From assembly GCA_964442745.1 (NCBI GenBank), contig CAYUAI010000011.1:4873-68872 (forward strand): a stretch of 64,000 nucleotides of DNA. The letters run 5' to 3'. The DNA is from an uncultured Chromatiales bacterium (GTDB lineage: Bacteria; Pseudomonadota; Gammaproteobacteria; S012-40). This document shows positions 1 through 64,000 of this stretch, in pieces. Below the pieces are notes generated by a model. It was not told where the DNA came from. It did not search any database and saw only the letters and a program-made list of their open reading frames with translations. The stretch's first letter is position 1. Every line of letters begins with the position of its first letter. The position numbers and the translations under genes are program-made.

Positions 1-205
1 TACCCTGGTGGCAGATACCAAAAAAGGATTACGGCCTAGCTTCTCCAGTGCCGCCGCCCCCGACGACGCCGCCCGCTTATTCCATCACATCCTCACCGTC
101 AGTTCAACCATGTACCACAACATTGCTCAAGGACAGTTTGGTGCAGATATGCAGGTGAGTCTGACGAACGATGGCCCGGTGACTTTTTTATTGAATCAGT
201 CTTAA
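1..205 (+). CDS. dtd: D-aminoacyl-tRNA deacylase, C-terminal fragment (gene begins upstream of window)
   Basis: The C-terminal peptide ...GQFGADMQVSLTNDGPVTF matches the conserved end of Dtd. The ORF is open to the window edge. Confidence 0.6.
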   Translation, partial: TLVADTKKGLRPSFSSAAAPDDAARLFHHILTVSSTMYHNIAQGQFGADMQVSLTNDGPVTFLLNQS

Positions 206-342
206 CACCAACGTCGCCTGAAGACAGTGCCACGTAATCCGGGGAAAACGCAGCCCCTCTCCGGATTCCATGCCCATTCCTTATACCTCACTTCCCAGCA
301 TTGATAGAAATATACAGCTCAAGAAAATTTTAATTGATAAAT

Positions 343-359
343 ACCCCTCAGGGGTATAA
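343..359. promoter_or_regulatory. Putative CsoR-type operator: GC-rich inverted repeat ATACCCC-TCA-GGGGTAT just upstream of the copA ATG at 370
   Basis: Perfect 7-bp arms with a 3-nt spacer, seen directly. It resembles TACCC...GGGTA operators bound by CsoR-family copper sensors, and csoR lies in the same operon. Confidence 0.35.
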
Positions 360-369
360 ACTAATTCAC

Positions 370-2760
370 ATGAATAGTGCGACTCGCCAATACTTGCAAA
401 ACCTCACCTTACCCATTGAAGGGATGACCTGCGCCGCCTGCGCCAATCGCTTGGAAAAAGTACTGAACCGACTCCCCAGCACCCACGCGACAGTCAACTT
501 CGCTTCGGAAACCGCCCATATTGAATACGACCCAAGTGCCACCCCTAGCGATCAATTTATCAATCACGTTAAATCAACGGGTTTTCACGTACCTAACCAA
601 CACAGTCAACTAGTTATTGGAGGAATGACCTGCGCCGCTTGCGCGATTCGTTTGGAAAAGGTGCTCAATCGAATCAATGGCGTAACAGCGCAAGTTAACT
701 TCGCCACCGAACAAGCGACAATCGATTATCCCGCCACCCTGGCTAGCAGTGATGTGATTATGGCCATCCAAAAAGCCGGTTTTCAAGCCCATATCCGCGA
801 AGACAATACCCGCCTAGCCGAACAACAACGCAAAGGTCAGGCAATCAAGCATGATTTGTTGATCTTTGTCATCGCTGTTGCATTAACCACCCCGTTCATG
901 GTGCAAATGGTCGCGATGTTATTCGGCGTTGGAGATGAAATTTTGCCTCGCTGGATACAATGGATATTGGCCACCCCGCTGCAGTTTTGGATAGGCAAAC
1001 GTTTTTACATCGGTGCCTGGAACGCATTGCGCAGTGGTGGCGCTAATATGGACGTATTAGTTGCCCTTGGTACCTCCATGGCCTATTTTTTCAGCGCCAT
1101 TGTGACAATTTTCGATCTTCAACAACATGTTTACTTTGAAGCCAGTGCCGCCATTATCACGCTCGTATTAATGGGCAAACTACTCGAATCCCACGCTAAA
1201 CATAAAACCTCAGAAGCCATTGAATCGCTCATCAAACTGCAACCTAAAACAGCACGACTGTTAAAAAATGGCGAACTCATTGAAGTCAATGTGGCCGAGT
1301 TAAAACGAGCGGATATTTTCGTGGTACGCGCCGGGGAAAATGTTCCCGTTGATGGCGAAGTCATCGACGGCCAATCCAATCTCGATGAATCGTTATTAAC
1401 CGGTGAAAGCATGCCGGTCACCAAGCAAATGGGCGCCTCCGTCTATGCTGGCACGTTAAATCAACAAGGTCAGTTGCAATGCCGCGCCACCGGGGTTGGC
1501 AGCCAAACCCAATTAGCCGCCATCATTCGTTTAGTTGAGCAAGCACAAGGCTCCAAAGCCCCGATCCAACAACTGGCTGATCGCATTGCCGGCCTATTCG
1601 TCCCCATTGTGATCGCCATCAGTATCGTCACATTACTGGCCGGCTGGGGTCTACTTGGCAGTTTTACCGACGCCTTAATCAATGCCGTCGCGGTATTGGT
1701 CATCGCCTGCCCTTGCGCACTGGGACTCGCCACCCCCACCGCCATCATGGTAGGCACCGGGCGCGGCGCCCAAAATGGCCTATTAGTCAAAAATGCCACC
1801 GCCCTGGAACACGCCGAGCATATCCGCACCTTAATTATCGATAAAACCGGCACCCTGACCGAAGGCAAGCCAAAAGTCACCGATATATGCCCAGCGACTA
1901 ACGATCACACGATACCTGAGATACTCACTATCGCAGCGACGTTAGAACAAGGCTCAGAGCATCCTCTGGCTCGCGCCATTCTCGATGATGCCAAACAACA
2001 GAAAATCACACTACAGCGAGTTGATCACTTTTATAGTCACGTTGGCGAAGGCGTTTCTGGACAAATCGATGCTCAGGATTATTGGTTAGGTGCACCACAT
2101 ATTGCCCTACAACGCGGCATTTATCTCGATCTCACCACCCTCGAACACCTACAAGAGCAAGCGAAAACCGTCATTATTTTAGCCAAAGGCACGCAAAACC
2201 TCGGCTACATTGCCATCGCCGATCAACTAAGAAAGAGCTCATTGACCGCCGTACAGCGCTTGCAACAAATGGGAATAGAGCTGGTCATGCTGACCGGCGA
2301 TAACAGTAAAACAGCACAGGCCGTTGCTCAACAAGCCGGCATTAAGCAATTCGCCGCCAACCTACGCCCTCAAGATAAGGCCGATGCAGTGAATCGTTAT
2401 CGCAATCAAAAAATTCATGTCGGCATGGTCGGAGACGGTATTAACGATGCACCGGCATTAGCCGCCGCCGATGTCAGCTTCGCGGTGGGTGGCGGCTCGG
2501 ATGTTGCCATTGAAGCGGCAGATATCACCTTAATGCGCAATGACCTCAACGGCGTTGCCGATGCGATTAGTTTATCCCGAGCGACCTTAAAAAAAATACG
2601 CCAGAACCTTTTCTTTGCTTTTATTTATAACATCATCGGCATCCCACTCGCCGCCATTGGCCTGCTAAATCCAGTCATCGCCGGCGCCGCCATGGCGATG
2701 TCATCGGTATCGGTGGTCACTAACTCGCTATTATTAAAACGCTGGAAAGCAACCAAATAA
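370..2760 (+). CDS. copA: Copper-translocating P1B-type ATPase with two N-terminal HMA (GMTCAAC) metal-binding domains. The ORF track starts at a TTG at 334, but the ATG at 370 is preferred because the operator lies upstream of it.
   Basis: Two tandem GMTCAACAxRLEKVLNR HMA motifs are present. The CPC transmembrane metal site (CPCALGLATP), DKTGTLT phosphorylation motif and GDGINDAPAL hinge are also present. Confidence 0.9.
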   Translation: MNSATRQYLQNLTLPIEGMTCAACANRLEKVLNRLPSTHATVNFASETAHIEYDPSATPSDQFINHVKSTGFHVPNQHSQLVIGGMTCAACAIRLEKVLNRINGVTAQVNFATEQATIDYPATLASSDVIMAIQKAGFQAHIREDNTRLAEQQRKGQAIKHDLLIFVIAVALTTPFMVQMVAMLFGVGDEILPRWIQWILATPLQFWIGKRFYIGAWNALRSGGANMDVLVALGTSMAYFFSAIVTIFDLQQHVYFEASAAIITLVLMGKLLESHAKHKTSEAIESLIKLQPKTARLLKNGELIEVNVAELKRADIFVVRAGENVPVDGEVIDGQSNLDESLLTGESMPVTKQMGASVYAGTLNQQGQLQCRATGVGSQTQLAAIIRLVEQAQGSKAPIQQLADRIAGLFVPIVIAISIVTLLAGWGLLGSFTDALINAVAVLVIACPCALGLATPTAIMVGTGRGAQNGLLVKNATALEHAEHIRTLIIDKTGTLTEGKPKVTDICPATNDHTIPEILTIAATLEQGSEHPLARAILDDAKQQKITLQRVDHFYSHVGEGVSGQIDAQDYWLGAPHIALQRGIYLDLTTLEHLQEQAKTVIILAKGTQNLGYIAIADQLRKSSLTAVQRLQQMGIELVMLTGDNSKTAQAVAQQAGIKQFAANLRPQDKADAVNRYRNQKIHVGMVGDGINDAPALAAADVSFAVGGGSDVAIEAADITLMRNDLNGVADAISLSRATLKKIRQNLFFAFIYNIIGIPLAAIGLLNPVIAGAAMAMSSVSVVTNSLLLKRWKATK

Positions 2761-2799
2761 CATCACGATACGTTTCACCACCATGATCAGGAGCAATCA

Positions 2800-3009
2800 A
2801 TGAAACAAATTACCTTAAAAATTTCGGGCATGACTTGTCATGGTTGCGTCACTAGCGTAACCAATGTATTGCAAGCCATCCCTGGGGTGAGCCAAGTCCA
2901 AGTCACACTTGAGCCCGGCGCCGCTAACCTCACATTCGATGCAACGCAAACGAATAGTGAGGCCCTTCATCAAGCCATCCAAACGGCGGGCTTCAATGTC
3001 ATCCGCTAA
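2800..3009 (+). CDS. copZ: Copper chaperone (single HMA domain)
   Basis: 69 aa with a GMTCHGC metal-binding motif and an RBS-like GGAGCAA upstream. Confidence 0.85.
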   Translation: MKQITLKISGMTCHGCVTSVTNVLQAIPGVSQVQVTLEPGAANLTFDATQTNSEALHQAIQTAGFNVIR

Positions 3010-3292
3010 AGAAACTCACCATAAGTCGACCATTCAACCGCGCAAAAAAGCTTTATTGAGCCGCTTAAAACGGGCCGAAGGCCAAGTACGCGGGGTCGCT
3101 AAAATGATCGAAGACGATCGTTACTGCATCGACATACTCACGCAAATTACGGCACTTCGCTCAGCGCTTGATGCCGTCGCAATCCAGCTCATCGAAGATC
3201 ACACTAAAGGTTGCGTAAAGGATTCGATTCGCCAGGGTGACGACGCCGCCATTGATGAATTGATAACTATCGTCAAACGTTTTGCACGTTAG
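2996..3292 (+). CDS. csoR: CsoR/RcnR-family metal-sensing transcriptional repressor (copper-sensitive operon repressor). It overlaps the copZ 3' end by 14 bp.
   Basis: The R..GQ..G...MIEDDRYCIDIL...H..GC signature of DUF156/CsoR with its Cys-His-Cys ligand set. A start at ATG 2996 gives about 98 aa; the ORF track's 2909 start would add an unlikely N-extension. Confidence 0.75.
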   Translation: MSSAKETHHKSTIQPRKKALLSRLKRAEGQVRGVAKMIEDDRYCIDILTQITALRSALDAVAIQLIEDHTKGCVKDSIRQGDDAAIDELITIVKRFAR

Positions 3293-3562
3293 AAACTGCC
3301 GATGATACTCCTCTGCCATAGAGTGAGGAATGAGCACGCAAAAACGGTATTTTAAGTTGCGAACCCACCTATATACTGCTAGGCTTATGGCTTGTTCGTG
3401 TATGATTCAAGTAGGGTAGGCTTTTGATGGGTAATGAACAAATTAGTGGTGAACGTATGATGATTAACGGGCGACAAGCTCGATAATGACTTCTGAAGTA
3501 TCTTTCTCCTCTCCTTCCTGCATGACGATTACATTATATATAACGTTGAATTTTAAGGAATA

Positions 3563-3772
3563 TTGCCAGTGAATATTGGTACTGTAAAATGGTTTGACGC
3601 CGCCAAAGGCTTTGGTTTTATTACACCGGAAGACGGCAGCAAGGATATTTTTGTGCATCACAGCGCGATAACGGGCTCAGGCTACAAAAGTTTGGATGAA
3701 GGGCAACGCGTCCAATACTCCGTACAAGACGGCCCGAAAGGCCCTTCCGCTGCCGATGTAAGCGCGGCCTAA
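3563..3772 (+). CDS. Cold-shock protein (CspA family)
   Basis: [31 protein letters not shown] is the canonical CSD RNP1/RNP2 pattern. The start may be TTG 3563 or GTG 3569. Confidence 0.85.
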
Positions 3773-3800
3773 CGCCCAATTCATAACACTAGCATCACAA

Positions 3801-3828
3801 AAACCCCACCAAGCTGGCGGGGTTTTTA
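3801..3828 (+). terminator. Rho-independent terminator after the csp gene
   Basis: CCCCACC-AAGCT-GGCGGGG stem-loop followed by TTTTT. Confidence 0.5.
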
Positions 3829-3890
3829 TATGATAACGGCTCAAAAAACCAGCTAGATCTCTTTGTAAAACACTCAAAAATTATATTTTC

Positions 3891-5171
3891 ATGTCATTTT
3901 CTACTCTTGGTTTATCGGATCCTATTTTGCGCGCACTCAGCGACAAAGGCTATAAAGACCCAACCCCCATCCAAGCCCAAGCCATACCGCCAATCATCGC
4001 CGGACGGGACGTTATGGCGGCAGCGCAAACCGGCACCGGTAAAACGGCAGGGTTCACTCTCCCGCTTTTGCACCGACTTGCTGAAGGGCATCGAGCAAAG
4101 CCAAACTCAGTGCGCGCACTGGTACTCACACCAACCCGCGAGCTTGCAGCACAAGTCAATGAAAATGTCTCACAGTACAGCAAACACCTGTCTTTGCGAT
4201 CTGCCGTGGTGTTTGGCGGCGTCAAAATCAACCCACAGATGATGAAATTACGCCAAGGTGTTGATGTATTAGTCGCCACCCCCGGCCGTTTAATGGATTT
4301 ATACCACCAGAATGCCATCAAATTTAATCAGCTTGAAATCCTGGTTCTTGATGAGGCAGACCGAATGCTTGATATGGGCTTTATCAATGACATTCGCAAA
4401 ATACTTTCCCTGTTGCCGAAACAACGTCAAAATCTGATGTTTTCTGCCACCTTCTCAAGCGACATTAGTAAATTAACTAAGGGACTGCTAAACAATCCGG
4501 TACAAATCGACGTGAGCCCGCTCAGCACAACCGCGGTGTTGGTGAAACAAATGGTCCACCCAGTCGATAAAAAAACGAAATCCAGATTACTAACCCATTT
4601 AATTCGGAAAAATGACTGGGATCAAATCTTGGTTTTCGCCCGGACCAAACGCGGAGCAAACCGGCTCGCTTTACAACTGGAAAAAAACAAAATTCATGCA
4701 CAAGCGATTCATGGCGACAAGAGTCAGAGCGCACGAACACGGGCCTTGGCAAACTTTAAACAAGGCAAAGTAAAAGTTCTGGTCGCCACCGATATCGCCG
4801 CCAGAGGCATTGATATTTCAGAGTTACCCCATGTGATAAATTTTGACCTGCCGGATACGGCGGAAAACTATGTGCATCGCATTGGCCGAACGGGTCGCGC
4901 CGGGGCCAGTGGAGAAGCGATCTCTTTGGTCTGCGCGGATGAAGTCGACGCCCTATCTGACATAGAAAACTTGATTGGTAAATTATTACCCCGAAAGATA
5001 ATTAATGGATTTGAACCCGATCATGATCTACCAGAAACGCGGCTGACCGAAAAAAAAACCAAATCACGGATAAAAAAACCTAAAACAGCCCCTCCTGCTA
5101 GCCCCAAACAGACCAAAAAAAACACCCCTCCCCTTCCACGTCGGAAGCCAATGAAATCAATGCCTAAATGA
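3891..5171 (+). CDS. rhlE: ATP-dependent DEAD-box RNA helicase (RhlE-like) with a Lys/Pro-rich basic C-terminal tail
   Basis: Q-motif (TPIQAQAIP), Walker A (AQTGTGKT), DEAD, SAT and [10 protein letters not shown] motifs. Confidence 0.85.
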
Positions 5172-5184
5172 TAAGCGAAAAACA

Positions 5185-5208
5185 GGGAAGTTATTCCATG
5201 CGCATTCC
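5185..5208. repeat. Core copy of dispersed repeat family 2 (GGAATG(C/G)GCATGGAATAACTTCCC in reverse orientation) immediately after the rhlE stop
   Basis: A 24-bp match to the ends of the elements at 28475 and 51947. Confidence 0.35.
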
Positions 5209-5638
5209 TTACCTAAGTATACGCATTTCATTTGTTACCGTTTGATTCCGTTTTTAGCCACGATTGAATAAATTTTATCTCGTATTCACGATGGTTAGTA
5301 CGGTATACTATTATTGAATGTTTTAATGAATAGGATAAAAATGGCAGGAAACCCCTTAGGCTCGTTGGCTCAAGTCGCCAAATAAGATCTCAAAATCCAT
5401 ATTGAGCCAACTCTATTTTACAAAAAACTGACGGTGAAAGAAATATAGACAATATTGTTTCTGCGGTGACTGGACTATTATCAGCCAATGATGAGAGTAT
5501 TGACATCATGAACCTGGTCTCGAAAGTTGTTCTAGATATTTTGATAGCGGACGATCAAAAGGCGAGATTTCTTTTTCTCACTTCAGATAAATTTCGTAAT
5601 ACGCTTTAGTATAGATACATGTATGAGGAGTCAATGTT

Positions 5639-5977
5639 GTGAAGGTTATTCTTAAAAAAAGTGATGCACGGGAACCATATACTTTTAGTTTTGTAAACAA
5701 TGACGGCGCCACCTTAGTAAGAAGTGAAAATTATGCCGCTAAAAAGAGTGCCGTCAATGGAATTGCGTCGGTTAAAAAAAATTGTATTGATGACCATCGA
5801 TATGAATTGAAAGAATCGAAAAATGGAAAATTTTTCTTTAACATCAAAGCATCAAATGGCCAAATCGTAGCGACGAGTACCTTATTTGCGACACCAGCCA
5901 TGAGAGATGAAGCTATTTCACAAATGAAAAGTGAAGCGCCAGAGGCCGTAGAGACAGAGGCTGAAGTCGAAGCATAA
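5639..5977 (+). CDS. YegP/DUF1508-family protein (two tandem DUF1508 repeats)
   Basis: Two repeated about 45-aa modules (YTFSFVNNDGATLVRSENYAAKKSAVNGIASVKKN and GKFFFNIKASNGQIVATSTLFATPAMRDEAISQM). GTG start with a GAGGAG RBS. Confidence 0.55.
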   Translation: MKVILKKSDAREPYTFSFVNNDGATLVRSENYAAKKSAVNGIASVKKNCIDDHRYELKESKNGKFFFNIKASNGQIVATSTLFATPAMRDEAISQMKSEAPEAVETEAEVEA

Positions 5978-5991
5978 CGCAGAGATAAATG

Positions 5992-6030
5992 TCCTGCAGC
6001 CGAGTTTTATTGCTGCGGGGCTCTATTTGC
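5992..6030 (+). terminator. Possible intrinsic terminator after the DUF1508 gene
   Basis: Imperfect stem CCTGCAGC ... GCTGCGGG followed by a T-rich tract. Weak. Confidence 0.3.
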
Positions 6031-6424
6031 TACTATTTTTTTCCACATCAAAAAACGCTTTTACCCACAACAAACGGCTCTTTGCTGACACATCAACTTC
6101 CTACCCTTAACCTCGTGTGCCACCAGCCACAATCTGTCCATTAGAAATAGGCAATACGCATACTCAGCACAGCCATAAATAGGGCGTCTAGCCATTAAAT
6201 TTTAATCGCCTCACCCCTGTTTTTTGACATATAAATTAAAACCTCTCTGGCGTTTATTTGATGTATAATGTGCTTAATTTTGACCAAATGGTTTTGATCG
6301 TTATTCATACAAAACAAATAGATCTATTGACTCTATCACTTAGCGATGAATAGCCAACCAAGCCCGCCGATTAATATGGTTCATTATCTTGGTCTACAAT
6401 ATTAGCCTAGGAATTATTCAAGTC

Positions 6425-6988
6425 ATGCGAATCCGCTTTATTTTTGTTATTTTATTTTGGTTACCGTTGACATCTTTATCATTTGCGACAGAGCAAAAAA
6501 AGTTAGTGAGTGAATTTTGGAGCTCAGGCAAACATTTTCAACTGACAGGCGAAACCATTCTCATTGCAGAAGATGGCATCCATGACCCAAGCAATATTAC
6601 CGCAATGTATGGATTACAACCACCGGTCGATGCCATGAAAAATTTTCCACGTGACGATGCCGGCTTAATTGATTGGGTGCAAGCCTTAAGCAAGGGGCAT
6701 ATCGCCCCTCGCTCCGATTTATACGGTACCAGCAAAGATTTAAAACCATTGGATCTGGATATTATTTTTACCAATACAGCTTCCATGCCCAAGGTCCGCT
6801 TTCCACACAAAGCCCATACAGAATGGCTTACTTGCAAAAATTGTCATCCAGGTATTTTTAAACAGAAAAAAGGCGCAAATACCATTAAAATGGATGATAT
6901 CTTAAAAGGTAAATATTGCGGGGTATGCCATGGCAAAGTCGCCTTCGCTCCGACAAAGAATTGCCTGCGTTGTCATTCTGTAAAATAG
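6425..6988 (+). CDS. Secreted c-type cytochrome with a C-terminal cytochrome c7-like (PpcA-like) triheme domain fused to a roughly 110-aa N-terminal domain. The ORF track starts at 6389.
   Basis: Signal peptide (MRIRFIFVILFWLPLTSLSFA) and three CxxCH motifs (CKNCH, CGVCH, CLRCH). The VRFPHKAH...CKNCH spacing resembles the Geobacter triheme c7 family. Confidence 0.6.
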   Translation: MRIRFIFVILFWLPLTSLSFATEQKKLVSEFWSSGKHFQLTGETILIAEDGIHDPSNITAMYGLQPPVDAMKNFPRDDAGLIDWVQALSKGHIAPRSDLYGTSKDLKPLDLDIIFTNTASMPKVRFPHKAHTEWLTCKNCHPGIFKQKKGANTIKMDDILKGKYCGVCHGKVAFAPTKNCLRCHSVK

Positions 6989-7364
6989 CCCAGTGATTTT
7001 AAATCACAGTATTTTGAATTTAGCAGTGTCGTTGTGCACGGCTGCTCATCCGTTTTTAAACACGTAACAGTCAAAGCAACCATCCCGCAGTATTGATTCC
7101 AAGCTTTCCGCATTGTGCGCTAAATAAATCTCCCAACTTCGTATCGATCTCTATCTGACTAATAAACATAACTATATAAAATAAACCATCAATGCAAGCC
7201 ATGTGTCAGGCTGATGAAAGCCGCCTGACAAGCGAATCATTTATTCTAGCAAACCGGTTGAACGCAAGACGAAAGAACAAAATATCGTTTTCAAAATAAT
7301 TAAAAACAGGCTCTAACTGATCATTGCTAGCAATAAAAACCGCAACTCAATGGAGTGTATAGAT

Positions 7365-8105
7365 ATGAAATTAAACACCAAACTTGGACTGGTAACTTGT
7401 CTCGCCTTTGCGACCTTCAGTAATGCAAATTTCGCGTCGAATTATGAAATGCAAAATTATAATTATGATAGCAACAGTAGTAGTCGCCCGATGCTAAAAT
7501 TCAAAAATGAGCGTCTTGAGCTTCTTGAAGAAACAAGAATTAACCGGGCAAAATCCAAGATTAAACGATATGAAGATCGTATCGATATTCGCATTAATAC
7601 TCGAGAGCTACCTCCCGGAGCCTATACTGTGTGGATGATGACCTTTGACAATCCAGAAGCATGTAGCGACCTCGATTGCGGAGAAGATGATATATTTCTG
7701 GACATGTTGACAGCCGACAGACGACTCAATCGTGATCAAATTGAAGCGGCTCAAATTTCTGGATTCTGGGTAACGGGCGGTATCGCGGGTTCCGATGGCC
7801 GAGCTTATTTTGCTGAGACCATCGAAATTGGAAATCTGCCCGGCCGCTTATTATTTGGACCATCCGATGGAAACTACTTCGAGAACCCCCAAGGGGCGGA
7901 TATTATGTTCCAGATACGCTACCACGGTAACCCCGCTTGGGGTATGCCTGAACAGCTTGGGCTTCAAATTAGTACTTTTAAGGGATATTGCGATCAGTTC
8001 AACCAAGATAACTTAAATCTGAAAGGTAAACCGGTAGGCTGTTATGAACCGCAGTTTTCTATGCACTCCAAACAACATGAAATTGAGCTTTATCTTTACT
8101 GGTAG
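7365..8105 (+). CDS. Hypothetical secreted protein (ORF track starts at 7350)
   Basis: N-terminal signal peptide (MKLNTKLGLVTCLAFATFSNA). No recognizable domain. Confidence 0.45.
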   Translation: MKLNTKLGLVTCLAFATFSNANFASNYEMQNYNYDSNSSSRPMLKFKNERLELLEETRINRAKSKIKRYEDRIDIRINTRELPPGAYTVWMMTFDNPEACSDLDCGEDDIFLDMLTADRRLNRDQIEAAQISGFWVTGGIAGSDGRAYFAETIEIGNLPGRLLFGPSDGNYFENPQGADIMFQIRYHGNPAWGMPEQLGLQISTFKGYCDQFNQDNLNLKGKPVGCYEPQFSMHSKQHEIELYLYW

Positions 8106-8492
8106 AAATGCGATTCCGGCTCTGTTTTACAGCGTCGGCTTTGTTGGCTCCGGCGCTTGCCTCCTACCCCATTCCCTGCTCAACCAAAATCTAAAAAAAG
8201 CTGAAATGCTTATTCCGGTTAAAAATAAATCATCTGCTCATCCGCCAAAAGTCACCCAAAAAATTCGACATCGGATTGACACTGCCGTTCGAATGCGATA
8301 TTTTTATCCATTCGAAAAAAAACAGGCTATTTGATAGATTTATCCTACATCGCACTTTCATAACTGCTCATTAAAACAGTTGACTGTACGACTTAAGCCT
8401 ATCCTTCAACATTTTAAAATTGAATCATCGAGCGACGCTTTGTATGGGCTAATGGTTACTCCTAGACTCAATGACCATGGAATACATATTCA

Positions 8493-9287
8493 ATGAAAGC
8501 GTATTTTTTACAGCCCAACAAGGTTATTGTCGATGCCATCGGAATCATACTCATTGGCATTGTTGTCAGTTTTCTACTTTATCGTATTTTCATGCCACCA
8601 AACAATATCGCAGATACTGAACCAGGTCGATTGCTTGCCAAAAATGGGCGCGGCTCAATTCCGACATGCAACAATTGTCATGGTCAGAATGGCGAAGGCG
8701 ACTTTAAAAATGGTCTACCTCGTCTCGCCGGTCTCGATGCAAAATACATTGAAAAGCAATTAGAAGATTTTGCCAGAGACCCGCTGCCGACACGGACTTA
8801 TCTTAAACCGATAACCAAGGATTATACAAAAACACCTCGCACCGATGGCAATCTCACTGTTTTTACACCCGGAATACGTATCAATACGGTGATGAATAAA
8901 CTGGCAAAATTACTGTCTAGGCAAGATCGCCAAAACCTGGCTATTTACTACAGCCAACTGAGATTTGTAGCGCAACCTATCGAACATGATTTTAAAGCCC
9001 TAGAACGTGGCCAAGATCTGGCGCTAAGAGGCAAACCTAAAGATGGTGTACCGGCCTGTCTCTCTTGCCACGGCCCCCTCGGGGAAGGATTTGGACCATT
9101 ATTCCCCCCACTGGCTGGCCAACCCGCCAGCTATATCAAAAAACAAATTACCCACTGGCAAATCGGCAAAAGAGATAATGACAATCAGGCTTTAATGCGC
9201 AATATAGCTAATCAATTAACCGATGACGATAAGCAGCATATCGCCGCCTATTATAGCCATCAATCCTATTCAGTTAATGCAGATTAA
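8493..9287 (+). CDS. Membrane-anchored diheme c-type cytochrome (TsdB-like / cytochrome c4-like)
   Basis: N-terminal TM helix and two CxxCH motifs (CNNCH, CLSCH), each in a cytochrome c domain. Its stop lies 3 bp before the next diheme gene, suggesting a co-transcribed pair. Confidence 0.5.
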   Translation: MKAYFLQPNKVIVDAIGIILIGIVVSFLLYRIFMPPNNIADTEPGRLLAKNGRGSIPTCNNCHGQNGEGDFKNGLPRLAGLDAKYIEKQLEDFARDPLPTRTYLKPITKDYTKTPRTDGNLTVFTPGIRINTVMNKLAKLLSRQDRQNLAIYYSQLRFVAQPIEHDFKALERGQDLALRGKPKDGVPACLSCHGPLGEGFGPLFPPLAGQPASYIKKQITHWQIGKRDNDNQALMRNIANQLTDDDKQHIAAYYSHQSYSVNAD

Positions 9288-9290
9288 ACC

Positions 9291-10205
9291 ATGCGCGTCA
9301 TCAAACTATCGATTTTGCTCATACTATCAATCCCTTTAATCACCAGTCAAGGGCAGGCCGCCACCATGGGGCAAAACCTAAATCCCCAGAAAATCAGAGC
9401 TTCACTCGTCACTCCAGCGCTAAGTTTACCAACAACTTTTGTTCAGACTCAGATCACTAATCCTGGTAAATATTTTATCCCTCCTTTGGTTGCAAATATC
9501 CCGAATGATAAATTTGGTGACATGGTGAGATTGGGCCGTCACATTTTTGTGAATACCCAAAAGTATGCTAAGCGTTATGTAGGTAATGGACTCAATTGCA
9601 CAAGTTGTCATTTACAGGAAGGGCGAAAACCCTACGCGGCCCCGATCTGGGCAGCCTATGGAATGTATCCAATGTACCGTCAAAAAAAACGTTCGGTGGT
9701 AACATATCAAGAGCAAATACAGGACTGTTTCATCTATAGCCTAGACGGTATCGCGCCAACGCTCGATACCCCTGAAATGAAAGCCCTGGTCAGTTATTCA
9801 AAATGGCTATCAAGAGGAGTGCCGATTAATGTTGAATTTCCTGGTCGTGGTTTTCCTCATGTACAACGCTCACAGGACCTGGACCCCAAACGTGGAAAAA
9901 TTATCTATGAAACACGATGCATGATGTGTCACAGAAAAAATGGCCAGGGTCAAAAAAATAAAAATGGTGAAGGTTATATGTTTCCTCCGGTATGGGGCAG
10001 TGACTCTTACAATAAAGGGGCAAGCATGCAACGCATCAAGACCCTGGCAGAATTCATTAAGGGTAACATGCCATTGGGTGCTGGATTTACTTTATCAGAC
10101 CAGGCGGCCCTGGATGTAGCAATGTATATCTGGTTGCAAGATCGCCCAAAAAATCCAAAAAAGAGTTTTATTATGGATTTCTTTTATCCAAATATGTCAC
10201 ATTAG
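9291..10205 (+). CDS. Periplasmic diheme c-type cytochrome, candidate thiosulfate dehydrogenase (TsdA-like)
   Basis: Signal peptide and two heme motifs (CTSCH and CMMCH), with a conserved Cys downstream of heme 1 and a K..M downstream of heme 2. It is paired with an upstream diheme cytochrome as in tsdBA loci. The family assignment is from memory and needs HMM confirmation. Confidence 0.45.
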   Translation: MRVIKLSILLILSIPLITSQGQAATMGQNLNPQKIRASLVTPALSLPTTFVQTQITNPGKYFIPPLVANIPNDKFGDMVRLGRHIFVNTQKYAKRYVGNGLNCTSCHLQEGRKPYAAPIWAAYGMYPMYRQKKRSVVTYQEQIQDCFIYSLDGIAPTLDTPEMKALVSYSKWLSRGVPINVEFPGRGFPHVQRSQDLDPKRGKIIYETRCMMCHRKNGQGQKNKNGEGYMFPPVWGSDSYNKGASMQRIKTLAEFIKGNMPLGAGFTLSDQAALDVAMYIWLQDRPKNPKKSFIMDFFYPNMSH

Positions 10206-10211
10206 TCACTT

Positions 10212-12044
10212 ATGATCAATCGCAAACAAGCCTGGTATTTCTATCTTTTTCCATTCTTACATTGGTTGCCAATGTTAAATCGGCAAGCGGTCAAGAGTGA
10301 CCTGATAGCCGGCATGACAGCGGGCGTATTGATTCTACCCCAAAGTATTTCATTAGCTTCGCTGGCAGGGATGCCACCTGAATATGGATTATATACTTCA
10401 ATGTTCCCGGTTATTTTTGCCGCCCTATTCGGCTCTTCCTGGCACGCCATGTCAGGACCCAATACGGCAATCTGTATACTCATCGCCTATTCAATTGCAC
10501 CGTACGCCAGTGTGGCCTCGCCCGAGTGGATCCAGTATGCCATCACTCTGGCGTTTATGGCAGCCATTATACAAATTTCTTTTTCACTACTACGATTTGG
10601 TATCGTCTTTAATTATTTTTCTCAAACGGTCATGGTCGCATTAATTACCGGCGTAGGCATCATTATCATCATTTCTCAGTTAGGCAATTTTATGGGCGTG
10701 CTAATGAACACGGCAGAGCCCATAGAAAATGCATTGCCACAGATTATTTATGCATTGACACGCGCCAACTGGTTTGCGGTGGCCGCAGGAACAATAACCG
10801 TGTTAGCCGGTTTTTTGATTAAGCGTTATCGCCCCCAATGGCCTTTTCTTATTATTGCGGTCGTATCGGGCATGCTGTTTGCGAAGTGTCTTGAGCTTAT
10901 TTTTAGTCCCGCTGCTGTGCAATTTGATAAGCTTGGCATGATGTCATTGTCTGGCTTACCACTTTCGGCACCTGACTTCAGCCCAGAAAACTATGCAGAA
11001 GCTGCACAAGGGCTTTTACCGGCGGCTTTTTCTATCGCGTTTCTTGGACTCATACAAGCCTCGATCATTGCCCGAGCCATGGCTGAAAAATCCGGTCAAC
11101 ATATTGATGTTAATCAAGAGGCACTAGGACAAGGTATCGCCAACCTAGCAGGCAGCTTCTTATCTTGCTTCCCAAGTTGCAGCTCATTTAATCGAAGTGC
11201 CTCAAATTATGAAGCCGGCGCACGTACTCCGCTTTCTGCTTTGATATCGGTGCTGACCTTGGTCGTTATCATTATTTTTGCAACCCCTGTCATTGCTCAC
11301 ATGCCAATCGCCGTAATGTCTGGAGTATTGTTGCTGGTCGGTGCCGGACTAATTAAAAAAAATGATATTATTAAAGTATTCAAAGATAACAAAGAAACCC
11401 GTTTTATCTTTCTACTGACACTCGTGACAACGGTTTACGGTGGACTCGATCATGCCGTATTCCTAGGTATCGCCTTATCGATCATTTCTTATTTGAAAAT
11501 TGCATCCAAACCTAAAATTGAATTACTAAAAGGCAAGGCGGCCAAACCCTATGTGCCCCCGTCAAACTTTCAGCCAACAGCTCGCTCTGTGCCAATCAAG
11601 AATGCGAAAAAACAGAAGCCTCAAACAAAAATGCCTTATCTGGTCAAAAATTTAGTGTTACCCATAGAGAAAAATAACGATTTATTCAATGACTCAGAAA
11701 TAAATATTGAGATACAAAATCCATTTGAGTGTGTGACAGTTTTACAAATTTCAGGCAGTATTTTTTTTGGGTCCACACACCAAATCGAACAAGCTTTCAC
11801 CCATTTAAATACACAGGACTCAAGAAAAAAAGATCTCATTATTTCAGCCGAAAATATCCAATACCTGGACATCAGCGGCGCAGAAACACTAAAAAGAGAA
11901 GCTGAAAAACGTAAAATCAATGGTGCTCAAGTTTCAATTTGGTTACGCAACCACAGCCTGGATCAAGTGCTTTTAAACAGCGGCCTGATAAATGTTGTCG
12001 GCAAAGATAATATATATTACGTACCCATCGCGGCCTGGATTTAG
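10212..12044 (+). CDS. SulP-family anion (sulfate/bicarbonate) transporter with a C-terminal STAS domain. The true start may be the internal Met near 10272.
   Basis: Multi-TM SulP core with a C-terminal STAS-like domain (VLQISGSIFFGS...). A Lys/Pro-rich linker (KPKIELLKGKAAKPYVPP...KKQKPQTK) lies between the TM and STAS domains. Confidence 0.8.
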   Translation: MINRKQAWYFYLFPFLHWLPMLNRQAVKSDLIAGMTAGVLILPQSISLASLAGMPPEYGLYTSMFPVIFAALFGSSWHAMSGPNTAICILIAYSIAPYASVASPEWIQYAITLAFMAAIIQISFSLLRFGIVFNYFSQTVMVALITGVGIIIIISQLGNFMGVLMNTAEPIENALPQIIYALTRANWFAVAAGTITVLAGFLIKRYRPQWPFLIIAVVSGMLFAKCLELIFSPAAVQFDKLGMMSLSGLPLSAPDFSPENYAEAAQGLLPAAFSIAFLGLIQASIIARAMAEKSGQHIDVNQEALGQGIANLAGSFLSCFPSCSSFNRSASNYEAGARTPLSALISVLTLVVIIIFATPVIAHMPIAVMSGVLLLVGAGLIKKNDIIKVFKDNKETRFIFLLTLVTTVYGGLDHAVFLGIALSIISYLKIASKPKIELLKGKAAKPYVPPSNFQPTARSVPIKNAKKQKPQTKMPYLVKNLVLPIEKNNDLFNDSEINIEIQNPFECVTVLQISGSIFFGSTHQIEQAFTHLNTQDSRKKDLIISAENIQYLDISGAETLKREAEKRKINGAQVSIWLRNHSLDQVLLNSGLINVVGKDNIYYVPIAAWI

Positions 12045-12102
12045 CCATAGGTATGTAAGAAAAATCATTAAATATATCTCTTTATCTTCTTTTATCCAGG
12101 TC

Positions 12103-12128
12103 GTGTGGATTAAGCGCAGAAAATCCAC
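12103..12128. repeat. REP-like hairpin (GTGGATTAAGCGCAG..AATCCAC), family 1, at the left edge of the AT-rich island
   Basis: The same hairpin core recurs at 20048, 20165, 20936, 21055 and 36097. Confidence 0.4.
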
Positions 12129-12495
12129 AGCCATGAGCGACGTCATAAGATTTCAATATCGCCTTGAAATAATGATAATTCCAAGGTGCATTAATCTGTT
12201 AATTATAGCAAAAGAAAATGGCAACAATTTTGACAAAAAAACAATCAATATAGAGTGCCTGTAATTGCTTTAACTTAACATAGAATCAAGGTCATACCTT
12301 ATTTAGAAAGCATCTATCCTCGTCATATTTATCGATATATCGACAACAGAAGTTCATGGCTTTAATTTATAAGTTTGACGACTGGATCTCAAATTACACC
12401 TACACTCCAAAGAATTCAAAAATTAAAACGATACATCTTTAGTTAAAGGATTTTAATTAGCTATTAAATTTTATGATCTGCGGGAGTTTGACTAA

Positions 12496-14214
12496 ATGTC
12501 ATCAGATAGTTTCGATATTTTTAGACTATGGCCAAATTTTAGTAGCCTATTCGATTCACAAGCTTTTGGAACAGAAGCCTTTAGTGCGTTGATTGTCGCT
12601 ATACTGTTTGCGATTTTCATTATATTTTCAACATACAGTCTTGTGCAATATTTTAGAGCAAATAAACACATAAAATTACTCTCAAAACTTATTGATAATC
12701 CATCAGGAGAGATACATCACCAAAGACGGCTCTTAAAAAAACAAGCGATAAAAAAAGGCAACATGGGCAAACTCTGGCTGGAATTTGATGGCACGTTAGT
12801 TGAGCACCCTATTGACAAAAAACCTTGCAATACTTTAAATGCCTCTCATTTTTTTAATGCGCATTCACTCGCACCTGGCATCACCGAGAATCGTTTGTTA
12901 GCCGCCGTTCCTGGTTTCCTAACAGCATTAGGCGTCATCGGCACCTTTGCTGGTTTACAAATGGGACTAACGGGAATCAATCTTAGCGGTAGTGTTAACG
13001 ATATGAGAACGGGTATCACGACCGTTATTGATAGCGCATCAATAGCCTTTTTAACTTCGGTATGGGGCATCTTAACGAGCGTTGTATTCAACCTTTATGA
13101 AAAAATACTCGAACGAAGGATTAAAGATAAAATTCGTCAACTGCAAAATAAAATCGATTTTCTCTTTCCTCGAATCAATGCCGAGCAATCACTGATAGCT
13201 ATCGCTAATTCAGCCGAAGCTTCACAGGATACTTTAAATGGTTTAGCGGAAAAAATCGGTGACAAAATGCAAGAAGCTGTTTCGGGTATTAGCTCAGGTA
13301 TTCAGTATGGTATTGAACAGAGCATGGGCTCTGCCGTAGACAAGTTAGTCGTCGCGGCTGATCAGTTATCAGACAAACAAGCGGGTGGAACACAACACGC
13401 ATTAGAAGAATTGGTCGCTAAATTTATCACCCATGTTAGTGAAGCTGGTAAATCCCAACGTGACATAATGAACAGTGCAACTTCTGATTTTAAAGCAACA
13501 ATTAAAGGTTGGCAAGGTAACATGCAAACATTAGCAGATCATATGGAAAGCCAACAATCATCATCAGCTCAACAAGAACAGTCACGTATTGAATCCATGC
13601 AAACGATGCTCAATCAGAATAGCCGCTTATATGAGTCCTTTGAAAACATAGCCGACAAGTTATCTAATGCTTCGAGTATATTGAATGATTTTTCTAAACA
13701 AGTTGTGACAGCAACCAGCCATATGGGACAGGCAGGCATGAGTGTTGAACAAGCCGCTAAAGCCATGAATAATGAAATACGTGTGGCCGTGCAAACTACT
13801 ACGCACCTGGCTGAAGAAAATACTAAAGTGGCTCAACAAGAAGTCGCGCTACTCGAAGTGATTAATGAACTAAATACCCAACTTTCATCCACCTCAGACA
13901 ATGTTTCTAAATTCATGAATCTTTCTGGCACAATATTTGAAAAAATGCAAGACTCTCAAGTATCTTTCCAGCAAAGTATGGAACAAAATGTCACAAACTA
14001 TAGAACGTCTATCCATCAGCAAATTGAAGAATTTAGCAAGAAGGTCTCTGGGTTTTTACATCAATATACTCAAGAGGTTGAATCACAGACATCAAGCCGA
14101 TTGGGTACCTGGAATAAACAAACGGAAGATTACAGCAAATCCATGATTAATGTTGTCAATGCAATGCAGTGTCTCATTGATGAAGTTGAATCTAAAACGA
14201 AAGCGGTGGCCTAA
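12496..14214 (+). CDS. zorA: ZorA-like protein: MotA/ExbB-family proton-channel membrane domain with a long C-terminal coiled-coil tail (Zorya anti-phage system component A)
   Basis: Three TM helices including the MotA/ExbB-like LAAVPGFLTALGVIGTFAGLQMGL segment, then about 370 aa of low-complexity predicted helix (Q/S/E-rich). GGGAG RBS; tightly coupled (3-bp gap) to a MotB-like gene. Confidence 0.7.
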   Translation: MSSDSFDIFRLWPNFSSLFDSQAFGTEAFSALIVAILFAIFIIFSTYSLVQYFRANKHIKLLSKLIDNPSGEIHHQRRLLKKQAIKKGNMGKLWLEFDGTLVEHPIDKKPCNTLNASHFFNAHSLAPGITENRLLAAVPGFLTALGVIGTFAGLQMGLTGINLSGSVNDMRTGITTVIDSASIAFLTSVWGILTSVVFNLYEKILERRIKDKIRQLQNKIDFLFPRINAEQSLIAIANSAEASQDTLNGLAEKIGDKMQEAVSGISSGIQYGIEQSMGSAVDKLVVAADQLSDKQAGGTQHALEELVAKFITHVSEAGKSQRDIMNSATSDFKATIKGWQGNMQTLADHMESQQSSSAQQEQSRIESMQTMLNQNSRLYESFENIADKLSNASSILNDFSKQVVTATSHMGQAGMSVEQAAKAMNNEIRVAVQTTTHLAEENTKVAQQEVALLEVINELNTQLSSTSDNVSKFMNLSGTIFEKMQDSQVSFQQSMEQNVTNYRTSIHQQIEEFSKKVSGFLHQYTQEVESQTSSRLGTWNKQTEDYSKSMINVVNAMQCLIDEVESKTKAVA

Positions 14215-14217
14215 ATT

Positions 14218-14946
14218 ATGGCATCATTTAATCAAAATGTACCATCAAAAGTTGATGAAGAAAACCCGTATTGGATATCATTCTCCGATATCATGGCCGG
14301 TCTATTGGTTATCTTTATTTTAGCTACGCTGCAATTGATTATAGAATTATCAGAACAACAAGATAAAGTGGAAACAGCCATTAATGAAGTGAAACGTGCT
14401 AATCAAGTGAAAAGTGAAATTTTACATGAAGTGAAGTTAGCGCTGGATAAAGCTGGGATAACGGTTGAAATTAGTGATAATACAGCCATTATCCATATTC
14501 CGAGAAATACCTTGACATTTCCTAATAACAGCGCACGTATCCCCACAGAACAAAAGAACGATATAAAAATTATTGGTGAGATATTATATACATCGATAGT
14601 ACAAAACAATCGTGATCAGTATATTGACACAATTTTTATTGAAGGTCATACCGATAGCCGCAGATCTCATTATAAAGGCACTGGAAATTGGGGATTATCA
14701 GCAGATCGAGCCATATCAATATGGCGATTCTGGGAAAGCGAGCAGAGCACACAATCATTGTGGATGTTAAATAATTTTCGTGGAGAAAAAATGTTTTCCG
14801 TCAGTGGCTATGCCGCAACCCGACTCTTGAGTCACCATAATGAGACTGAAGAGCAACATGAAAAAAATCGACGCATTGATATTCGCTTTACAATGAAACA
14901 GCCAAAATTAATTGACTTTGAAAATATCAATCAAATATTAAAATAA
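14218..14946 (+). CDS. zorB: ZorB-like protein: MotB-like membrane anchor with an OmpA-like peptidoglycan-binding domain
   Basis: N-terminal TM with the conserved Asp (WISFSDIMAGLLVIFIL) typical of the MotB/ExbD plug-TM. C-terminal OmpA-like motif (IEGHTDS...GNWGLSADRA). Confidence 0.75.
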   Translation: MASFNQNVPSKVDEENPYWISFSDIMAGLLVIFILATLQLIIELSEQQDKVETAINEVKRANQVKSEILHEVKLALDKAGITVEISDNTAIIHIPRNTLTFPNNSARIPTEQKNDIKIIGEILYTSIVQNNRDQYIDTIFIEGHTDSRRSHYKGTGNWGLSADRAISIWRFWESEQSTQSLWMLNNFRGEKMFSVSGYAATRLLSHHNETEEQHEKNRRIDIRFTMKQPKLIDFENINQILK

Positions 14947-14949
14947 TCC

Positions 14950-16452
14950 ATGATAAAAATTCCTACCATCAATATCAATTTTACGAATATCGTAACCGAT
15001 AATAGCCAGCTACTTTACCAGTCAATGACCAGCCATTTAAATACCATTGCAGGTTTGTCTGGCAGTACTTCTGACATATTTTCCCAAAGCTGTGAAAAAA
15101 TTCGTTCCATCGCGTTTGCTGAAGACACAAATATTATTGACGCGCTGCATATCCCGCGAGACATACGCGCTATTATTCAACTTTGGCGTACCGATGACGA
15201 TTTTTTAGAAAAGAAAAAAGTAAGTTCATCCATTCTCAGTCATTTTCGTACGATTAGAAAAAAACAAAGTATCATTGCTTTTTATGCACTGGTGCAATTG
15301 TATTTTGAAAAATATGATGAATGTGGTGATATCAATCGTTTATCAAATTTTTTACACGAAGAGTTTACACGACAAGAGGGTCGATCGCTATCAACAGAGA
15401 TGGAAAAAATTGCGGAGCATAAAGATTTTATATTTTGCAATAATAGTCATGAAGCCGTTGTTGCATTAGCTAATCAACGACAACAAAGTCTAGATGATGC
15501 ATTACAATCGATTGGTGTTAACATTTCAAGGGAAAGTCGTTTTTCACAGCAATGTATGGCTCAATACTATATTGATACCTTAAAAAAATTACACCCACAT
15601 GAGGACACCCAGCTATTCCAAGAAATAACTCAGCCACGAATTTATAATAGTCCCTATGGTGAAGGAACACGCTTGGGACATAAAATAATCCAAGCGATTA
15701 TCGACAACGTTAAAGATAACGGTTTTGAGATTCCTGAGATATGGCTACAAGCCATTATAACCATTGCTGGTGATCCAAGAGTACCTATCTCATCAAAATC
15801 CTATCAAACATGGTGGATGATTCTTCCCAAGTATTGTGATCGAATGATTCGTCAATGGTTAAGCCGTGTTGACTTAGCCTTGTTTTTTGAGGTACTCGAA
15901 GAACATGCAAATCGCAGCAGCAATATGGAATTGCAACGAATGTATCCTGCGCGAAAGATTTTTTTAGAAGGGCTTTATAAACAAAATTTAATCAGTTATT
16001 CAAAGCTTTTCATTGGTAATAGCGCCGTTAAATTTTTAAAGGAAAACTACAATCAAGAACAATTACCCGTATATTACACGCTAAAAGATCGTGACAAATC
16101 CATTATTTATCTTAACATCAATGGAATACATATTGTCGAGGGATCACATAATTTTTGTTTCTGGATCTATGATAAATTACCTGATGATAACCCCATTGAT
16201 AATGATTTTTCTGAAAATATAGCACCCATTGATCTGAGCGGAAATTTAAAAAAACGCTATAAGATGATGTTGCATTATAATAGCAGTTATGTCAACAATC
16301 CGTTTCCTTTACAGATAAGGCATCAGCCACATCTAACTTGGCAACATAAAGTGATTCAAGGATTGCAAGGTTTAGACATACCTATTAAAGTCGAAGAGAT
16401 GTTTTCCAGTACTGATTACCGTGATTACCAACGTTGCTATGGACGATATTGA
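14950..16452 (+). CDS. zorC: ZorC-like protein (soluble, no recognizable domain; position and size match Zorya type I ZorC)
   Basis: 500-aa ORF with its start 3 bp after the zorB stop. Assigned by operon context only. Confidence 0.5.
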   Translation: MIKIPTININFTNIVTDNSQLLYQSMTSHLNTIAGLSGSTSDIFSQSCEKIRSIAFAEDTNIIDALHIPRDIRAIIQLWRTDDDFLEKKKVSSSILSHFRTIRKKQSIIAFYALVQLYFEKYDECGDINRLSNFLHEEFTRQEGRSLSTEMEKIAEHKDFIFCNNSHEAVVALANQRQQSLDDALQSIGVNISRESRFSQQCMAQYYIDTLKKLHPHEDTQLFQEITQPRIYNSPYGEGTRLGHKIIQAIIDNVKDNGFEIPEIWLQAIITIAGDPRVPISSKSYQTWWMILPKYCDRMIRQWLSRVDLALFFEVLEEHANRSSNMELQRMYPARKIFLEGLYKQNLISYSKLFIGNSAVKFLKENYNQEQLPVYYTLKDRDKSIIYLNINGIHIVEGSHNFCFWIYDKLPDDNPIDNDFSENIAPIDLSGNLKKRYKMMLHYNSSYVNNPFPLQIRHQPHLTWQHKVIQGLQGLDIPIKVEEMFSSTDYRDYQRCYGRY

Positions 16453-16454
16453 CA

Positions 16455-19400
16455 ATGGCTATTTGGGATATTATAAAATCAATCGTTGGTAATAATTCTC
16501 AGGAAACCTTATTTTCTATTGAACCTGATACTCACGGCCTATCTTTAGTATTGCCAACTGACTTGATGGATCATTGTCAATTGGGCTCGGCAAGTCCTTG
16601 GTTACTAAATCAGTTTATTCATTTACAAATGCTGACAGAAGAAGGCATTGCTGAGCCGCGTGAGAGTGGATTTTTTATTTTCACCGAAGAAGCTGTCAGA
16701 CTAGAGAATGATCTTAAATATCTATTGCAATTCCCACCACCGTGGCCGGGACAATTTAATGTCAGCTATAAAAATCACACCACCTCCAATGGCTTTGATA
16801 TCGCATTACAGCTCATTGATACCGATGGTGAAAAAACGGAATGCTATCAGGTAAAAGGTCCTCTGATTATCCTCGCTGAGACCGAAATCTACTTACCAAG
16901 CATCGAGCAATGGATAGCGATTGAGGCAATAGAAAAGCACAAAATGCTATCGACAAATGAGCGCAGCGAGTATGCTAATCTACTCGCCATCGACCAATTG
17001 CAGCAAGCTAAACAAGCCGGTGCGACAATAAATCTCAGGCATTTTAACGATATTGATACGCTAAACCCTAAGCAGATCACCGTATCTGGATTGACTCGTG
17101 ATAATGGTGATCTTGAACTGGTGCCTACATTTGACGGACTAACGGATATTGATGCCATTCGAACTCGATTGTGGCAAGTGACGGACGGTCATCAAGCCAC
17201 CAGTATTCGTGTTAAAAACAAAATTGTCTTGCTTAATGAAAAAAAACTGAAAGCGACTCAAGAAATAATCAATCACAACATTATCCCCAAGGAACAAATA
17301 GCAACTTTTCTCAAAACACCTTCTGCCTTTTTAAATGCCGCACTGGTTGATCTCGACTCAGGTTTTTCATTGCGTGTGTTAGGTGCCACGAAATTTAAAC
17401 ATGCTTATTTTGGGGATACCGATGAGGCAAATATTGACTGGTTTTCCAGCAAATATGAAAATACCTCGATCATCATGCCGAATAAACTTGAGAGTATCAT
17501 CAAATCAGAAGATGAGTTAACCCAGTTTAATCAACTTTTAGTCGATGCACAACAAAGTGGTGCAGAACAAATCGTTTTTAAAAAACATACCGTCGATGTG
17601 AGTGACACCCAGGCAATCCAACAGGCCATCATTGATATTTCCGAACAATTAAATGCCCGGCAGGATGAAAAACATGAGGCAGATGAGGTAGAAGAGACAG
17701 CAAGTGAATTTGTTACCACCGTGGTTGATATCAAAGATAATGATTTAGAAGTTAATTTTGGAAAAAACAATAACTCGATACAAGCATCTTATGAGGATGA
17801 TATTGACTGGAAACGTTATAAGCGCACGCCTTTCCATTATCAGGAAACGGGAATTCGTTGGATCTTGGGGTTGGCCGAGCCATCATTGAATGAAGTGACT
17901 AATCAATACGGTGGACTACTCGCCGATGACATGGGTCTTGGCAAAACATTTATGTCATTAGTCGCGATTAGTGAATATCAATCTTTATTAAAAAAGAAAG
18001 CCATGACTGAATGTCCAGTGCTTGTTGTTGCGCCTTTATCTTTATTAGCGACTTGGCAAAAAGAGGCCGAATTAACCTATCATGACAGTCCCTTTGATGA
18101 CATCGTGGTACTACAATCCAACGCTGACTTAAATCAATTCAAAGTGACGGGTGCTAGCATTGAAACGCATCAAGCGAAAGAGACTGATTTAGACAACATT
18201 CGATATGCGCTAAAAGTAGGTAGCCACTATGGAAACAATCGGCTTGACCAACCTAGACGATTAATATTAACCACTTACCAAGCCATGAGAGATTACCAGT
18301 TTTCGCTTTGTCGAATTGACTGGTCGATGGTCATATTTGATGAAGCACAATTGATTAAAAACCCAAATACATTAGCTTCGCGAGCAGCGAAAGCGTTAAA
18401 AGCAAAATTCAAACTCGTGGCCACTGGCACGCCCGTAGAAAACAGTCTCTGTGATTTTTGGTGTTTAATGGATACCGCAATACCCGGCTTGCTTGGTTCT
18501 TACCAAGATTTTCGCAAGACTTATGTGCAACCCATATTATCGGCTAAAGATGATCAACGGCAACGCAAAGAACAAATTGGTAAACAATTACGCCAACATG
18601 TGGGTGCATTTATGTTACGTCGAATTAAAGAAGATCAACTCGAAGGTTTACCCACCAAAACAATCTATGTCGGTGATCGCGAAGCGATGGGTACGGAAAA
18701 ATATATGCCTGAGATTTATTGTACAATGCAGTCAGAACAACATCAGCGTTATGATACCGTAGTTTCTTATGTGAATGAGCAACAAATGGAAACCAGTGGA
18801 AATGTTGTTTTACAAGGATTACATCGTTTACGGGATCTTTCGTTACACCCCAAATTAATGGATCAAGGTAAGTTGCTTCCACCGACAAATCGCAAGGAAG
18901 CAAAGCAATCAATTGAACAATCAGCTAAATTAAAACATGTATTTAAACTTTTAGAACAAGTTAAAGAAAGAGATGAGAAAGTGATTATATTTCTCATTAA
19001 CAAGCGATTACAGGCTTTTTTGAAAGTGGCTTGTGAGCGTATCTTTGATATTACTGTGGCAATCATTAATGGTGACACTCAAGCCATCGCTAAAAAATCG
19101 TCTACTGAAACCCGTCAATCCATGATTCAAGCGTTCGAGAAAAAAACTGGATTTGGTATCATTATTATGTCACCCGTAGCCGCAGGAATGGGTTTAACTG
19201 TGGTCGCCGCTAATAATGTGATTCATTTGGAAAGACATTGGAATCCTGCCAAAGAGGCTCAAGCCACCGACAGAGTATATCGCATCGGTCAAACACGTGC
19301 GGTTAACGTTTACCTACCCATTCTTCAACATCCTGATCTAAACATTAACTCCTTTGATGTCAACTTGAATCGTCTGTTAAACCAAAAATGTGCGCTAAAA

Positions 19401-19931
19401 GATGCCATCATTACACCCGAAACTGCCACCGGATCAGAGATGTCGGTAACGTTTGGTCACGGCGTCAAGCAAGCGATAACAACAAAGTTTAACAGAGAAA
19501 ATCTCACGCAACTGACTTGGCAACAATTTGAAGCACTGACCGCTGAACTATTAGCCAAGTCTTATACTGGAGAAGCTCAACTGACGCAACAAGGTGCCGA
19601 CGGCGGAATTGATGTGGTTATACGTAGCAAAACCAAAAATCTATTGGTTCAATGTAAACACACTTCACGCAACAAAAAAATGCGTTCGCAAGAGGCTCTC
19701 AAAGAACTGGTTTATGCACGAACTCATTATAATAAAGCGTTTAATCAAGAATTTGATACTTTAGTATTCGTCACTAATGCCAAGAATTTTTCAACCAAGG
19801 TAAAAAGTGCAGCCAATCAGCACGAAATAACATTGATCGATTTAATCAGTTTATCCAAATTGCTTGATGAATACCCAGTGACAGAGCGTGACATTCTTAC
19901 TCGACTCGACAAACCACGTCTTGCTATCTAA
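16455..19931 (+). CDS. zorD: ZorD-like protein: large SNF2-family helicase/ATPase with a C-terminal Mrr-type PD-(D/E)xK restriction-endonuclease domain. An alternative start at 16434 overlaps zorC.
   Basis: SNF2 N-domain motifs (LLADDMGLGKT, DEAQ box in MVIFDEAQLIKN, TGTPVEN) and helicase-C motifs (QATDRVYRIGQTR). The last about 120 aa match the Mrr catalytic core (GADGGIDVV...LLVQCKH...VFVTN). Confidence 0.7.
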   Translation: MAIWDIIKSIVGNNSQETLFSIEPDTHGLSLVLPTDLMDHCQLGSASPWLLNQFIHLQMLTEEGIAEPRESGFFIFTEEAVRLENDLKYLLQFPPPWPGQFNVSYKNHTTSNGFDIALQLIDTDGEKTECYQVKGPLIILAETEIYLPSIEQWIAIEAIEKHKMLSTNERSEYANLLAIDQLQQAKQAGATINLRHFNDIDTLNPKQITVSGLTRDNGDLELVPTFDGLTDIDAIRTRLWQVTDGHQATSIRVKNKIVLLNEKKLKATQEIINHNIIPKEQIATFLKTPSAFLNAALVDLDSGFSLRVLGATKFKHAYFGDTDEANIDWFSSKYENTSIIMPNKLESIIKSEDELTQFNQLLVDAQQSGAEQIVFKKHTVDVSDTQAIQQAIIDISEQLNARQDEKHEADEVEETASEFVTTVVDIKDNDLEVNFGKNNNSIQASYEDDIDWKRYKRTPFHYQETGIRWILGLAEPSLNEVTNQYGGLLADDMGLGKTFMSLVAISEYQSLLKKKAMTECPVLVVAPLSLLATWQKEAELTYHDSPFDDIVVLQSNADLNQFKVTGASIETHQAKETDLDNIRYALKVGSHYGNNRLDQPRRLILTTYQAMRDYQFSLCRIDWSMVIFDEAQLIKNPNTLASRAAKALKAKFKLVATGTPVENSLCDFWCLMDTAIPGLLGSYQDFRKTYVQPILSAKDDQRQRKEQIGKQLRQHVGAFMLRRIKEDQLEGLPTKTIYVGDREAMGTEKYMPEIYCTMQSEQHQRYDTVVSYVNEQQMETSGNVVLQGLHRLRDLSLHPKLMDQGKLLPPTNRKEAKQSIEQSAKLKHVFKLLEQVKERDEKVIIFLINKRLQAFLKVACERIFDITVAIINGDTQAIAKKSSTETRQSMIQAFEKKTGFGIIIMSPVAAGMGLTVVAANNVIHLERHWNPAKEAQATDRVYRIGQTRAVNVYLPILQHPDLNINSFDVNLNRLLNQKCALKDAIITPETATGSEMSVTFGHGVKQAITTKFNRENLTQLTWQQFEALTAELLAKSYTGEAQLTQQGADGGIDVVIRSKTKNLLVQCKHTSRNKKMRSQEALKELVYARTHYNKAFNQEFDTLVFVTNAKNFSTKVKSAANQHEITLIDLISLSKLLDEYPVTERDILTRLDKPRLAI

Positions 19932-20012
19932 CAATATTGAGGTCAAATCTTTACTTTTACTATTTTATCACCCATGATTGCTTGATAGAGATATTGTTAC
20001 GTATTTATTATA

Positions 20013-20290
20013 GGTAAGTTTAAACTGATTTCAGGAAAAATAAACTCGTAGGGTGGATTAAGCGCAGCGAATCCACCCTAAACCCGCCTCGAAAACAAAT
20101 CAATTCCCCCTGGCATTATTCTCATTTCAATGGCCGATTTGAGCATGATGACGTCGCTCATGGTGGAGTGGATTCGCTACGCTTAATCCACACGACATGG
20201 ATAAAAAAAGAGGAAGCGATATTTTTTAATGATTTTTTTGTAAAAAAACGGCATAAAATAACTTTCCCTCTGAAAGCAGTTTAAACTTAC
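20013..20290. mobile_element. MITE-like non-autonomous element (family 1, copy A, about 278 bp)
   Basis: Terminal inverted repeats GGTAAGTTTAAACTGATTTCAGG and CTGAAAGCAGTTTAAACTTAC. Two internal REP-like hairpins in opposite orientation. No ORF. Confidence 0.5.
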
Positions 20291-20438
20291 TATTATCGTA
20301 TAAGTAAAGATTCCCCCCCTAGTCCCAAGTTAACTTTCCACCTTCTGTCGGGTTATTTTTCTCATTCAATTCACCGGACATCTATCCTGACACAGGGGGG
20401 TCTCCCGCCCGTTAACCGAAAGTTATTTTATGCATTTT

Positions 20439-20726
20439 TCATGTGTATTCTCTCGAAAAATAAGTCAGTGGATCAATCACATTGATGCCATTTTTATCGT
20501 AAGAATGTTTTAGATTGGCAACAATTTGGGTGGCGCGTTTAGGTTTAAGGCGTTGGGCATAATATTGAAGTGATTTTGAAAGTGTATCATCACCATACTT
20601 AACTTCGATTAGCTCTTCAATTACGCCTTCTTTAACAATCACAAAATTAACCTCGATAGCATTCGCCAAATCTCGTTGGCTAATTTCCAATGGAAGAAGA
20701 AACTCTTTAGTGATAATCAGTAATTT
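20439..20726 (-). pseudogene. 3' fragment of a DUF4143-type AAA+ ATPase gene (5' end missing)
   Basis: The C-terminal pattern EVNFVIVKEG..IEVKYGDD...SL.YYAQRL...IVANLKHSYDKNGINVIDPLTYF matches the DUF4143 C-terminus. The frame is closed upstream by a stop at 20727, with no N-terminal ATPase core. Confidence 0.45.
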
Positions 20727-20871
20727 CTACATCAAATGGGCCGGATTCACTCCACTTAAAGTAAACCCGATATTGAACATTAATTCTTATATTAAATTCA
20801 TCTTTTCTATCACCAGATAAGCTCTCAAAGCGATTCCCCGGTGGCACTTTAAGTTCGTCTAAATTTAGCAT
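20707..20871 (-). pseudogene. higB: Truncated higB-like toxin gene (HigB/'plasmid maintenance system killer' family), last about 54 codons only
   Basis: Minus-strand translation gives MLNLDELKVPPGNRFESLSGDRKDEFNIRINVQYRVYFKWSESGPFDVEITDYH*, the conserved C-terminal half of HigB. An in-frame TAA lies immediately upstream, and the missing N-terminal region is occupied by MITE copy B. Confidence 0.55.
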
Positions 20872-20899
20872 AGAATCAAGTTGATCAAGCTTTCTCGTT

Positions 20900-21080
20900 G
20901 CGTAAGTTTAAATTGATTTCAGAGAACAATCGATGGGTAGCGTGGATTAAGCGGAGCGAATCCACAAGAAACAAGCCTCGAAAACCAATGAATATACCCT
21001 TGGTCTTGTCCTCATTCAATGCCACACTGGCACATGATTACATTGTTCATCGCTGATGTGGATTCGCTCCGCTTTAATTT
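20900..21080. mobile_element. Truncated MITE-like element (family 1, copy B; left TIR only)
   Basis: Left TIR GTAAGTTTAAATTGATTTCAG plus two REP-like hairpins (20936-20962 and 21055-21078). No right TIR. Confidence 0.45.
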
Positions 21081-21746
21081 TAACACTGGGCATGACCACC
21101 AGCGCTAACGCCACCCCGATTGATCAACTGATTGATCGGGGCAACGGCATGATCTACGACACGCATGAGGATTTGACCTGGCTACAGGATGCCAACTACG
21201 CCCAGACCAGTGGTCTATGATGCCGATGGCCGCATGAACTGGAGTACAGCTACAGACTGGGCAGCTGGCTTGAGTTACGGTGGTTATGACGACTGGCGTT
21301 TGGCCAACGTGACCGACGATGGTAATAATAGCTGTGACTGGGACTACAGTGGCACTGATTGTGGTTACAACGTCGATACCTCCAGTTCTGAACTGGCTTA
21401 CATGTGGTACGACATTCTGGGTAACACACCGTATTCCGACACCAGTGGCAATAGTTCGCAGAGTGGTTGGGGCTTAACTTCTACCTCTGCCGATGGGGTT
21501 GACATTCTGAATCTTCAGCCCTTCCGTTATTGGTCGGGTACGGAGTATGCGTCCATTCCCAATCGCGAGTGGGACTTCCTTACCTGCAATGGCGACCAGA
21601 GCCACCTCAATAAGAATGGTGCGGACTATGCGTGGGCTGTTCGCTCCGGTGATGTCGCCGCTATTGCAGTGCCTGAACCTGGCACCTTCTTGTTGCTGGC
21701 CGTCGGTTTGGCCGGTATTTCAGGTACTAAACAGCGGCGTTGCTGA
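21056..21746 (+). pseudogene. PEP-CTERM-anchored DUF1566 (Lcl C-terminal domain-like) secreted protein, apparently frameshifted near 21200-21225. The ORF track gives only the 21189..21746 portion.
   Basis: The frame from ATG 21056 encodes a signal peptide (MWIRSALILTLGMTTSANA) and the DUF1566-like DLTWLQDANYAQTSG, then stops at 21218-21220. The +1 frame continues with MNWSTATDWAAGL...DDWRLANV and ends in a PEP-CTERM sorting signal (VPEPGTFLLLAVGLAGISGTKQRR). The first 8 codons derive from the REP hairpin of MITE B. Confidence 0.45.
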
Positions 21747-21839
21747 TTGCTTTGACCCTTAGAGGGGGAGCAGGGGGAGCCTTCCCCCTGCTCATGCCCG
21801 ATAGGGCATGACGGATTTTTTTTACACTGAGTCTGGTTT

Positions 21840-22085
21840 ATGGCACGTTACGAACATCTGCCAATTTACAAACAAGCCATGGACGTGGCTGTGTACTTTG
21901 AAAAAGTGGTGGCGGGTTTTTCCCGCTATCACAAATACACCCTTGGCACTGAGCTGCGCAACAAAAGCCGCGAAGTAGTAACGTTGATCGTCAAGGCCAA
22001 TGGTGAGCGTAATAAACGACCACTGTTGCTGGAATTGCGCGCTTGTTTGGATGAGCTATTGATGCTGGTTCGTTTAGCGATTTAA
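21840..22085 (+). CDS. Hypothetical small protein, possibly a four-helix-bundle (23S rRNA IVS protein-like) family member
   Basis: 81 aa. The helix pattern LPIYKQAMDVAVYFEKVV...FSRYHKYTLGTELRNKSREVV loosely resembles TIGR02436-like proteins. Weak. Confidence 0.3.
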   Translation: MARYEHLPIYKQAMDVAVYFEKVVAGFSRYHKYTLGTELRNKSREVVTLIVKANGERNKRPLLLELRACLDELLMLVRLAI

Positions 22086-22118
22086 CCACTACTAACAGGC
22101 AAATGATGGGTGCTCGTT

Positions 22119-22616
22119 TTATTCTTCTAAAGGGTAAGTTATACTACTGCTATGGTCCGCACCATCTGCTGATTTAAATAAAATTGTTATGAAATAGTTG
22201 TCTTCTACCCCTAGATCATAACCAGCCAAATACCAATCACCTAGTTCCATCATTGTTTTTGATTTTGTCGCCCCGTTTAGGTGAGCGACTTTAGCAATGA
22301 CTGATAAATTATGTTGTGCTCGACCATTGCGTTTAATGTTGACCAATAAATTGTGACTACCACCATCGGCCACGCTATCTTTTGCATCAACAACCTTTAA
22401 TTTAAAATCAAGATCACCGATTATTTTTTTTTGAATCAATGTCCCATGTATTTCATTTTCATCGGTGGTATTTTTTATTTGTTGATCGCTCACAACGTTG
22501 GCGCTATGCTCTTGAGGCTTAGTGAAACTCCCCGCCCCCCCGTGGTTACCACCCGCCATCGCCAAAGACATACTGATGGCAAAAAAAACACCTAAATACC
22601 AGATACTAAGCTTCAT
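22119..22616 (-). CDS. Hypothetical secreted protein
   Basis: Signal peptide MKLSIWYLGVFFAISMSLAMA. No confident domain. Confidence 0.45.
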   Translation of the reverse strand: MKLSIWYLGVFFAISMSLAMAGGNHGGAGSFTKPQEHSANVVSDQQIKNTTDENEIHGTLIQKKIIGDLDFKLKVVDAKDSVADGGSHNLLVNIKRNGRAQHNLSVIAKVAHLNGATKSKTMMELGDWYLAGYDLGVEDNYFITILFKSADGADHSSSITYPLEE

Positions 22617-22782
22617 ATTATGTTCAACACCTGTAGTTTTCTAGATAATAAAATCCATTTTGTACAACTGTTAACAGGCCATCTTAGCCCACCAAAAGAC
22701 ACAACACCATCTACCCACCGGACCATCAATCAGAACCTACTATACATGCACCTTAGTTTGTATAAAAATTCATGTTTGTAGG

Positions 22783-22890
22783 GCGACTCAGGACGACGAA
22801 AGGGATTTAGGAGGTAGAATAACGCATAGAGCAGCTATCGAGACAAAACCGAGCGCTAAAGCCGTGGCCGAATGGCCGGGCAGTCCTGAT
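22783..22890. repeat. Dispersed repeat family 2 copy (inverted relative to the copy at 28475-28582)
   Basis: About 80 bp near-identical to the reverse complement of 28500-28582 (…GGACGAC..AAGGGATTTAGGAGGTAGAATAACGCAT.GAGCAG.TATCGAGACAAA.CCGAGCGCTAAA…). Confidence 0.45.
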
Positions 22891-22969
22891 TCAGCATTCG
22901 ACTATCTTTCGTCATCGTGTGTTCTCTCCTTTATTTTTTGTTCCCCATAAAAATCGCGGCCTCGTTGCC

Positions 22970-24238
22970 TCAAAACCCCCGTAGTTGCATGGCTTGATTA
23001 ACCCGTCCAATCGCTAGCTCATAGGCGGCAGTACGCCTGTCAACCTGGCGCTCCTGCGCTAGCGCACCTACGGTTTGATAAGCATGAAAAAGTCGATTTT
23101 CTAAACGCTTCAAGACAGTTTCACGATCCCAGGGAAACTGCTGAAGGTTTTGCACCCACTCATAATAAGAAACCAATACACCGCCCACGTTAGCCAACAA
23201 ATCCGGCACAATGACAACGCCACGTTGTTGCAATTGCTCATCCGCTTGGTGAGTTATCGGCATATTCGCCGCTTCCACAATCAGCTTGGCCTGAATCGCT
23301 TCCGCATTGTCACAGGTAATGCTCGCCTCCAGTGCCGCAGGAATCAGTATTTCACAGGAAAGTCCAAGCAATTCGGTGTTACTCACTGGCGAAGTGCCAA
23401 CCAATCCTGACAATCCACCCGTCTCACGTACATGCGCTAAAGCAACCGCCACCGAAATCCCCTGCTCAGAAAAAACACCTCCCTGGGAGCCTGAGAGTGC
23501 GATAATTTTATAGCCCTTGTTAGCCAAACCAATGGCTGCGTGAGAGCCTACGTTACCAAACCCGTGAATCACTACCCGGCTCTGCTCGGGGATGAGTGAC
23601 ATTTCTGCGGCGGCTTTGTCGGCCAGGTAGGCAACGCCATAGCCGGTTGCCTCCAACCTCCCGGCACAACCACCGAGCTCTACCGGTTTTCCCGTCACGA
23701 TGGCCGTTCTAAAGCCGTGATTTTTACTGTATTCATCTAGCATCCACGCCATTACCTGTGGGTTGGTACCGATATCCGGAGCAAGAATATCATCATGCAC
23801 CCCGATAATAGGTGCCATTTTTTGGCAGAACCGCTTGGAAAGCTCCTCCCGCTCGGTATCATTCAAGTGCTTCGGATCAACGGCAATCCCCCCTTTGGCC
23901 CCTCCGAAGGGAATATCAACTAACGCTGTTTTCCAGGTCATCAATTGTGCCAGCGCCCGTATCTCACCCATGTTGACATCAATATGAAAACGTAGCCCCC
24001 CTTTGAACGGTCCACGGGCATGATTGTGTTGCACACGGTAACCCTGAAAGGTGTGGAGCTTATTTTCACCATTGTGTCTCAGGGTGACGGGCACCGTAAT
24101 CCGCATCTCCCGAAACGACGACAGCAGCAACGTTTGCTGCGCTTCCTGCAGCTTAAGGCAATCAAATGCCCGATTGAGAAAATGGTGCTGGGTTTCCTGA
24201 CAGATACATTTTTTATTCATTAAATTCGGCTCCCCCAC
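22970..24238 (-). CDS. gdh: Glu/Leu/Phe/Val dehydrogenase family, probable NAD(P)-dependent glutamate dehydrogenase
   Basis: GGAKGG catalytic-lysine motif (FGGAKGGIAVDP) and a Rossmann GFGNVG motif. Size about 420 aa. Confidence 0.85.
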   Translation of the reverse strand: MGEPNLMNKKCICQETQHHFLNRAFDCLKLQEAQQTLLLSSFREMRITVPVTLRHNGENKLHTFQGYRVQHNHARGPFKGGLRFHIDVNMGEIRALAQLMTWKTALVDIPFGGAKGGIAVDPKHLNDTEREELSKRFCQKMAPIIGVHDDILAPDIGTNPQVMAWMLDEYSKNHGFRTAIVTGKPVELGGCAGRLEATGYGVAYLADKAAAEMSLIPEQSRVVIHGFGNVGSHAAIGLANKGYKIIALSGSQGGVFSEQGISVAVALAHVRETGGLSGLVGTSPVSNTELLGLSCEILIPAALEASITCDNAEAIQAKLIVEAANMPITHQADEQLQQRGVVIVPDLLANVGGVLVSYYEWVQNLQQFPWDRETVLKRLENRLFHAYQTVGALAQERQVDRRTAAYELAIGRVNQAMQLRGF

Positions 24239-24463
24239 TATACTATACCCCTAGCGTTTGAGATTTAGGCTTTATTGCGGCCCTATTTTTGCCCTGACTG
24301 TGTTGAAACTCCTCGCAATAATCCCGCGATATTACTTGTCGTTTCGCCTAGTCAGGACACAAATATGTCTCGCACTCAATACCTAAATCTCAAACGCTAC
24401 GAGTATATACTCAAAAATAATCAACGATGACACTGATTTCAAGCATCATCCTTCCATATTTGA

Positions 24464-25258
24464 TTACAAGCCATGGGCCGCGTCCCGTCGAGCCAATGAA
24501 TCTTGCCGATAAAACAACTGCAGTTGTTGGTAAACATCGGGACAATGTTGCTGGAGAATGCTGGGTGCCGTGAAAAAATATTCACTCACAACGGCAAAAA
24601 ACTCCGCCGGACTCGTGGCACCATAAGCATTAATACGTGAATGCCGGCGATAGGCTACCTGGTACTGCAAAATATCAAAGGCCTCCCCCAGAACTTGAGC
24701 CCAACCCTCAGTTTTCATACGCGTATGCAATGGGGGTAATCCGTTAGCACTGCCGTTAAGTCCATCCAGCTTGTGAGCAAATTCATGTATCACCACGTTA
24801 TGACCAGCCTGTGACGAATTTAATTCTTGTTCGATATCCTCCCATGAGAGAATAACCGGTCCCCGCAACCAAGACTCTCCGCTGACGGCCTGTGATTCAT
24901 TGCTGATTAATCCCAACGGGTCAGCCTGCTCGTGAGCCACCTGAAATGCGCTCGGATAGAGGATGATTTCAATCCAATTGCGGTAATAGTCAAAACCCAG
25001 CTTTAGAATGAGTAACGAGGCTTGGGCCGCAATCGTTACCGCCATTTCCGGTGATACGACCAATCCTTGCACACCATTGATTGTCTTTTGATGAAGGAAT
25101 CGCGTCGCTAATTCACGTAAGTGCGCTTTTTCTACCGCACTCAAGCCCCGCAATAAATCCATCTCGTGTGTTACTTTTTTCCACTGTTCGTAAGCAATGG
25201 GATGATGCTTAAGCACATAGCCGATACGCTGACGGTTAAGCCATTTCATCATCCTCAC
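24464..25258 (-). CDS. mtfA: MtfA-like zinc-dependent peptidase (Mlc titration factor A family, M90)
   Basis: HEFAHKLD HExxH motif; length and overall conservation are typical of MtfA. Confidence 0.75.
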   Translation of the reverse strand: MRMMKWLNRQRIGYVLKHHPIAYEQWKKVTHEMDLLRGLSAVEKAHLRELATRFLHQKTINGVQGLVVSPEMAVTIAAQASLLILKLGFDYYRNWIEIILYPSAFQVAHEQADPLGLISNESQAVSGESWLRGPVILSWEDIEQELNSSQAGHNVVIHEFAHKLDGLNGSANGLPPLHTRMKTEGWAQVLGEAFDILQYQVAYRRHSRINAYGATSPAEFFAVVSEYFFTAPSILQQHCPDVYQQLQLFYRQDSLARRDAAHGL

Positions 25259-25345
25259 GACTTATCTTCCACCTTGAAGCCTGAGACATGGTCGAGCCGA
25301 TTGTATCTACCGTTCCGCGGTTGTCTTATTGAGGGCAGCCTCACG

Positions 25346-26032
25346 TTATTTCCGCCAGGTAAAGTGTTCATAAACCCCCGACCAATACATACCAAAGCCG
25401 ATGGCGAACAATAATTCCTCGATTGGCATGAAACCAACACTCACTCCAGAGAGCACTTCCATATTCCAGACTCGATCGATATAACCCGGTGCCGTCCACT
25501 CTAATCCGGCGAGAAACACCGCGTAATAGATTAAAAAGAGCAAGCCTCCTACCCAGGTTTTGCGTTTTAGATCTGGCCGACAAAGTAGGGTGGCTATGGC
25601 CCCAACAAACATGGCGATGATCGAGGGATAAATCGGGTTCCAAGGAAAAAAATAGAGCATAACAAAAACCACGAAAGGAGAACTCAATGCGAGATAATGG
25701 TAACGATGCAGTGGATGGTTGCGCTCACAGGGAGTGATAGGTCGAAGCATTTTTTGGGTAAGCAAGTTATAAAAAACAGCGGCAATTCCCCCAATGCCAA
25801 AGCAAAAAATCAGACTCTCAATATCAAACCCTGTATTTTTAGCCAAATTAAACAAGCTCGGTGGCATCCAATATTCTGGTACAAATAAAGGTTCAGATAA
25901 ACCGAAAGGGGTGGTAAATAAACTGGCCCATAACATGGGACGCCGATATTGAGGAAATGCAATATACACAAGCGCCCAGGGGACAAGAAACGCGCTTGAC
26001 CACAGTAACCAGACATATTGATCAGTCATCAA
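25346..26032 (-). CDS. Integral membrane protein of unknown function (multi-TM)
   Basis: About 7 hydrophobic helices. No confident family assignment. Confidence 0.45.
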   Translation of the reverse strand: MMTDQYVWLLWSSAFLVPWALVYIAFPQYRRPMLWASLFTTPFGLSEPLFVPEYWMPPSLFNLAKNTGFDIESLIFCFGIGGIAAVFYNLLTQKMLRPITPCERNHPLHRYHYLALSSPFVVFVMLYFFPWNPIYPSIIAMFVGAIATLLCRPDLKRKTWVGGLLFLIYYAVFLAGLEWTAPGYIDRVWNMEVLSGVSVGFMPIEELLFAIGFGMYWSGVYEHFTWRK

Positions 26033-26524
26033 CTTAGGAGTGCTCCCAGGGTTGTTTTAAAATACAATTTCTGCTGACAGCAGTCGCCGCCGAGGAACGC
26101 AAGAAGAGCGACTATTGTGAATGAAAGTATAACACGCCGCGATATAAACAGCATTATTCTCTACGCTGGCTGTTGCAGCCCTGTTGTCGCCTTTACAATA
26201 TTTGTAAAAAAACGCCCATCAGACGAATGTTAGGAATGGGCGAGGCAATCAATCTCCGATTCATTGGTTAAATTTTACCCACACCCGTTCGCTCTGATGA
26301 CCGACAAGAAAGTAGGCACCAACAGTCGGCCCTTTAGGCGAAACCGAGGACTGATTACTCGCCCATTCCCAAGCGAATCAGCGGGCAATTTTACTGGCTA
26401 ATACGCACCCACCAAATGCCGGTTTCTTGTTTATCTCATTCAAAACTCAAGGTGAAAATTAATACGTCGATAATATTTATCTTGATGATACTCCGGGTTG
26501 CTTTTGATACGTGAGAATTGAACG

Positions 26525-28333
26525 ATGACATATGAAACATTTGATCTATTTGCGACTAACCTCAAACCAGATGCCGATGTAGAGCAAGTAAAAAATAGTC
26601 TAGCCAAGCACTTTAAAACATCGCCTGACAAACTAGATATTTTTTTTCAACGTTTAATCGATACTAAAGAGCCCGAAAAAATTCAAAAAAAATTAAGCCT
26701 CGATGTCGCACAAAAAAACAAAGAAATTATTGAAAAGCTGGGGCTTTTTTGCGATATCAAACCTTCGCTAGCATTAGCATCAATAATGCCCGAAGGCGCG
26801 AGCTATCAATGTCCCGCTTGTGGACATCGACAAAATCCGTCAGTCAGTAATCCGGATGTTTGCAAGATTTGTGGTGTTGTCGGCAGTAAATACCTAGATA
26901 AGGACAGCGACAAAAAGATTTTAAAGCGAGAAATGCAAAGACACCATCGCATGAAGAAGATTCGTGAGCAATGCCAGCAAAGTCAAAATGAAATCAATAA
27001 TCGGGAAAATAAAATTAAGGAGATTCGTGAACAACTAGAAAAAAAAGACCGAAAAGCAATAGCGCACCCATTGGCACTAGGATCGATAGCTGTTATCGCT
27101 TGCGGCATGTTGGCATTGCAATTTTACAATGAATACGCGACCGTTACTCCGGATGGGGCTGAGGTAAAATCAGCTTCAGTACAAGCCTCTATTGATGCAA
27201 GTCCAAAAGATTCAACAACGATGGTATCCGGGTTAACACAGGATCAAACAGTGGCAAAAATCGATCAACTGCAACAGGCATTGCCATCCATTGACGACTA
27301 CCCATCGTCAAATCAAGAGTTCTTAGCAAGCGCAAAGGCGCTGAGTGCCACAGGTGCATCATATCCTCCGGTCAGCTCTTCCATTGAGCCATCCCAGGTC
27401 ACGACCGATGCACAAGTTCAATTAAATTCGATAAACGAATTGTCCAACGCATCTGATATGAAGTTGAATACAGATGGAGCACCACTAATGCACTCGGACA
27501 TGAGCAACGTTGCCGACAAGAATTCGTCAGACAACTTGATGGAACAGAATGTTTTGATGGCTAAAAATCAGAATTTACAGGCTCAAATCAGTCATGATGC
27601 AGCGAGTATTCAAAATAATGACGTCGATCAACCAGAAAATGTGACTGAATCCATTGACAGCGCTCACCAGCGTATCCTCGCACTCATTAACATTTCCCGT
27701 GAAAAACTAACATTAGGTGACCCGGCGGGCGCTGAGTCTGTTTTGAATAAAGCCGAGCAAACTGCAGACACAATCATTTCACCCATTGAGCAGATCAAAT
27801 CCTACGGATTAATCGCCACTGCATTCAGTGAATTACAGGATAAATCTAATGCTCAAAGGGTGTTTGATACAGCGCTAGTATATGCTAATCGCCTAGCGGA
27901 CCCTGTCGATAAGGTTTCTTCCTTGACAATCGTCGGTGGGCATCAAGCAGCTAGTGGTAACAAGGAAGCGGCACGAAAAAGTTTCGAGTTAGCGCAAAAT
28001 TTTGCCACCAAAAATATCGTCAACCCAGAAGTACGAAATACCGCGTATCAGGTCATCGCGCTGAGTCGAGCAATTACTGCCGATTTTCAAGAAGCATTAA
28101 AAGTTGCCGATAAAATCACGCGGCCACTCATGCGCACCGATATCATAAAGAAACTTGCCGATATTCAGTTTTATTTAGGAAAAAAAGACGAGGCGAAGCG
28201 CACTTATTCATACGCCTTGAAAAATAGCGTGCATATCCCCGACGTTTCACAGAGAAGGGGCATGCTTGATAGGATCATTGCAGCGCTTGAGAATGTGGAC
28301 GCTCAAACGCCACCCTCCGTCGTTGGCCGCTAG
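26525..28333 (+). CDS. Hypothetical membrane-anchored protein with a C4 zinc-ribbon, coiled coil, single TM and C-terminal alpha-solenoid (TPR/HEAT-like) region
   Basis: CPACGH...CKICG zinc ribbon, a K/E/R-rich coiled-coil, the TM helix IAHPLALGSIAVIACGMLAL, an S/T/Q-rich linker and helical repeats at the C-terminus. Confidence 0.5.
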   Translation: MTYETFDLFATNLKPDADVEQVKNSLAKHFKTSPDKLDIFFQRLIDTKEPEKIQKKLSLDVAQKNKEIIEKLGLFCDIKPSLALASIMPEGASYQCPACGHRQNPSVSNPDVCKICGVVGSKYLDKDSDKKILKREMQRHHRMKKIREQCQQSQNEINNRENKIKEIREQLEKKDRKAIAHPLALGSIAVIACGMLALQFYNEYATVTPDGAEVKSASVQASIDASPKDSTTMVSGLTQDQTVAKIDQLQQALPSIDDYPSSNQEFLASAKALSATGASYPPVSSSIEPSQVTTDAQVQLNSINELSNASDMKLNTDGAPLMHSDMSNVADKNSSDNLMEQNVLMAKNQNLQAQISHDAASIQNNDVDQPENVTESIDSAHQRILALINISREKLTLGDPAGAESVLNKAEQTADTIISPIEQIKSYGLIATAFSELQDKSNAQRVFDTALVYANRLADPVDKVSSLTIVGGHQAASGNKEAARKSFELAQNFATKNIVNPEVRNTAYQVIALSRAITADFQEALKVADKITRPLMRTDIIKKLADIQFYLGKKDEAKRTYSYALKNSVHIPDVSQRRGMLDRIIAALENVDAQTPPSVVGR

Positions 28334-28474
28334 CTTTAAATGGAATGGGGGGTCAATAACAGAATAATTTCTCTATAATAGCTCCTAAATGATGCATGAT
28401 CGAATCATGTTCTGCTCATTTTGCAACGACTGTGCATTTTTAGACATGGGTACGGTACATAAAAAGAACCCAGT

Positions 28475-28582
28475 GAGGAATGGGTATGGAATAACTTCCC
28501 GGTTTAGCGCTCGGCTTTGTCTCGATAACTGCTCCATGCGTTATTCTACCTCCTAAATCCCTTGAGTCGTCCTGAGTTGCCT
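28475..28582. repeat. Dispersed repeat family 2 copy
   Basis: Starts with GAGGAATGGGTATGGAATAACTTCCCGG, the same end as 51947. The internal part matches the inverted copy at 22783. Confidence 0.45.
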
Positions 28583-28586
28583 ATTC

Positions 28587-29816
28587 CTAAACTCTTTTCA
28601 AATAACTTAGCCGCCTGTCACGGAAAGCCACATCGTAGGCTTGCAGCAATTTCGGCACCTCGTATTTCCATTCCAACTCATTAACGACACGATTTCTACC
28701 GAATTCCCCCATCGACTTTCTGCGCACAGGGTCATCAATCAAAGCAATAATTTTTTTTGCCATATCAATTTCATCGTTTTTATTGGCATATAATGAAGCT
28801 TGTTTTGCTGAATATCGCCCTTCTGTTAAGTCAAATTGCACAATCGGTTTACTTAACGCCATATATTCCATGATCTTATTCATCGTGGACTTATCATTCA
28901 TTTCATTGGCAACATCTGGGTTAACGCACACATCAGCGGTATTTAACATCGCTAATAGCACACTATCGGGCACCCGACCAGTAAATGTCACATAGTCGGC
29001 CACTCCCAACGTTTTAGCATAATCGATCATCGTCTTTAATTCGGTGCCGCCACCAACTAGTCCAAATTGAATATCCGTTCGCCCCAACTCATCAACAATA
29101 TACTGTACCGAGCGAAGTAAATAATCAATACCTTCCTGTTTACCCATCACTCCAACGTAACCAACGAGATAATCACGCCCGTTCTTCAATACGGGCACCG
29201 CGGGCAATATTCGCAAGCGATCGAGCTGTGGTCCACTACGTACCACAAAAACTTTATCAGGGTCCATGCCACCTCGCTCGATGGCTATTTTTTTATAAGA
29301 CTCATTGGTGGCAATAGAAACCACCGCCACTTTAAATGTCCAGCGCTCCCACAATCGCATCAATTTATAAAAAATATCACGTCGGTTAAACTTAGCTTCG
29401 TATAGCTCTGGATTAATGTCATGATGATCAAAAATAAATTTTTTACCAAACAAACGAAAAAATGCCCCAATCAAAAAAATATTATCAGGTGGATTGCAAG
29501 CATGTATCACATCAAATCCACGCGTCAACAACACCCGCCAAGCTAACACAAACTCCCAAAACAGTGCCGCCGAATATTCAAATAAATAGCCCACGGCACC
29601 ATCGGCTTCAACGGGTAAAGCATGGCGATAAATATGAATACCATCAATGACCTCATATTTTTTCTCATAGCCTTTTCCGGTCGGACAGATAATACTCACC
29701 TGATATCCGTTTTCATATAACGTCATGGCTTCTTGCCAAACTCGCCGATCAAATGGACTTGGCAAATTTTCAACAATCATCAAGACCCTTCGATCATTAC
29801 CAGCAGATGCCATCAT
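28587..29816 (-). CDS. Glycosyltransferase family 4 (GT-B, EPS biosynthesis)
   Basis: GT4-like C-terminal domain with the E-x7-E region. Its start overlaps the ugd-like gene stop by 20 bp. Confidence 0.75.
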   Translation of the reverse strand: MMASAGNDRRVLMIVENLPSPFDRRVWQEAMTLYENGYQVSIICPTGKGYEKKYEVIDGIHIYRHALPVEADGAVGYLFEYSAALFWEFVLAWRVLLTRGFDVIHACNPPDNIFLIGAFFRLFGKKFIFDHHDINPELYEAKFNRRDIFYKLMRLWERWTFKVAVVSIATNESYKKIAIERGGMDPDKVFVVRSGPQLDRLRILPAVPVLKNGRDYLVGYVGVMGKQEGIDYLLRSVQYIVDELGRTDIQFGLVGGGTELKTMIDYAKTLGVADYVTFTGRVPDSVLLAMLNTADVCVNPDVANEMNDKSTMNKIMEYMALSKPIVQFDLTEGRYSAKQASLYANKNDEIDMAKKIIALIDDPVRRKSMGEFGRNRVVNELEWKYEVPKLLQAYDVAFRDRRLSYLKRV

Positions 29817-31110
29817 ATCGCCCTCGCTGACTCACTTGTTGGCTCACACGAACTAAATCCACCACCACCTGAGAGTCATTGGTCTTTGATAAAATATCAC
29901 TGAATTCTGCAGCATTATTGCCAATAACAATCGTCTCTGCATACTCAACGATATCGTTAATGCTATCTACCATTAATCGGGAAATATGAGGAATATGATT
30001 CAAAATATAGTTTTTATTGGCACCAACTAGCTTTGCAATATTGACGTTAAAATCGTAAATACGAATATCAAATCCTTTGCCAATTAAATATTCAATCACC
30101 GCCACCATTGGGCTTTCTCGCAAATCATCGGTACCGGCCTTAAAACTAAAACCTAAGACCCCGACTTTTTTATGCCCTTTATCCATAATAAGATGCAATC
30201 CATGCTCAATTTGTTTCTTATTACTTGGTAAAATAGAATTTAACATCGGCAAATCTAAATCAAGCATACGCCCTTTATAGCTCAATGCACGAATATCTTT
30301 AGGAAGGCAAGAGCCACCAAAAGCAAAGCCTGGCTTCATATAATAGGATGAAATATTCAGCTTGGTATCTTGGCAAAAAATATTCATGACTTGGTGAGCA
30401 TCAATTTTTAGCGATTTACAAATATTACCCATTTCATTCGCAAAGCTAATCTTCAAAGCATGCCACACATTATCGGTATACTTCACCATCTCAGTCACTT
30501 CGATACTTGTTTTAATGAGAGGTCCTGGTAATTTTTGGTAAATTTCCGCCAGAATTTCTCCACTTTTCGCATCCGTCTCACCAATCACCGTTTTAGGTGG
30601 ATGGTAAAAATCATAAACCGCAGAACCTTCTCGTAAAAATTCTGGATTATTACAAGCACCAAAATCAATGCCTGCCTTCTTACCGGAATACTTTTCCAAG
30701 ACAGGTATGACCACATCTCGCATAGTGCCAGGCAGCATAGTGCTGCGTGCAACCACCACATGAAATCCATGGAATGTTTTCAAGGCGGTACCAATTTCCT
30801 TGCAAACATTCCGCACATACTGCAAGTCTAACGCACCGTTGGCTTGACTCGGGGTGCCAACACAAATCATGGATATTTCAGTTTGTTGAATCGCTTCATT
30901 CGCATCCGTCGTTGCCCTCAATTTACCACTAGCAACCGACTGCTGAATAATTTCACCAATCTCATTTTCAATAATAGGTGTTTTCCCTTCATTGATTAGA
31001 TCGACCTTGGTTTGATTCGGATCTACACCTATGACATCGTGCCCTTCTTTCGCAAGGCAAGCAGCTGACACGGCTCCCACATACCCCAAGCCAAATAGAC
31101 TAATTTTCAT
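29797..31110 (-). CDS. ugd: Nucleotide-sugar 6-dehydrogenase (UDP-glucose/GDP-mannose dehydrogenase family)
   Basis: N-terminal Rossmann GLGYVG and the catalytic GFAFGGSCLPKD motif. Confidence 0.85.
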   Translation of the reverse strand: MKISLFGLGYVGAVSAACLAKEGHDVIGVDPNQTKVDLINEGKTPIIENEIGEIIQQSVASGKLRATTDANEAIQQTEISMICVGTPSQANGALDLQYVRNVCKEIGTALKTFHGFHVVVARSTMLPGTMRDVVIPVLEKYSGKKAGIDFGACNNPEFLREGSAVYDFYHPPKTVIGETDAKSGEILAEIYQKLPGPLIKTSIEVTEMVKYTDNVWHALKISFANEMGNICKSLKIDAHQVMNIFCQDTKLNISSYYMKPGFAFGGSCLPKDIRALSYKGRMLDLDLPMLNSILPSNKKQIEHGLHLIMDKGHKKVGVLGFSFKAGTDDLRESPMVAVIEYLIGKGFDIRIYDFNVNIAKLVGANKNYILNHIPHISRLMVDSINDIVEYAETIVIGNNAAEFSDILSKTNDSQVVVDLVRVSQQVSQRGRYDGICW

Positions 31111-31259
31111 TTGAGAATTCCTTTAATCATAAACGATATGTCTATCCCTAATTCTTGCTTTCAACTGGCAATAATCAAATAATTCATGATAGCCAACATC
31201 AACCTACGCATCTAAATGATGCTGATTAAAACAGTCTTTTAAAATTAGCGCCCTTATCA

Positions 31260-33269
31260 TTATGAAGCTTTCCTCGCTGACAAAAATGGCTCGAATTCAA
31301 TTGCCGAAACAAGTTCCGTCTCACCCGAAATTGTGATGTTCTCGACAACCGTGGTCGTCGGCCTCTTATCATCAAAGCGCCTTGATACCCAACCCGATAT
31401 CGGTGAGTGGCTGCCTTTATAGATATTGATATCATTTTCATGATTCACTGAAAGGCGTATTATTATGCGCCGCCCCTGATTTGAAGCAAGTACCTCGGTA
31501 TTCTTTATTGAGACCTCACAAGCTTCTGAAAAATGCCAAAAACGCTCAATGGAATGAGAACCTCGACACAGCAAACGATCAACAATAGCTAAATGCCGCG
31601 ATTGCCGATGGAACGTGACCTGACGCTCATGAGTCACCGAATCCGGCAATTGGTGATAACCATCATGACACGCAGTAATCATCTGTCCGGTTTCATCATC
31701 TATCCATTCCCGACAATAAGCATGCGCTTTGCGTAACCACATGAAGTTACCGCCCGGCTCGGACTGATCTTTTCCATCTACTCGGATAGTATTATGAGCA
31801 GAAGTCCCACGAAAATAATCACGCCACACCTTTTTGGTATGATAGGCATAAGTCCCTGGGTCAATCAGAAACTCTTTCCCAAAAGCAAATAAGTTTAATG
31901 AGAGTGCATCGGCATGGCCATGCGCTGCAATCGATAGATAACCTAATGGACCGCAATCCACCACACAACGAATTTCATTCTCGGTATCAAAATCTGTCCC
32001 TAATAGATAATAGCCCCCTTCGTTAAAAAAACGTCGTGGCGTCAATGTTGCCGCTTTCGTCATCTTGTCTGGAAATTTCGCCACCACATTCCCCATCAAC
32101 CAACATGTTTTATCATCAATCGCTTTCGCTTTGTGAAAAAAATCAGGACGATTAAACAGATGGGCACCCGTCGTAAGCAACGACCGATAAGGACAAAAAT
32201 TAGCTTGTGGCGCTAAAGTAACGACATAACCATCATCCGCGTCCCCCAACATCGGTAAATGACCACCCACATCCATCATTGAAGCAATAAACTCCAGCAT
32301 ACACTCAATACGCTGCCAATAACGTGATGAAAAATCCGTATTGTCTGCCTTGCCCGCGAGACCAGCCAGAATGAGAAAATCCAAAACAAATTGCTGGTAA
32401 GAAATCGCTTGCTCTAAATTCACGCCATCCGTTGCATTTTGTTTAACAGCTTCCGCTTCTAAAATATCATATGCATACGACTTCCAAAACTTACAGTCAT
32501 GCCAATAAGGCCAGGTTATCGCCGCAATAAATAACCCAGAGGCTTCGCCAATCAAGTGATTATTTGCTGATGAATAACGTGACATATGGCCGCGAATAAA
32601 ATGACAATGTTGATATATCGACTTGCGCCATTTATCGAGTAACTGTTGCCCCTCGGTATCGTGAAAAAGTAAACTCTGACGACCACCAACCAGCTGCCAA
32701 ACAATCGACCAATTAATCAGCCGAATAGCCAGTTCTAAAGAGCTAGTCCAGTTCGGCCCCATCAGATAAGGGCATTGTTCAAACCATGAGTTCAACTGAT
32801 TCGCTAACCCGACCAAATATCGACGATCTCGGGAAAGTGCATACGCTTGAGCAATCCCCACCAACTGAAGATGGCGATTAGGTTCCCACAAATACTTAAT
32901 GTCCCCAACCAGCTTGGCATCCCGATAATTCAGTGATTTCCCAAACACTAGCGGGGCAAAGATACCGGTACGTGGATCACGATTCCATTGGGGTATGTCA
33001 CCAAGCTCAGCATCCTCAAGCGAAAAAACCCTCATTTGGCCTACTAACAACTGATCAGCTAAGCGAATATAGTCGAGTGGTGCCACGGCAGCTTTAGTGG
33101 TTAACCACCGCACACTTTGCTTGCTCTCATCTGGGATTGGTATTTTTTTCACGGTGACCAAACCATATCGTTGAACCACGCTATACCCTATTTGCTGAAA
33201 CCGATAACCAATCTCAAGCAACGACATACATCGAAACCTGTTCACAAACCACGTTATTTTTTTAACCAT
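31260..33269 (-). CDS. Heparinase II/III-like (polysaccharide lyase-like) family protein
   Basis: Size and internal conservation resemble the heparinase II/III-like proteins commonly found in EPS/O-antigen loci. The start is chosen at the internal Met (MVKKITWF); the ORF track extends to 33308. Confidence 0.6.
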   Translation of the reverse strand: MVKKITWFVNRFRCMSLLEIGYRFQQIGYSVVQRYGLVTVKKIPIPDESKQSVRWLTTKAAVAPLDYIRLADQLLVGQMRVFSLEDAELGDIPQWNRDPRTGIFAPLVFGKSLNYRDAKLVGDIKYLWEPNRHLQLVGIAQAYALSRDRRYLVGLANQLNSWFEQCPYLMGPNWTSSLELAIRLINWSIVWQLVGGRQSLLFHDTEGQQLLDKWRKSIYQHCHFIRGHMSRYSSANNHLIGEASGLFIAAITWPYWHDCKFWKSYAYDILEAEAVKQNATDGVNLEQAISYQQFVLDFLILAGLAGKADNTDFSSRYWQRIECMLEFIASMMDVGGHLPMLGDADDGYVVTLAPQANFCPYRSLLTTGAHLFNRPDFFHKAKAIDDKTCWLMGNVVAKFPDKMTKAATLTPRRFFNEGGYYLLGTDFDTENEIRCVVDCGPLGYLSIAAHGHADALSLNLFAFGKEFLIDPGTYAYHTKKVWRDYFRGTSAHNTIRVDGKDQSEPGGNFMWLRKAHAYCREWIDDETGQMITACHDGYHQLPDSVTHERQVTFHRQSRHLAIVDRLLCRGSHSIERFWHFSEACEVSIKNTEVLASNQGRRIIIRLSVNHENDINIYKGSHSPISGWVSRRFDDKRPTTTVVENITISGETELVSAIEFEPFLSARKAS

Positions 33270-33729
33270 TCTATTACTAACAACTGAACAATTACCCGGT
33301 AAGCACATTTATCAATATGACAGCGATAAATTAGCAACTACAAAACCCCTCTAAATGCATGCCATGCTTGAATCGTCCTTTATCGAATAAATATTATTGA
33401 CGATAATGCACAAAATAAAAGCATTAAGATGGTTTTATGATTAAACTATTTTGTTATGCTGAGAAAGAAGCTAAAGAAGTTAAAGCAATCATTATATGCA
33501 CATGATCAGCCTTCGAGGTAACATCAGACGATACATCTTCACATCGCATGATATTCTAATGTTTATTTCTATGCTAGTAAAATGAATAAATTTTTTTATA
33601 GTTAGTTAGTCAACGAGAATATTATTTTAGTTTTTGATCGCGAATGACAAAGATTACCTCTATCATTCTATTCATGCAAGTCATTTTTTATTTTTCACCA
33701 GCGATAGCTCTCCATTCTCGAACAGCCAC

Positions 33730-34773
33730 CTAGCTACGTGACATCAAACGGCTTACCCGTCGAGCGAGATAAGGTAACACGGGGCCTGTGTTCTGTTTAT
33801 TCGCCAATAATGCGTGACGCATGGAAAATGGCATCGACAACAGTAAACCAATCAATTTTGCAGAATTAATTTTTGACTTTGCGACTTGATAACCCCACTG
33901 TTGCATTTCAGGTTTGGCAATTTTTTGCGCTAGCCAGACTTCTTCTGGGGAAAGTCGGTGTACCCATTTCCCCACCGATGAAGTATACACTCCGCTTTGG
34001 TTCTTTTTATCGGAACTGTTACTAAAATCAATATTTAACATATCTGGTTGGTATTTTTCATTGATCATAGCACATACATCTTTGACAGTGGATTCCGTTT
34101 CAGTCACTAATTTTTCATAAGGAATCAACAGGATATTATCCTTAGACACCTTTGATTGAATCAATGCTACTGTCCGCATACTTGCTTTCCATAACAACGA
34201 AGTCACTATCGGATGATATAATTTTTTTATTCTCTGCTCCTGCTCACGAGCCGTCGCCTTCCATTTATTTTTATATGAATCCAGAAAATCTCGAATATCT
34301 CGCGCACAAACAATGATCTTCGCATCCGGGTAAAACGTGAGAATCTCATCAATATAAAAAATATCTTTCGGCGCATTATTGCCCCAACGTCGCTTCCCCT
34401 CAGACAACATTTGCAATTGCATAAACTTGGAAAATATTTCCTGATATGTATGACAAGCATCCGTGAGTTGCTCGACTAAAGCCGCCTGATCGATCATTTT
34501 ATCGATGCGCAACTGATCATCCGGTTCATTATATCGACGATAAATGCTTAACAAGCGTTCAATTATACGCTGACGCGCAACGCGATCACTCGCAAGATCT
34601 CCATATTGGTTTCGCTTTGCATAGATATCGAAAAAAAAATGGGTTTCACCCGGCATAAAAATATTAGGATGTTGACCAAGAATCCTGGCAACTAATGTGG
34701 TTCCCGATCGCGGTGTTCCAACAATAAATACCGGCGCTATCATTGCTGTGTCCATATTATAACTGTCCTCCAT
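33730..34773 (-). CDS. Sulfotransferase-family protein (PAPS-dependent)
   Basis: 5'-PSB-like P-loop GTPRSGTT and a 3'-PB-like RD..D..S (ARDIRDFLDS). Confidence 0.7.
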   Translation of the reverse strand: MEDSYNMDTAMIAPVFIVGTPRSGTTLVARILGQHPNIFMPGETHFFFDIYAKRNQYGDLASDRVARQRIIERLLSIYRRYNEPDDQLRIDKMIDQAALVEQLTDACHTYQEIFSKFMQLQMLSEGKRRWGNNAPKDIFYIDEILTFYPDAKIIVCARDIRDFLDSYKNKWKATAREQEQRIKKLYHPIVTSLLWKASMRTVALIQSKVSKDNILLIPYEKLVTETESTVKDVCAMINEKYQPDMLNIDFSNSSDKKNQSGVYTSSVGKWVHRLSPEEVWLAQKIAKPEMQQWGYQVAKSKINSAKLIGLLLSMPFSMRHALLANKQNTGPVLPYLARRVSRLMSRS

Positions 34774-35968
34774 TAATCACGGCCATATATATAGCCTCCA
34801 TTTCCTTAGTCATCACCTGTGCTTCATAATTTCCCCAAGCCTGACATCGGTTGATTTGTGAAATTTGTGACATACGCCCACGATCTTTTAACAAAAAGCA
34901 TATTGCTTGTTCAACCGTCTGTGAGGTTACCTGATTTAATAACACACCATTTTCACCGTCGCGAAAAAAATCTCCTATCCCGCCGGCGGTCGTTGTCACC
35001 ACTGGCAGTCCTGCGGCCATTGCTTCCAGTAATACCACGGGACATCCTTCACCGTAATAGGTCGGAAAGACGAAAATATCTGCCTCCATGAACACTTGTA
35101 CTTTGTCTTTATCGCGTAAATAACCGGTAAAAATTACCGACGAAATTAGATGATTTTCTTTAACCCAGGTCTTCATCGCATTCAATTCTGGCCCATCTCC
35201 TACCATCAGCAAACGTGCTTGAGTATCATATTTTTTTAATTCTAAAAAGGCATCAAACAATTCATAGATGCCTTTTTCTCGCACAAAACGTGACATAAAA
35301 AGAAGCGTTGCTCCCCGCTTGTTCGTTTGCTGTCTAGCATCACTGAATAATTTTCCATCAAACATGGTCGTTGTCACTTTAATCTTGTCTGCATTTATGC
35401 CTATTTTTACCAATCCCTGTTTAAACTGATTCGCCAATACTAAAAAACCGACCGCTCGACCAAAAACATGGTTAAAAATGAATTTATATAGTCGATAAGT
35501 CGCGATTTTTTCTGCTAGGCGAATATTCCAGCCATGAATAAATATCAGTATCCGCGCACGAGAGAATAAAGAAACAACGAGTATATATAGGCCATCTCTG
35601 AGCAGTGATCGCATATTAAGCGACGGATTGATGTGTACCATTTCTATATTATCATTATGCAATTTTCTAATTAAACGAAAGCTCTTAATAAATGGACTGA
35701 AAAAATCGAAGAGACTGAGCTTTGCTCCGAATTCCCGCCCGATAAAAAAATAGGAATAATACTCGGGTTGAGTGAATGTTCGTGATAAAGTTTCAAGATA
35801 GTTAACAACGCCCCCTTGATAACGAAAATCTCTTGATATAATAATAATCCGCTGGTTTAGCGATGCATTGTGGTTCATATCGATTTTTGATTTTGAGTGA
35901 TGTTTGCTTGATTCAAATGCAAGCAGCTTGTTGGTATTGGCGAGTTTTATTGCACCTAACCCATTCAA
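34757..35968 (-). CDS. Glycosyltransferase family 4
   Basis: GT4 C-terminal domain (EGCPVVLLEAMAAGLPVV). Confidence 0.75.
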   Translation of the reverse strand: MNGLGAIKLANTNKLLAFESSKHHSKSKIDMNHNASLNQRIIIISRDFRYQGGVVNYLETLSRTFTQPEYYSYFFIGREFGAKLSLFDFFSPFIKSFRLIRKLHNDNIEMVHINPSLNMRSLLRDGLYILVVSLFSRARILIFIHGWNIRLAEKIATYRLYKFIFNHVFGRAVGFLVLANQFKQGLVKIGINADKIKVTTTMFDGKLFSDARQQTNKRGATLLFMSRFVREKGIYELFDAFLELKKYDTQARLLMVGDGPELNAMKTWVKENHLISSVIFTGYLRDKDKVQVFMEADIFVFPTYYGEGCPVVLLEAMAAGLPVVTTTAGGIGDFFRDGENGVLLNQVTSQTVEQAICFLLKDRGRMSQISQINRCQAWGNYEAQVMTKEMEAIYMAVINGGQL

Positions 35969-36057
35969 TATGGTATGACTTAATGAAATTTTTATTCTAT
36001 GAATAGACTATCACAGCATTGCCGATCCGTACACGTTTAGATATACTCATTCCTGCT

Positions 36058-36193
36058 GGGTAAGTTTAAATTGATTTCAGAGAACAATAGATGGGTAACG
36101 TGGATTAAGCGTAGCGAATCCACGCTACCTGGAGAAAAGATGAGGTAGCGGTATTTTTTAATGATTTTTCCTGAAATCAGTTTAAACTTACCC
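36058..36193. mobile_element. MITE-like element (family 1, copy C, 136 bp) in the intergenic space between two glycosyltransferase genes
   Basis: Perfect TIRs GGGTAAGTTTAAATTGATTTCAG / CTGAAATCAGTTTAAACTTACCC. Central 13-bp-stem hairpin GGTAACGTGGATT..AATCCACGCTACC. No ORF. Confidence 0.55.
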
Positions 36194-36323
36194 TGACGGA
36201 CGTAGGTGTTGATCGTGCGGCAATCTTTGCTCTCTGCGAAACGCGACAACGGCATGGAGGTAGGAGATAGAGCAACTCAGGAGACAACGTCGAGACACGA
36301 ACACCGCCGCTTTAAATGATTCA

Positions 36324-37499
36324 CTACGGGTCTGCCATCACTTGCATTATCCGCTTGGCATTATCCAGTGAAAAATATTGGGACGCCAGCGCTTGAGAAT
36401 TATTAGCCATATCTTCGATGCGCTCACCATTCGCGATCAAGTCAATCATCTCTGCAAGTAAGCCTTCATAGCTATTCACACAGATGCCATACTTCCCTGT
36501 CTGTAACAAATCATCGACGTCCACCCCCAGGCTAATCACAGGTACTTTTCTCATCCAGGCTTGAATAAACGTATTAGGGAATCCTTCAGCAATACTGGTG
36601 TTCACAAATAAATGTGCACCACTGAGGATACGATTGACTTCCGCTAATGACTGCTCACCATGATAATATAGATTGTTCATTTTCGATATTTTATCCAGCA
36701 ACGCTCCATATTGCCTTGGGTTTCCCGGCCGACCGATCATTTCTAGTTTAACGTCGTCCATATACGCCAAATCCTCCGCCAGCTTAACAAAAATTTCTGG
36801 TCGTTTCATTGGTTTAAAATTTCCGATCCATACGATTTTCATGCCCTTTGCTTTAGCAGGCGACTCCGTCGGTTTCGGTTGGAAATTGTGTATCACTGCA
36901 TCAGCCTGGCGACCATAATGTTTCTGTAGAAAATCGTTTTGACGCTGTGTCTGAGCAATAATTTTATGGGTACCTTTGATACCATATTGCCCAATTTTTT
37001 GATCAATTAGTTTGTTGACAATATTTTTTCTCAATGAGGGTATAAATGGCTGCACATCATCATCATGAGCAATATGCCATATCATTGTTTTATGATATTT
37101 TTTGGCGTAATAGGCAGTGATCCCTGTATAAGCATTCAACACTCGTTGATAAAGAATATCTGGGTTGATTTTTTTTAACACACGATAAAGATCAAACGCG
37201 TCTAAATACAGAGGAAATTTTTTTGAATTTCTGCCACCACCTACCGGGATAATGTGATATCCATCGGGAATATATCTTGTGTCCACATCACGCGATAAAT
37301 AATAGATTTCATAATCATTAGTCAATATGAGTTCATCAATAATACATTTTGCTTGATACTGGGCACCACCAAATGTTGCCGCCCAATGAGAACTGACCAC
37401 CACACAAAGTTTTTTCTTTTTATGATCCATAAAACTGTCAATCCAACGTCCTTTGATTTGAACCCCTACGGTAATACCCCGAGCAATTGGCAACCACAA
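36324..37499 (-). CDS. Glycosyltransferase (GT4-like)
   Basis: GT-B C-terminal domain (EGFPNTFIQAWMRKVPVI). Confidence 0.7.
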   Translation of the reverse strand: MWLPIARGITVGVQIKGRWIDSFMDHKKKKLCVVVSSHWAATFGGAQYQAKCIIDELILTNDYEIYYLSRDVDTRYIPDGYHIIPVGGGRNSKKFPLYLDAFDLYRVLKKINPDILYQRVLNAYTGITAYYAKKYHKTMIWHIAHDDDVQPFIPSLRKNIVNKLIDQKIGQYGIKGTHKIIAQTQRQNDFLQKHYGRQADAVIHNFQPKPTESPAKAKGMKIVWIGNFKPMKRPEIFVKLAEDLAYMDDVKLEMIGRPGNPRQYGALLDKISKMNNLYYHGEQSLAEVNRILSGAHLFVNTSIAEGFPNTFIQAWMRKVPVISLGVDVDDLLQTGKYGICVNSYEGLLAEMIDLIANGERIEDMANNSQALASQYFSLDNAKRIMQVMADP

Positions 37500-39181
37500 C
37501 CGTAATCACGATAGCCTTCTGTTGCATGAAGTAATTGACTCTGACTTTCTAAAAACCGAACACCAGAATCGATAAAGCGGCCATTATTTTTAAGGTTAAA
37601 GACTTGTTTAAAGTCATCGAGCTTATAGGCACCCGCTCGTTTCACAAAAAATTCTTTACCACTCGCACTGGCCACCCACCAGATATTATCATCAAAAACA
37701 GCGCCTGTTTCTGCTGATTTTCGTCCTTTAAGGAAACGTAACAATCGCACCTCTTTGCCATGCACTTGAGAGATAATAATATTTTTTCTAAAAAGTACTT
37801 GCTTAGACCTTTCTTGTATGTCAATCACCGAACCGCGCCCTGATTCCCCTTGAATAACCGTATTGTTTTCAAGAACCACCTCATTGGCATCGCGTATCAC
37901 GATTTGATGGTATTTACCATTAGCAAAAAGACTATTGCGAACCACTACGGCCATTGATCTACCCACAACCAATCCGCCCACATAACCATCATTTATGCTC
38001 GCATGTCCTTCAATACGCACATTCCTTGCTCCATGACCAATCGATATTCCTGAATCATGATTGTTAAAGGTTAAGTTATTTCGAGCAACGATCTGGCGAC
38101 CTGACACAATATCAATACCTTGTTCTTGGCAAGCAGAAATGACATTACCTTCAATCAAATGATTACGCCCAATGGAATTACCCTGCTGATCGTCATGCAA
38201 AGTAATACCATCATTGGTCGCTACATACTGAATACTGCAGGCTTTAATTATGGTATTTTTAACGGGATGATCACCACCGCCACTAATTATTATCCCATTG
38301 TTCATAATATCACTGATATTACAGAACTTAATGGCAATATCTGATCCACCTCGCGCAACGGAAATCCCATTATTCCCAGCATACCGCACCGTCACTCGTG
38401 ACACCGAGATATTTTGTGAGTCATTCACAATACTGATGGCGTTATTTCCAGTAAACATCGCCGTGATATTTTTTAACTTAAGATTTCGTACCGCAACGAT
38501 GCCTACCGCTTGTTTTCTCACAAGCCCTTCGATATGGCTATTCGATAACGTCTCCCCCGCCATTGGTCGGTATTTAATATGACGTTTCGATTTATCATAA
38601 TGCCATTGGCCGGGTAACAATTTTTGTTCTCCCGTCACCTGATCACGCTCAATTAATGAAAAAACCCCATTTTCTTTCCATTGCTTCACATGGGATAACC
38701 ACAATCCCGACGGTTTCATTATATTAAAGATCCAATGCTTTCCGCTGACGACCCAACGCTGCCCACCGCCGGCAGTCAAATCAGTCCAATCATCCAGACC
38801 CACAAGAACAGGATCTGAATTTCCTGGCTCACCGCTAATTTCAATGGTCTTCAACGCATTGCCAAGACCATGAAGATAAAGCGGCTCTCGATAAGGATGC
38901 ATTGGCCCATGAGAAACAATGATTAAATGATCACCCGCGACCAATTGTTTTACTGCATAATTCAAACTTTTCCATGGAGCTGAGCGAACACCACTGCTTT
39001 TATTATCACCCTGAATATTGTCGACATAGTAGGCTGCATGGCCATGTGAAGCGTAAGGCTTGCCGTATAAAATGATGACAACGAAAAATAGTCTTACACC
39101 CATACGATAGGAACTCCGGCCTAACAGAGAAAAAATTTTTAAAAAATGCAGAAAATTAATACGAATAGTTGGCACCAACAA
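37466..39181 (-). CDS. Right-handed parallel beta-helix repeat protein (pectate-lyase/NosD-like fold; possible EPS-modifying lyase or epimerase)
   Basis: Many repeated G-I/V-x-x-x-x-N beta-helix rungs (NNGIIISGGG, NDGITLHDD, NHDSGISIGHG...). N-terminal signal peptide. Confidence 0.6.
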   Translation of the reverse strand: MLVPTIRINFLHFLKIFSLLGRSSYRMGVRLFFVVIILYGKPYASHGHAAYYVDNIQGDNKSSGVRSAPWKSLNYAVKQLVAGDHLIIVSHGPMHPYREPLYLHGLGNALKTIEISGEPGNSDPVLVGLDDWTDLTAGGGQRWVVSGKHWIFNIMKPSGLWLSHVKQWKENGVFSLIERDQVTGEQKLLPGQWHYDKSKRHIKYRPMAGETLSNSHIEGLVRKQAVGIVAVRNLKLKNITAMFTGNNAISIVNDSQNISVSRVTVRYAGNNGISVARGGSDIAIKFCNISDIMNNGIIISGGGDHPVKNTIIKACSIQYVATNDGITLHDDQQGNSIGRNHLIEGNVISACQEQGIDIVSGRQIVARNNLTFNNHDSGISIGHGARNVRIEGHASINDGYVGGLVVGRSMAVVVRNSLFANGKYHQIVIRDANEVVLENNTVIQGESGRGSVIDIQERSKQVLFRKNIIISQVHGKEVRLLRFLKGRKSAETGAVFDDNIWWVASASGKEFFVKRAGAYKLDDFKQVFNLKNNGRFIDSGVRFLESQSQLLHATEGYRDYGCGCQLLGVLP

Positions 39182-39210
39182 CCGAATGAGAAGTTTCCGT
39201 GGTATAAAAA

Positions 39211-40503
39211 TTATGGCTTATCCTCATTGAATTTTCGCTGCATTCGATAATGTGAGGCAACAATGTAACCCGACCAATACCAAAATAAATAACCAGACAC
39301 ATTCGGACCCAAAACCTGCTTATAAAACATACCAATGATAAAGATCACGACCACCACAGACCAAGCCAGCGCTAGCGCACCAATCATGTTTTTATGTTGA
39401 CTTAAAGCATACGCATCTTTAAACACTAACCCGAAAAAAATAAAGTATAAGCACACTCCAAGCAACCCAATTTCCCATAAAAATAGCGTTACATTAGTCC
39501 CATCGATCCCATATTTCGCATACTCTGCGGCATATTCGCCAGAGGCGCCACTCAAAAAAGATCCAGAAACATTTCCCACGCCTAAGCCAAACAATAACTT
39601 AATGAAGTCTTGAGATAGAATCTGCATGGCAAACATCAACGTATCAATGCGACCGAGTTTATCCATATCTCCTCCTATCTCTGCACCTCTGTACAGATAG
39701 CCTTCCATCCGACCTTCCATGGTAAGAAAATCCATCAAACCATAACCCCAGCGCGGTGTCATAAAATGGTCATAAACTATCACAAATATCGACATAACAG
39801 TTACGCCAACCGCTAAACCAGCGAGCAAGCGCTTAACATTTCCCTTGCTTTCCTTATATAGAATAAATGGCGCAATCAGCGCTATCGGCAATATCACCAA
39901 CGAGGCTTTGGTTTCTCCTACCGTGATCGGAACAAACAGTAAAATAACTAAGAGTATTGTGGCAAGGCGGCTTAACTTTCCATATAAATAACAAGCAATC
40001 ACCACCGCAATGGCACATGATAGTATAATCGCTAGTTGTCCCGAATTACCCAGCATTCCCTTCATCGGATCACCAGATAAAACACCCTTGTACTGCACGA
40101 ATCGTTGATAGAGCACCAAAGGTACTTGCATTAAAATTAAAAATAATAAAAATTTTAACTGACTCTGAATCTGCTCATGACTAAATGCATAAGCGGCTGG
40201 CAACAAAAAAAATGGAATAAATTTCAAATACGTGCGAAGACCAGCCACCAGCGGACCTTCAGGAATCGCATTAAGTACCACACCGATAAAAACAAGCAGG
40301 AGATAGGCCGTTAAAAACAAAACATACTTGGGATGGATTGCAGGCGATTTGTCAACAGCAAATAAAGCCACCACCATCACCAGCACCATCAATGACAAAA
40401 TTTCAGGAAGCCAGGTCACATAGTGACTCAATATCCCCATTTGATTCGATAAATAATCAAACAAAAATATCGACAAAAATAGCAAATAAATAACTCGATT
40501 CAC
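39211..40503 (-). CDS. O-antigen ligase/Wzy-like polysaccharide polymerase-family membrane protein
   Basis: About 10-12 TM helices with a large periplasmic loop. In the position typical of an EPS polymerase. Confidence 0.6.
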   Translation of the reverse strand: MNRVIYLLFLSIFLFDYLSNQMGILSHYVTWLPEILSLMVLVMVVALFAVDKSPAIHPKYVLFLTAYLLLVFIGVVLNAIPEGPLVAGLRTYLKFIPFFLLPAAYAFSHEQIQSQLKFLLFLILMQVPLVLYQRFVQYKGVLSGDPMKGMLGNSGQLAIILSCAIAVVIACYLYGKLSRLATILLVILLFVPITVGETKASLVILPIALIAPFILYKESKGNVKRLLAGLAVGVTVMSIFVIVYDHFMTPRWGYGLMDFLTMEGRMEGYLYRGAEIGGDMDKLGRIDTLMFAMQILSQDFIKLLFGLGVGNVSGSFLSGASGEYAAEYAKYGIDGTNVTLFLWEIGLLGVCLYFIFFGLVFKDAYALSQHKNMIGALALAWSVVVVIFIIGMFYKQVLGPNVSGYLFWYWSGYIVASHYRMQRKFNEDKP

Positions 40504-40510
40504 ACCCGTT

Positions 40511-41776
40511 TTATCTCATATCAAGCCAAAGCAAATCCCGGTATTTATTTTCAAGCTGCTGGGAAAGCGCGGCATAACTTCGATGGCGACGCACATATTC
40601 ATAACCGGCTTCTAGTTTATCATCCAGCTCATCCGTATTTTCAACAATATGAATCACTTCACTAGCAAACGCCTCCGGACAATACTCCACCGCCCGTCCC
40701 GCCCCACTTTCACTGAGCACCTTAGCCTGGTCCGGATTTTTATTGGCAACCACCGGACGTCGTAGCGCCATATATTCAATGACTTTCGTCGGGGAGGCCA
40801 CATCTAAAATAGGACTCGGCCTAAACGGTGAAAAACAAACCGTTGCCATTTTAATATAAGCCCAAGCTTCTTCCATAGGAACAAACCCAGTAAAAATAAC
40901 ATGGCCTTGCAAACCCAGGCGCTGGGCTTCGTCACGCAAGCGTTGTATATCTGACTCGGGCGCATCACCCACCAAAATTAAGATAGCATCAGGGATGGTT
41001 TTACGAACCAAATGCAACATCTGGATGAGAAACTCGATCCGCCGCACCCGAACCATCGTCCCCATATAGACAAGCACCGTCTTTGCCTGCCAATGTGTAT
41101 TGCCCAGCCGGGGTATCTGAGCATTGTCAAGCTGATCTAAACTGATTCCCATGGGTACCGGTGTCATCCCCTTTTGAGATATCCCTTTTGCCGCCAGCTG
41201 TTTAGCCATCTGTTCACTTTGTACAAAAATATGATCTGTATGCGGTAATACGTGACGATATAACAGCCAATGCAGCAAAGTACCACGTATGTGATAAAAC
41301 GCTCTCTTAAGCCTCGACAAATCAATTTCTTTATCGGCGGCACGAAACAAATCGGCTTCTGGAAAAGGAAATGACATCCAATAATAAAATGGGGTAGCGC
41401 GTCCTTTCAGTGCAAGCCCCACAATATAGCCGGCAAACACATTATCTCGAACTTGTACAAAGTCATAGATTTTTTTTCTGGCCCGACTAAAAAGTCGTAT
41501 ATCATGCCATAAGCCCAGGCATCGATTCGCCAATTTCCCCCATATCCCTTTGCCTTTTAATGCGCCACCGAGAAACAAGCGCTCCCGACGATTAAGCCGC
41601 AATAGTTTGAATGATGAGGCCTCAGCTGACTGCATATGCCAATCCACAGTATGACCTTTTTTGATTAATCCGGCTGAAAATAACTCGGTAAGATCGACCC
41701 GATAAGTCGGATATTTTTCCCGTGTCGCATATAAAAAGCGAAATTTCTTACTCTGATTATCTATGTCCATCTCCAC
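40511..41776 (-). CDS. Glycosyltransferase family 4
   Basis: GT-B C-terminal domain. Confidence 0.7.
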   Translation of the reverse strand: MEMDIDNQSKKFRFLYATREKYPTYRVDLTELFSAGLIKKGHTVDWHMQSAEASSFKLLRLNRRERLFLGGALKGKGIWGKLANRCLGLWHDIRLFSRARKKIYDFVQVRDNVFAGYIVGLALKGRATPFYYWMSFPFPEADLFRAADKEIDLSRLKRAFYHIRGTLLHWLLYRHVLPHTDHIFVQSEQMAKQLAAKGISQKGMTPVPMGISLDQLDNAQIPRLGNTHWQAKTVLVYMGTMVRVRRIEFLIQMLHLVRKTIPDAILILVGDAPESDIQRLRDEAQRLGLQGHVIFTGFVPMEEAWAYIKMATVCFSPFRPSPILDVASPTKVIEYMALRRPVVANKNPDQAKVLSESGAGRAVEYCPEAFASEVIHIVENTDELDDKLEAGYEYVRRHRSYAALSQQLENKYRDLLWLDMR

Positions 41777-42551
41777 TCATTGTCAATTTCTTCAATATCC
41801 GATATCCCGCATCTTTCATTAAAGAATACGGCGGCATATCTTTAGTTGCTAACCGCAATTTCATACGAAACCGCCATAGAGAATCGTGTCCATGGATTTC
41901 CACTCGCCGAAGTAAATAAGGATCAACATCTGGTCGATTTTTCCCTGCCCTCGTCGAGCAAGCTAATCGATACCCGGCTTCAGCCACCCCATTCCGCACC
42001 GCCTGATTAACATGACCATAGGGATAAGCAAAGTATTGCACTCGCTTGCCTAATCGTTGCTCCAGTTGCTGCTTGCTCTGTTTAATTTCCAGCCTGGCAC
42101 GGACTAACGGGACATCACCGAGTTTACAATGACTCAGGCTATGACTACCAATTTCAATACCATGACGATCGAGCGCGTCCAATTGATCCCATGTCAACAT
42201 TTCTCTACGAGGAAAACCCGCGTCAATCAACCAGTCATTACATCGACCTACCAGGCTTGATACCACAAATACACACGCAGGAAAATCAAATGCTCGCAGG
42301 ATCGGCAAGGCCGTATCATAAGTACAGGATGTGCCATCATCAAAAGTGATCGCAATGGCTTTTTCCGGCCATTTCGCTTCACCATTTAAGCACTGGACTA
42401 TTTCACTCAAGCCAATCACGGCATAAGCTTCGTCTTTCAAATAGTGCATTTGTAAGCGAAATTGGTCTGGCGTGCAACAAAAGCGTTGCTCAATCGAATT
42501 CATAGATTCATCAATGATGTGATACATCAAAATGATGCAATTTTCTGACAT
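41757..42551 (-). CDS. Polysaccharide deacetylase (NodB-homology, carbohydrate esterase family 4)
   Basis: NodB motifs ITFDDG and HSLSH. Confidence 0.8.
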   Translation of the reverse strand: MSENCIILMYHIIDESMNSIEQRFCCTPDQFRLQMHYLKDEAYAVIGLSEIVQCLNGEAKWPEKAIAITFDDGTSCTYDTALPILRAFDFPACVFVVSSLVGRCNDWLIDAGFPRREMLTWDQLDALDRHGIEIGSHSLSHCKLGDVPLVRARLEIKQSKQQLEQRLGKRVQYFAYPYGHVNQAVRNGVAEAGYRLACSTRAGKNRPDVDPYLLRRVEIHGHDSLWRFRMKLRLATKDMPPYSLMKDAGYRILKKLTMSGDGHR

Positions 42552-42559
42552 AGCAAATA

Positions 42560-43444
42560 CTATTTATCTAAACATCGATTGAGATAATGCCAGGTTGGCC
42601 AGGGCAACGCTTCTCGATTCAACAACGTTGCCAAACGCTCGGTCTCGTCGGCTAACTCTTGACGCAAATATTTTTCAGTTTCAGGCAGCATACGCGGCAC
42701 CGCTTTACTCAAGTGCCGTCGATTGAGTTGACGCCTATTGATAATCCATCGGTTGTCTCTTATCCGCTTAACTAAACTCGCCCCTCCGACACGTCGCCCC
42801 AAACGACCAATCATACGCAACGTCTTATCGATTGCTGGGTATTTCTCTGCATCACTTGAATTTGCCTGGCGAAACAAAAAATCCGATTGATGGTCGGGGT
42901 CAATTTCAAGAAAATGATACAACCGATGGGCTTCACGTCGCGGATCTTGCTTGATATCTTCTTGCAATAAAATTAATATTTGTTCACGAGGAAAATGATC
43001 CAGCCAGCGCCGTAAATGCGTTGCATAACGCGATTGCTCAATATACATCAGGTTATTTGCCAAGCCCGCTTCAAAAGTTAAGTCTGCACCAGAAAATTGC
43101 TTAATGCGTATTTCATGCAAATGGTTGGAAAAAGCTCTTTCTACAGGATCTCGCAAGGTGACCACAATGCGAAGCTTTGCATCAAAACTCGCCGCTCTAG
43201 CGGGAGCACTTAAATCACAGAAATAGGACGGTGAAACTTCACCCATCACTTTAGTTACGGGCAAGGCAAGAAAATGATTAAAATACCACTGGTATCCTCG
43301 ATCATAATAATAGGAAAAAAAATTCAACTCTTTCGGCCAACTAAGGCCAACTTCAGGATGATCCTGCAACACTTTATACACCCATGTTGAAGCACATTTT
43401 TGAGCACCAATACCAATAAAGGTTGGTTTGTTTTGATAGTCCAT
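42560..43444 (-). CDS. Sulfotransferase-family protein
   Basis: 5'-PSB-like GAQKCASTW and 3'-PB TLRDPVERAFS (RDPxxRxxS). Confidence 0.7.
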   Translation of the reverse strand: MDYQNKPTFIGIGAQKCASTWVYKVLQDHPEVGLSWPKELNFFSYYYDRGYQWYFNHFLALPVTKVMGEVSPSYFCDLSAPARAASFDAKLRIVVTLRDPVERAFSNHLHEIRIKQFSGADLTFEAGLANNLMYIEQSRYATHLRRWLDHFPREQILILLQEDIKQDPRREAHRLYHFLEIDPDHQSDFLFRQANSSDAEKYPAIDKTLRMIGRLGRRVGGASLVKRIRDNRWIINRRQLNRRHLSKAVPRMLPETEKYLRQELADETERLATLLNREALPWPTWHYLNRCLDK

Positions 43445-43636
43445 TGCAATATCCGAACGCTGTATTAATATAGGTTATGTTAGTTCGCGTGATTCTTTAC
43501 AAAATAATAAACCATTTAGTAGATAAAAAATACCAACCTACTCATTCCTTCAGATCACCACTGATGCTTTTCTTATAAGGAAGTAACCAAGACGTTACAA
43601 CCGTCCATATTCGATTGATTAGGAATCAAACAGAAA

Positions 43637-44230
43637 ATGAATTTATTCACTAAAGTAAAAAACCAATTCATCAAAATCAGGCGAGCAATTATCTTTCTCG
43701 AAGATCCTGGAAAATTTCATGTGAGAATCAAAAAATTACGCAAACAAGGCATGAAAATTGGCAAGGATGTTAAAATATTGCACGACACAATTTTCGACGC
43801 ATCCCGCCCCTGGTTAATAGAAATCGGTAACAATGTCACTTTTGCTCCAAGGTGTCATGTTCTGACCCATGATGCCTCTATGGATATTTTTCTAAAAAAA
43901 ACACGCATCGGAAAAGTTAAAATATTCGACAACTGTTTTTTTGGAGCAGGCACTATCATATTACCCAATATCACCATCGGACCTAATGTCATCATAGGCG
44001 CCGGTTCGGTAGTGACAAAAAATATACCAGAGAACTCTGTATACGCCGGAAATCCTGCTCGCCTGGTAAGTCGACTTGATAAATTTCTCACCAAACATCA
44101 ACAACTATCTAATAAACACCCGAGCTACCCTTACCCAGAATACCATGTAAGATGCATCACTGCGGACCAAGCAAAGCGCATGTCCAATGAGCTAAACAAC
44201 TCCTTTGGTTACAGTATCAGAAAAAAATAA
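43637..44230 (+). CDS. Hexapeptide-repeat (LbH) acyl/acetyltransferase (sugar O-acetyltransferase-like)
   Basis: Left-handed beta-helix hexapeptide repeats (IGPNVIIGAGSVV). It is the only + strand gene inside the EPS locus. Confidence 0.75.
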   Translation: MNLFTKVKNQFIKIRRAIIFLEDPGKFHVRIKKLRKQGMKIGKDVKILHDTIFDASRPWLIEIGNNVTFAPRCHVLTHDASMDIFLKKTRIGKVKIFDNCFFGAGTIILPNITIGPNVIIGAGSVVTKNIPENSVYAGNPARLVSRLDKFLTKHQQLSNKHPSYPYPEYHVRCITADQAKRMSNELNNSFGYSIRKK

Positions 44231-44292
44231 AACCAAAGATTAAATTTATCGAGGAATAAAAAATAACACAATCAGGATGCACAAGTTATTTT

Positions 44293-45816
44293 TTATTTCC
44301 TCACTTTAGTAAACAATTTTCCCTTTAAATACATCAAGCCGTAATCTTTCGTCACGACTAATAAGGCAACATACAATAAGCTTGCTACCACAAATGAAAC
44401 GATAAGATGAAAAATATAATGGATCTCAATCAATCCAGAAATATTCGCCCCCCCCCATACGGATATCCCAGCCGCCAACAAATAAAAAAATAGTTTGCCC
44501 AACACTTTTCCTGCTGAAAACCATTCCAATTCTCTATTAAGCAATAAGGTCAACACAAAAAACGCGACAACAAACGAAATTGATTGGGCCATGGCTAATC
44601 CTAAAATACCATAGGCATGAGAAAGCGGATAAGCACATACCAAATATAAAAGAGTGCCTCCAACACCTAAAATCACAGGCACCGCGACTTTATTCATGGC
44701 ATAAAATACATTCATCATAATTTGACTGGTACTCCGAGCAATCACCGAAGGCAATAAACCGATCAAGGCCATTGTTACCAAATAATGCATATCACTAGTA
44801 AAGTTTCCCCGCATAAACAATAAGGTGATAATTTGGCTACTATGGTATGCAATCCATACCACAATGGGAACAATCATCAGGAAGATCGCAATCAATGCAT
44901 CGTTGTGCAAAAGGCCAATCTTTTTTAATTTTTGATCAGCATACAACTTAGAGGCTTTAGTGAAAGCGATCATTCTCACTCCAATTGTTGCACTGTGATA
45001 TAACGGAGTACATAACCTATCGGCCATGGCCATACTAGAGATGGCTCCAGCATCTAGCATTGAACCAAAATATCGATCAATGATGATCCTACTTCTAGCG
45101 ATAATTCCAGTCGACATCAATATACCTGAATTCACGAAAATCTTCTTAATATGAGTGCTTTTATAATCTGCAATGCACTGATATCGATAATCTGCGGCGC
45201 GTGCTAAAAGAATAAATACAATAATATTGCCAAGTAACAAACCAAACGGCAATGCATATTCCCCTAACACATTCCAGCCGAAAAAAATCGAACATAATAA
45301 AGCAACGGGCAATGCCAGTTTGCATAACACCACATGAGCATATTTCCCATTATATTGGCATACATAAATATGGAATGTATTCACCGCCATTAACATAATC
45401 GCTGGTGCCATCACCCAAAACATATTGGTTGTATTCGAAAGTTCTAAATCAGAAAAACCTGGCAACATTAAGGAAAAAATATCTTTCGCATAAAATGACA
45501 ACAATAACGTCAGCACCACCGCACAACAAAATACAATATTGACGAGTGATGACGTCAGTTTATCCGCCTGTTCATCGTGCTCCTTTTTAAGCGTAGAAAA
45601 AGCAGGAAGAAAATTTTTCCCGAGAAAATCAACAAACATGGTCATTATTAATGCCGGCAAAACATACGCCGCATAGTAGGCATCGACCAGTCGAGTCAAA
45701 CCAAAAAATCCAGCAATCGCAATATTGTTTGCCACCCCAACCAGCAAGGTCACAAAAATAATCAAATTAATATTAATTATTGATTTGGCAGTAGACAAAA
45801 TATAATTTTTTTTCAA
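44293..45816 (-). CDS. MOP-superfamily polysaccharide flippase (Wzx/MurJ-like)
   Basis: About 14 TM helices with Wzx-like topology. Confidence 0.65.
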   Translation of the reverse strand: MKKNYILSTAKSIININLIIFVTLLVGVANNIAIAGFFGLTRLVDAYYAAYVLPALIMTMFVDFLGKNFLPAFSTLKKEHDEQADKLTSSLVNIVFCCAVVLTLLLSFYAKDIFSLMLPGFSDLELSNTTNMFWVMAPAIMLMAVNTFHIYVCQYNGKYAHVVLCKLALPVALLCSIFFGWNVLGEYALPFGLLLGNIIVFILLARAADYRYQCIADYKSTHIKKIFVNSGILMSTGIIARSRIIIDRYFGSMLDAGAISSMAMADRLCTPLYHSATIGVRMIAFTKASKLYADQKLKKIGLLHNDALIAIFLMIVPIVVWIAYHSSQIITLLFMRGNFTSDMHYLVTMALIGLLPSVIARSTSQIMMNVFYAMNKVAVPVILGVGGTLLYLVCAYPLSHAYGILGLAMAQSISFVVAFFVLTLLLNRELEWFSAGKVLGKLFFYLLAAGISVWGGANISGLIEIHYIFHLIVSFVVASLLYVALLVVTKDYGLMYLKGKLFTKVRK

Positions 45817-45923
45817 AAAACGTCAGTGAAACCCATCATAAATACCCGTGCTGAGCAAACACGCTACCGCCTTACAGTGCGAATCCTAACATTCGCTCTT
45901 TTACGACGTAATAAAAACTAATG

Positions 45924-46766
45924 TTAGTTTTCTTCTTCCTCAGGTACATACCAAACAAACACACCACCTTGATCTCGCTCTTTTACCACATCCAGAATAA
46001 CTTGTGCATCAATATAAGGTTTTTTTTCCGCAAAGCCATAGGCCAATGCGGTATCACATAAGATATTCACAATTCTAGGTATACCGTGACTATTTTCCCA
46101 TATCATTGAACAAGCCTCACCATTAAACAATTCTTTATGGCCACCTGCCGCTTGCAGTCGATGCTGAATATACGCCATGGTTTCTTCTTTATCCAATGCC
46201 TGGAGATGATAGGCCACGGAAATACGCTGAGAAAATTGTTTTAGATTTGACTGTTGCAAGGTTTGGCGTAACTCTGGCTGCCCAATGAGCACTAATTGCA
46301 ATGCTTGATACTTATCCGCATTGAAATTGGTTAACATTCTTAATTCTTCGAGTGCTTGCGCAGAGAGATTTTGCGCTTCATCGATCACTAATACCGTGCG
46401 TCGATGACTCGTGTATTCCGCTGCAATAAAACGAAGAAGATCCTCTGCTAATTCTATTTTTTGCTTACCGCGATAGCTCAACCCAAAGGCCATCAAAATC
46501 CAGCACAATAACTCACCAAAGGATTGATAGGTATTATTGATTAAGCCAATGGTGGTGTTATCTTCCGCGTCATCCAACAAACACCTAGCAAGCGTAGTTT
46601 TTCCTGAGCCAATTTCTCCGGTAATCACCGTGTACCCAGAGTTTTTCATCAAACCATACTGCAACATGGTCAAAGCATTTAGATGCTTTTTTCCAAGAAA
46701 CAAAAATGCAGGATCAGGCAATAAAGAAAAAGGATTTTCAGTAAAGTGATAAAAATCGTTATACAT
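45924..46766 (-). CDS. XrtA/PEP-CTERM system-associated AAA ATPase (ExeA-like)
   Basis: Walker A GEIGSGKTTL and Walker B VLVIDEAQ. Size about 280 aa, in XrtA locus context. Confidence 0.7.
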   Translation of the reverse strand: MYNDFYHFTENPFSLLPDPAFLFLGKKHLNALTMLQYGLMKNSGYTVITGEIGSGKTTLARCLLDDAEDNTTIGLINNTYQSFGELLCWILMAFGLSYRGKQKIELAEDLLRFIAAEYTSHRRTVLVIDEAQNLSAQALEELRMLTNFNADKYQALQLVLIGQPELRQTLQQSNLKQFSQRISVAYHLQALDKEETMAYIQHRLQAAGGHKELFNGEACSMIWENSHGIPRIVNILCDTALAYGFAEKKPYIDAQVILDVVKERDQGGVFVWYVPEEEEN

Positions 46767-46823
46767 AACAACCTAATGTTCCGCTCTAGCCAATAAATGT
46801 AACTCACATGGGACAATATTTTC

Positions 46824-47624
46824 CTAATAATAGGATTTTTTATTCACTTCTGCTTTATTAAGTATCGTACCAAGGAAGTTAACATTGTCCCCCAATAGTT
46901 GCATCGCATCTTTTAAACTCTGAGCTTGAGTAATTCCTTCTTCCACCACTAACAATATCGCATCAATGTAAGGTGCAAGCACCAAGGCATCATCAACCAT
47001 CAATATAGGAGGAAGATCCATCACAATGATTCGGTTTTGATAACGGTTTTTTATTTCTTGAATCAAATTAAGTATTTTCGGTAATGACAAAAGTTCGGAA
47101 GAATTTCGCAAAGCTTCCCCCCCAGGCAGTACCACTAAACGCTCAATCGAGGGATGAATTAAAATTTCCTCTAGTGGAGTATCATCATGAATATAATGAC
47201 TGATACCTTTATGCTGGGAAAGTCCAAATAATTTATGAATGCTAGGTCGGCGCAAATCAAAATCCACAAGCAAAACCGTATAATTCACTTCTCGTGCAAT
47301 GCTGATCGCCAAATTGATGGCCGTTACACTTTTTCCTTCCCCTTTTCCAGGGCTAGTCACAGCAATTGTATTCCAACCATGGGCGCGTATTTTCAGCAAC
47401 ACCTTAGTGCGCAACATTCGATAAGCATCCGTAATGATATTATCGCTTTGATCGGCAATAATTCGATTTTTGTCCAGCCATTTCGGATCCGTGATAAATC
47501 GCCGTGTGTGAATATAATTCAAGTTTTCCAATAACACGCTGTCAGAATTTTTGACGGCCCGTTGCGAATTGATGAGACCTTTATTATCTTTTAATAAATC
47601 GAGGGCTTTTTTAAGCTGTTCCAT
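46824..47624 (-). CDS. EPS chain-length-determinant tyrosine autokinase (BY-kinase, EpsG-like)
   Basis: Walker A SPGKGEGKS and Walker B VLLVDFDLRRP. Confidence 0.7.
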   Translation of the reverse strand: MEQLKKALDLLKDNKGLINSQRAVKNSDSVLLENLNYIHTRRFITDPKWLDKNRIIADQSDNIITDAYRMLRTKVLLKIRAHGWNTIAVTSPGKGEGKSVTAINLAISIAREVNYTVLLVDFDLRRPSIHKLFGLSQHKGISHYIHDDTPLEEILIHPSIERLVVLPGGEALRNSSELLSLPKILNLIQEIKNRYQNRIIVMDLPPILMVDDALVLAPYIDAILLVVEEGITQAQSLKDAMQLLGDNVNFLGTILNKAEVNKKSYY

Positions 47625-47694
47625 GTTTTATCTGTATTTTTATGAGTAATGAAGACATGTTTCTATCATTTTTGTATGACGTAGTTCTGCCCAA

Positions 47695-49431
47695 TTAATC
47701 GAGCAATAAAAACCACAGCACATCAATCGGCTTATAAAAAACATGCACGACGATCAAACTAATACTCATGACGATTAAACTAACTATCATGCCAATCAGC
47801 AAGTACAACCGTCGCTGGCTTTTTTCTGTTTGTGTCACAATATATGGAATCACCGCAATCGGAGAACTTCCAATCACCGCCGCCACCCCTTTCTCGCCTC
47901 GCATACTACGGTCCATGCCTTCTGCAACCGCCGCCACGCCTAATCCTCCAGCAAAGGAAAATACCAACCCTAAAAACAGGATCGCAAGACGATTAGGTTT
48001 GTCAGGTTTGTCAGGCTGTCGCGGTGGCTCGATTAAAGTAAATCGCTCGGCTTTACTCCCCTTTTCAAGTTCTTCAGCTAATTGCGCTTGGTTGAGCTTG
48101 ACTTCTATTTCTTTATATTTAGAAAGCGTTGTTTCATAGTCACGAGTCAATTGCCGATATTGTTGTTCTACTTGCGGCGTTTTTAACAAACGTCTTTCAT
48201 ATACCGACATTTTGTTTTTTTGACTCTCCGCTTTTTCTTTGATTGATATTAATTCGGCATCAGTGGCATTAAGTTGGGTCAGTAATTGAATATAGGCGGG
48301 ATTGTCTGGCTTAGTAGACTCATTCAATAGATCATCGGTATCTAATGGTAAATTAACGACTTGTTTTTCTAGCTCATTGACCATCGCTTGCAAATTTTTT
48401 ACATCCGGATGCTTGACTTCATAACGATTTCGAGCTTGTGCTAACTCAGCACGCGCTCGAGCTAATTCATTGGCTAATACATTGCTTTTTTGTTTCCGAT
48501 CCTTCGTTAACGAAGTGATCTGTCGCTTTAACTTCATCACATCCGGATGGGTTTCGGCATAAGTCGCCGCCAATTGTAAATATTGCATCTCTAAGGCCTT
48601 GAGCTGATCCTCTGGATTCAACACACGCTGACCGCTAAATGTGACAAGCATGTGGTTCGGCTGCATTTGTACAAGCTCGGATTGCAAGTATATTTTTCTT
48701 TCCTCAAGAAGACCCATTTGTCGCTTCGTTTCAGCATATTCCTGATCAGCGCGTTGCATAACTTGCATATTAAGCTGTACCATCTCAGGTAACTGGCGCA
48801 TGTTTTTTCGCTTAAAGCGAGCAAGCTGTGCTTCTAGCTCGCTCAACTGCTGATTCAGTTTTTCTGCTTCAACGGCTAAAAATTCATGCGTATCAGCGGC
48901 CTTTTGAGTCCGCGTTCTCAAGTTTTCATTCAGATACAATGAAACCAGTTCATTAGCCACCCGTTGGGCTAATAACGGAATTTTATTTTCATAGGACAAG
49001 GTAAATGCAATGGTTGCTTGCGTTGACCGGCCACTGCGGGGATCAATCACATCCGCACTGACCATCTTCAATTCAACGGCGTCTCGCATTTTCGCCAACA
49101 CATTATCGATCGAGTGTTCCTTGCGCTCATCAACATATAAATCGTATTTTTCAATGACTTGCAACAAATTACTGGTCGTCATCACTTGTTGATTCAGTAT
49201 CTGTATGCGCTCATCGGCAAAACTCGTCACCGTGGAACGCACTAAATCCTGAGGGATGTCTTGCTGCTCAATAAGAATGGTGGCTGTTGAACGATAAATA
49301 GCGGGCAATGACAAGGCAACAATGATCGCAAACAACATAATTAGCAGGGCCGGCACAATTACCTGCCACTTACGTCTGCGTAAAACACCAAAATAATCTG
49401 ATAATGTCTTTTCGTAAGCGTACATATTCAT
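47695..49431 (-). CDS. Polysaccharide chain-length determinant protein (Wzz/GumC-like, EpsF-like)
   Basis: N-terminal TM, a long periplasmic coiled-coil, and a C-terminal TM with a Gly-rich segment. Confidence 0.7.
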   Translation of the reverse strand: MNMYAYEKTLSDYFGVLRRRKWQVIVPALLIMLFAIIVALSLPAIYRSTATILIEQQDIPQDLVRSTVTSFADERIQILNQQVMTTSNLLQVIEKYDLYVDERKEHSIDNVLAKMRDAVELKMVSADVIDPRSGRSTQATIAFTLSYENKIPLLAQRVANELVSLYLNENLRTRTQKAADTHEFLAVEAEKLNQQLSELEAQLARFKRKNMRQLPEMVQLNMQVMQRADQEYAETKRQMGLLEERKIYLQSELVQMQPNHMLVTFSGQRVLNPEDQLKALEMQYLQLAATYAETHPDVMKLKRQITSLTKDRKQKSNVLANELARARAELAQARNRYEVKHPDVKNLQAMVNELEKQVVNLPLDTDDLLNESTKPDNPAYIQLLTQLNATDAELISIKEKAESQKNKMSVYERRLLKTPQVEQQYRQLTRDYETTLSKYKEIEVKLNQAQLAEELEKGSKAERFTLIEPPRQPDKPDKPNRLAILFLGLVFSFAGGLGVAAVAEGMDRSMRGEKGVAAVIGSSPIAVIPYIVTQTEKSQRRLYLLIGMIVSLIVMSISLIVVHVFYKPIDVLWFLLLD

Positions 49432-49604
49432 TTATATTTTAATTATGGTAATTATCCAGTCGAGCAAAGTACACTCAAAATAAGTCATGAGCATTAAATA
49501 AAAGTCTTCATCTAAAGTGTCAAGATAATGCAGTATTTATCGAAATAAGCACGCTGAATTCCGTTAAAAAATACTAGAAATCTAGGCAAAAATAACAAAG
49601 CTAC

Positions 49605-50813
49605 TTAAAAATAATCCAATTTCAAAGCACCCCAAGTGTATTTTATATCAATGACAAGTCGATTCGATATCCCGAATTTTGTGACAGATTGAAAGCGCTG
49701 CCCTGTCAATTGATAGCCGATACTCGTTAATAGATTTTTCTTCACTTGATATATATAGGCAGCACTCATTGAAAAAAGAAAACGGTCATTATCAATATCA
49801 TTTAACCGCTCTTGACGCAATACTTTGAATGCAAAAGTAAACCTATTTTTTTCTTTTAATTGATACTTGGCAGATAAACTCAATTGATCCTCTTGCATCA
49901 TCGAACCGACACCGCTTGGTATTAAGCTCCTCATATACACCGTCGCTAGCTGTCCCCGGTATAAGCTCATTTTCCATCCGACTTTGAAAATCAAAGCATA
50001 CGATTGCTCCGAAAGTTTAATACGCCGAAACGAGCGGTTAAACGTTTGCACATTTTCATACAAACGCGTGCCAGCACTCAACGCAAGCTCACTTTTTTCT
50101 GACATCCGTCGATCTAAGCCCATGGACAAACCCATGGCTCGGGTTGTCAATTGCGATTCGTCAACCCGATAGCGGGAGGCATAAAGCAAACCATTTATTT
50201 TTTGTTTTTCACTGAGAATATAACTCAGGCTACTGCCAATTTCCTGAAAGGTATAATCCAACAGACGTTTTGATTCACGCCCTTGATAATCGGTCTGAAG
50301 CCAACCGTACAACACACTCATTTGAGTTCGTTCTGACAATTGTTTGCTCCACTGCGGTTGCAACTGCCATCTTCGACGCTGCTCAGTGGTTTCTATTAAT
50401 CCCGTTGCTTCTCTTTCAGTCGATAAGATACTGCTGTTATCCAATTCCACGTTCCACTGAAAAATATTTTTTTCAAAACGATGATTCCCATAAAAATTCG
50501 CTTTCTGTCCATTGCTGTTCAGTCTTTTATTTCGATCAAAACGCTTCATTTTAAATATTGCTTTCAAATACATCTCAGTTTTTTCCGTTCGATGATGCAC
50601 TTTAAATTGTGGAGCAATCTCAATTGAATTTGCATTTTTTTTCCCATTTGTCGCCAATTTTACATTATCATCGACGATAAATCTGCTATACAGCTCAGGT
50701 GTAATAATAATATCTGCCAATCCGCAACGAGAAAAAATAATCACCATCGCACCCAATAAACCGGCTAAAACATTAGATCTTGAGAGTACGTGCGAATCGC
50801 CGCAAGCTATCAC
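49605..50813 (-). CDS. Putative outer-membrane beta-barrel protein of the PEP-CTERM/exosortase EPS system
   Basis: Alternating amphipathic beta-strand pattern and a C-terminal aromatic residue (…LKLDYF). Its start overlaps the stop of the export gene. Confidence 0.45.
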   Translation of the reverse strand: MIACGDSHVLSRSNVLAGLLGAMVIIFSRCGLADIIITPELYSRFIVDDNVKLATNGKKNANSIEIAPQFKVHHRTEKTEMYLKAIFKMKRFDRNKRLNSNGQKANFYGNHRFEKNIFQWNVELDNSSILSTEREATGLIETTEQRRRWQLQPQWSKQLSERTQMSVLYGWLQTDYQGRESKRLLDYTFQEIGSSLSYILSEKQKINGLLYASRYRVDESQLTTRAMGLSMGLDRRMSEKSELALSAGTRLYENVQTFNRSFRRIKLSEQSYALIFKVGWKMSLYRGQLATVYMRSLIPSGVGSMMQEDQLSLSAKYQLKEKNRFTFAFKVLRQERLNDIDNDRFLFSMSAAYIYQVKKNLLTSIGYQLTGQRFQSVTKFGISNRLVIDIKYTWGALKLDYF

Positions 50814-51415
50814 CGTACAACAACAACATCACCTGCATCGAGCAAAATGTTTTGCTCGAGCTTGACCCCCGTTGAAACTTCATCATAATTGAACTTGAAT
50901 ACCGTCTGGCTAGCACCGATCCGCCGAAGTATTTTAAGATTTTTAGCGTTGGCAAAAGGTGTCAACCCACCCGCAAGGCTTAACACTTGCATCACATCAC
51001 CATCTTCTTGCACCGTGTACTGGCCGGGCTTGCTGATTTGACCAATCACATAAACTTTATTGCCTGATACGAGACGCACTAACACGGTCACTACGGGGTC
51101 AGGTATAAATTCCTTTAATTTCTCCCGAATGACCAACTCAACTTGCTCAGGCGTTTTTCCAGCCGCCTGGATATGCCCAACTAAGGGGAAAGATAATTTA
51201 CCATCCGGTCGAACTAAAACTTCACTCTGCAGACCCTCTTCTTTCCAAACAGAAATGTCTAACACATCTCCCTGCACTAATAAATAACGGCGATCATCCC
51301 TCAAGGAAGCTGAATTTTCGGCCAAAATAATAGACGATAGGACAAACAAGCTCAGTAGCAATAAGCCTTTTTTTTTTATATTTCTGTTCATAGCAATAGT
51401 AATTAATGAATTCAA
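50810..51415 (-). CDS. Polysaccharide export outer-membrane protein (Wza/EpsE-like, short form)
   Basis: Wza-like PES motif region (LRPDGKLSFPLVGHIQAAGKTPEQV) and a SLBB-like domain (VLSLAGGLTPFANAKNLKILRR). Confidence 0.75.
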   Translation of the reverse strand: MNSLITIAMNRNIKKKGLLLLSLFVLSSIILAENSASLRDDRRYLLVQGDVLDISVWKEEGLQSEVLVRPDGKLSFPLVGHIQAAGKTPEQVELVIREKLKEFIPDPVVTVLVRLVSGNKVYVIGQISKPGQYTVQEDGDVMQVLSLAGGLTPFANAKNLKILRRIGASQTVFKFNYDEVSTGVKLEQNILLDAGDVVVVR

Positions 51416-51946
51416 ATTTTATGAAAATTTCAACTAAAAATAATAAAATTTACTGCGATAAAAATAGGCCAAACGTTTATCAAACGACCCGACGAGTAAT
51501 CGCGCACGCTAACCCTCTCAGCCATCGCCCAATGATGTGTTGAATAAATTTCACTCAAAAACAGCAAATCCTTCCCTATGAAAAATAAAAATGCAATAAA
51601 CTCACATCGTAATTTTAGAGCGCTAGGTTGTCTAATAGACAGTGTACTTCTGGATTTATATTTTTTATGATTGATATTGTCTTATTTTTCTGCCATCTGA
51701 ATCGTTTTCAAACAGCAAAAGCATCCATGTTATTCTGGACAGCAAGACAATAAATTTTAGATTGAGTTATTTTTAAATTATTGTTTTTAAGAATAGTCCC
51801 AACTCTATCAGCTTTTTTCATGTATGTCGACCGTCCGTCATCATCAACAATGAAAAATATAAAAACAGTCATTACTTTGTACAGAAAAAAAACGAATATT
51901 TTTTAGTTCGTACAAATCAACCACCCTCTCACCAATCATCTGTTTA

Positions 51947-52123
51947 GGAATGGGCATGGAATAACGTCCTTGTTTGGCGCCCAGGTTGGGTTTGCATTCG
52001 TTCGTTCTGAGTGAACAAAAGTGCAGGAATAGTCGTTCTATTTCGAGCTTTTGTGATAGAAGAACGAGCGAAGACAGGCGGAAGATGGGAGGCGAAACCG
52101 AGAGGCTATTGCATGCCCATTCC
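51947..52123. mobile_element. MITE-like element (repeat family 2, about 177 bp)
   Basis: 12-bp terminal inverted repeats GGAATGGGCATG / CATGCCCATTCC. Its ends are related to the copies at 5185, 28475 and 52381. Confidence 0.5.
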
Positions 52124-52419
52124 TTAGCTAACACGCCCCGGCTATTTAAGTTGTCTTCATTCTAATGATAAATATACTTTAGCCTTCGCTACCCGTAAGA
52201 GAAATCGCATCAGGAAAAACCAATCGATTGTCTTTTTGTCCGTCGTTTTCCCTACAACGTAGGCTATACGCCCAACGTGGCCATGAAAACGATAAACAAA
52301 AATCCAGCGTAAGCATGATACTTTAACTTTTTCCTCACTGCTAAAGAAGAGGCAACGCAATCACTTCCTACGCCTCAAAACGAGAGGCGAAACCGGGAAG
52401 TAATTGCGTCGTCCACTTT

Positions 52420-53001
52420 TTAGGCGGGCAAGGCCGACCCCATTGTTAATCTCTCTCTGCGTACCACGTTTTTATTTTTTAACAAAAAAGCAACAAAACC
52501 TACACCAAAAATCATCATAATCCAGGTGGATGCTTCGGGCACCGGTGTCACAAAAGGTACTAACTTAAGGGCACCCGCATATTTACCGCCCGAATCACCT
52601 CGAACATTAAAGCGATAATCTCCAGCAGGTAATTGCGCAGAAATCATACTAGCCGGACCTGCCGTAAGTTGACGACCCAATGGCGTTGAACTCCCCGCTT
52701 CAAAAAGCGAAAATTCTAATCCGGAAATCGAAGACGGCCCTGCCCCGCCAAGCATCTCTCCTGCTTTCCCACCAGGCAGACTAACAGACAAACCAGTTAA
52801 ACCACTCTTTGTATTAAATGTTTCCCCTAATGAAAAGTTATAATTATCACTAAAAGCACCGGTTGACGCTGAAGAAAAAACATAAGCTCCTTGCTCCAAT
52901 TGGCCATTTGAACCTTGGCTCAAGGTCATTGCCATCGCTGGCATCACTGAAAGTAAATAAATGGTTAAAAAACCAGATAACATTATTTTGAGATTTTTCA
53001 T
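52420..53001 (-). CDS. Small secreted protein with a PEP-CTERM-like C-terminal sorting signal (candidate exosortase substrate)
   Basis: Signal peptide. C-terminal VPEASTW + hydrophobic helix + KNKNVVRRER. Confidence 0.5.
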   Translation of the reverse strand: MKNLKIMLSGFLTIYLLSVMPAMAMTLSQGSNGQLEQGAYVFSSASTGAFSDNYNFSLGETFNTKSGLTGLSVSLPGGKAGEMLGGAGPSSISGLEFSLFEAGSSTPLGRQLTAGPASMISAQLPAGDYRFNVRGDSGGKYAGALKLVPFVTPVPEASTWIMMIFGVGFVAFLLKNKNVVRRERLTMGSALPA

Positions 53002-53635
53002 GATTTACTCACTGGAAAATTATCACGATTAAGAATAGACTTGGTTCTAGTCAATTTGACACCACTATCTCTGTCGCACCGATTGGAAACCAAGTTAAGC
53101 AGTAATACAAGAAGGGCTAAATAAGTGAACCGTTAGGTTGATTTGCTGCGCATATTCACACGCCTAAAGACAACAACGATAAAGAGAGAAAACAGAAACA
53201 ATTTTATCGAACAATAATTCTACACCAACAGCCTAGGCTATTCAGGTCCTTTTCCAATGTCCCTCTAAGAATTAACATGAAAAAATAGACCAACGATTAA
53301 TCCATCATTTCAGATCGCAGAAAGACTCGTAAAACTATCACTGCCCACCCCCTGATATTACCAGAAACTTGAAACGTGAATCAAATTTTTTAGCTACGTT
53401 AAGAATGAACATTCATTGTATACCTTAATACGCTTCAAAAAAAATGGGTTAAAAACCGTTACACGGCTTCATTTGCCGCATCTAAGGACGAATACTCGCT
53501 TTTTCTACAGTACCTAAAGATTATTTCCTCCATTTTTTTTGAAACGTTAGGATATACCCAGCACAACCATGAACAATTATTTTCAGCTCCCAGCTTCAGG
53601 CTAGCTTTGACCGTGCTGAGTATGCAACAGATAAA

Positions 53636-56020
53636 TCAATTCTGCTCTAATGCAACACCTTTGAGCTGACTTCGTACCACAGACAAATGCTGATTCAATT
53701 CAGTACGATCCTGATTTAATACATAGGCTTTTTCTAAATAGTGCAAAGCTTTCATCACCTGTCCAGTACGATAATACGCCCAACCCAAGGTATCAAGATA
53801 TCGATAATCATTCGATGGTTTAAATCGCTGCGCAATGGCGACGGCAGATTCTCGGTCTTTAGCATTATTCTTATTCGAGAGCAATACAACCAACTCATTG
53901 GCCACCACATCGTTATAGGGCGTTTGATTTAAAATGCCTTCATAGAGCGCTTGTGCTTTTTCTATATGTCCTAAGTTCACATATAAAGCCGCGAGCAATT
54001 GCTGTAAAAACAAACCATCCATCAGAGAAACAACGTTTATCCCTTGAGTCAGCCTCTCAATCGCCTGGTCGGCATCACCTTTAGCCACATCAATCGACGC
54101 GAGCAATTGGTAAGATTCAGCCAAAACTGGGTTAACATCTAGCCCTTTTTGCAAAATCTCAATGGCTTTAGCATTCGCTTGTTTCTGTAAATACAGCCGG
54201 CCAAGTATAGGATATAAATTTGCGTTCTTTTCATCTTTATCCAACATACTTGTGACTCGATCAACAGCTTCATCAAGTTTGTTTTCTTTCAGAAGCACAC
54301 GAATCACACCCTCTAACGGTTTGTTAGCCTGGGGCTGCCGCTGTAACGCGAATTCAAACTGCTGTAAGGCCTCATCATACATTTCTTGCATTTCCAAAAC
54401 GGCACCCAGTACATAATACCCAGTGGCATGCTTGGGGACTAAAGTAATAATTTGTTTGGCAATGGCTTTGGCAGTGACCCAATTATTTCTTTTCACTTCA
54501 ACTTCGGCTAATTTAGTGAGCAGCTCAACAGCTTTTGGGAAAGTTTTTAGGCCTACTAAATAAACATCTCTTGCTTTGTCAAATGCCTTCTCACGTAAAA
54601 AAAGCGCGGCTAACTCAATTCTTGCCGGTAGATAGCTTGGGCTAATTTCAATCGCACGATTAAACTCTTGCCGCGCCAGCCCCATCTCGCCTTTCAGTAC
54701 ATGCGCTTTCGCTAACGCAAGCACAGTCTTCACATTATTAGGCGCGTCTTTAAGCACTATCCTTAAATCATCGATCGCATTTTGTGCAATACGGCGATCC
54801 AAGAATAAGTTACCGCGCAAATAAAGTGCTTCATTATCCCGAGGATTATGCTCGATCACCTGATTCAATATTTTTTGCGCTTGCCCTGGTCGCCCCTGCT
54901 CAACTTGTAATACAGCGAGTTTCTTTCTCGCTTTTTCTATCGCTAAATCTTCCGTATCACTATTGATAATGTCCTGATAGACCTCGCTCGCCTTGCCAGG
55001 CTGTTCGATAGCCTGATAGAATTCCGCCAATGAAAAACGTACCGAAACCCCACTCGTTTCTGCGGCAACAAATTGCAGCAATGTTTGTGCGGCCACCTGG
55101 TTACCTTGCGTTTTCGCTAAAAACTCCACCAACAACTGCTTACTTTCCAGACCAGATATATCATGCAGCGCCTGACGTAATACAGTTTCAGCTAGCTCAG
55201 GCTGTTTTCGCTCCAAATAATATTTTGCCAACGCCGAACGAAACAATAAAGTGGATGGATCAAGCTCAATAATTTTATTAAATAACTCGATGACGCGCTG
55301 GTGTTGCCCCTGCTGCTGATAAATTTGCAACAGCGTAACCCGCATTGGCACATCGGTTTTATTTTCTTCAATCCCTTTCTTGAGCAAAAGCTCAGCATTT
55401 TTCTCATTATTTAGCGCCAACAAAATTTTTGCTTTTGAATTTAACGCCGCCGCTTGATACGGTTCAACAAAAAGCACCTGGTCTACCCAACGCTCGGCCT
55501 CACTAAATTTAGCTTGATTCAATAAAACAGACGCTTTAATGAGTAACGCATCAGTCTGCTGCGGATCAATATTGAGTATGTCATCTGCTACTTGGTTCGC
55601 TTCTTGATAGTTTTGATCCATAAAAAACAACGCCGAAATATGGCTGAGCGCCCCTATATGAGTCGCATCTATCGTTACAACCCTAGAAAAATTGGCAAAC
55701 GCTGAGCGCCAGTTATCTCTTTGCTCCTCAATCAATCCCAACAAATAGTGCGCTTCTGCATTTTGACGATTCAGCTGAATCGCATTTTTAACCGCGACAC
55801 GTGCTTTATCAAATTTTTTATTTTCATACAAAGTCTTTGCGCGAAAATAATACTTTTCATATTGCTCTTCACTGCTACTGCACCCCGATGCAATATACAG
55901 CATCCCGATGATTAGACTGATTACGCCTTGAATATAATATTTTTTCATGTGCATTTTATTTATTAAAGTATGTTTTTTCGCCTTTAATCCTGTTAATGAA
56001 GAGATAGGCACAAAACTCAC
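53636..56020 (-). CDS. prsT: PEP-CTERM system TPR-repeat lipoprotein (PrsT-like)
   Basis: Lipobox (IASGCSS) and about 20 TPR repeats. Located next to the exosortase gene. Confidence 0.75.
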   Translation of the reverse strand: MSFVPISSLTGLKAKKHTLINKMHMKKYYIQGVISLIIGMLYIASGCSSSEEQYEKYYFRAKTLYENKKFDKARVAVKNAIQLNRQNAEAHYLLGLIEEQRDNWRSAFANFSRVVTIDATHIGALSHISALFFMDQNYQEANQVADDILNIDPQQTDALLIKASVLLNQAKFSEAERWVDQVLFVEPYQAAALNSKAKILLALNNEKNAELLLKKGIEENKTDVPMRVTLLQIYQQQGQHQRVIELFNKIIELDPSTLLFRSALAKYYLERKQPELAETVLRQALHDISGLESKQLLVEFLAKTQGNQVAAQTLLQFVAAETSGVSVRFSLAEFYQAIEQPGKASEVYQDIINSDTEDLAIEKARKKLAVLQVEQGRPGQAQKILNQVIEHNPRDNEALYLRGNLFLDRRIAQNAIDDLRIVLKDAPNNVKTVLALAKAHVLKGEMGLARQEFNRAIEISPSYLPARIELAALFLREKAFDKARDVYLVGLKTFPKAVELLTKLAEVEVKRNNWVTAKAIAKQIITLVPKHATGYYVLGAVLEMQEMYDEALQQFEFALQRQPQANKPLEGVIRVLLKENKLDEAVDRVTSMLDKDEKNANLYPILGRLYLQKQANAKAIEILQKGLDVNPVLAESYQLLASIDVAKGDADQAIERLTQGINVVSLMDGLFLQQLLAALYVNLGHIEKAQALYEGILNQTPYNDVVANELVVLLSNKNNAKDRESAVAIAQRFKPSNDYRYLDTLGWAYYRTGQVMKALHYLEKAYVLNQDRTELNQHLSVVRSQLKGVALEQN

Positions 56021-56037
56021 TCGTACCCAAGTCTGAT

Positions 56038-57630
56038 TCAGTCAGGGACATATTGGTTTAATTCGTTAACCACCACATTTAAAAAATTAGCCAGTCTTTT
56101 ATCTCCCTCAATTAAAGGTTCATCGGTCTCAATTTTGGTGACCAAACGAATCAACGCACCATCCGTTCTCCGTTGCGTTAATGCATCCCAGAATAAAAAC
56201 CATTTAACCAAGTATTCATTCGTTAAGTGTCGATGACGCTGTTTAAACCAAAAATAAACCAGCTGAGTATGCTCTCCTTTCCTAATCACACTGCGACTCA
56301 CGGCTAAGCGCTGGTGTGCATCGGTGGAAATAGGTACCTGATAGTCAGATAAGGTTTCGATTTTCCATCCCCCCCCCGGTAGACACGACCTCGGAGAGTG
56401 GGCTGATTGGCCACTGCGTTGTGAACCATAGTACGCCACATAAAGATTAACAGGCCGATCATCTTCTGTATAATAATTTGCCACCAGATAATCATCGAGT
56501 TTCAACGAATCTAAGAGTTTTAACTCCAGCCGATCGCGCAATCCATGCCAGTTTTCCAGTTGTTGAGGAAAACTGCTAAATACACGCCGCTCTGGTATAA
56601 TCTCTGGCCGAGTCACCAAAAAAATGGACAAGAAAAACATCAAAACCAGCAAAATGAATGTCCATAAAGACGAATTTGATTGCGTTGCCGTGGCTAGCAA
56701 GGAGGGATTATCGGTTTGTCGCCGAGGCAAATAAAAAACATCGGACAACTTCTTGCTGGGTTGACCGATCCGGGCAAGCCATGCCATGACTAGCATCAAA
56801 ATCATTAACCCACCCACAAATGAGCTGACACTCTCGAAGGTATGTAAAAAACCATCCGCTAAGTCCGGCCCCCAGTATTCGACCAAAATACCGATAACCC
56901 CGATACGCAAACCATTGAGCATAATAGCGATGGGTATCGCAGAGATTAATACAACGGCCTTTTTCCAGAGGACATCATGATATAAATAGGCACATAAAAA
57001 TGAAATACTGGTCAATGCCATAAGATAACGAATACCACTACACGCCTCAACCACTTGCAACTGGTACGTACCAAGATCAATCATATTTCCTTCGAGATAG
57101 ACGTCGATAGAAAACAAGCGAATCACTGCCACACCTAATTGCGAGGAAATCAGCTGCAGCTCTTGAGACAATCCGTTATACAAAAATGGAGGCAATGGAA
57201 TCATGAAGATAAGAAAAAATAATGGCACCCAAATCAACCGTATCACGGACCATCCGAACAAACTCAGTATGACACCGACCAACGTGATCAAAAAAGCATA
57301 TTGGACGAGAATATATAGCGTACTTAGGGTACCCAGCAATAGCAGCAAACCACCCAAAAAAATAATCCAATAACCGGCTTTAGAACCTTCTAAAAAAGCT
57401 TGAGCTAAAGCTTTTTTTTGCCACCAAATCAGAAAAATACTGATAACCGGAATAAAAAAACCGTGGTTATATTCAGCCCGTGTCCACCAGCGAAACACCA
57501 TTTCCGTCAAGCCGTCGTAAAACACGCCAATCAATAACAAGGGTATTAAGGCATAAATTAATATTCGATAATTACCTGAGGGATTAAAAAATACCGATGA
57601 GCTCATTTTCATTTTACGCACATAAATCAC
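56038..57630 (-). CDS. xrtA: Exosortase A (XrtA) fused to a C-terminal EpsI-like domain
   Basis: Multi-TM N-terminal domain with the exosortase active-site region (QVVEACSGIRYLMAL) and a conserved Arg, then a C-terminal soluble EpsI-like domain. Confidence 0.8.
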   Translation of the reverse strand: MIYVRKMKMSSSVFFNPSGNYRILIYALIPLLLIGVFYDGLTEMVFRWWTRAEYNHGFFIPVISIFLIWWQKKALAQAFLEGSKAGYWIIFLGGLLLLLGTLSTLYILVQYAFLITLVGVILSLFGWSVIRLIWVPLFFLIFMIPLPPFLYNGLSQELQLISSQLGVAVIRLFSIDVYLEGNMIDLGTYQLQVVEACSGIRYLMALTSISFLCAYLYHDVLWKKAVVLISAIPIAIMLNGLRIGVIGILVEYWGPDLADGFLHTFESVSSFVGGLMILMLVMAWLARIGQPSKKLSDVFYLPRRQTDNPSLLATATQSNSSLWTFILLVLMFFLSIFLVTRPEIIPERRVFSSFPQQLENWHGLRDRLELKLLDSLKLDDYLVANYYTEDDRPVNLYVAYYGSQRSGQSAHSPRSCLPGGGWKIETLSDYQVPISTDAHQRLAVSRSVIRKGEHTQLVYFWFKQRHRHLTNEYLVKWFLFWDALTQRRTDGALIRLVTKIETDEPLIEGDKRLANFLNVVVNELNQYVPD

Positions 57631-58129
57631 ATATAAATTCGGACAACGATTGTCTCAGGAATGCGTTTTCACAGACTTTGTGCCGCCTACTCCGCTGACA
57701 ACCCATTAGATATTTACTGGTATATATTTGAGGTAACGAATGTAGTTAGCGATGAAATTTTGTAATACAAAAATACAGCCATCGACATAACTAAGCCATC
57801 TACTGATTAATAAGCACTAAACAGACAAACAAGATGGGTTTATTTTATGGTAACAATTCAGAAAAAATTATCGCTGCCGACCCGCAAAGATCGATATTCA
57901 TACGAAAATACATATTGAATAGGCCACTATCAGCACCACAGTATTTTAGTATGATCTGAATCGTCATACTTTGAATTTATTGTTATAAAATGAAAAGGTA
58001 TATGACGGAAGCATATATGAAGCCAAAGGTTTCAACAAGCGTTAATATAAAAAAATACATGTTTGCCCATTAAATCACCCAATTGACAGAACATTACTCA
58101 AGCGAACAAATCAAAAGATTTATTTTGGT

Positions 58130-58671
58130 GACTAGGATTTTTCCCGATGACAATCCGCACCGGGGAATTCAATTTAACAGCCATCGGGATCTTCGACGAA
58201 CGCAATTCATAGTATTGCCCGCATTCACAGGGCCTACCTCACGGATTATTTTTCCGCCTTTGCGTTTAATATCATCAGCCACCCGATAGACATCATTGCT
58301 GCAAACACCATCGAGCCATCCCTTGACTCGATATCATCGCGATCCACTCCCCAGTTACAAGTTAATTCAATCACGGTATTGTCCGATTCATCACCATCCC
58401 CAAAAAACGCTAAGGTAAATTTGCCTTTCGGATAATCTTGTTGACGCAACAATCGCATTCCCATCATTTTTAGTGTATGACTCAAGGATTTTTTGTTAAT
58501 GACCAATGCGTAACATGGTATGGAGAATTTAGCCTTGATCATCATCTCGGCCAATTTTATCACCTTACGATCATTAATTTTCCAAACCATCGGATCGTAC
58601 CACCCCCTCTTCGCCGATAGCTCTGAGCCGGTAGGGTGGCCGAAACGATGAATAAGGCCGAGAATTCTCAT
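58130..58671 (-). pseudogene. gloA: Decayed lactoylglutathione lyase (glyoxalase I) gene, with at least 2 frameshifts, an internal deletion and a premature stop
   Basis: The ORF 58246..58671 carries MMGMRLLRQQDYPKGKFTLAFFGDGDESDNTVIELTCNWGVD, which matches the GloA N-half. Downstream, the +1 frame gives IREVGPVNAGNTMNCV (GloA REAGPVKGGTTVIAFV). The original frame then resumes with IAFVEDPDGC*IEF, matching GloA IAFVEDPDGYKIELIE with a K to stop change. Confidence 0.55.
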
Positions 58672-58699
58672 TGCCTCCTGTGATCACCCAATGTCGGTG

Positions 58700-59632
58700 T
58701 TATGATTGATGAAAATAATGAATACTGCTCGCAGTGATAACAATCACGCCTAACCATAACAATACGCCATTTTTTACCAGTAACATGGCCCGGCCAATGT
58801 CTCTTGTTTTCGGCATGGCCCCCTCGCCAAGTAATGGCCGCTTATGTATTCTCCCTTGATAATAGGCGACCCCGCCTAAACTTAATGCCAACGCACCCGC
58901 ACCGGAGGCTAACACCGCACCGGCATTGCGACTCTCCCATTGACGAGATTGCCTCTTCCAACAAACAAAAGCCGTAGCCGTGTCACCAAGTAAGGCATAG
59001 CTCAATGCTGTTAACCGTGCGGGCAGCCAGTTAACTAAATCATCAAACCGTGCGGCCGCCCAACCAAAGTCTTGATAACGAGCATTACGATACCCCCACA
59101 TCGCATCCAAGGTGTTCGCTAGGCGATACATTAACACCCCAGGGGCGCCTAAGATCAGATACCAAAAAATCGCCCCAAAGATACCATCACTGCCATTTTC
59201 CAACACCGATTCAATCGTCGCCTTTGCCACCTGACTTGCATCAAGATCACGGCAATCCCGACTAACAATTTTAGCAACATTGGTTCTTGCTAGTTCAATA
59301 TCACCATTCAGTAAGGCAAGCGCTACCGCTCGTGCATGCTGTTCTAAACTAGTCATACCAATGGCGAGATAAAGCACCAGCACTTCAATAAAAATACGGC
59401 CTGTATCCCATTGCAACAGCAAATAAAGCCATCCCATCAAAGGAAATATCAAAACGAAAACACCAATGCTTCCTCTGAGTTTTCTGGCGAAGACACGGCT
59501 ATCATCAGCACCATAAAACCATTTTTCAACCACACCGGCTAATAACCCAAAACCCACTAAGGGATGAAAACGTTTCGGTTCACCCAGCCACATATCCATG
59601 AGTACAGCCAGCAAACAAACCATTGCCTCCAT
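58700..59632 (-). CDS. cbiB: Adenosylcobinamide-phosphate synthase
   Basis: CobD/CbiB-family membrane protein (LGEPKRFHP...). Confidence 0.85.
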   Translation of the reverse strand: MEAMVCLLAVLMDMWLGEPKRFHPLVGFGLLAGVVEKWFYGADDSRVFARKLRGSIGVFVLIFPLMGWLYLLLQWDTGRIFIEVLVLYLAIGMTSLEQHARAVALALLNGDIELARTNVAKIVSRDCRDLDASQVAKATIESVLENGSDGIFGAIFWYLILGAPGVLMYRLANTLDAMWGYRNARYQDFGWAAARFDDLVNWLPARLTALSYALLGDTATAFVCWKRQSRQWESRNAGAVLASGAGALALSLGGVAYYQGRIHKRPLLGEGAMPKTRDIGRAMLLVKNGVLLWLGVIVITASSIHYFHQS

Positions 59633-59638
59633 ACTTGC

Positions 59639-60190
59639 CTAGGTCCTTTGCCAAAATACATCGGACACATTGTGTTCGCGATTTAACTGACGACTCAACA
59701 CAAATAACAAATCCGATAATCGATTTAAATACGCCATGCTATGCGCTGACACTAATGCCTCTTTTTCTTCCGCCAGCTGAATCACACAACGCTCAGCTCG
59801 CCGACACACCGTACGAGCCAAATGACTCATCGCCGCCGCCTGACTTCCTCCGGGCAAAATAAACTCTTTTAAAGGCGGCAATTGACGATTCATATGATCC
59901 ATCCAAACTTCCAGTTGTTCGATATTTTGTTCAGTAATAATGCAATGCCCTGGAATACTTAGTTCACCACCAATATCGAATAATCGATGCTGTACATACT
60001 GCAGAATATCTCGGATATGATCAGATATCTGCTCACACAAAAGCAATCCAAGTACGCTATTTAATTCATCTACCGTCCCCATCGCTGCCACTCGGCGATG
60101 GCTTTTCGCAATACGCTGACCATTGCCTAAGCCTGTTGTTCCCTGATCTCCGGTCCGTGTATAAATTTTTGTTAATCGATGTCCCATCAA
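59639..60190 (-). CDS. Cob(I)yrinic acid a,c-diamide / cob(I)alamin adenosyltransferase, PduO-type
   Basis: N-terminal KIYTRTGDQGTTGL motif characteristic of PduO/MMAB-type ATR. Confidence 0.8.
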   Translation of the reverse strand: MMGHRLTKIYTRTGDQGTTGLGNGQRIAKSHRRVAAMGTVDELNSVLGLLLCEQISDHIRDILQYVQHRLFDIGGELSIPGHCIITEQNIEQLEVWMDHMNRQLPPLKEFILPGGSQAAAMSHLARTVCRRAERCVIQLAEEKEALVSAHSMAYLNRLSDLLFVLSRQLNREHNVSDVFWQRT

Positions 60191-60199
60191 TCTATTTTC

Positions 60200-60937
60200 C
60201 TACCATTGCGTTAACATCACCAAAGCAAATGCTTCGGTCATTTCTATTAAGGCACCTGCCGTATCGCCGGTGGTCCCTCCCAATCTGGTGCGCATTAAAT
60301 GGCGTAAAACATAGGCGAACATCACAATCAGTAACAGGACAACAATCCCTTGCGATAAAACAAACCCTGCCACACAAACCGCTAATATAATTTTTGCTTG
60401 GGTACGCGGAATATACGTCGCATGCATGGCACCGATACCGTCGGCACGCACATAAGGCGTCGTTAAAAACAACCAAATGATTAACGCTCTTGCGACAAAT
60501 GGCGCAACAACCAGATAGACGGGCAGACCATGCTCAATCACCACCACAAGACTGGCGTATTTAATCAGTAAGACAAGCACCACCACCACCACGCCCATGG
60601 GGCCACATTGAGGGTCCTTCATAATATGCAGCGTTTTTTCCCGACTACCATACCCCCCGAGCCAAGCGTCTGCACTATCGGCCAAGCCATCAAGGTGCAA
60701 AGCCCCGGTCACCATCACCCAAATCAGCAATAGCAAGGCACTTTGCAATATCGCATCCACGCCACTCAATAAATATTGCGCTAGAGTCAAAAGACTTCCG
60801 ATGCAAAGACCAACCATCGGATAATACAACACCGAGCGCCCCAAATCTAACGGGCCAATATCATACTGGGCCGGCACAGGACAACGTGTTAACAACTGTA
60901 CCGCAATGAAAAAAGGCCGTAGCATCACTGCTCGCAC
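60200..60937 (-). CDS. cobS: Adenosylcobinamide-GDP ribazoletransferase (cobalamin synthase)
   Basis: CobS-family multi-TM protein (DGLADSADA motif). Confidence 0.85.
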   Translation of the reverse strand: MRAVMLRPFFIAVQLLTRCPVPAQYDIGPLDLGRSVLYYPMVGLCIGSLLTLAQYLLSGVDAILQSALLLLIWVMVTGALHLDGLADSADAWLGGYGSREKTLHIMKDPQCGPMGVVVVVLVLLIKYASLVVVIEHGLPVYLVVAPFVARALIIWLFLTTPYVRADGIGAMHATYIPRTQAKIILAVCVAGFVLSQGIVVLLLIVMFAYVLRHLMRTRLGGTTGDTAGALIEMTEAFALVMLTQW

Positions 60938-61491
60938 AGCGAAGCCGGTGATTTAATCGCGTGAGCAATACCCGCGACCACTAACGTCACCCCATCACAC
61001 TGTTGGGCAATTATCTGATGTAATAAGCCGAGTTCATCACAATAAAATCGAGTCATTCGGTCCATCGGAATCAGTCCCATATTGATCTCATTACTTACGA
61101 TGCTGATGGTACCTTGGCAGGCCGCAAATGCGGCTAACAAACGTTGCCGTTCAGTACGATAAATAGGCTCCTCAAATGGATTCGTGTCGCCCCATTGCTC
61201 ATTTGACGCCCTCAGTAAAAAACTCGATAGCCACAACGTTAAGCAATCAACGATTAGATAATGCGCGGGATCAGCACAACGATTAATCACTTGCCCCACC
61301 GCTTGAGATTCTTCCACTAATTGCCAATTTTTTGGACGACGCTTTTGATGCAATGCAATACGTTCGCGCATCTCTTCATCCAAGGCGGTAGCGGTCGCAA
61401 TATATACAACATCCAAACCACTCTGACCGGCTCGCTCTTCCGCAATCCGGCTTTTACCTGACCGCATGCCGCCCAATATTAACTCTTTCAA
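60925..61491 (-). CDS. cobU: Bifunctional adenosylcobinamide kinase / adenosylcobinamide-phosphate guanylyltransferase
   Basis: P-loop ILGGMRSGKS and overall CobU/CobP conservation. Overlaps cobS by 13 bp. Confidence 0.85.
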   Translation of the reverse strand: MKELILGGMRSGKSRIAEERAGQSGLDVVYIATATALDEEMRERIALHQKRRPKNWQLVEESQAVGQVINRCADPAHYLIVDCLTLWLSSFLLRASNEQWGDTNPFEEPIYRTERQRLLAAFAACQGTISIVSNEINMGLIPMDRMTRFYCDELGLLHQIIAQQCDGVTLVVAGIAHAIKSPASLCEQ

Positions 61492-61929
61492 AGATACTCC
61501 TTAGCCCAATAATCCCAAATTAACTCTTTCACTCTCCACCGTGTTATTCACAGTTATACAAAACTGTCAAGCCCGACACAAGAATGATGCATAATTCAAC
61601 TATTTTTTTTCAAAAAAAAATATTGCTTTGTTTTTAGATAGTTATATAAAACCAATCGGGCTGGCACAGCAATATAACCGTGCATAAATATTGATTTAAC
61701 AAGTTATTCAAATTTAATCCACAAACTTATCCACAGGCTATATGAATCACTCAGTCTCGCCGATACACTGAATATTATCAATTAAGCGGCGACAACGGAT
61801 ACGATCAATTCATTATCAAATTTCACCGACTTACAGCCGTTACCTCACGAACTGGCTTTATCATGACCAATCACGCCCACATGAATAACAACACTGCACA
61901 GTCACAGGGGACCTGTATATAATAGTGAG

Positions 61930-64000
61930 ATGCAAGAAATTCTAACGTTAGAGATCGCTGTTCCGGTCCCGCTCTATAAAACATTTGATTACCTACCTCC
62001 CGACGGTTATATCGAACAACATCTGCGTCCTGGCATGCGGTTCAGTGTGCCATTTGGTAGAACCACCACAGTTGGGTTACTTATTGATCTAAAAAAAAAA
62101 CCACCGCCCAGTCACTACCAACTGAAAGCAGCCATCCGCTGCCTAGATGTAGAGCCCATCATTAGCCCGGAACACTTGCTTTGGATTCAGTGGCTCAGTG
62201 AATATTATCACTATCCTTTAGGTGAAACGATTTTCACCACCTTACCTAACATTTTAAAACGAACCAATGTTCAGGCTTCAGCCATAGAAACTCGCTGGTT
62301 TTTAGCCAATGAAATCAATGAAGAGCAACTGAGCAAGCTCAAACGTGCCCCTAAGCAAATCGCGTTTGTTCATTTATTGCGCCATACCCCTGATGGTGTC
62401 ACGCGAAATACCCTGCAAACCCATGACAAAAACTGGGCAGGTACCATTCAAAGACTGGTGAAACGAGGTTTGGTGATAGAAAAATCACTCCCCGTGAACC
62501 AGGTCCAGCCACCGACCATCAACCCTCGTCGGTTAGTCCACCCTCCCCTGCCCACGCTCAATGATGCACAACAATCGGCGGTCGATCACATCGTTAACCA
62601 GCCCCATCAATTTCATTGTTTTTTATTAAATGGCGTCACTGGCAGTGGCAAAACAGAAGTCTATTTAAGGGTGGTAGAGCATACCCTCAAACAACACAAA
62701 CAAGCGCTTATCGTTATCCCGGAAATTGGCTTAACGCCACAACTCGTTAAACGCTTTGAAGCGCGATTTAGTGCACCGGTCGCGTTAATGCATTCCAATC
62801 TTAACGAAACTGAACGCTGGCAAGCCTGGCAAAAAACGAAATTAGGTCATATTGCGATCCTGATTGGTACTCGCTCGGCTATTTTCACGCCATTTAAAGC
62901 CCTTGGTCTGATTATTGTTGATGAGGAACATGACAACTCTTTGAAACAGCAAGATAGCCTACGTTATCACGCACGGGATGCGGTCATCCTACGCGCCCAA
63001 CGTCACAATATTCCCATATTGCTGGGCTCTGCCACGCCTTCTTTTGAAAGCCTCATCAATGTACAAAAAAAGCGCTACACCGCCTTGGACTTGCCCGATA
63101 GAGCCGGCCTCGCTCGCAAACCCACCATCGATATCTTGGATTTGCGAGGCCAAACAATGACCGCCAATATCTCCGTCGCCTTGCTCAACATCATGGGACA
63201 ACACTTACAACGCCAAGAACAAGTCTTGCTTTTTTTAAACCGGCGAGGTTATGCGCCGACCTTAATTTGTCACGAATGCGGCTGGATCATGGATTGCCAT
63301 CGCTGCGATAGTCACATGACTATCCATAAAGCGAAAAAATTAATACGTTGCCATCACTGCGGCTACACCAAGACATTGCCCAAACAATGCCCAAGCTGTA
63401 GCAGCCTGGATTTGCGCGGCCTTGGCAGTGGCACAGAAAAAATCGAAGATATCTTGACCGCACATTTTCCTGAGCATGATGTCATCCGTATCGACCGTGA
63501 CACCACCCAACGAAAAAATGCCTTACAGAACTTATTAGAAAAAATCAACACCGGCAAAAGCCAGATCATTATCGGCACCCAAATGCTAGCCAAGGGACAC
63601 GACTTCCCTAATGTCACCTTAGTTGGCCTATTAGATGTTGACCAAGGACTGTTTGGTAGCGACTTTCGATCCAGCGAAAAAATGGCACAACTGATCACCC
63701 AGGTGGCAGGCCGTGCCGGCCGAGGCAGCAAAGCAGGACATGTGATTATTCAAACTTATCACCCAGAGCACCCCATGTTAAATCGACTGATTAAAGAGGG
63801 GTATAGCGTGTTTTCCCATTATGCCTTACAAGAACGACAAGTGACCGCCCTGCCGCCCTTTACCTTTGCCGCGTTATTCCGCGCAGAAGCCATCACTGAA
63901 ACATTACCCATCGACTTCTTAAACCAACTCAAACAACTATTGGCTAATCATCTCGATCAATTTCAAGGAAGCTGCCTAGGCCCAGTGCCTTCCCCTATCG
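61930..64000 (+). CDS. priA: Primosomal protein N' (replication-restart DNA helicase), N-terminal about 690 aa; continues beyond the window
   Basis: N-terminal 3'-DNA-binding domain (VPVPLYKTFDYLPP), Walker A GVTGSGKTE, DEEH box (IIVDEEHD) and the Cys-rich zinc-binding region (CHECGW..CHRCDS..CHHCGY..CPSC). Not in the ORF track because there is no stop within the window. Confidence 0.85.
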   Translation, partial: MQEILTLEIAVPVPLYKTFDYLPPDGYIEQHLRPGMRFSVPFGRTTTVGLLIDLKKKPPPSHYQLKAAIRCLDVEPIISPEHLLWIQWLSEYYHYPLGETIFTTLPNILKRTNVQASAIETRWFLANEINEEQLSKLKRAPKQIAFVHLLRHTPDGVTRNTLQTHDKNWAGTIQRLVKRGLVIEKSLPVNQVQPPTINPRRLVHPPLPTLNDAQQSAVDHIVNQPHQFHCFLLNGVTGSGKTEVYLRVVEHTLKQHKQALIVIPEIGLTPQLVKRFEARFSAPVALMHSNLNETERWQAWQKTKLGHIAILIGTRSAIFTPFKALGLIIVDEEHDNSLKQQDSLRYHARDAVILRAQRHNIPILLGSATPSFESLINVQKKRYTALDLPDRAGLARKPTIDILDLRGQTMTANISVALLNIMGQHLQRQEQVLLFLNRRGYAPTLICHECGWIMDCHRCDSHMTIHKAKKLIRCHHCGYTKTLPKQCPSCSSLDLRGLGSGTEKIEDILTAHFPEHDVIRIDRDTTQRKNALQNLLEKINTGKSQIIIGTQMLAKGHDFPNVTLVGLLDVDQGLFGSDFRSSEKMAQLITQVAGRAGRGSKAGHVIIQTYHPEHPMLNRLIKEGYSVFSHYALQERQVTALPPFTFAALFRAEAITETLPIDFLNQLKQLLANHLDQFQGSCLGPVPSPI

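Follow-up and report, generated by a model that had tools for sequence, protein, structure and literature searches.

Four genes on the forward strand occupy positions 12496-19931 of the DNA studied here, and an earlier sequence-only reading had taken them for a complete type I Zorya operon. The questions raised by the locus are whether this assignment is right and how the operon compares with the Zorya systems of known structure. We are highly confident that the genes form a complete type I zorABCD operon, apparently a functional one, of the Shewanella sp. ANA-3-like subfamily; the operon looks horizontally acquired. It is a divergent relative of the Shewanella one and exemplifies a known kind of system well; it does not define a new kind. 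All positions refer to the window, i.e. the whole stretch of 64,000 nucleotides that was analysed.

Gene content and family membership

A mechanical call gave four open reading frames, all uninterrupted and all on the forward strand (12496-14214, 14218-14946, 14950-16452 and 16434-19931), in agreement with the four co-directional genes described before. In this call zorD is extended to a TTG codon at 16434 and appears to overlap zorC. The start of zorD is placed at the ATG at 16455, because the PADLOC profile starts at residue 8 and related proteins align from residue 1 of the form that begins there. The earlier report of tight coupling thus holds, with intergenic gaps of 3, 3 and 2 nt, whereas the overlap it mentioned is absent between zorC and zorD.

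The first gene, zorA (12496..14214, 572 aa), encodes a MotA/ExbB-like motor subunit with three transmembrane helices (aa 1-228), followed by a helical cytoplasmic tail (aa 229-572). The product of zorB (14218..14946, 242 aa) is MotB-like, with a transmembrane Asp24 (codon 14287-14289) and an OmpA-type peptidoglycan-binding domain. zorC (14950..16452, 500 aa) encodes an EH-signature protein according to PADLOC and Pfam, and zorD (16455..19931, 1158 aa) a protein with an N-terminal domain, a Snf2 ATPase core and a C-terminal Mrr nuclease; ZorD of type I Zorya was originally described as an SNF2/DEAD-box helicase with an Mrr-like nuclease. The sequence features of type I are all present, i.e. a ZorA with a tail, a ZorB with the Asp and an OmpA domain, an EH-signature ZorC, and a ZorD with SNF2 and Mrr domains. 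The genes occur as single copies on one strand in the canonical order zorA-B-C-D, and the same order was seen in 8/8 related loci. The catalytic and functional residues are intact (ZorB D24; GLGKT, DEAQ and QATDR of ZorD; D...QxK of the Mrr domain).

A profile-HMM comparison had been suggested as a check; when it was run with PADLOC, all four proteins matched type I Zorya (ZorA1 2.3e-158, ZorB1 5.4e-89, ZorC1 1.3e-118 and ZorD1 E=0, 1282 bits). The best-scoring models for the four proteins were the Shewanella-like PDLC00601, 00608, 00617 and 00627. The closest solved structures are ZorAB of Shewanella sp. ANA-3 (8VVN) and EcZorD (8QY7). In sequence searches of the PDB, ZorA matched 8vvn_C (9.2e-83), ZorB matched 8vvn_B (1.4e-72) with the SFSD motif aligned, and 8qy7 matched ZorD (1.3e-79) over aa 416-984; ZorC gave no match in the PDB sequence search, nor in the NCBIfam search. 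PADLOC profiles, PDB sequence matches and fold comparison agree on the type I architecture that had been proposed. The NCBIfam model antiphage_ZorA_2 recognised ZorA with 349.8 bits (cutoff 100). The E. coli-type equivalog cutoffs of NCBIfam were missed by ZorA1 (51 bits against 750), ZorB1 (42 against 400) and ZorD (366 against 1500), which indicates a different subfamily inside type I and not exclusion from it.

Two other assignments were rejected. For Zorya types II and III, neither ZorE (HNH) nor ZorF/ZorG is found beside zorAB, where ZorC and ZorD stand instead, and ZorA scored 5.5e-14 with ZorA2 and 3.9e-11 with ZorA3 compared to 2.3e-158 with ZorA1. For a helicase of DISARM or Dpd systems, the values for ZorD (DpdE 1.2e-90, DrmD 1.1e-21) are to be set against E=0 with ZorD1, and no Dpd or Drm partners occur nearby.

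The ZorAB motor and its ion selectivity

In the AF2 model the transmembrane helices of ZorA lie at approximately residues 26-50, 133-159 and 167-205, and residues 229-571 are mostly helical. The modelled motor domain superposes on 8VVN at TM 0.84-0.86 (Foldseek 8vvn_C, E 3.8e-15). The three-helix channel and helical tail claimed from the sequence are thus borne out, the tail having ~344 residues instead of the ~370 given earlier. Shewanella sp. ANA-3 ZorAB (8VVN; Mariano et al. 2025, PMC11890865) is the best match by both sequence and fold: TM2 and TM3 are near-identical, and the G-x-x-G-T and L-T-S filter residues as well as the SFSD motif and OmpA domain of ZorB are shared. High identity to 8VVN is limited to the motor domain (~44 %, fold alignment), while over the full length no ZorA relative exceeds 42 %; a contig search with ZorA found relatives at 34-44 % identity only. 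Also in ZorB the predicted transmembrane Asp and OmpA-like domain were seen, D24 lying within SFSD and Pfam OmpA matching at 1.2e-12. ZorB departs from 1/63 invariant columns, and departures in ZorB and ZorD are no more frequent than in relatives.

The E. coli system EcZorI (8QYD, 8QY7; Hu et al. 2024, PMC11946911) has the same four-gene architecture, but its sequences are distant (ZorA 3e-8, ZorB 1.6e-5, ZorC undetectable by phmmer), and a megablast search with the operon found no match in E. coli, neither in genomes nor in plasmids. Pro139, Thr150 and Ser188 of ZorA nevertheless correspond to EcPro136, Thr147 and Ser184, and the transmembrane Asp and the N-x-x-L-x-x-x-R peptidoglycan-binding motif of ZorB, as well as the Snf2 core of ZorD with its DEAQ box, are common to both.

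The ion filter consists of Thr150 in TM2 (12943..12945, forward strand), within G146xxG149-T150xxG153, and of the pair Thr187-Ser188 in TM3 (13054..13059, forward strand), together with ZorB D24. Thr150, Thr187 and Ser188 are invariant in 120/120 relatives. These residues are identical to those of Shewanella ZorA (Thr-Ser), in the structure of which the filter residues bind Na+ (PMC11890865), whereas the H+-type filter of E. coli has Gly183-Ser184, with Gly at the middle position. Vibrio PomAB (Hu et al. 2023, PMC10374538) follows the same Na+ filter logic with G154xxG157-T158xxG161 and Thr185-Thr186 of PomA and D24 of PomB, PomA Thr158 corresponding to Thr150 here and to EcZorA Thr147. By analogy, ZorAB would belong to the same 5:2 class of ion-driven rotary motors. 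PomAB is a mechanistic analogue only and not a member of the same family: it has a flagellar context and four transmembrane helices, in contrast to the three helices, long cytoplasmic tail and downstream nuclease effectors associated with ZorA. Judged from homology at these residues, the motor is probably coupled to Na+ and not to H+. The earlier description of the motor as driven by proton motive force probably does not hold for this subfamily, since the filter is polar at all three positions, as in sodium-type stators. As the sodium-type filter is uniform in the Shewanella-like subfamily, that description should not be extended to Zorya systems as a whole.

The ZorA tail and the calcium site

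The tail (aa 229-572; 13180..14211, forward strand) is conserved at its base and tip and variable in its middle. It is short because approximately 100 residues are absent from this variable middle; in comparison with the class of 660-700 aa, the gap falls after residue 362. Shewanella ZorA has 696 aa compared to 572 aa here, where ~100 aa of the tail middle are again missing. The E. coli tail has 507 aa (~70 nm), and we estimate that the pentameric tail here would be 47-51 nm long. Among 120 relatives the tail ranks fourth shortest, still inside the natural range, and total ZorA length in relatives varies from 509 to 813 aa through the tail middle. This natural variation is found although engineered tail deletions, middle ones included, abolish E. 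coli Zorya. The nearest natural relatives are two metagenomic zorABCD loci (L011 and L012; ZorA 594 and 589 aa). They share the gene order and the shortness of the tail, and their ZorD, with 1161-1173 aa, likewise carries Mrr_cat. Their identities to the operon are only 40-42 % for ZorA, 52 % for ZorB, 34 % for ZorC and 50 % for ZorD, and they lie in other genomic contexts.

Codon 99 of zorA (GGC, 12790..12792, forward strand) encodes Gly, where Glu occurs in 119/119 relatives, L011 and L012 included; in Shewanella ZorA this is the Glu of the E-F-D-E motif. Gly99 aligns with EcZorA Glu89, which together with Glu86 binds Ca2+ where motor and tail are connected. In E. coli, defence is abolished by E86A/E89A (PMC11946911), a double substitution and the only one examined. 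The neighbouring Asp98 is kept and could serve as a substitute ligand. In the tail base, Ser279 stands where relatives, again with L011 and L012 among them, have an invariant Pro. Altogether 4/81 near-invariant ZorA columns are altered, and several relatives have more. The motor domain shows the same degree of conservation as that of relatives (ratio 1.01). Divergence from relatives runs parallel in all four Zor proteins (ratios 0.88-0.97), and relaxed selection on zorA alone is ruled out because of these similar ratios.

It is possible, and we propose it tentatively, that the operon represents a naturally re-tuned type I Zorya that is sodium-coupled, has a tail ~30 % shorter than that of E. 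coli, and has lost one of the two carboxylates of the Ca2+ site (Gly99) and the Pro of the tail base (Ser279). If such a lineage is still protective, it would provide a natural exception to what truncation and E86A/E89A do in E. coli, and the Ca2+ clamp and tail length would be adjustable signalling parameters instead of fixed requirements. At the Ca2+ site, Gly99 amounts to a natural mutant that can be tested.

The effectors ZorC and ZorD

ZorC had been described as a protein with no detectable domain, which is incorrect: Pfam EH_Signature (PF15611) matches above cutoff with E 3e-56, and an orthologue occurs in 8/8 related loci. ZorD was correctly recognised as an SNF2-family helicase of about 1160 aa (Pfam SNF2-rel_dom 9.9e-46, Helicase_C 8.5e-13), with Walker A GLGKT at 494, DEAQ at 629 and motif VI QATDR at 936. 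In addition, it carries a C-terminal Mrr_cat nuclease domain (aa ~1018-1136; 19506..19862, forward strand; Pfam 6.8e-17), in which D1049/D1053...Q1066-x-K1068 are invariant in relatives. This domain is present in 7/8 ZorDs of the related loci, and the E. coli ZorD (1080 aa) is without it. As ZorD of the Shewanella-like subfamily normally has the Mrr nuclease, the effector chemistry may differ from the E. coli model.

The main value of the present analysis is correct annotation, i.e. the recognition of a complete type I Zorya system in a poorly sampled host, with the nearest ZorA relative only 42 % identical. Relatives of SulP suggest that this host is an uncultivated, sulfur-oxidising member of the Gammaproteobacteria with affinity to Beggiatoaceae. 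Beyond annotation, the operon makes three small contributions: the sodium-type filter, the Mrr domain on ZorD and the natural variation in tail length.

Proposed mechanism and alternative readings

The mechanism that we infer follows the E. coli, Serratia and Shewanella systems. By analogy with them, five ZorA and two ZorB subunits would form an ion-driven rotary motor in the inner membrane, which the OmpA-like domain of ZorB would anchor to peptidoglycan. Perturbation of the envelope by an infecting phage may allow ions, probably Na+ in view of Thr150, Thr187 and Ser188, to flow past ZorB Asp24. Rotation of ZorA could then be transmitted along the pentameric helical tail, with ~344 residues per chain, which would recruit and activate ZorC, a DNA-binding EH-signature protein, and ZorD, in which an Mrr-type nuclease is added to the Snf2 ATPase. 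Together these are expected to degrade the invading DNA close to its entry site. Defence activity is likewise presumed from the characterised homologues.

Gly99 and the short tail also admit a less favourable reading, in which the type I system is intact in frame but functionally impaired or beginning to decay, the motor being uncoupled from the effectors. The replacement of a Glu found in 119/119 relatives at the position of EcZorA Glu89, the loss of the invariant Pro at 279, and the abolition of E. coli Zorya by E86A/E89A and by all tail truncations are consistent with this, as is the gene debris around the operon, with truncated forms of HigB and bAvd and one further remnant. We consider it unlikely, however. 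The four frames are uninterrupted, the motor-domain ratio is 1.01, the four proteins diverge in parallel, and the 4/81 altered ZorA columns are exceeded in several relatives. The closest clade also has short tails (ZorA 589-615 aa) in complete zorABCD operons, the base and tip of the tail are conserved, Asp98 could replace the lost ligand, and the E. coli evidence on the Ca2+ site comes from the double mutant alone.

Far less probable is that a Zorya-like module serves another conflict or DNA-processing role, against plasmids or other mobile elements or in addiction of a repeat-bounded segment. Inverted copies of a MITE-like repeat do bracket the operon, ZorD of this subfamily carries an Mrr-type nuclease, and Mariano et al. 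propose that Zorya effectors are able to target chromosomal DNA. Yet transposase and integrase genes are absent, the same repeat occurs elsewhere in the window (~36.1 kb), and every characterised homologue acts against phages. That the MotA/MotB-like pair is the stator or energiser of an entirely different machine (MotAB/PomAB, ExbBD-TonB or TolQR-Pal), the helicase being unrelated, is the least credible reading and close to impossible. The generic similarity behind it (Pfam MotA_ExbB E 4.5e-4, 20.4 bits with cutoff 22.9; NCBIfam MotB-family matches of 42-56 bits with cutoffs 194-300; Foldseek matches to ExbB/TolQ at E ~1e-3 and TM 0.4-0.5) is tens to more than 100 orders of magnitude weaker than that to Zorya and falls below the curated cutoffs. 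A helical tail of ~344 aa is foreign to MotA, ExbB and TolQ, and the four genes form a tight cluster and are found together in 8/8 related loci. The sequence-only reading had named a flagellar, Tol-Pal or ExbBD-type pair with its partner genes as the finding that would speak against Zorya; the 64 kb revealed no genes for flagellar proteins, TonB, TolA or Pal. Membership in such systems is refuted by the missed cutoffs, the fold match to ZorA (3.8e-15, TM 0.84) and the absent partner genes.

Genomic setting and origin

The type I Zorya operon looks to be of foreign origin, judged from its composition, the break of synteny at its left side and the flanking MITE-like repeats. Its GC content is 38.5 % compared to 42.3 % for the window, which is among the lowest 5 % of values for segments of 7.4 kb, with the minimum on the operon itself. 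GC3 is 0.30-0.36 in the zor genes and 0.34-0.56 in 16 other genes, of which only orf165 (0.343) falls inside the zor range. The AT-richness described earlier is therefore real, if modest.

Synteny with relatives ends at ~12025, at the 3' end of sulP. The left junction is marked by a partial MITE-like repeat directly after the sulP stop (12057..12200, reverse strand), which has the opposite orientation to the copy that follows zorD. It is followed by an AT-rich region of 295 nt upstream of zorA (12201..12495, forward strand), presumed to hold the promoter; no site was singled out there, the promoter scan giving 30 promoter-like sites compared to 28 expected from shuffles. No terminator was found in a scan after zorD.

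The neighbourhood contains MITE-like repeats together with a truncated HigB, an orphan bAvd that is also truncated and a fragment of a further gene, so that the mobile-element junkyard seen in the sequence does exist. The term defence island, in contrast, is an overstatement for a solitary operon in repeat and gene debris: PADLOC found no second defence system among ten neighbouring or unannotated proteins, two marginal matches (E ~1e-4) aside. No integrase or transposase was found near the operon, and searches brought up neither a reverse transcriptase of DGR type nor a pair of template and variable repeats. The window contains no tRNA genes or Rfam families, and hence no tRNA-linked integration site. 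A composite transposon is not supported, as there is no transposase and a copy of the repeat lies at ~36.1 kb, far from the operon.

A full MITE-like element (19997..20307, unstranded) begins 66 nt after the zorD stop. It has 38-nt terminal inverted repeats and two inner GTGGATT..AATCCAC hairpins, and two independent assemblies break inside it, at 20043. A second partial downstream copy lies at 20902..21074 (unstranded). The hairpin of the downstream repeat folds, at z = -2 only.

Identification of the Zorya operon

The four genes form a type I Zorya operon which, to judge from the profile scores, lies outside the orthologous group of the E. coli system. With the PADLOC profiles, ZorA matched ZorA1 (2.3e-158), ZorB matched ZorB1 (5.4e-89), ZorC matched ZorC1 (1.3e-118) and ZorD matched ZorD1 (E = 0, about 1283 bits). 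Pfam searches found an OmpA domain in ZorB and, in ZorD, SNF2-rel_dom, Helicase_C and a C-terminal Mrr_cat nuclease domain (6.8e-17). ZorC, described in the sequence-only reading as having no detectable domain, contains EH_Signature (3e-56). Among the NCBIfam models, antiphage_ZorA_2 was matched by ZorA with 349.8 bits (cutoff 100), the E. coli-type equivalog models ZorA1, ZorB1 and ZorD were matched with scores far under their cutoffs, and ZorC had no match. The closest solved structure by sequence was 8VVN, the ZorAB complex of Shewanella sp. ANA-3, both for ZorA (9e-83, compared to 3e-8 for E. coli ZorA) and for ZorB (1.4e-72, compared to 1.6e-5 for E. coli ZorB). The match of ZorD to E. 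coli ZorD (8QY7, 1.3e-79) was restricted to residues 416-984. DpdE and DrmD were rejected as identities of ZorD, their PADLOC profiles reaching only ~1e-90 and ~1e-21, respectively, compared to E = 0 for ZorD1.

The AlphaFold2 model of ZorA, based on an alignment of 59 sequences, has a motor domain of three TM helices and a beta-hairpin (residues 11-225, pLDDT ~85-97), and residues 229-571 are predicted to form helix nearly throughout, interrupted at 274-299 and at 404-410. Its best Foldseek match was ZorA of 8VVN (E 3.8e-15, TM 0.84-0.86, rmsd 2.4-2.7 A), followed by E. coli ZorA and then by ExbB/TolQ. A flagellar, Tol-Pal or ExbBD-type system had been named at the outset as the alternative to Zorya. 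ExbB/TolQ does appear among the fold matches, but only at E ~1e-3, and no flagellar, Ton or Tol genes were found in the window. In view of this and of the Zorya profile and fold matches the alternative fails, and the type I architecture is supported by the profiles for all four proteins, the closest structure and the fold match. The proteins are already deposited in public databases, although unnamed there; the operon is a divergent Zorya type I, and PADLOC or DefenseFinder would flag it automatically.

All four genes are on the + strand: zorA at 12496-14214, zorB at 14218-14946, zorC at 14950-16452 and zorD at 16455-19931. The mechanical ORF call placed the start of zorD at an upstream TTG (16434-19931). 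However, the PADLOC profile match starts at residue 8 of this extended ORF, and the alignments to all relatives begin with the first residue of the shorter form, which starts at ATG 16455; zorD is therefore read as encoding 1158 aa. The co-directional, tightly coupled arrangement described earlier thus stands, whereas the zorC/zorD overlap was an artefact of the ORF caller, the gaps being 3, 3 and 2 nt. Four public contigs (GCA_006243105.1 and GCA_006243245.1 from NCBI, and two SRA-derived assemblies) are 100 % identical to the operon DNA, so the sequence is not a one-off assembly artefact.

Integrity of the operon

The TM Asp of ZorB is present (D24, within SFSD), as are the ZorD motifs Walker A (GLGKT 494), DEAQ box (629), TGTP (657) and motif VI (QATDR 936), and the six relatives with an Mrr domain all share its motif D1049/D1053...Q1066-x-K1068. 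ZorB departs at one of the 63 columns invariant in eight relatives, and ZorD at seven of 245, no more than relatives show. The 11 departures of ZorC (of 55 columns) are mainly conservative, with similar counts in two other family members. When identity to other family members was divided by the identity of these among themselves, the ratios for ZorA to ZorD were 0.96, 0.97, 0.88 and 0.96, and 1.01 for the ZorA motor domain alone. With the ratios parallel across the four proteins, the picture is that of a coherent, deeply branching operon rather than a decaying one.

In the other 119 ZorA sequences, 81 columns reach a conservation of 95 % or more, and the present ZorA differs at four of these (I73, G99, N115 and S279). 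G99 (codon GGC), where all 119 relatives have Glu, aligns with Glu89 of E. coli ZorA. In E. coli, a Ca2+ with two side-chain ligands, Glu86 and Glu89, ties the cytoplasmic domain to the TM3 end, and the E86A/E89A double mutant is defence-dead, with an altered TM3-tail linker (Hu et al. 2024, PMC11946911). Glu96 and Asp98 are kept in the present ZorA. S279, which is Pro in all 119 relatives, lies at the base of the tail, where the model predicts the helix to be broken. These two residues, G99 and S279, are the sole hints that the coupling of motor and tail may be altered or impaired.

Features of the motor, tail and nuclease

Alignment with E. coli ZorA places its Pro136, Thr147 and Ser184 at Pro139, Thr150 and Ser188 of the present protein, and at a further filter position E. 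coli has Gly183 where Thr187 is found here. Thr150, Thr187 and Ser188 are unchanged across all 120 closest ZorA relatives and identical in Shewanella ZorA, in whose structure Na+ is bound at conserved Ser/Thr residues (Mariano et al. 2025, PMC11890865). E. coli ZorAB has been argued to be proton-driven, as an additional polar residue is absent (Hu et al. 2024, PMC11946911). In the sodium-driven flagellar stator PomAB of Vibrio the Na+ filter consists of T158 and T185/T186 in a GxxGxxxG zipper, and H+ stators are without T158 and T185 (Hu et al. 2023, PMC10374538). Compared to PomA, the present ZorA has G146xxG149-T150xxG153 and T187-S188. As all three polar filter positions are present, as in Na+-type stators, we lean towards a sodium-coupled motor rather than the proton-motive-force-driven one of the sequence-only reading.

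ZorA, at 572 aa, is the fourth shortest among its 120 best relatives, whose lengths span 509-813 aa with a median of 661. Compared to the 660-700 aa class it lacks one block of ~98-102 aa after residue 362; set against its closest clade, of 589-615 aa, it is short by only 22 aa. The tail base (to ~360) and the tip are conserved, with Y524, W539 and M550 invariant in the tip. The tail has 344 residues compared to 507 (~70 nm) in E. coli, corresponding to an estimated length of ~47-51 nm. Engineered tail deletions, including one in the middle, abolish E. coli Zorya. Since the length of the middle of the tail varies widely in nature and the nearest relatives with short tails have complete zorABCD operons, the tail length found here is notable, not anomalous.

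The Mrr nuclease domain of ZorD, which E. coli ZorD does not have, is found in seven of eight related ZorDs. An Mrr-bearing ZorD agrees with the original description of an 'Mrr-like nuclease', as that is cited in Mariano et al. (PMC11890865).

The analysis established which genes are present and in what order, the families to which they belong, the fold, the intact motifs, the residues of the filter, the anatomy of the tail and the junctions. By inference from work on E. coli, Serratia and Shewanella, ZorA5B2 would be a peptidoglycan-anchored rotary motor, switched on when a phage perturbs the envelope. Ions, here probably Na+, would pass via ZorB Asp24 and rotate ZorA, and the tail would pass on the signal and recruit the DNA-binding ZorC and ZorD, the latter a Snf2 ATPase with an Mrr nuclease, which would degrade incoming DNA locally. 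Useful leads are the filter of Na+ type, the Mrr domain of ZorD, the natural shortness of the tail and Gly99 as a variant of the Ca2+ site.

Genomic context and probable acquisition

The AT-rich island proposed earlier is borne out, to a modest degree: the GC content of the operon is 38.5 % compared to 42.3 % for the window, and the lowest-GC 7.4-kb stretch of the window falls on the operon. GC3 of the zor genes is 0.30-0.36, compared to 0.34-0.56 in the 16 other genes measured, only orf165 (0.343) being inside the zor range. On two contigs of closer relatives (L013 and L016, SulP 86 and 75 % identical) a block of cytochrome c, SoxA/TsdA-like and sulP genes is shared with the window (~8394-12025). 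DNA similarity stops at ~12025, in the last sulP codons, and SulP is 610 aa here compared to 619-620 aa in relatives, its last few codons differing. Both contigs continue after sulP with dsrE-like and 5'-nucleotidase/SoxB-like genes, which are absent from the entire 64-kb window. A perfect 12-nt palindrome, TCGATATATCGA, occurs at 12332-12343 in AT-rich DNA ~150 nt upstream of the zorA start; it may be an operator or a chance occurrence.

A full MITE-like element of 311 nt (19997-20307), with 38-nt terminal inverted repeats and two GTGGATTAAGCGCAGCGAATCCAC-type inner hairpins, begins 66 nt after zorD. Partial copies occur at 12057-12200, inverted relative to the full one, at 20902-21074 and at ~36060-36190. 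Of these four copies, all but the last adjoin the operon, upstream and downstream ones being oppositely oriented. The motif was found in none of 100 shuffles, so it is not expected by chance; no transposase was found near the repeat. The four identical contigs, which are independent of each other, break exactly at 20043, inside the element, or at 22094, just past a truncated bAvd gene, which suggests that multi-copy repeats border both points in the source genome. Together, composition, synteny break and flanking repeats support horizontal acquisition of the operon.

Two gene remnants follow on the - strand, an 83-aa fragment weakly matching the C-terminus of PDC-S01 in PADLOC (20439-20690) and a HigB-like toxin fragment that spans only positions 41-86 of a 91-position profile (20707-20871), and then on the + strand an Lcl_C/PEP-CTERM protein gene (21189-21746), its GC content of 53.6 % far above the surroundings, and the truncated bAvd (21840-22085, 81 aa). 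The latter two make up an orphan fragment of a diversity-generating retroelement (DGR); no reverse transcriptase or template/variable repeat pair was found anywhere in the window. L013 has a full DGR beside the same cytochrome-sulP block. The term 'defence island' is too strong for a solitary operon: the searches revealed no second defence system, and neither an integrase nor a transposase.

Among its named relatives, the adjacent SulP is ~52-53 % identical to those of Beggiatoa sp. PS, Ca. Marithioploca, Ca. Halobeggiatoa and Ca. Kentrum, which points to a probable host close to Beggiatoaceae, an uncultivated gammaproteobacterium that oxidises sulfur. The remainder of the window holds a PEP-CTERM/exosortase exopolysaccharide locus (~28587-57630, - strand) and then cobalamin genes. 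The locus includes several GT4 glycosyltransferases, two sulfotransferases, a heparinase II/III-like protein, a polysaccharide deacetylase, a MurJ-like flippase, Wzz/ParA-like chain-length and tyrosine-kinase-like proteins, Poly_export, a TPR protein and the exosortase EpsH; the sulfotransferases suggest a sulfated exopolysaccharide. A 602-aa protein encoded at 26525-28333 (+) gave weak TPR-like matches and a marginal one to LmuB (E 3.6e-4), with no family over threshold. At 334-3292 (+), a CopA-type P1B ATPase followed by a CsoR/RicR-like repressor forms a copper-homeostasis pair with a GC content of ~50 %, well over the window mean.

Follow-up and report, generated by a model that had tools for sequence, protein, structure and literature searches.

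The SNF2 helicase ZorD of a type I Zorya operon carries a predicted C-terminal Mrr-type nuclease, as do most of its sampled relatives

In the Zorya system of Escherichia coli, ZorAB senses the perturbation of the envelope that phage induces and recruits ZorC and ZorD, the DNA is degraded locally, and the defence is direct and non-abortive (PMC11946911). The same study found that the C-terminal half of the E. coli ZorD (EcZorD, residues 503–1080), which contains the SNF2 part and no Mrr module, breaks down both plasmid and phage DNA in vitro with a nuclease activity that depends on the ATPase motifs, and that the DEAQ box is needed for defence in E. coli; Mrr is mentioned nowhere in it. An Mrr module is thus not universally required, because EcZorD defends without one. 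The databases paint a different picture: every ZorD model in PADLOC bears the label “SWI2/SNF2 helicase, Mrr-like nuclease”, and the alignments of three (PDLC00630, PDLC00631 and PDLC00628) run on through the Mrr portion. A 2025 paper (PMC11890865) credits an Mrr-like nuclease domain in ZorD to prior work, namely its reference 2, the original Zorya report, and the paper describing HmaA (PMC11232893) gives ZorD as Snf2-rel_dom plus Helicase_C only. Database annotation and the experimentally studied ZorD differ because the E. coli protein is without the module. All the structural and biochemical studies of ZorD that we found used this protein, yet in most of the relatives sampled here there is a nuclease whose predicted active site is strictly conserved.

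The locus considered here lies in a window of 64,000 nucleotides (the whole stretch of DNA analysed) from an uncultured Chromatiales bacterium, in which zorA, zorB, zorC and zorD form a complete type I Zorya operon, all on the + strand and tightly packed with gaps of 2–3 nt (Table 1). An earlier note on this DNA, made from the sequence by itself, had named the last gene ZorD-like, and the name holds: it matches a PADLOC ZorD model at 1282.6 bits and stands directly 3′ of zorA, zorB and the EH-signature zorC, the placement by which a type I ZorD is recognised. The zorA product additionally scores 349.8 bits against NCBIfam antiphage_ZorA_2 (cut-off 100), with a weak match to Pfam MotA_ExbB, and is shorter than the ZorA of the E. 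coli-type operon (572 versus 729 residues). Upstream of zorA, the precomputed annotation of an identical contig (L001) gives cytochrome and sulfate-transporter families only, and a scan of the operon for promoters and terminators returned nothing over the shuffled expectation.

Table 1. Features of the Zorya operon and of ZorD (positions in the window; ZorD residues numbered on the 1165-residue ORF).
Feature	Position (nt)	Strand	Product or residues	Evidence
zorA	12496..14214	+	572 aa, MotA/ExbB-like membrane motor subunit with coiled-coil tail	PADLOC ZorA1 PDLC00601, 527 bits
zorB	14218..14946	+	242 aa, MotB/OmpA-like peptidoglycan-binding subunit	PADLOC ZorB1 PDLC00608, 295.7 bits; Pfam OmpA E=1.2e-12
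zorC	14950..16452	+	500 aa, EH-signature protein	Pfam EH_Signature E=3e-56; PADLOC ZorC1, 395 bits
zorD	16455..19931	+	1158 aa from ATG 16455; maximal ORF from TTG 16434, 1165 aa	PADLOC ZorD PDLC00627, 1282.6 bits
ZorD N-terminal domain	16455..17798	+	aa 8-455	PADLOC ZorD model covers from aa 8
SNF2 ATPase motor	17838..19289	+	SNF2-rel_dom aa 469-807; Helicase_C aa 832-952	Pfam E=9.9e-46 and 8.5e-13
Walker A GLGKT	17934-17948	+	aa 501-505	motif position
DEAQ box	18339-18350	+	aa 636-639	motif position
Motif VI QATDRVYRIGQ	19260-19292	+	aa 943-953	motif position
Variable linker, motor to nuclease	19407..19505	+	aa 992-1024	weak conservation, many indels in the alignment of 120 homologues
Mrr_cat PD-(D/E)xK nuclease core	19506..19862	+	aa 1025-1143	Pfam PF04471 E=6.8e-17
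Predicted catalytic residues	19530-19532; 19611-19613; 19650-19652; 19656-19658	+	E1033; D1060; Q1073; K1075	
Short helical C-terminal tail past the nuclease core	19863..19928	+	aa 1144-1165	helices 133-142 and 147-155 of the domain model, pLDDT 88-97

The ZorD of the window had been described as a protein of 1165 residues, a length that is right for the maximal ORF; the protein itself is probably 1158 residues long, because both the database gene call and the alignment of homologues begin at the ATG (M8) that lies 3 nt past the zorC stop. We keep the numbering of the 1165-residue ORF, as the earlier note did. The best PADLOC model, PDLC00627, covers aa 8–1007 with its positions 1–1003 of 1006, and seven further PADLOC ZorD models match at 394–769 bits. 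The SNF2 motifs GLGKT, DEAQ and motif VI are all intact, the DEAQ box aligns with that of the E. coli-type ZorD, and Pfam ResIII also matches the motor. A full-length AF2 model (pLDDT 83.5, pTM 0.61) has by far its best Foldseek match in EcZorD (PDB ID: 8qy7; E=7.6e-50 over 1035 columns), compared to about 1e-26 over about 550 columns for other SNF2 ATPases. The N-terminal domain thus looks ZorD-like as well, because the alignment to 8qy7 runs to nearly twice the columns that other SNF2 ATPases reach; by BLASTP this domain matches its E. coli-type counterpart weakly (E=7e-4). The TM scores of 0.39/0.49 against 8qy7 suggest that either the arrangement of domains differs or the model is uncertain. 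In the linker, which is flexible and about 30 residues long, the model falls to a pLDDT of 55–68 (blocks 981–1010 in the numbering of the 1158-residue protein).

It had been proposed that the last 120 or so residues of ZorD match the catalytic core of the Mrr restriction endonuclease, with GADGGIDVV (aa 1054–1062; nt 19593–19619), LLVQCKH (aa 1070–1076; nt 19641–19661) and VFVTN (aa 1111–1115; nt 19764–19778) as its motifs, and a profile search against PF04471 had been suggested as a check. Mrr_cat indeed matches the full protein with 62.1 bits (cut-off 21) over profile positions 2–114 of 115, and the isolated tail with 66.2 bits (E=3.6e-18), Mrr_cat_2 being matched too. Besides the predicted catalytic residues, D1056, Y1099 and N1115 of the module are conserved, as is an RL.K.R motif in the short C-terminal tail. 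Searches of the PDB by sequence only, with the tail (phmmer) or with a profile of 44 sequences, gave no meaningful match, so the fold is shown through structure prediction and Foldseek. The AF2 model of aa 1005–1165, made with a 44-sequence alignment (pLDDT 93.3, pTM 0.87), has the canonical alpha-beta-beta-beta-alpha-beta core, in the order helix 25–39, strands 43–47, 57–60 and 65–71, helix 83–99 and strand 105–110. Helix 1 contains E1033, D1060 stands where strand 2 starts, and strand 3 contains Q1073-x-K1075, the positions expected for the catalytic residues. Foldseek against the PDB finds MspJI best (E=6.7e-6), the Mrr-like AF1548 (3.8e-5), and further EcoT38I, AspBHI, EndoMS/NucS, the Avs4 nuclease, Hjc resolvases and the Type ISP enzyme LlaBIII (4xqk). 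On profile and model, the tail is confirmed as a real and intact Mrr-type PD-(D/E)xK nuclease domain with the predicted active site E...D...QxK, and the helicase–nuclease fusion with a recognisable nuclease, as claimed from the sequence, stands.

We regard a chance match, or a fusion created from two genes by an assembly error or frameshift, as excluded, its probability being negligible. The sequence does come from metagenome assemblies, which makes such an artefact a general possibility, but the Pfam match extends over the full profile and the nuclease fold is predicted with high confidence. Moreover, an identical protein of 1158 residues (P0001) was read on 7 contigs, the four loci shown come from four different samples and all have zorABC upstream, and the architecture is continuous in 104 homologues from isolates and metagenomes alike.

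These homologues also decide how common the arrangement is. The module had been thought unusual, which proved wrong: 104 of the 120 closest homologues carry it and the other 16 end right after the motor, in line with the PADLOC label. The 120 proteins are 42–51% identical to the window ZorD and come from Vibrio, Photobacterium, Shewanella, Pseudoalteromonas, Nitrosococcus, Desulfobacter and many metagenomes; apart from its identical copy, the window ZorD shares at most 51% identity with any protein. A profile of the ZorD-type Mrr module matches 740 cluster representatives at E<=1e-10. The best 150 of these matches include 145 new proteins, in all of which the module is C-terminal, within about 40 residues of the end (within 10 in 117 of the 145). 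An SNF2 motor lies upstream of the module in 96 of the 145 (59 full-length proteins and 37 fragments with part of the motor), and the remaining 49 are short pieces that may be fragments from contig edges. The idea that full-length homologues lacking the PF04471 annotation truly lack the domain was rejected, as two of them (P0029 and P0091) lie just over the cut-off; only P0039 is truly degenerate, with E changed to A, Q to R and no Pfam match. A recent origin of the fusion was also rejected, given that the Mrr part and the operon have the same GC content (38.4% and 38.5%) and that the fusion is old and widespread.

Within the 104 fused homologues D1060, K1075 and Y1099 are invariant, E1033 and D1056 are each kept in 103, and position 1073 is Q in 99 and E in 4. 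The modules themselves are only about 27–44% identical to that of the window (in a subset of 43 sequences), and because the catalytic residues are kept over such distances we take the active site to be under selection. This is what one expects of an active enzyme, and it weighs against the view that the Mrr module is accessory or vestigial, with the SNF2-containing part degrading the DNA and the Mrr fold an appendage that at most binds DNA or regulates. That view can point to the E. coli system, where both the defence and the degradation of DNA by residues 503–1080 of EcZorD proceed without Mrr, to the degenerate active site of P0039, to the apparent repeated loss of the module, and to the 16 close homologues without it; for two of these the whole operon was checked, and in both zorABCD is intact with no separate Mrr gene after zorD. 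We nevertheless consider it unlikely, since HmaA, the analogue that has been tested, requires its C-terminal PD-(D/E)xK domain. The preferred reading, in which the Mrr domain is the part that cuts, is taken up below.

EcZorD of E. coli NCTC 9026 (PDB IDs: 8qy7, 8qyc; PMC11946911) shares its operon position, N-terminal domain and SNF2 motor with the window ZorD. The sequence of 8qy7 (1080 residues) aligns by phmmer (E=1.4e-79) to aa 423–991 of the window protein, the alignment stopping at 8qy7 residue 1061, and EcZorD ends about 19 residues past the motor with no Mrr module, unlike the window ZorD. Likewise a 1082-residue E. coli-type ZorD on a plasmid (annotated by NCBI as the equivalog and reached via tblastn on plasmids) matches SNF2 and Helicase_C and has no match to Mrr_cat. 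The earlier note, which did not count the module as a hallmark of the reference E. coli protein, was right on this point. Searched at the DNA level with the motor-plus-Mrr region, none of the complete E. coli genomes gave a match. The motor of the window ZorD is 38% identical to that of the E. coli-type protein, and with 366.9 bits against a cut-off of 1500 the window ZorD is not a member of NCBIfam NF041790, the ZorD equivalog of E. coli type; here aa 311–962 align to positions 428–1035 of 1035, and the model ends at the motor and does not include the Mrr part.

We compared the lineages in two neighbour-joining trees, both of a limited sample. In the first (932 columns from the N-terminal domain and motor, without bootstrapping) the 16 Mrr-less proteins fall into three separate groups nested among Mrr-bearing ones. 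The second was built from the motor core (491 columns, 200 bootstraps) and includes ten loci (L010–L019) from a contig search with generic SNF2 peptide patterns, which returned at least 80 loci, mostly unrelated SNF2 helicases among the matches listed; 6 of the ten fall in ZorD clades. In this tree Mrr-bearing ZorDs from Polaromonas, Pararobbsia, a Rhodocyclaceae MAG and a Methylococcales MAG form a group with the E. coli-type ZorD (bootstrap 100%), and the clade of the window ZorD is separately supported, also at 100%. The zorABCD operon was verified for Polaromonas, Pararobbsia and the Rhodocyclaceae MAG, and of the PADLOC ZorD models PDLC00632 fits best both the E. coli type and the proteins from Pararobbsia and the Rhodocyclaceae MAG. 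Mrr-bearing ZorDs thus occur in both of the deep ZorD clades sampled. To judge by these sequence trees, the ZorDs without Mrr, the E. coli model protein among them, appear to have lost it secondarily and repeatedly, and the fusion is the common and probably ancestral form of ZorD; the order of events, an old and possibly ancestral fusion followed by repeated loss, is an argument from parsimony on small distance trees.

The suggestion that the module might mark a distinct subtype is not supported. The window ZorD does belong to another lineage than the E. coli equivalog and is, by sequence, its sister, but the Mrr module does not separate the two. The ZorD–Mrr architecture is already known in defence-system databases and the window ZorD is a divergent further member of it; it is no new subtype, because the presence of Mrr cuts across ZorD lineages and the fusion has already been annotated. 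As a discovery it has little value, the domain call having been precomputed for the identical protein, whose Pfam annotation already includes PF04471.

Its bearing is on which part of ZorD cuts DNA, and on whether the activity found in the SNF2-containing half of EcZorD applies throughout the family. By analogy with related systems we think it likely that ZorD is the effector of type I Zorya, that its SNF2 motor translocates while the tethered Mrr domain cuts, and that this fusion is common and probably ancestral. As in E. coli, the ZorA5B2 membrane motor would sense the envelope perturbation induced by phage, and would then recruit ZorC, which would bind DNA, and ZorD. The SNF2 motor would load and translocate on the incoming DNA, as in motor–nuclease restriction enzymes, and, by analogy with those enzymes and with HmaA, the tethered Mrr domain would cleave it; this cleavage would be metal-dependent. 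Before recruitment the Mrr domain would probably be kept inactive, a step that is conjecture given the pTM of 0.61 for the full-length model. The literature searched gave no biochemical or genetic test, active-site tests included, of any ZorD Mrr module.

The module might instead be an indiscriminate suicide effector that cuts host and phage DNA alike, giving abortive infection rather than local degradation of phage DNA. Assays with a type I Zorya in PMC11890865 suggest damage to host DNA, and Avs4 (matched by Foldseek) and Argonaute-associated REase-TIR proteins (matched in PADLOC) use this fold as their effector domain. Nor is a target-recognition domain of the Mrr_N kind recognisable in the module, and across the window ZorD neither Mrr_N nor an SRA-like reader domain was matched by Pfam. 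We rate this reading as quite improbable, given that E. coli Zorya defends directly and non-abortively with ZorD recruited locally to activated ZorAB (PMC11946911), and given that a nuclease tethered to a translocase points to cutting of the DNA that the motor follows. The window sequence itself does not tell a direct from an abortive mode.

Returning to ZorD as a motor with a tethered cutter, a stronger version would make the Mrr module the ancestral and principal DNA cutter of type I Zorya, with the E. coli system derived by its loss. We hold this tentatively and lean slightly against it. If it were true, the published mechanism of EcZorD, in which the SNF2-containing half degrades the DNA, would be a special case, and the defence of Mrr-bearing systems would depend on D1060 and K1075, so that they would offer a cleaner and directly testable effector compared with the E. 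coli protein.

Among known systems, the type I ZorDs of PADLOC are the closest to the protein described here, having the same zorABCD operon and the same three parts (N-terminal domain, SNF2 motor and C-terminal Mrr_cat); the window ZorD differs from them in sequence only. HmaA, from the Hma system of Halomonas meridiana (PMC11232893), is likewise a defence Snf2 helicase with a C-terminal PD-(D/E)xK domain. Its defence needs both the nuclease residues and the helicase motifs, and its isolated tail nicks plasmid DNA (PMC11232893), so that HmaA offers the closest tested guide to the working of such a fusion. The nuclease of HmaA is, however, NOV_C (PF13020) rather than Mrr_cat, and NOV_C has no match in the window ZorD; against the PADLOC HmaA model it reaches 40.6 bits, in the C-lobe of the helicase only. 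HmaA also lacks the ZorD N-terminal domain and works alone or with HmaBC, with no ZorAB membrane motor, whereas the neighbours of the window ZorD are zorABC.

A similar joining of an ATP-driven dsDNA translocase to a PD-(D/E)xK nuclease in one polypeptide is found in the Type ISP enzymes LlaBIII and LlaGI and in the Res subunit of Type III systems. In Type ISP enzymes an Mrr-family nuclease precedes an SF2 translocase, and in Type III Res an SF2 motor is followed by a C-terminal PD-(D/E)xK domain. Unlike these, the window ZorD and its operon are without a methyltransferase or target-recognition domain, and a methyltransferase domain was found neither in ZorD nor in any of the ORFs searched between 12496 and 29816. 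The discrimination of self from non-self in Zorya would come from signalling by ZorAB rather than through modified DNA. E. coli Mrr and the Type IV enzymes of MspJI type have the same catalytic fold and a D...QxK-type active site like that of the window module, but in them an N-terminal domain reads modified DNA, while in the window ZorD the core is instead appended to a helicase and a linker.

The maximal zorD frame in the window opens at a TTG at position 16434, so that its first 19 nt lie within the end of zorC. In the database gene call, as in the alignment of homologues, the start is ATG 16455, 3 nt past the zorC stop codon, giving a protein of 1158 rather than 1165 residues. The zorABCD genes (12496-19931) have a GC content of 38.5% compared to 42.3% for the whole window, and are flanked by housekeeping-type genes: the upstream side carries genes for SoxA/TsdA cytochromes and for a SulP transporter, and the downstream side one for glutamate dehydrogenase. 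With its lower GC content and these flanks, the operon fits the picture of a small island that was acquired, not that of a large defence island.

The region following zorD contains several minor features (see table). About 120 nt past the zorD stop codon lies a perfect 11-bp inverted repeat, TAGGGTGGATT...AATCCACCCTA, which occurs only once in the window, and which the terminator scan did not call as a terminator owing to the lack of a T-run. Just downstream of zorD there is also a pair of ORFs on the opposite strand. The first covers only the C-terminal half of a HigB-like toxin profile and the next, of 83 residues, has no Pfam match; the pair looks like a truncated toxin-antitoxin remnant. 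Further along, a Lcl_C / PEP-CTERM protein is followed by a bAvd-like ORF that scores 31.7 against a Pfam cut-off of 40, and the two could be what is left of a diversity-generating retroelement. We looked for a reverse transcriptase in the two ORFs that come next and found none.

Features downstream of zorD (window positions; the two paired ORFs of each putative remnant share one interval)
Feature	Position	Strand	Remark
Inverted repeat	20049-20080		perfect, 11 bp
54-aa ORF	within 20439-20871	-	HigB-like toxin match at E=2e-10, over profile positions 41-86 of 91
83-aa ORF	within 20439-20871	-	next after the 54-aa ORF
Lcl_C / PEP-CTERM protein, 185 aa	within 21189-22085	+	
bAvd-like ORF, 81 aa	within 21189-22085, after the Lcl_C / PEP-CTERM protein	+	below Pfam cut-off
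ORF	22119-22616		no match
Glutamate dehydrogenase	22970-24238		

Among the 120 closest ZorD homologues, a single protein with the fused Mrr nuclease module, P0039 (1170 aa), has a degenerate Mrr site, in which the glutamate of helix 1 is replaced by alanine and QxK by RxK. Though the domain can be aligned along its whole length, it gives no match to Pfam Mrr_cat, and it may represent decay preceding loss of the domain. When considering the best 150 of 740 matches to a ZorD-type Mrr profile, 145 proteins were newly returned (P0121-P0265), 49 of which are short (81-392 aa) and have no detectable helicase part. These may be fragments of ZorD at contig edges, or truly separate Mrr genes.

Two Zorya loci whose ZorD lacks the Mrr module (L007:10197-16556 and L008:10078-13428) have other nuclease-bearing defence systems directly after zorD, in one case McrBC and a PLD-SNF2 protein, and in the other a helicase with DUF559 / MTES_1575 domains accompanied by methyltransferases. 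Another ZorD homologue that lacks the module, P0069 (L009:5887-8922), has no zorABC upstream and lies beside two-component sensor genes on the opposite strand; it appears to be an orphan zorD.

The annotated ZorD of the E. coli-type plasmid locus (L005:5255-8500) is covered end to end by the PADLOC model PDLC02854, labelled 'DpdE', with 2416.6 bits, compared to 1554.7 bits for the best ZorD-labelled model, and the 'DpdE' label looks inconsistent. The window ZorA (12496-14214) matches the NCBIfam ZorA_2 subfamily, and reaches only 51 bits against the ZorA1 equivalog, whose cut-off is 750. At 572 residues, compared to 729 in the E. coli-type operon (L005:633-2822), it would, judging from sequence length, have a much shorter cytoplasmic tail than its E. 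coli-type counterpart.
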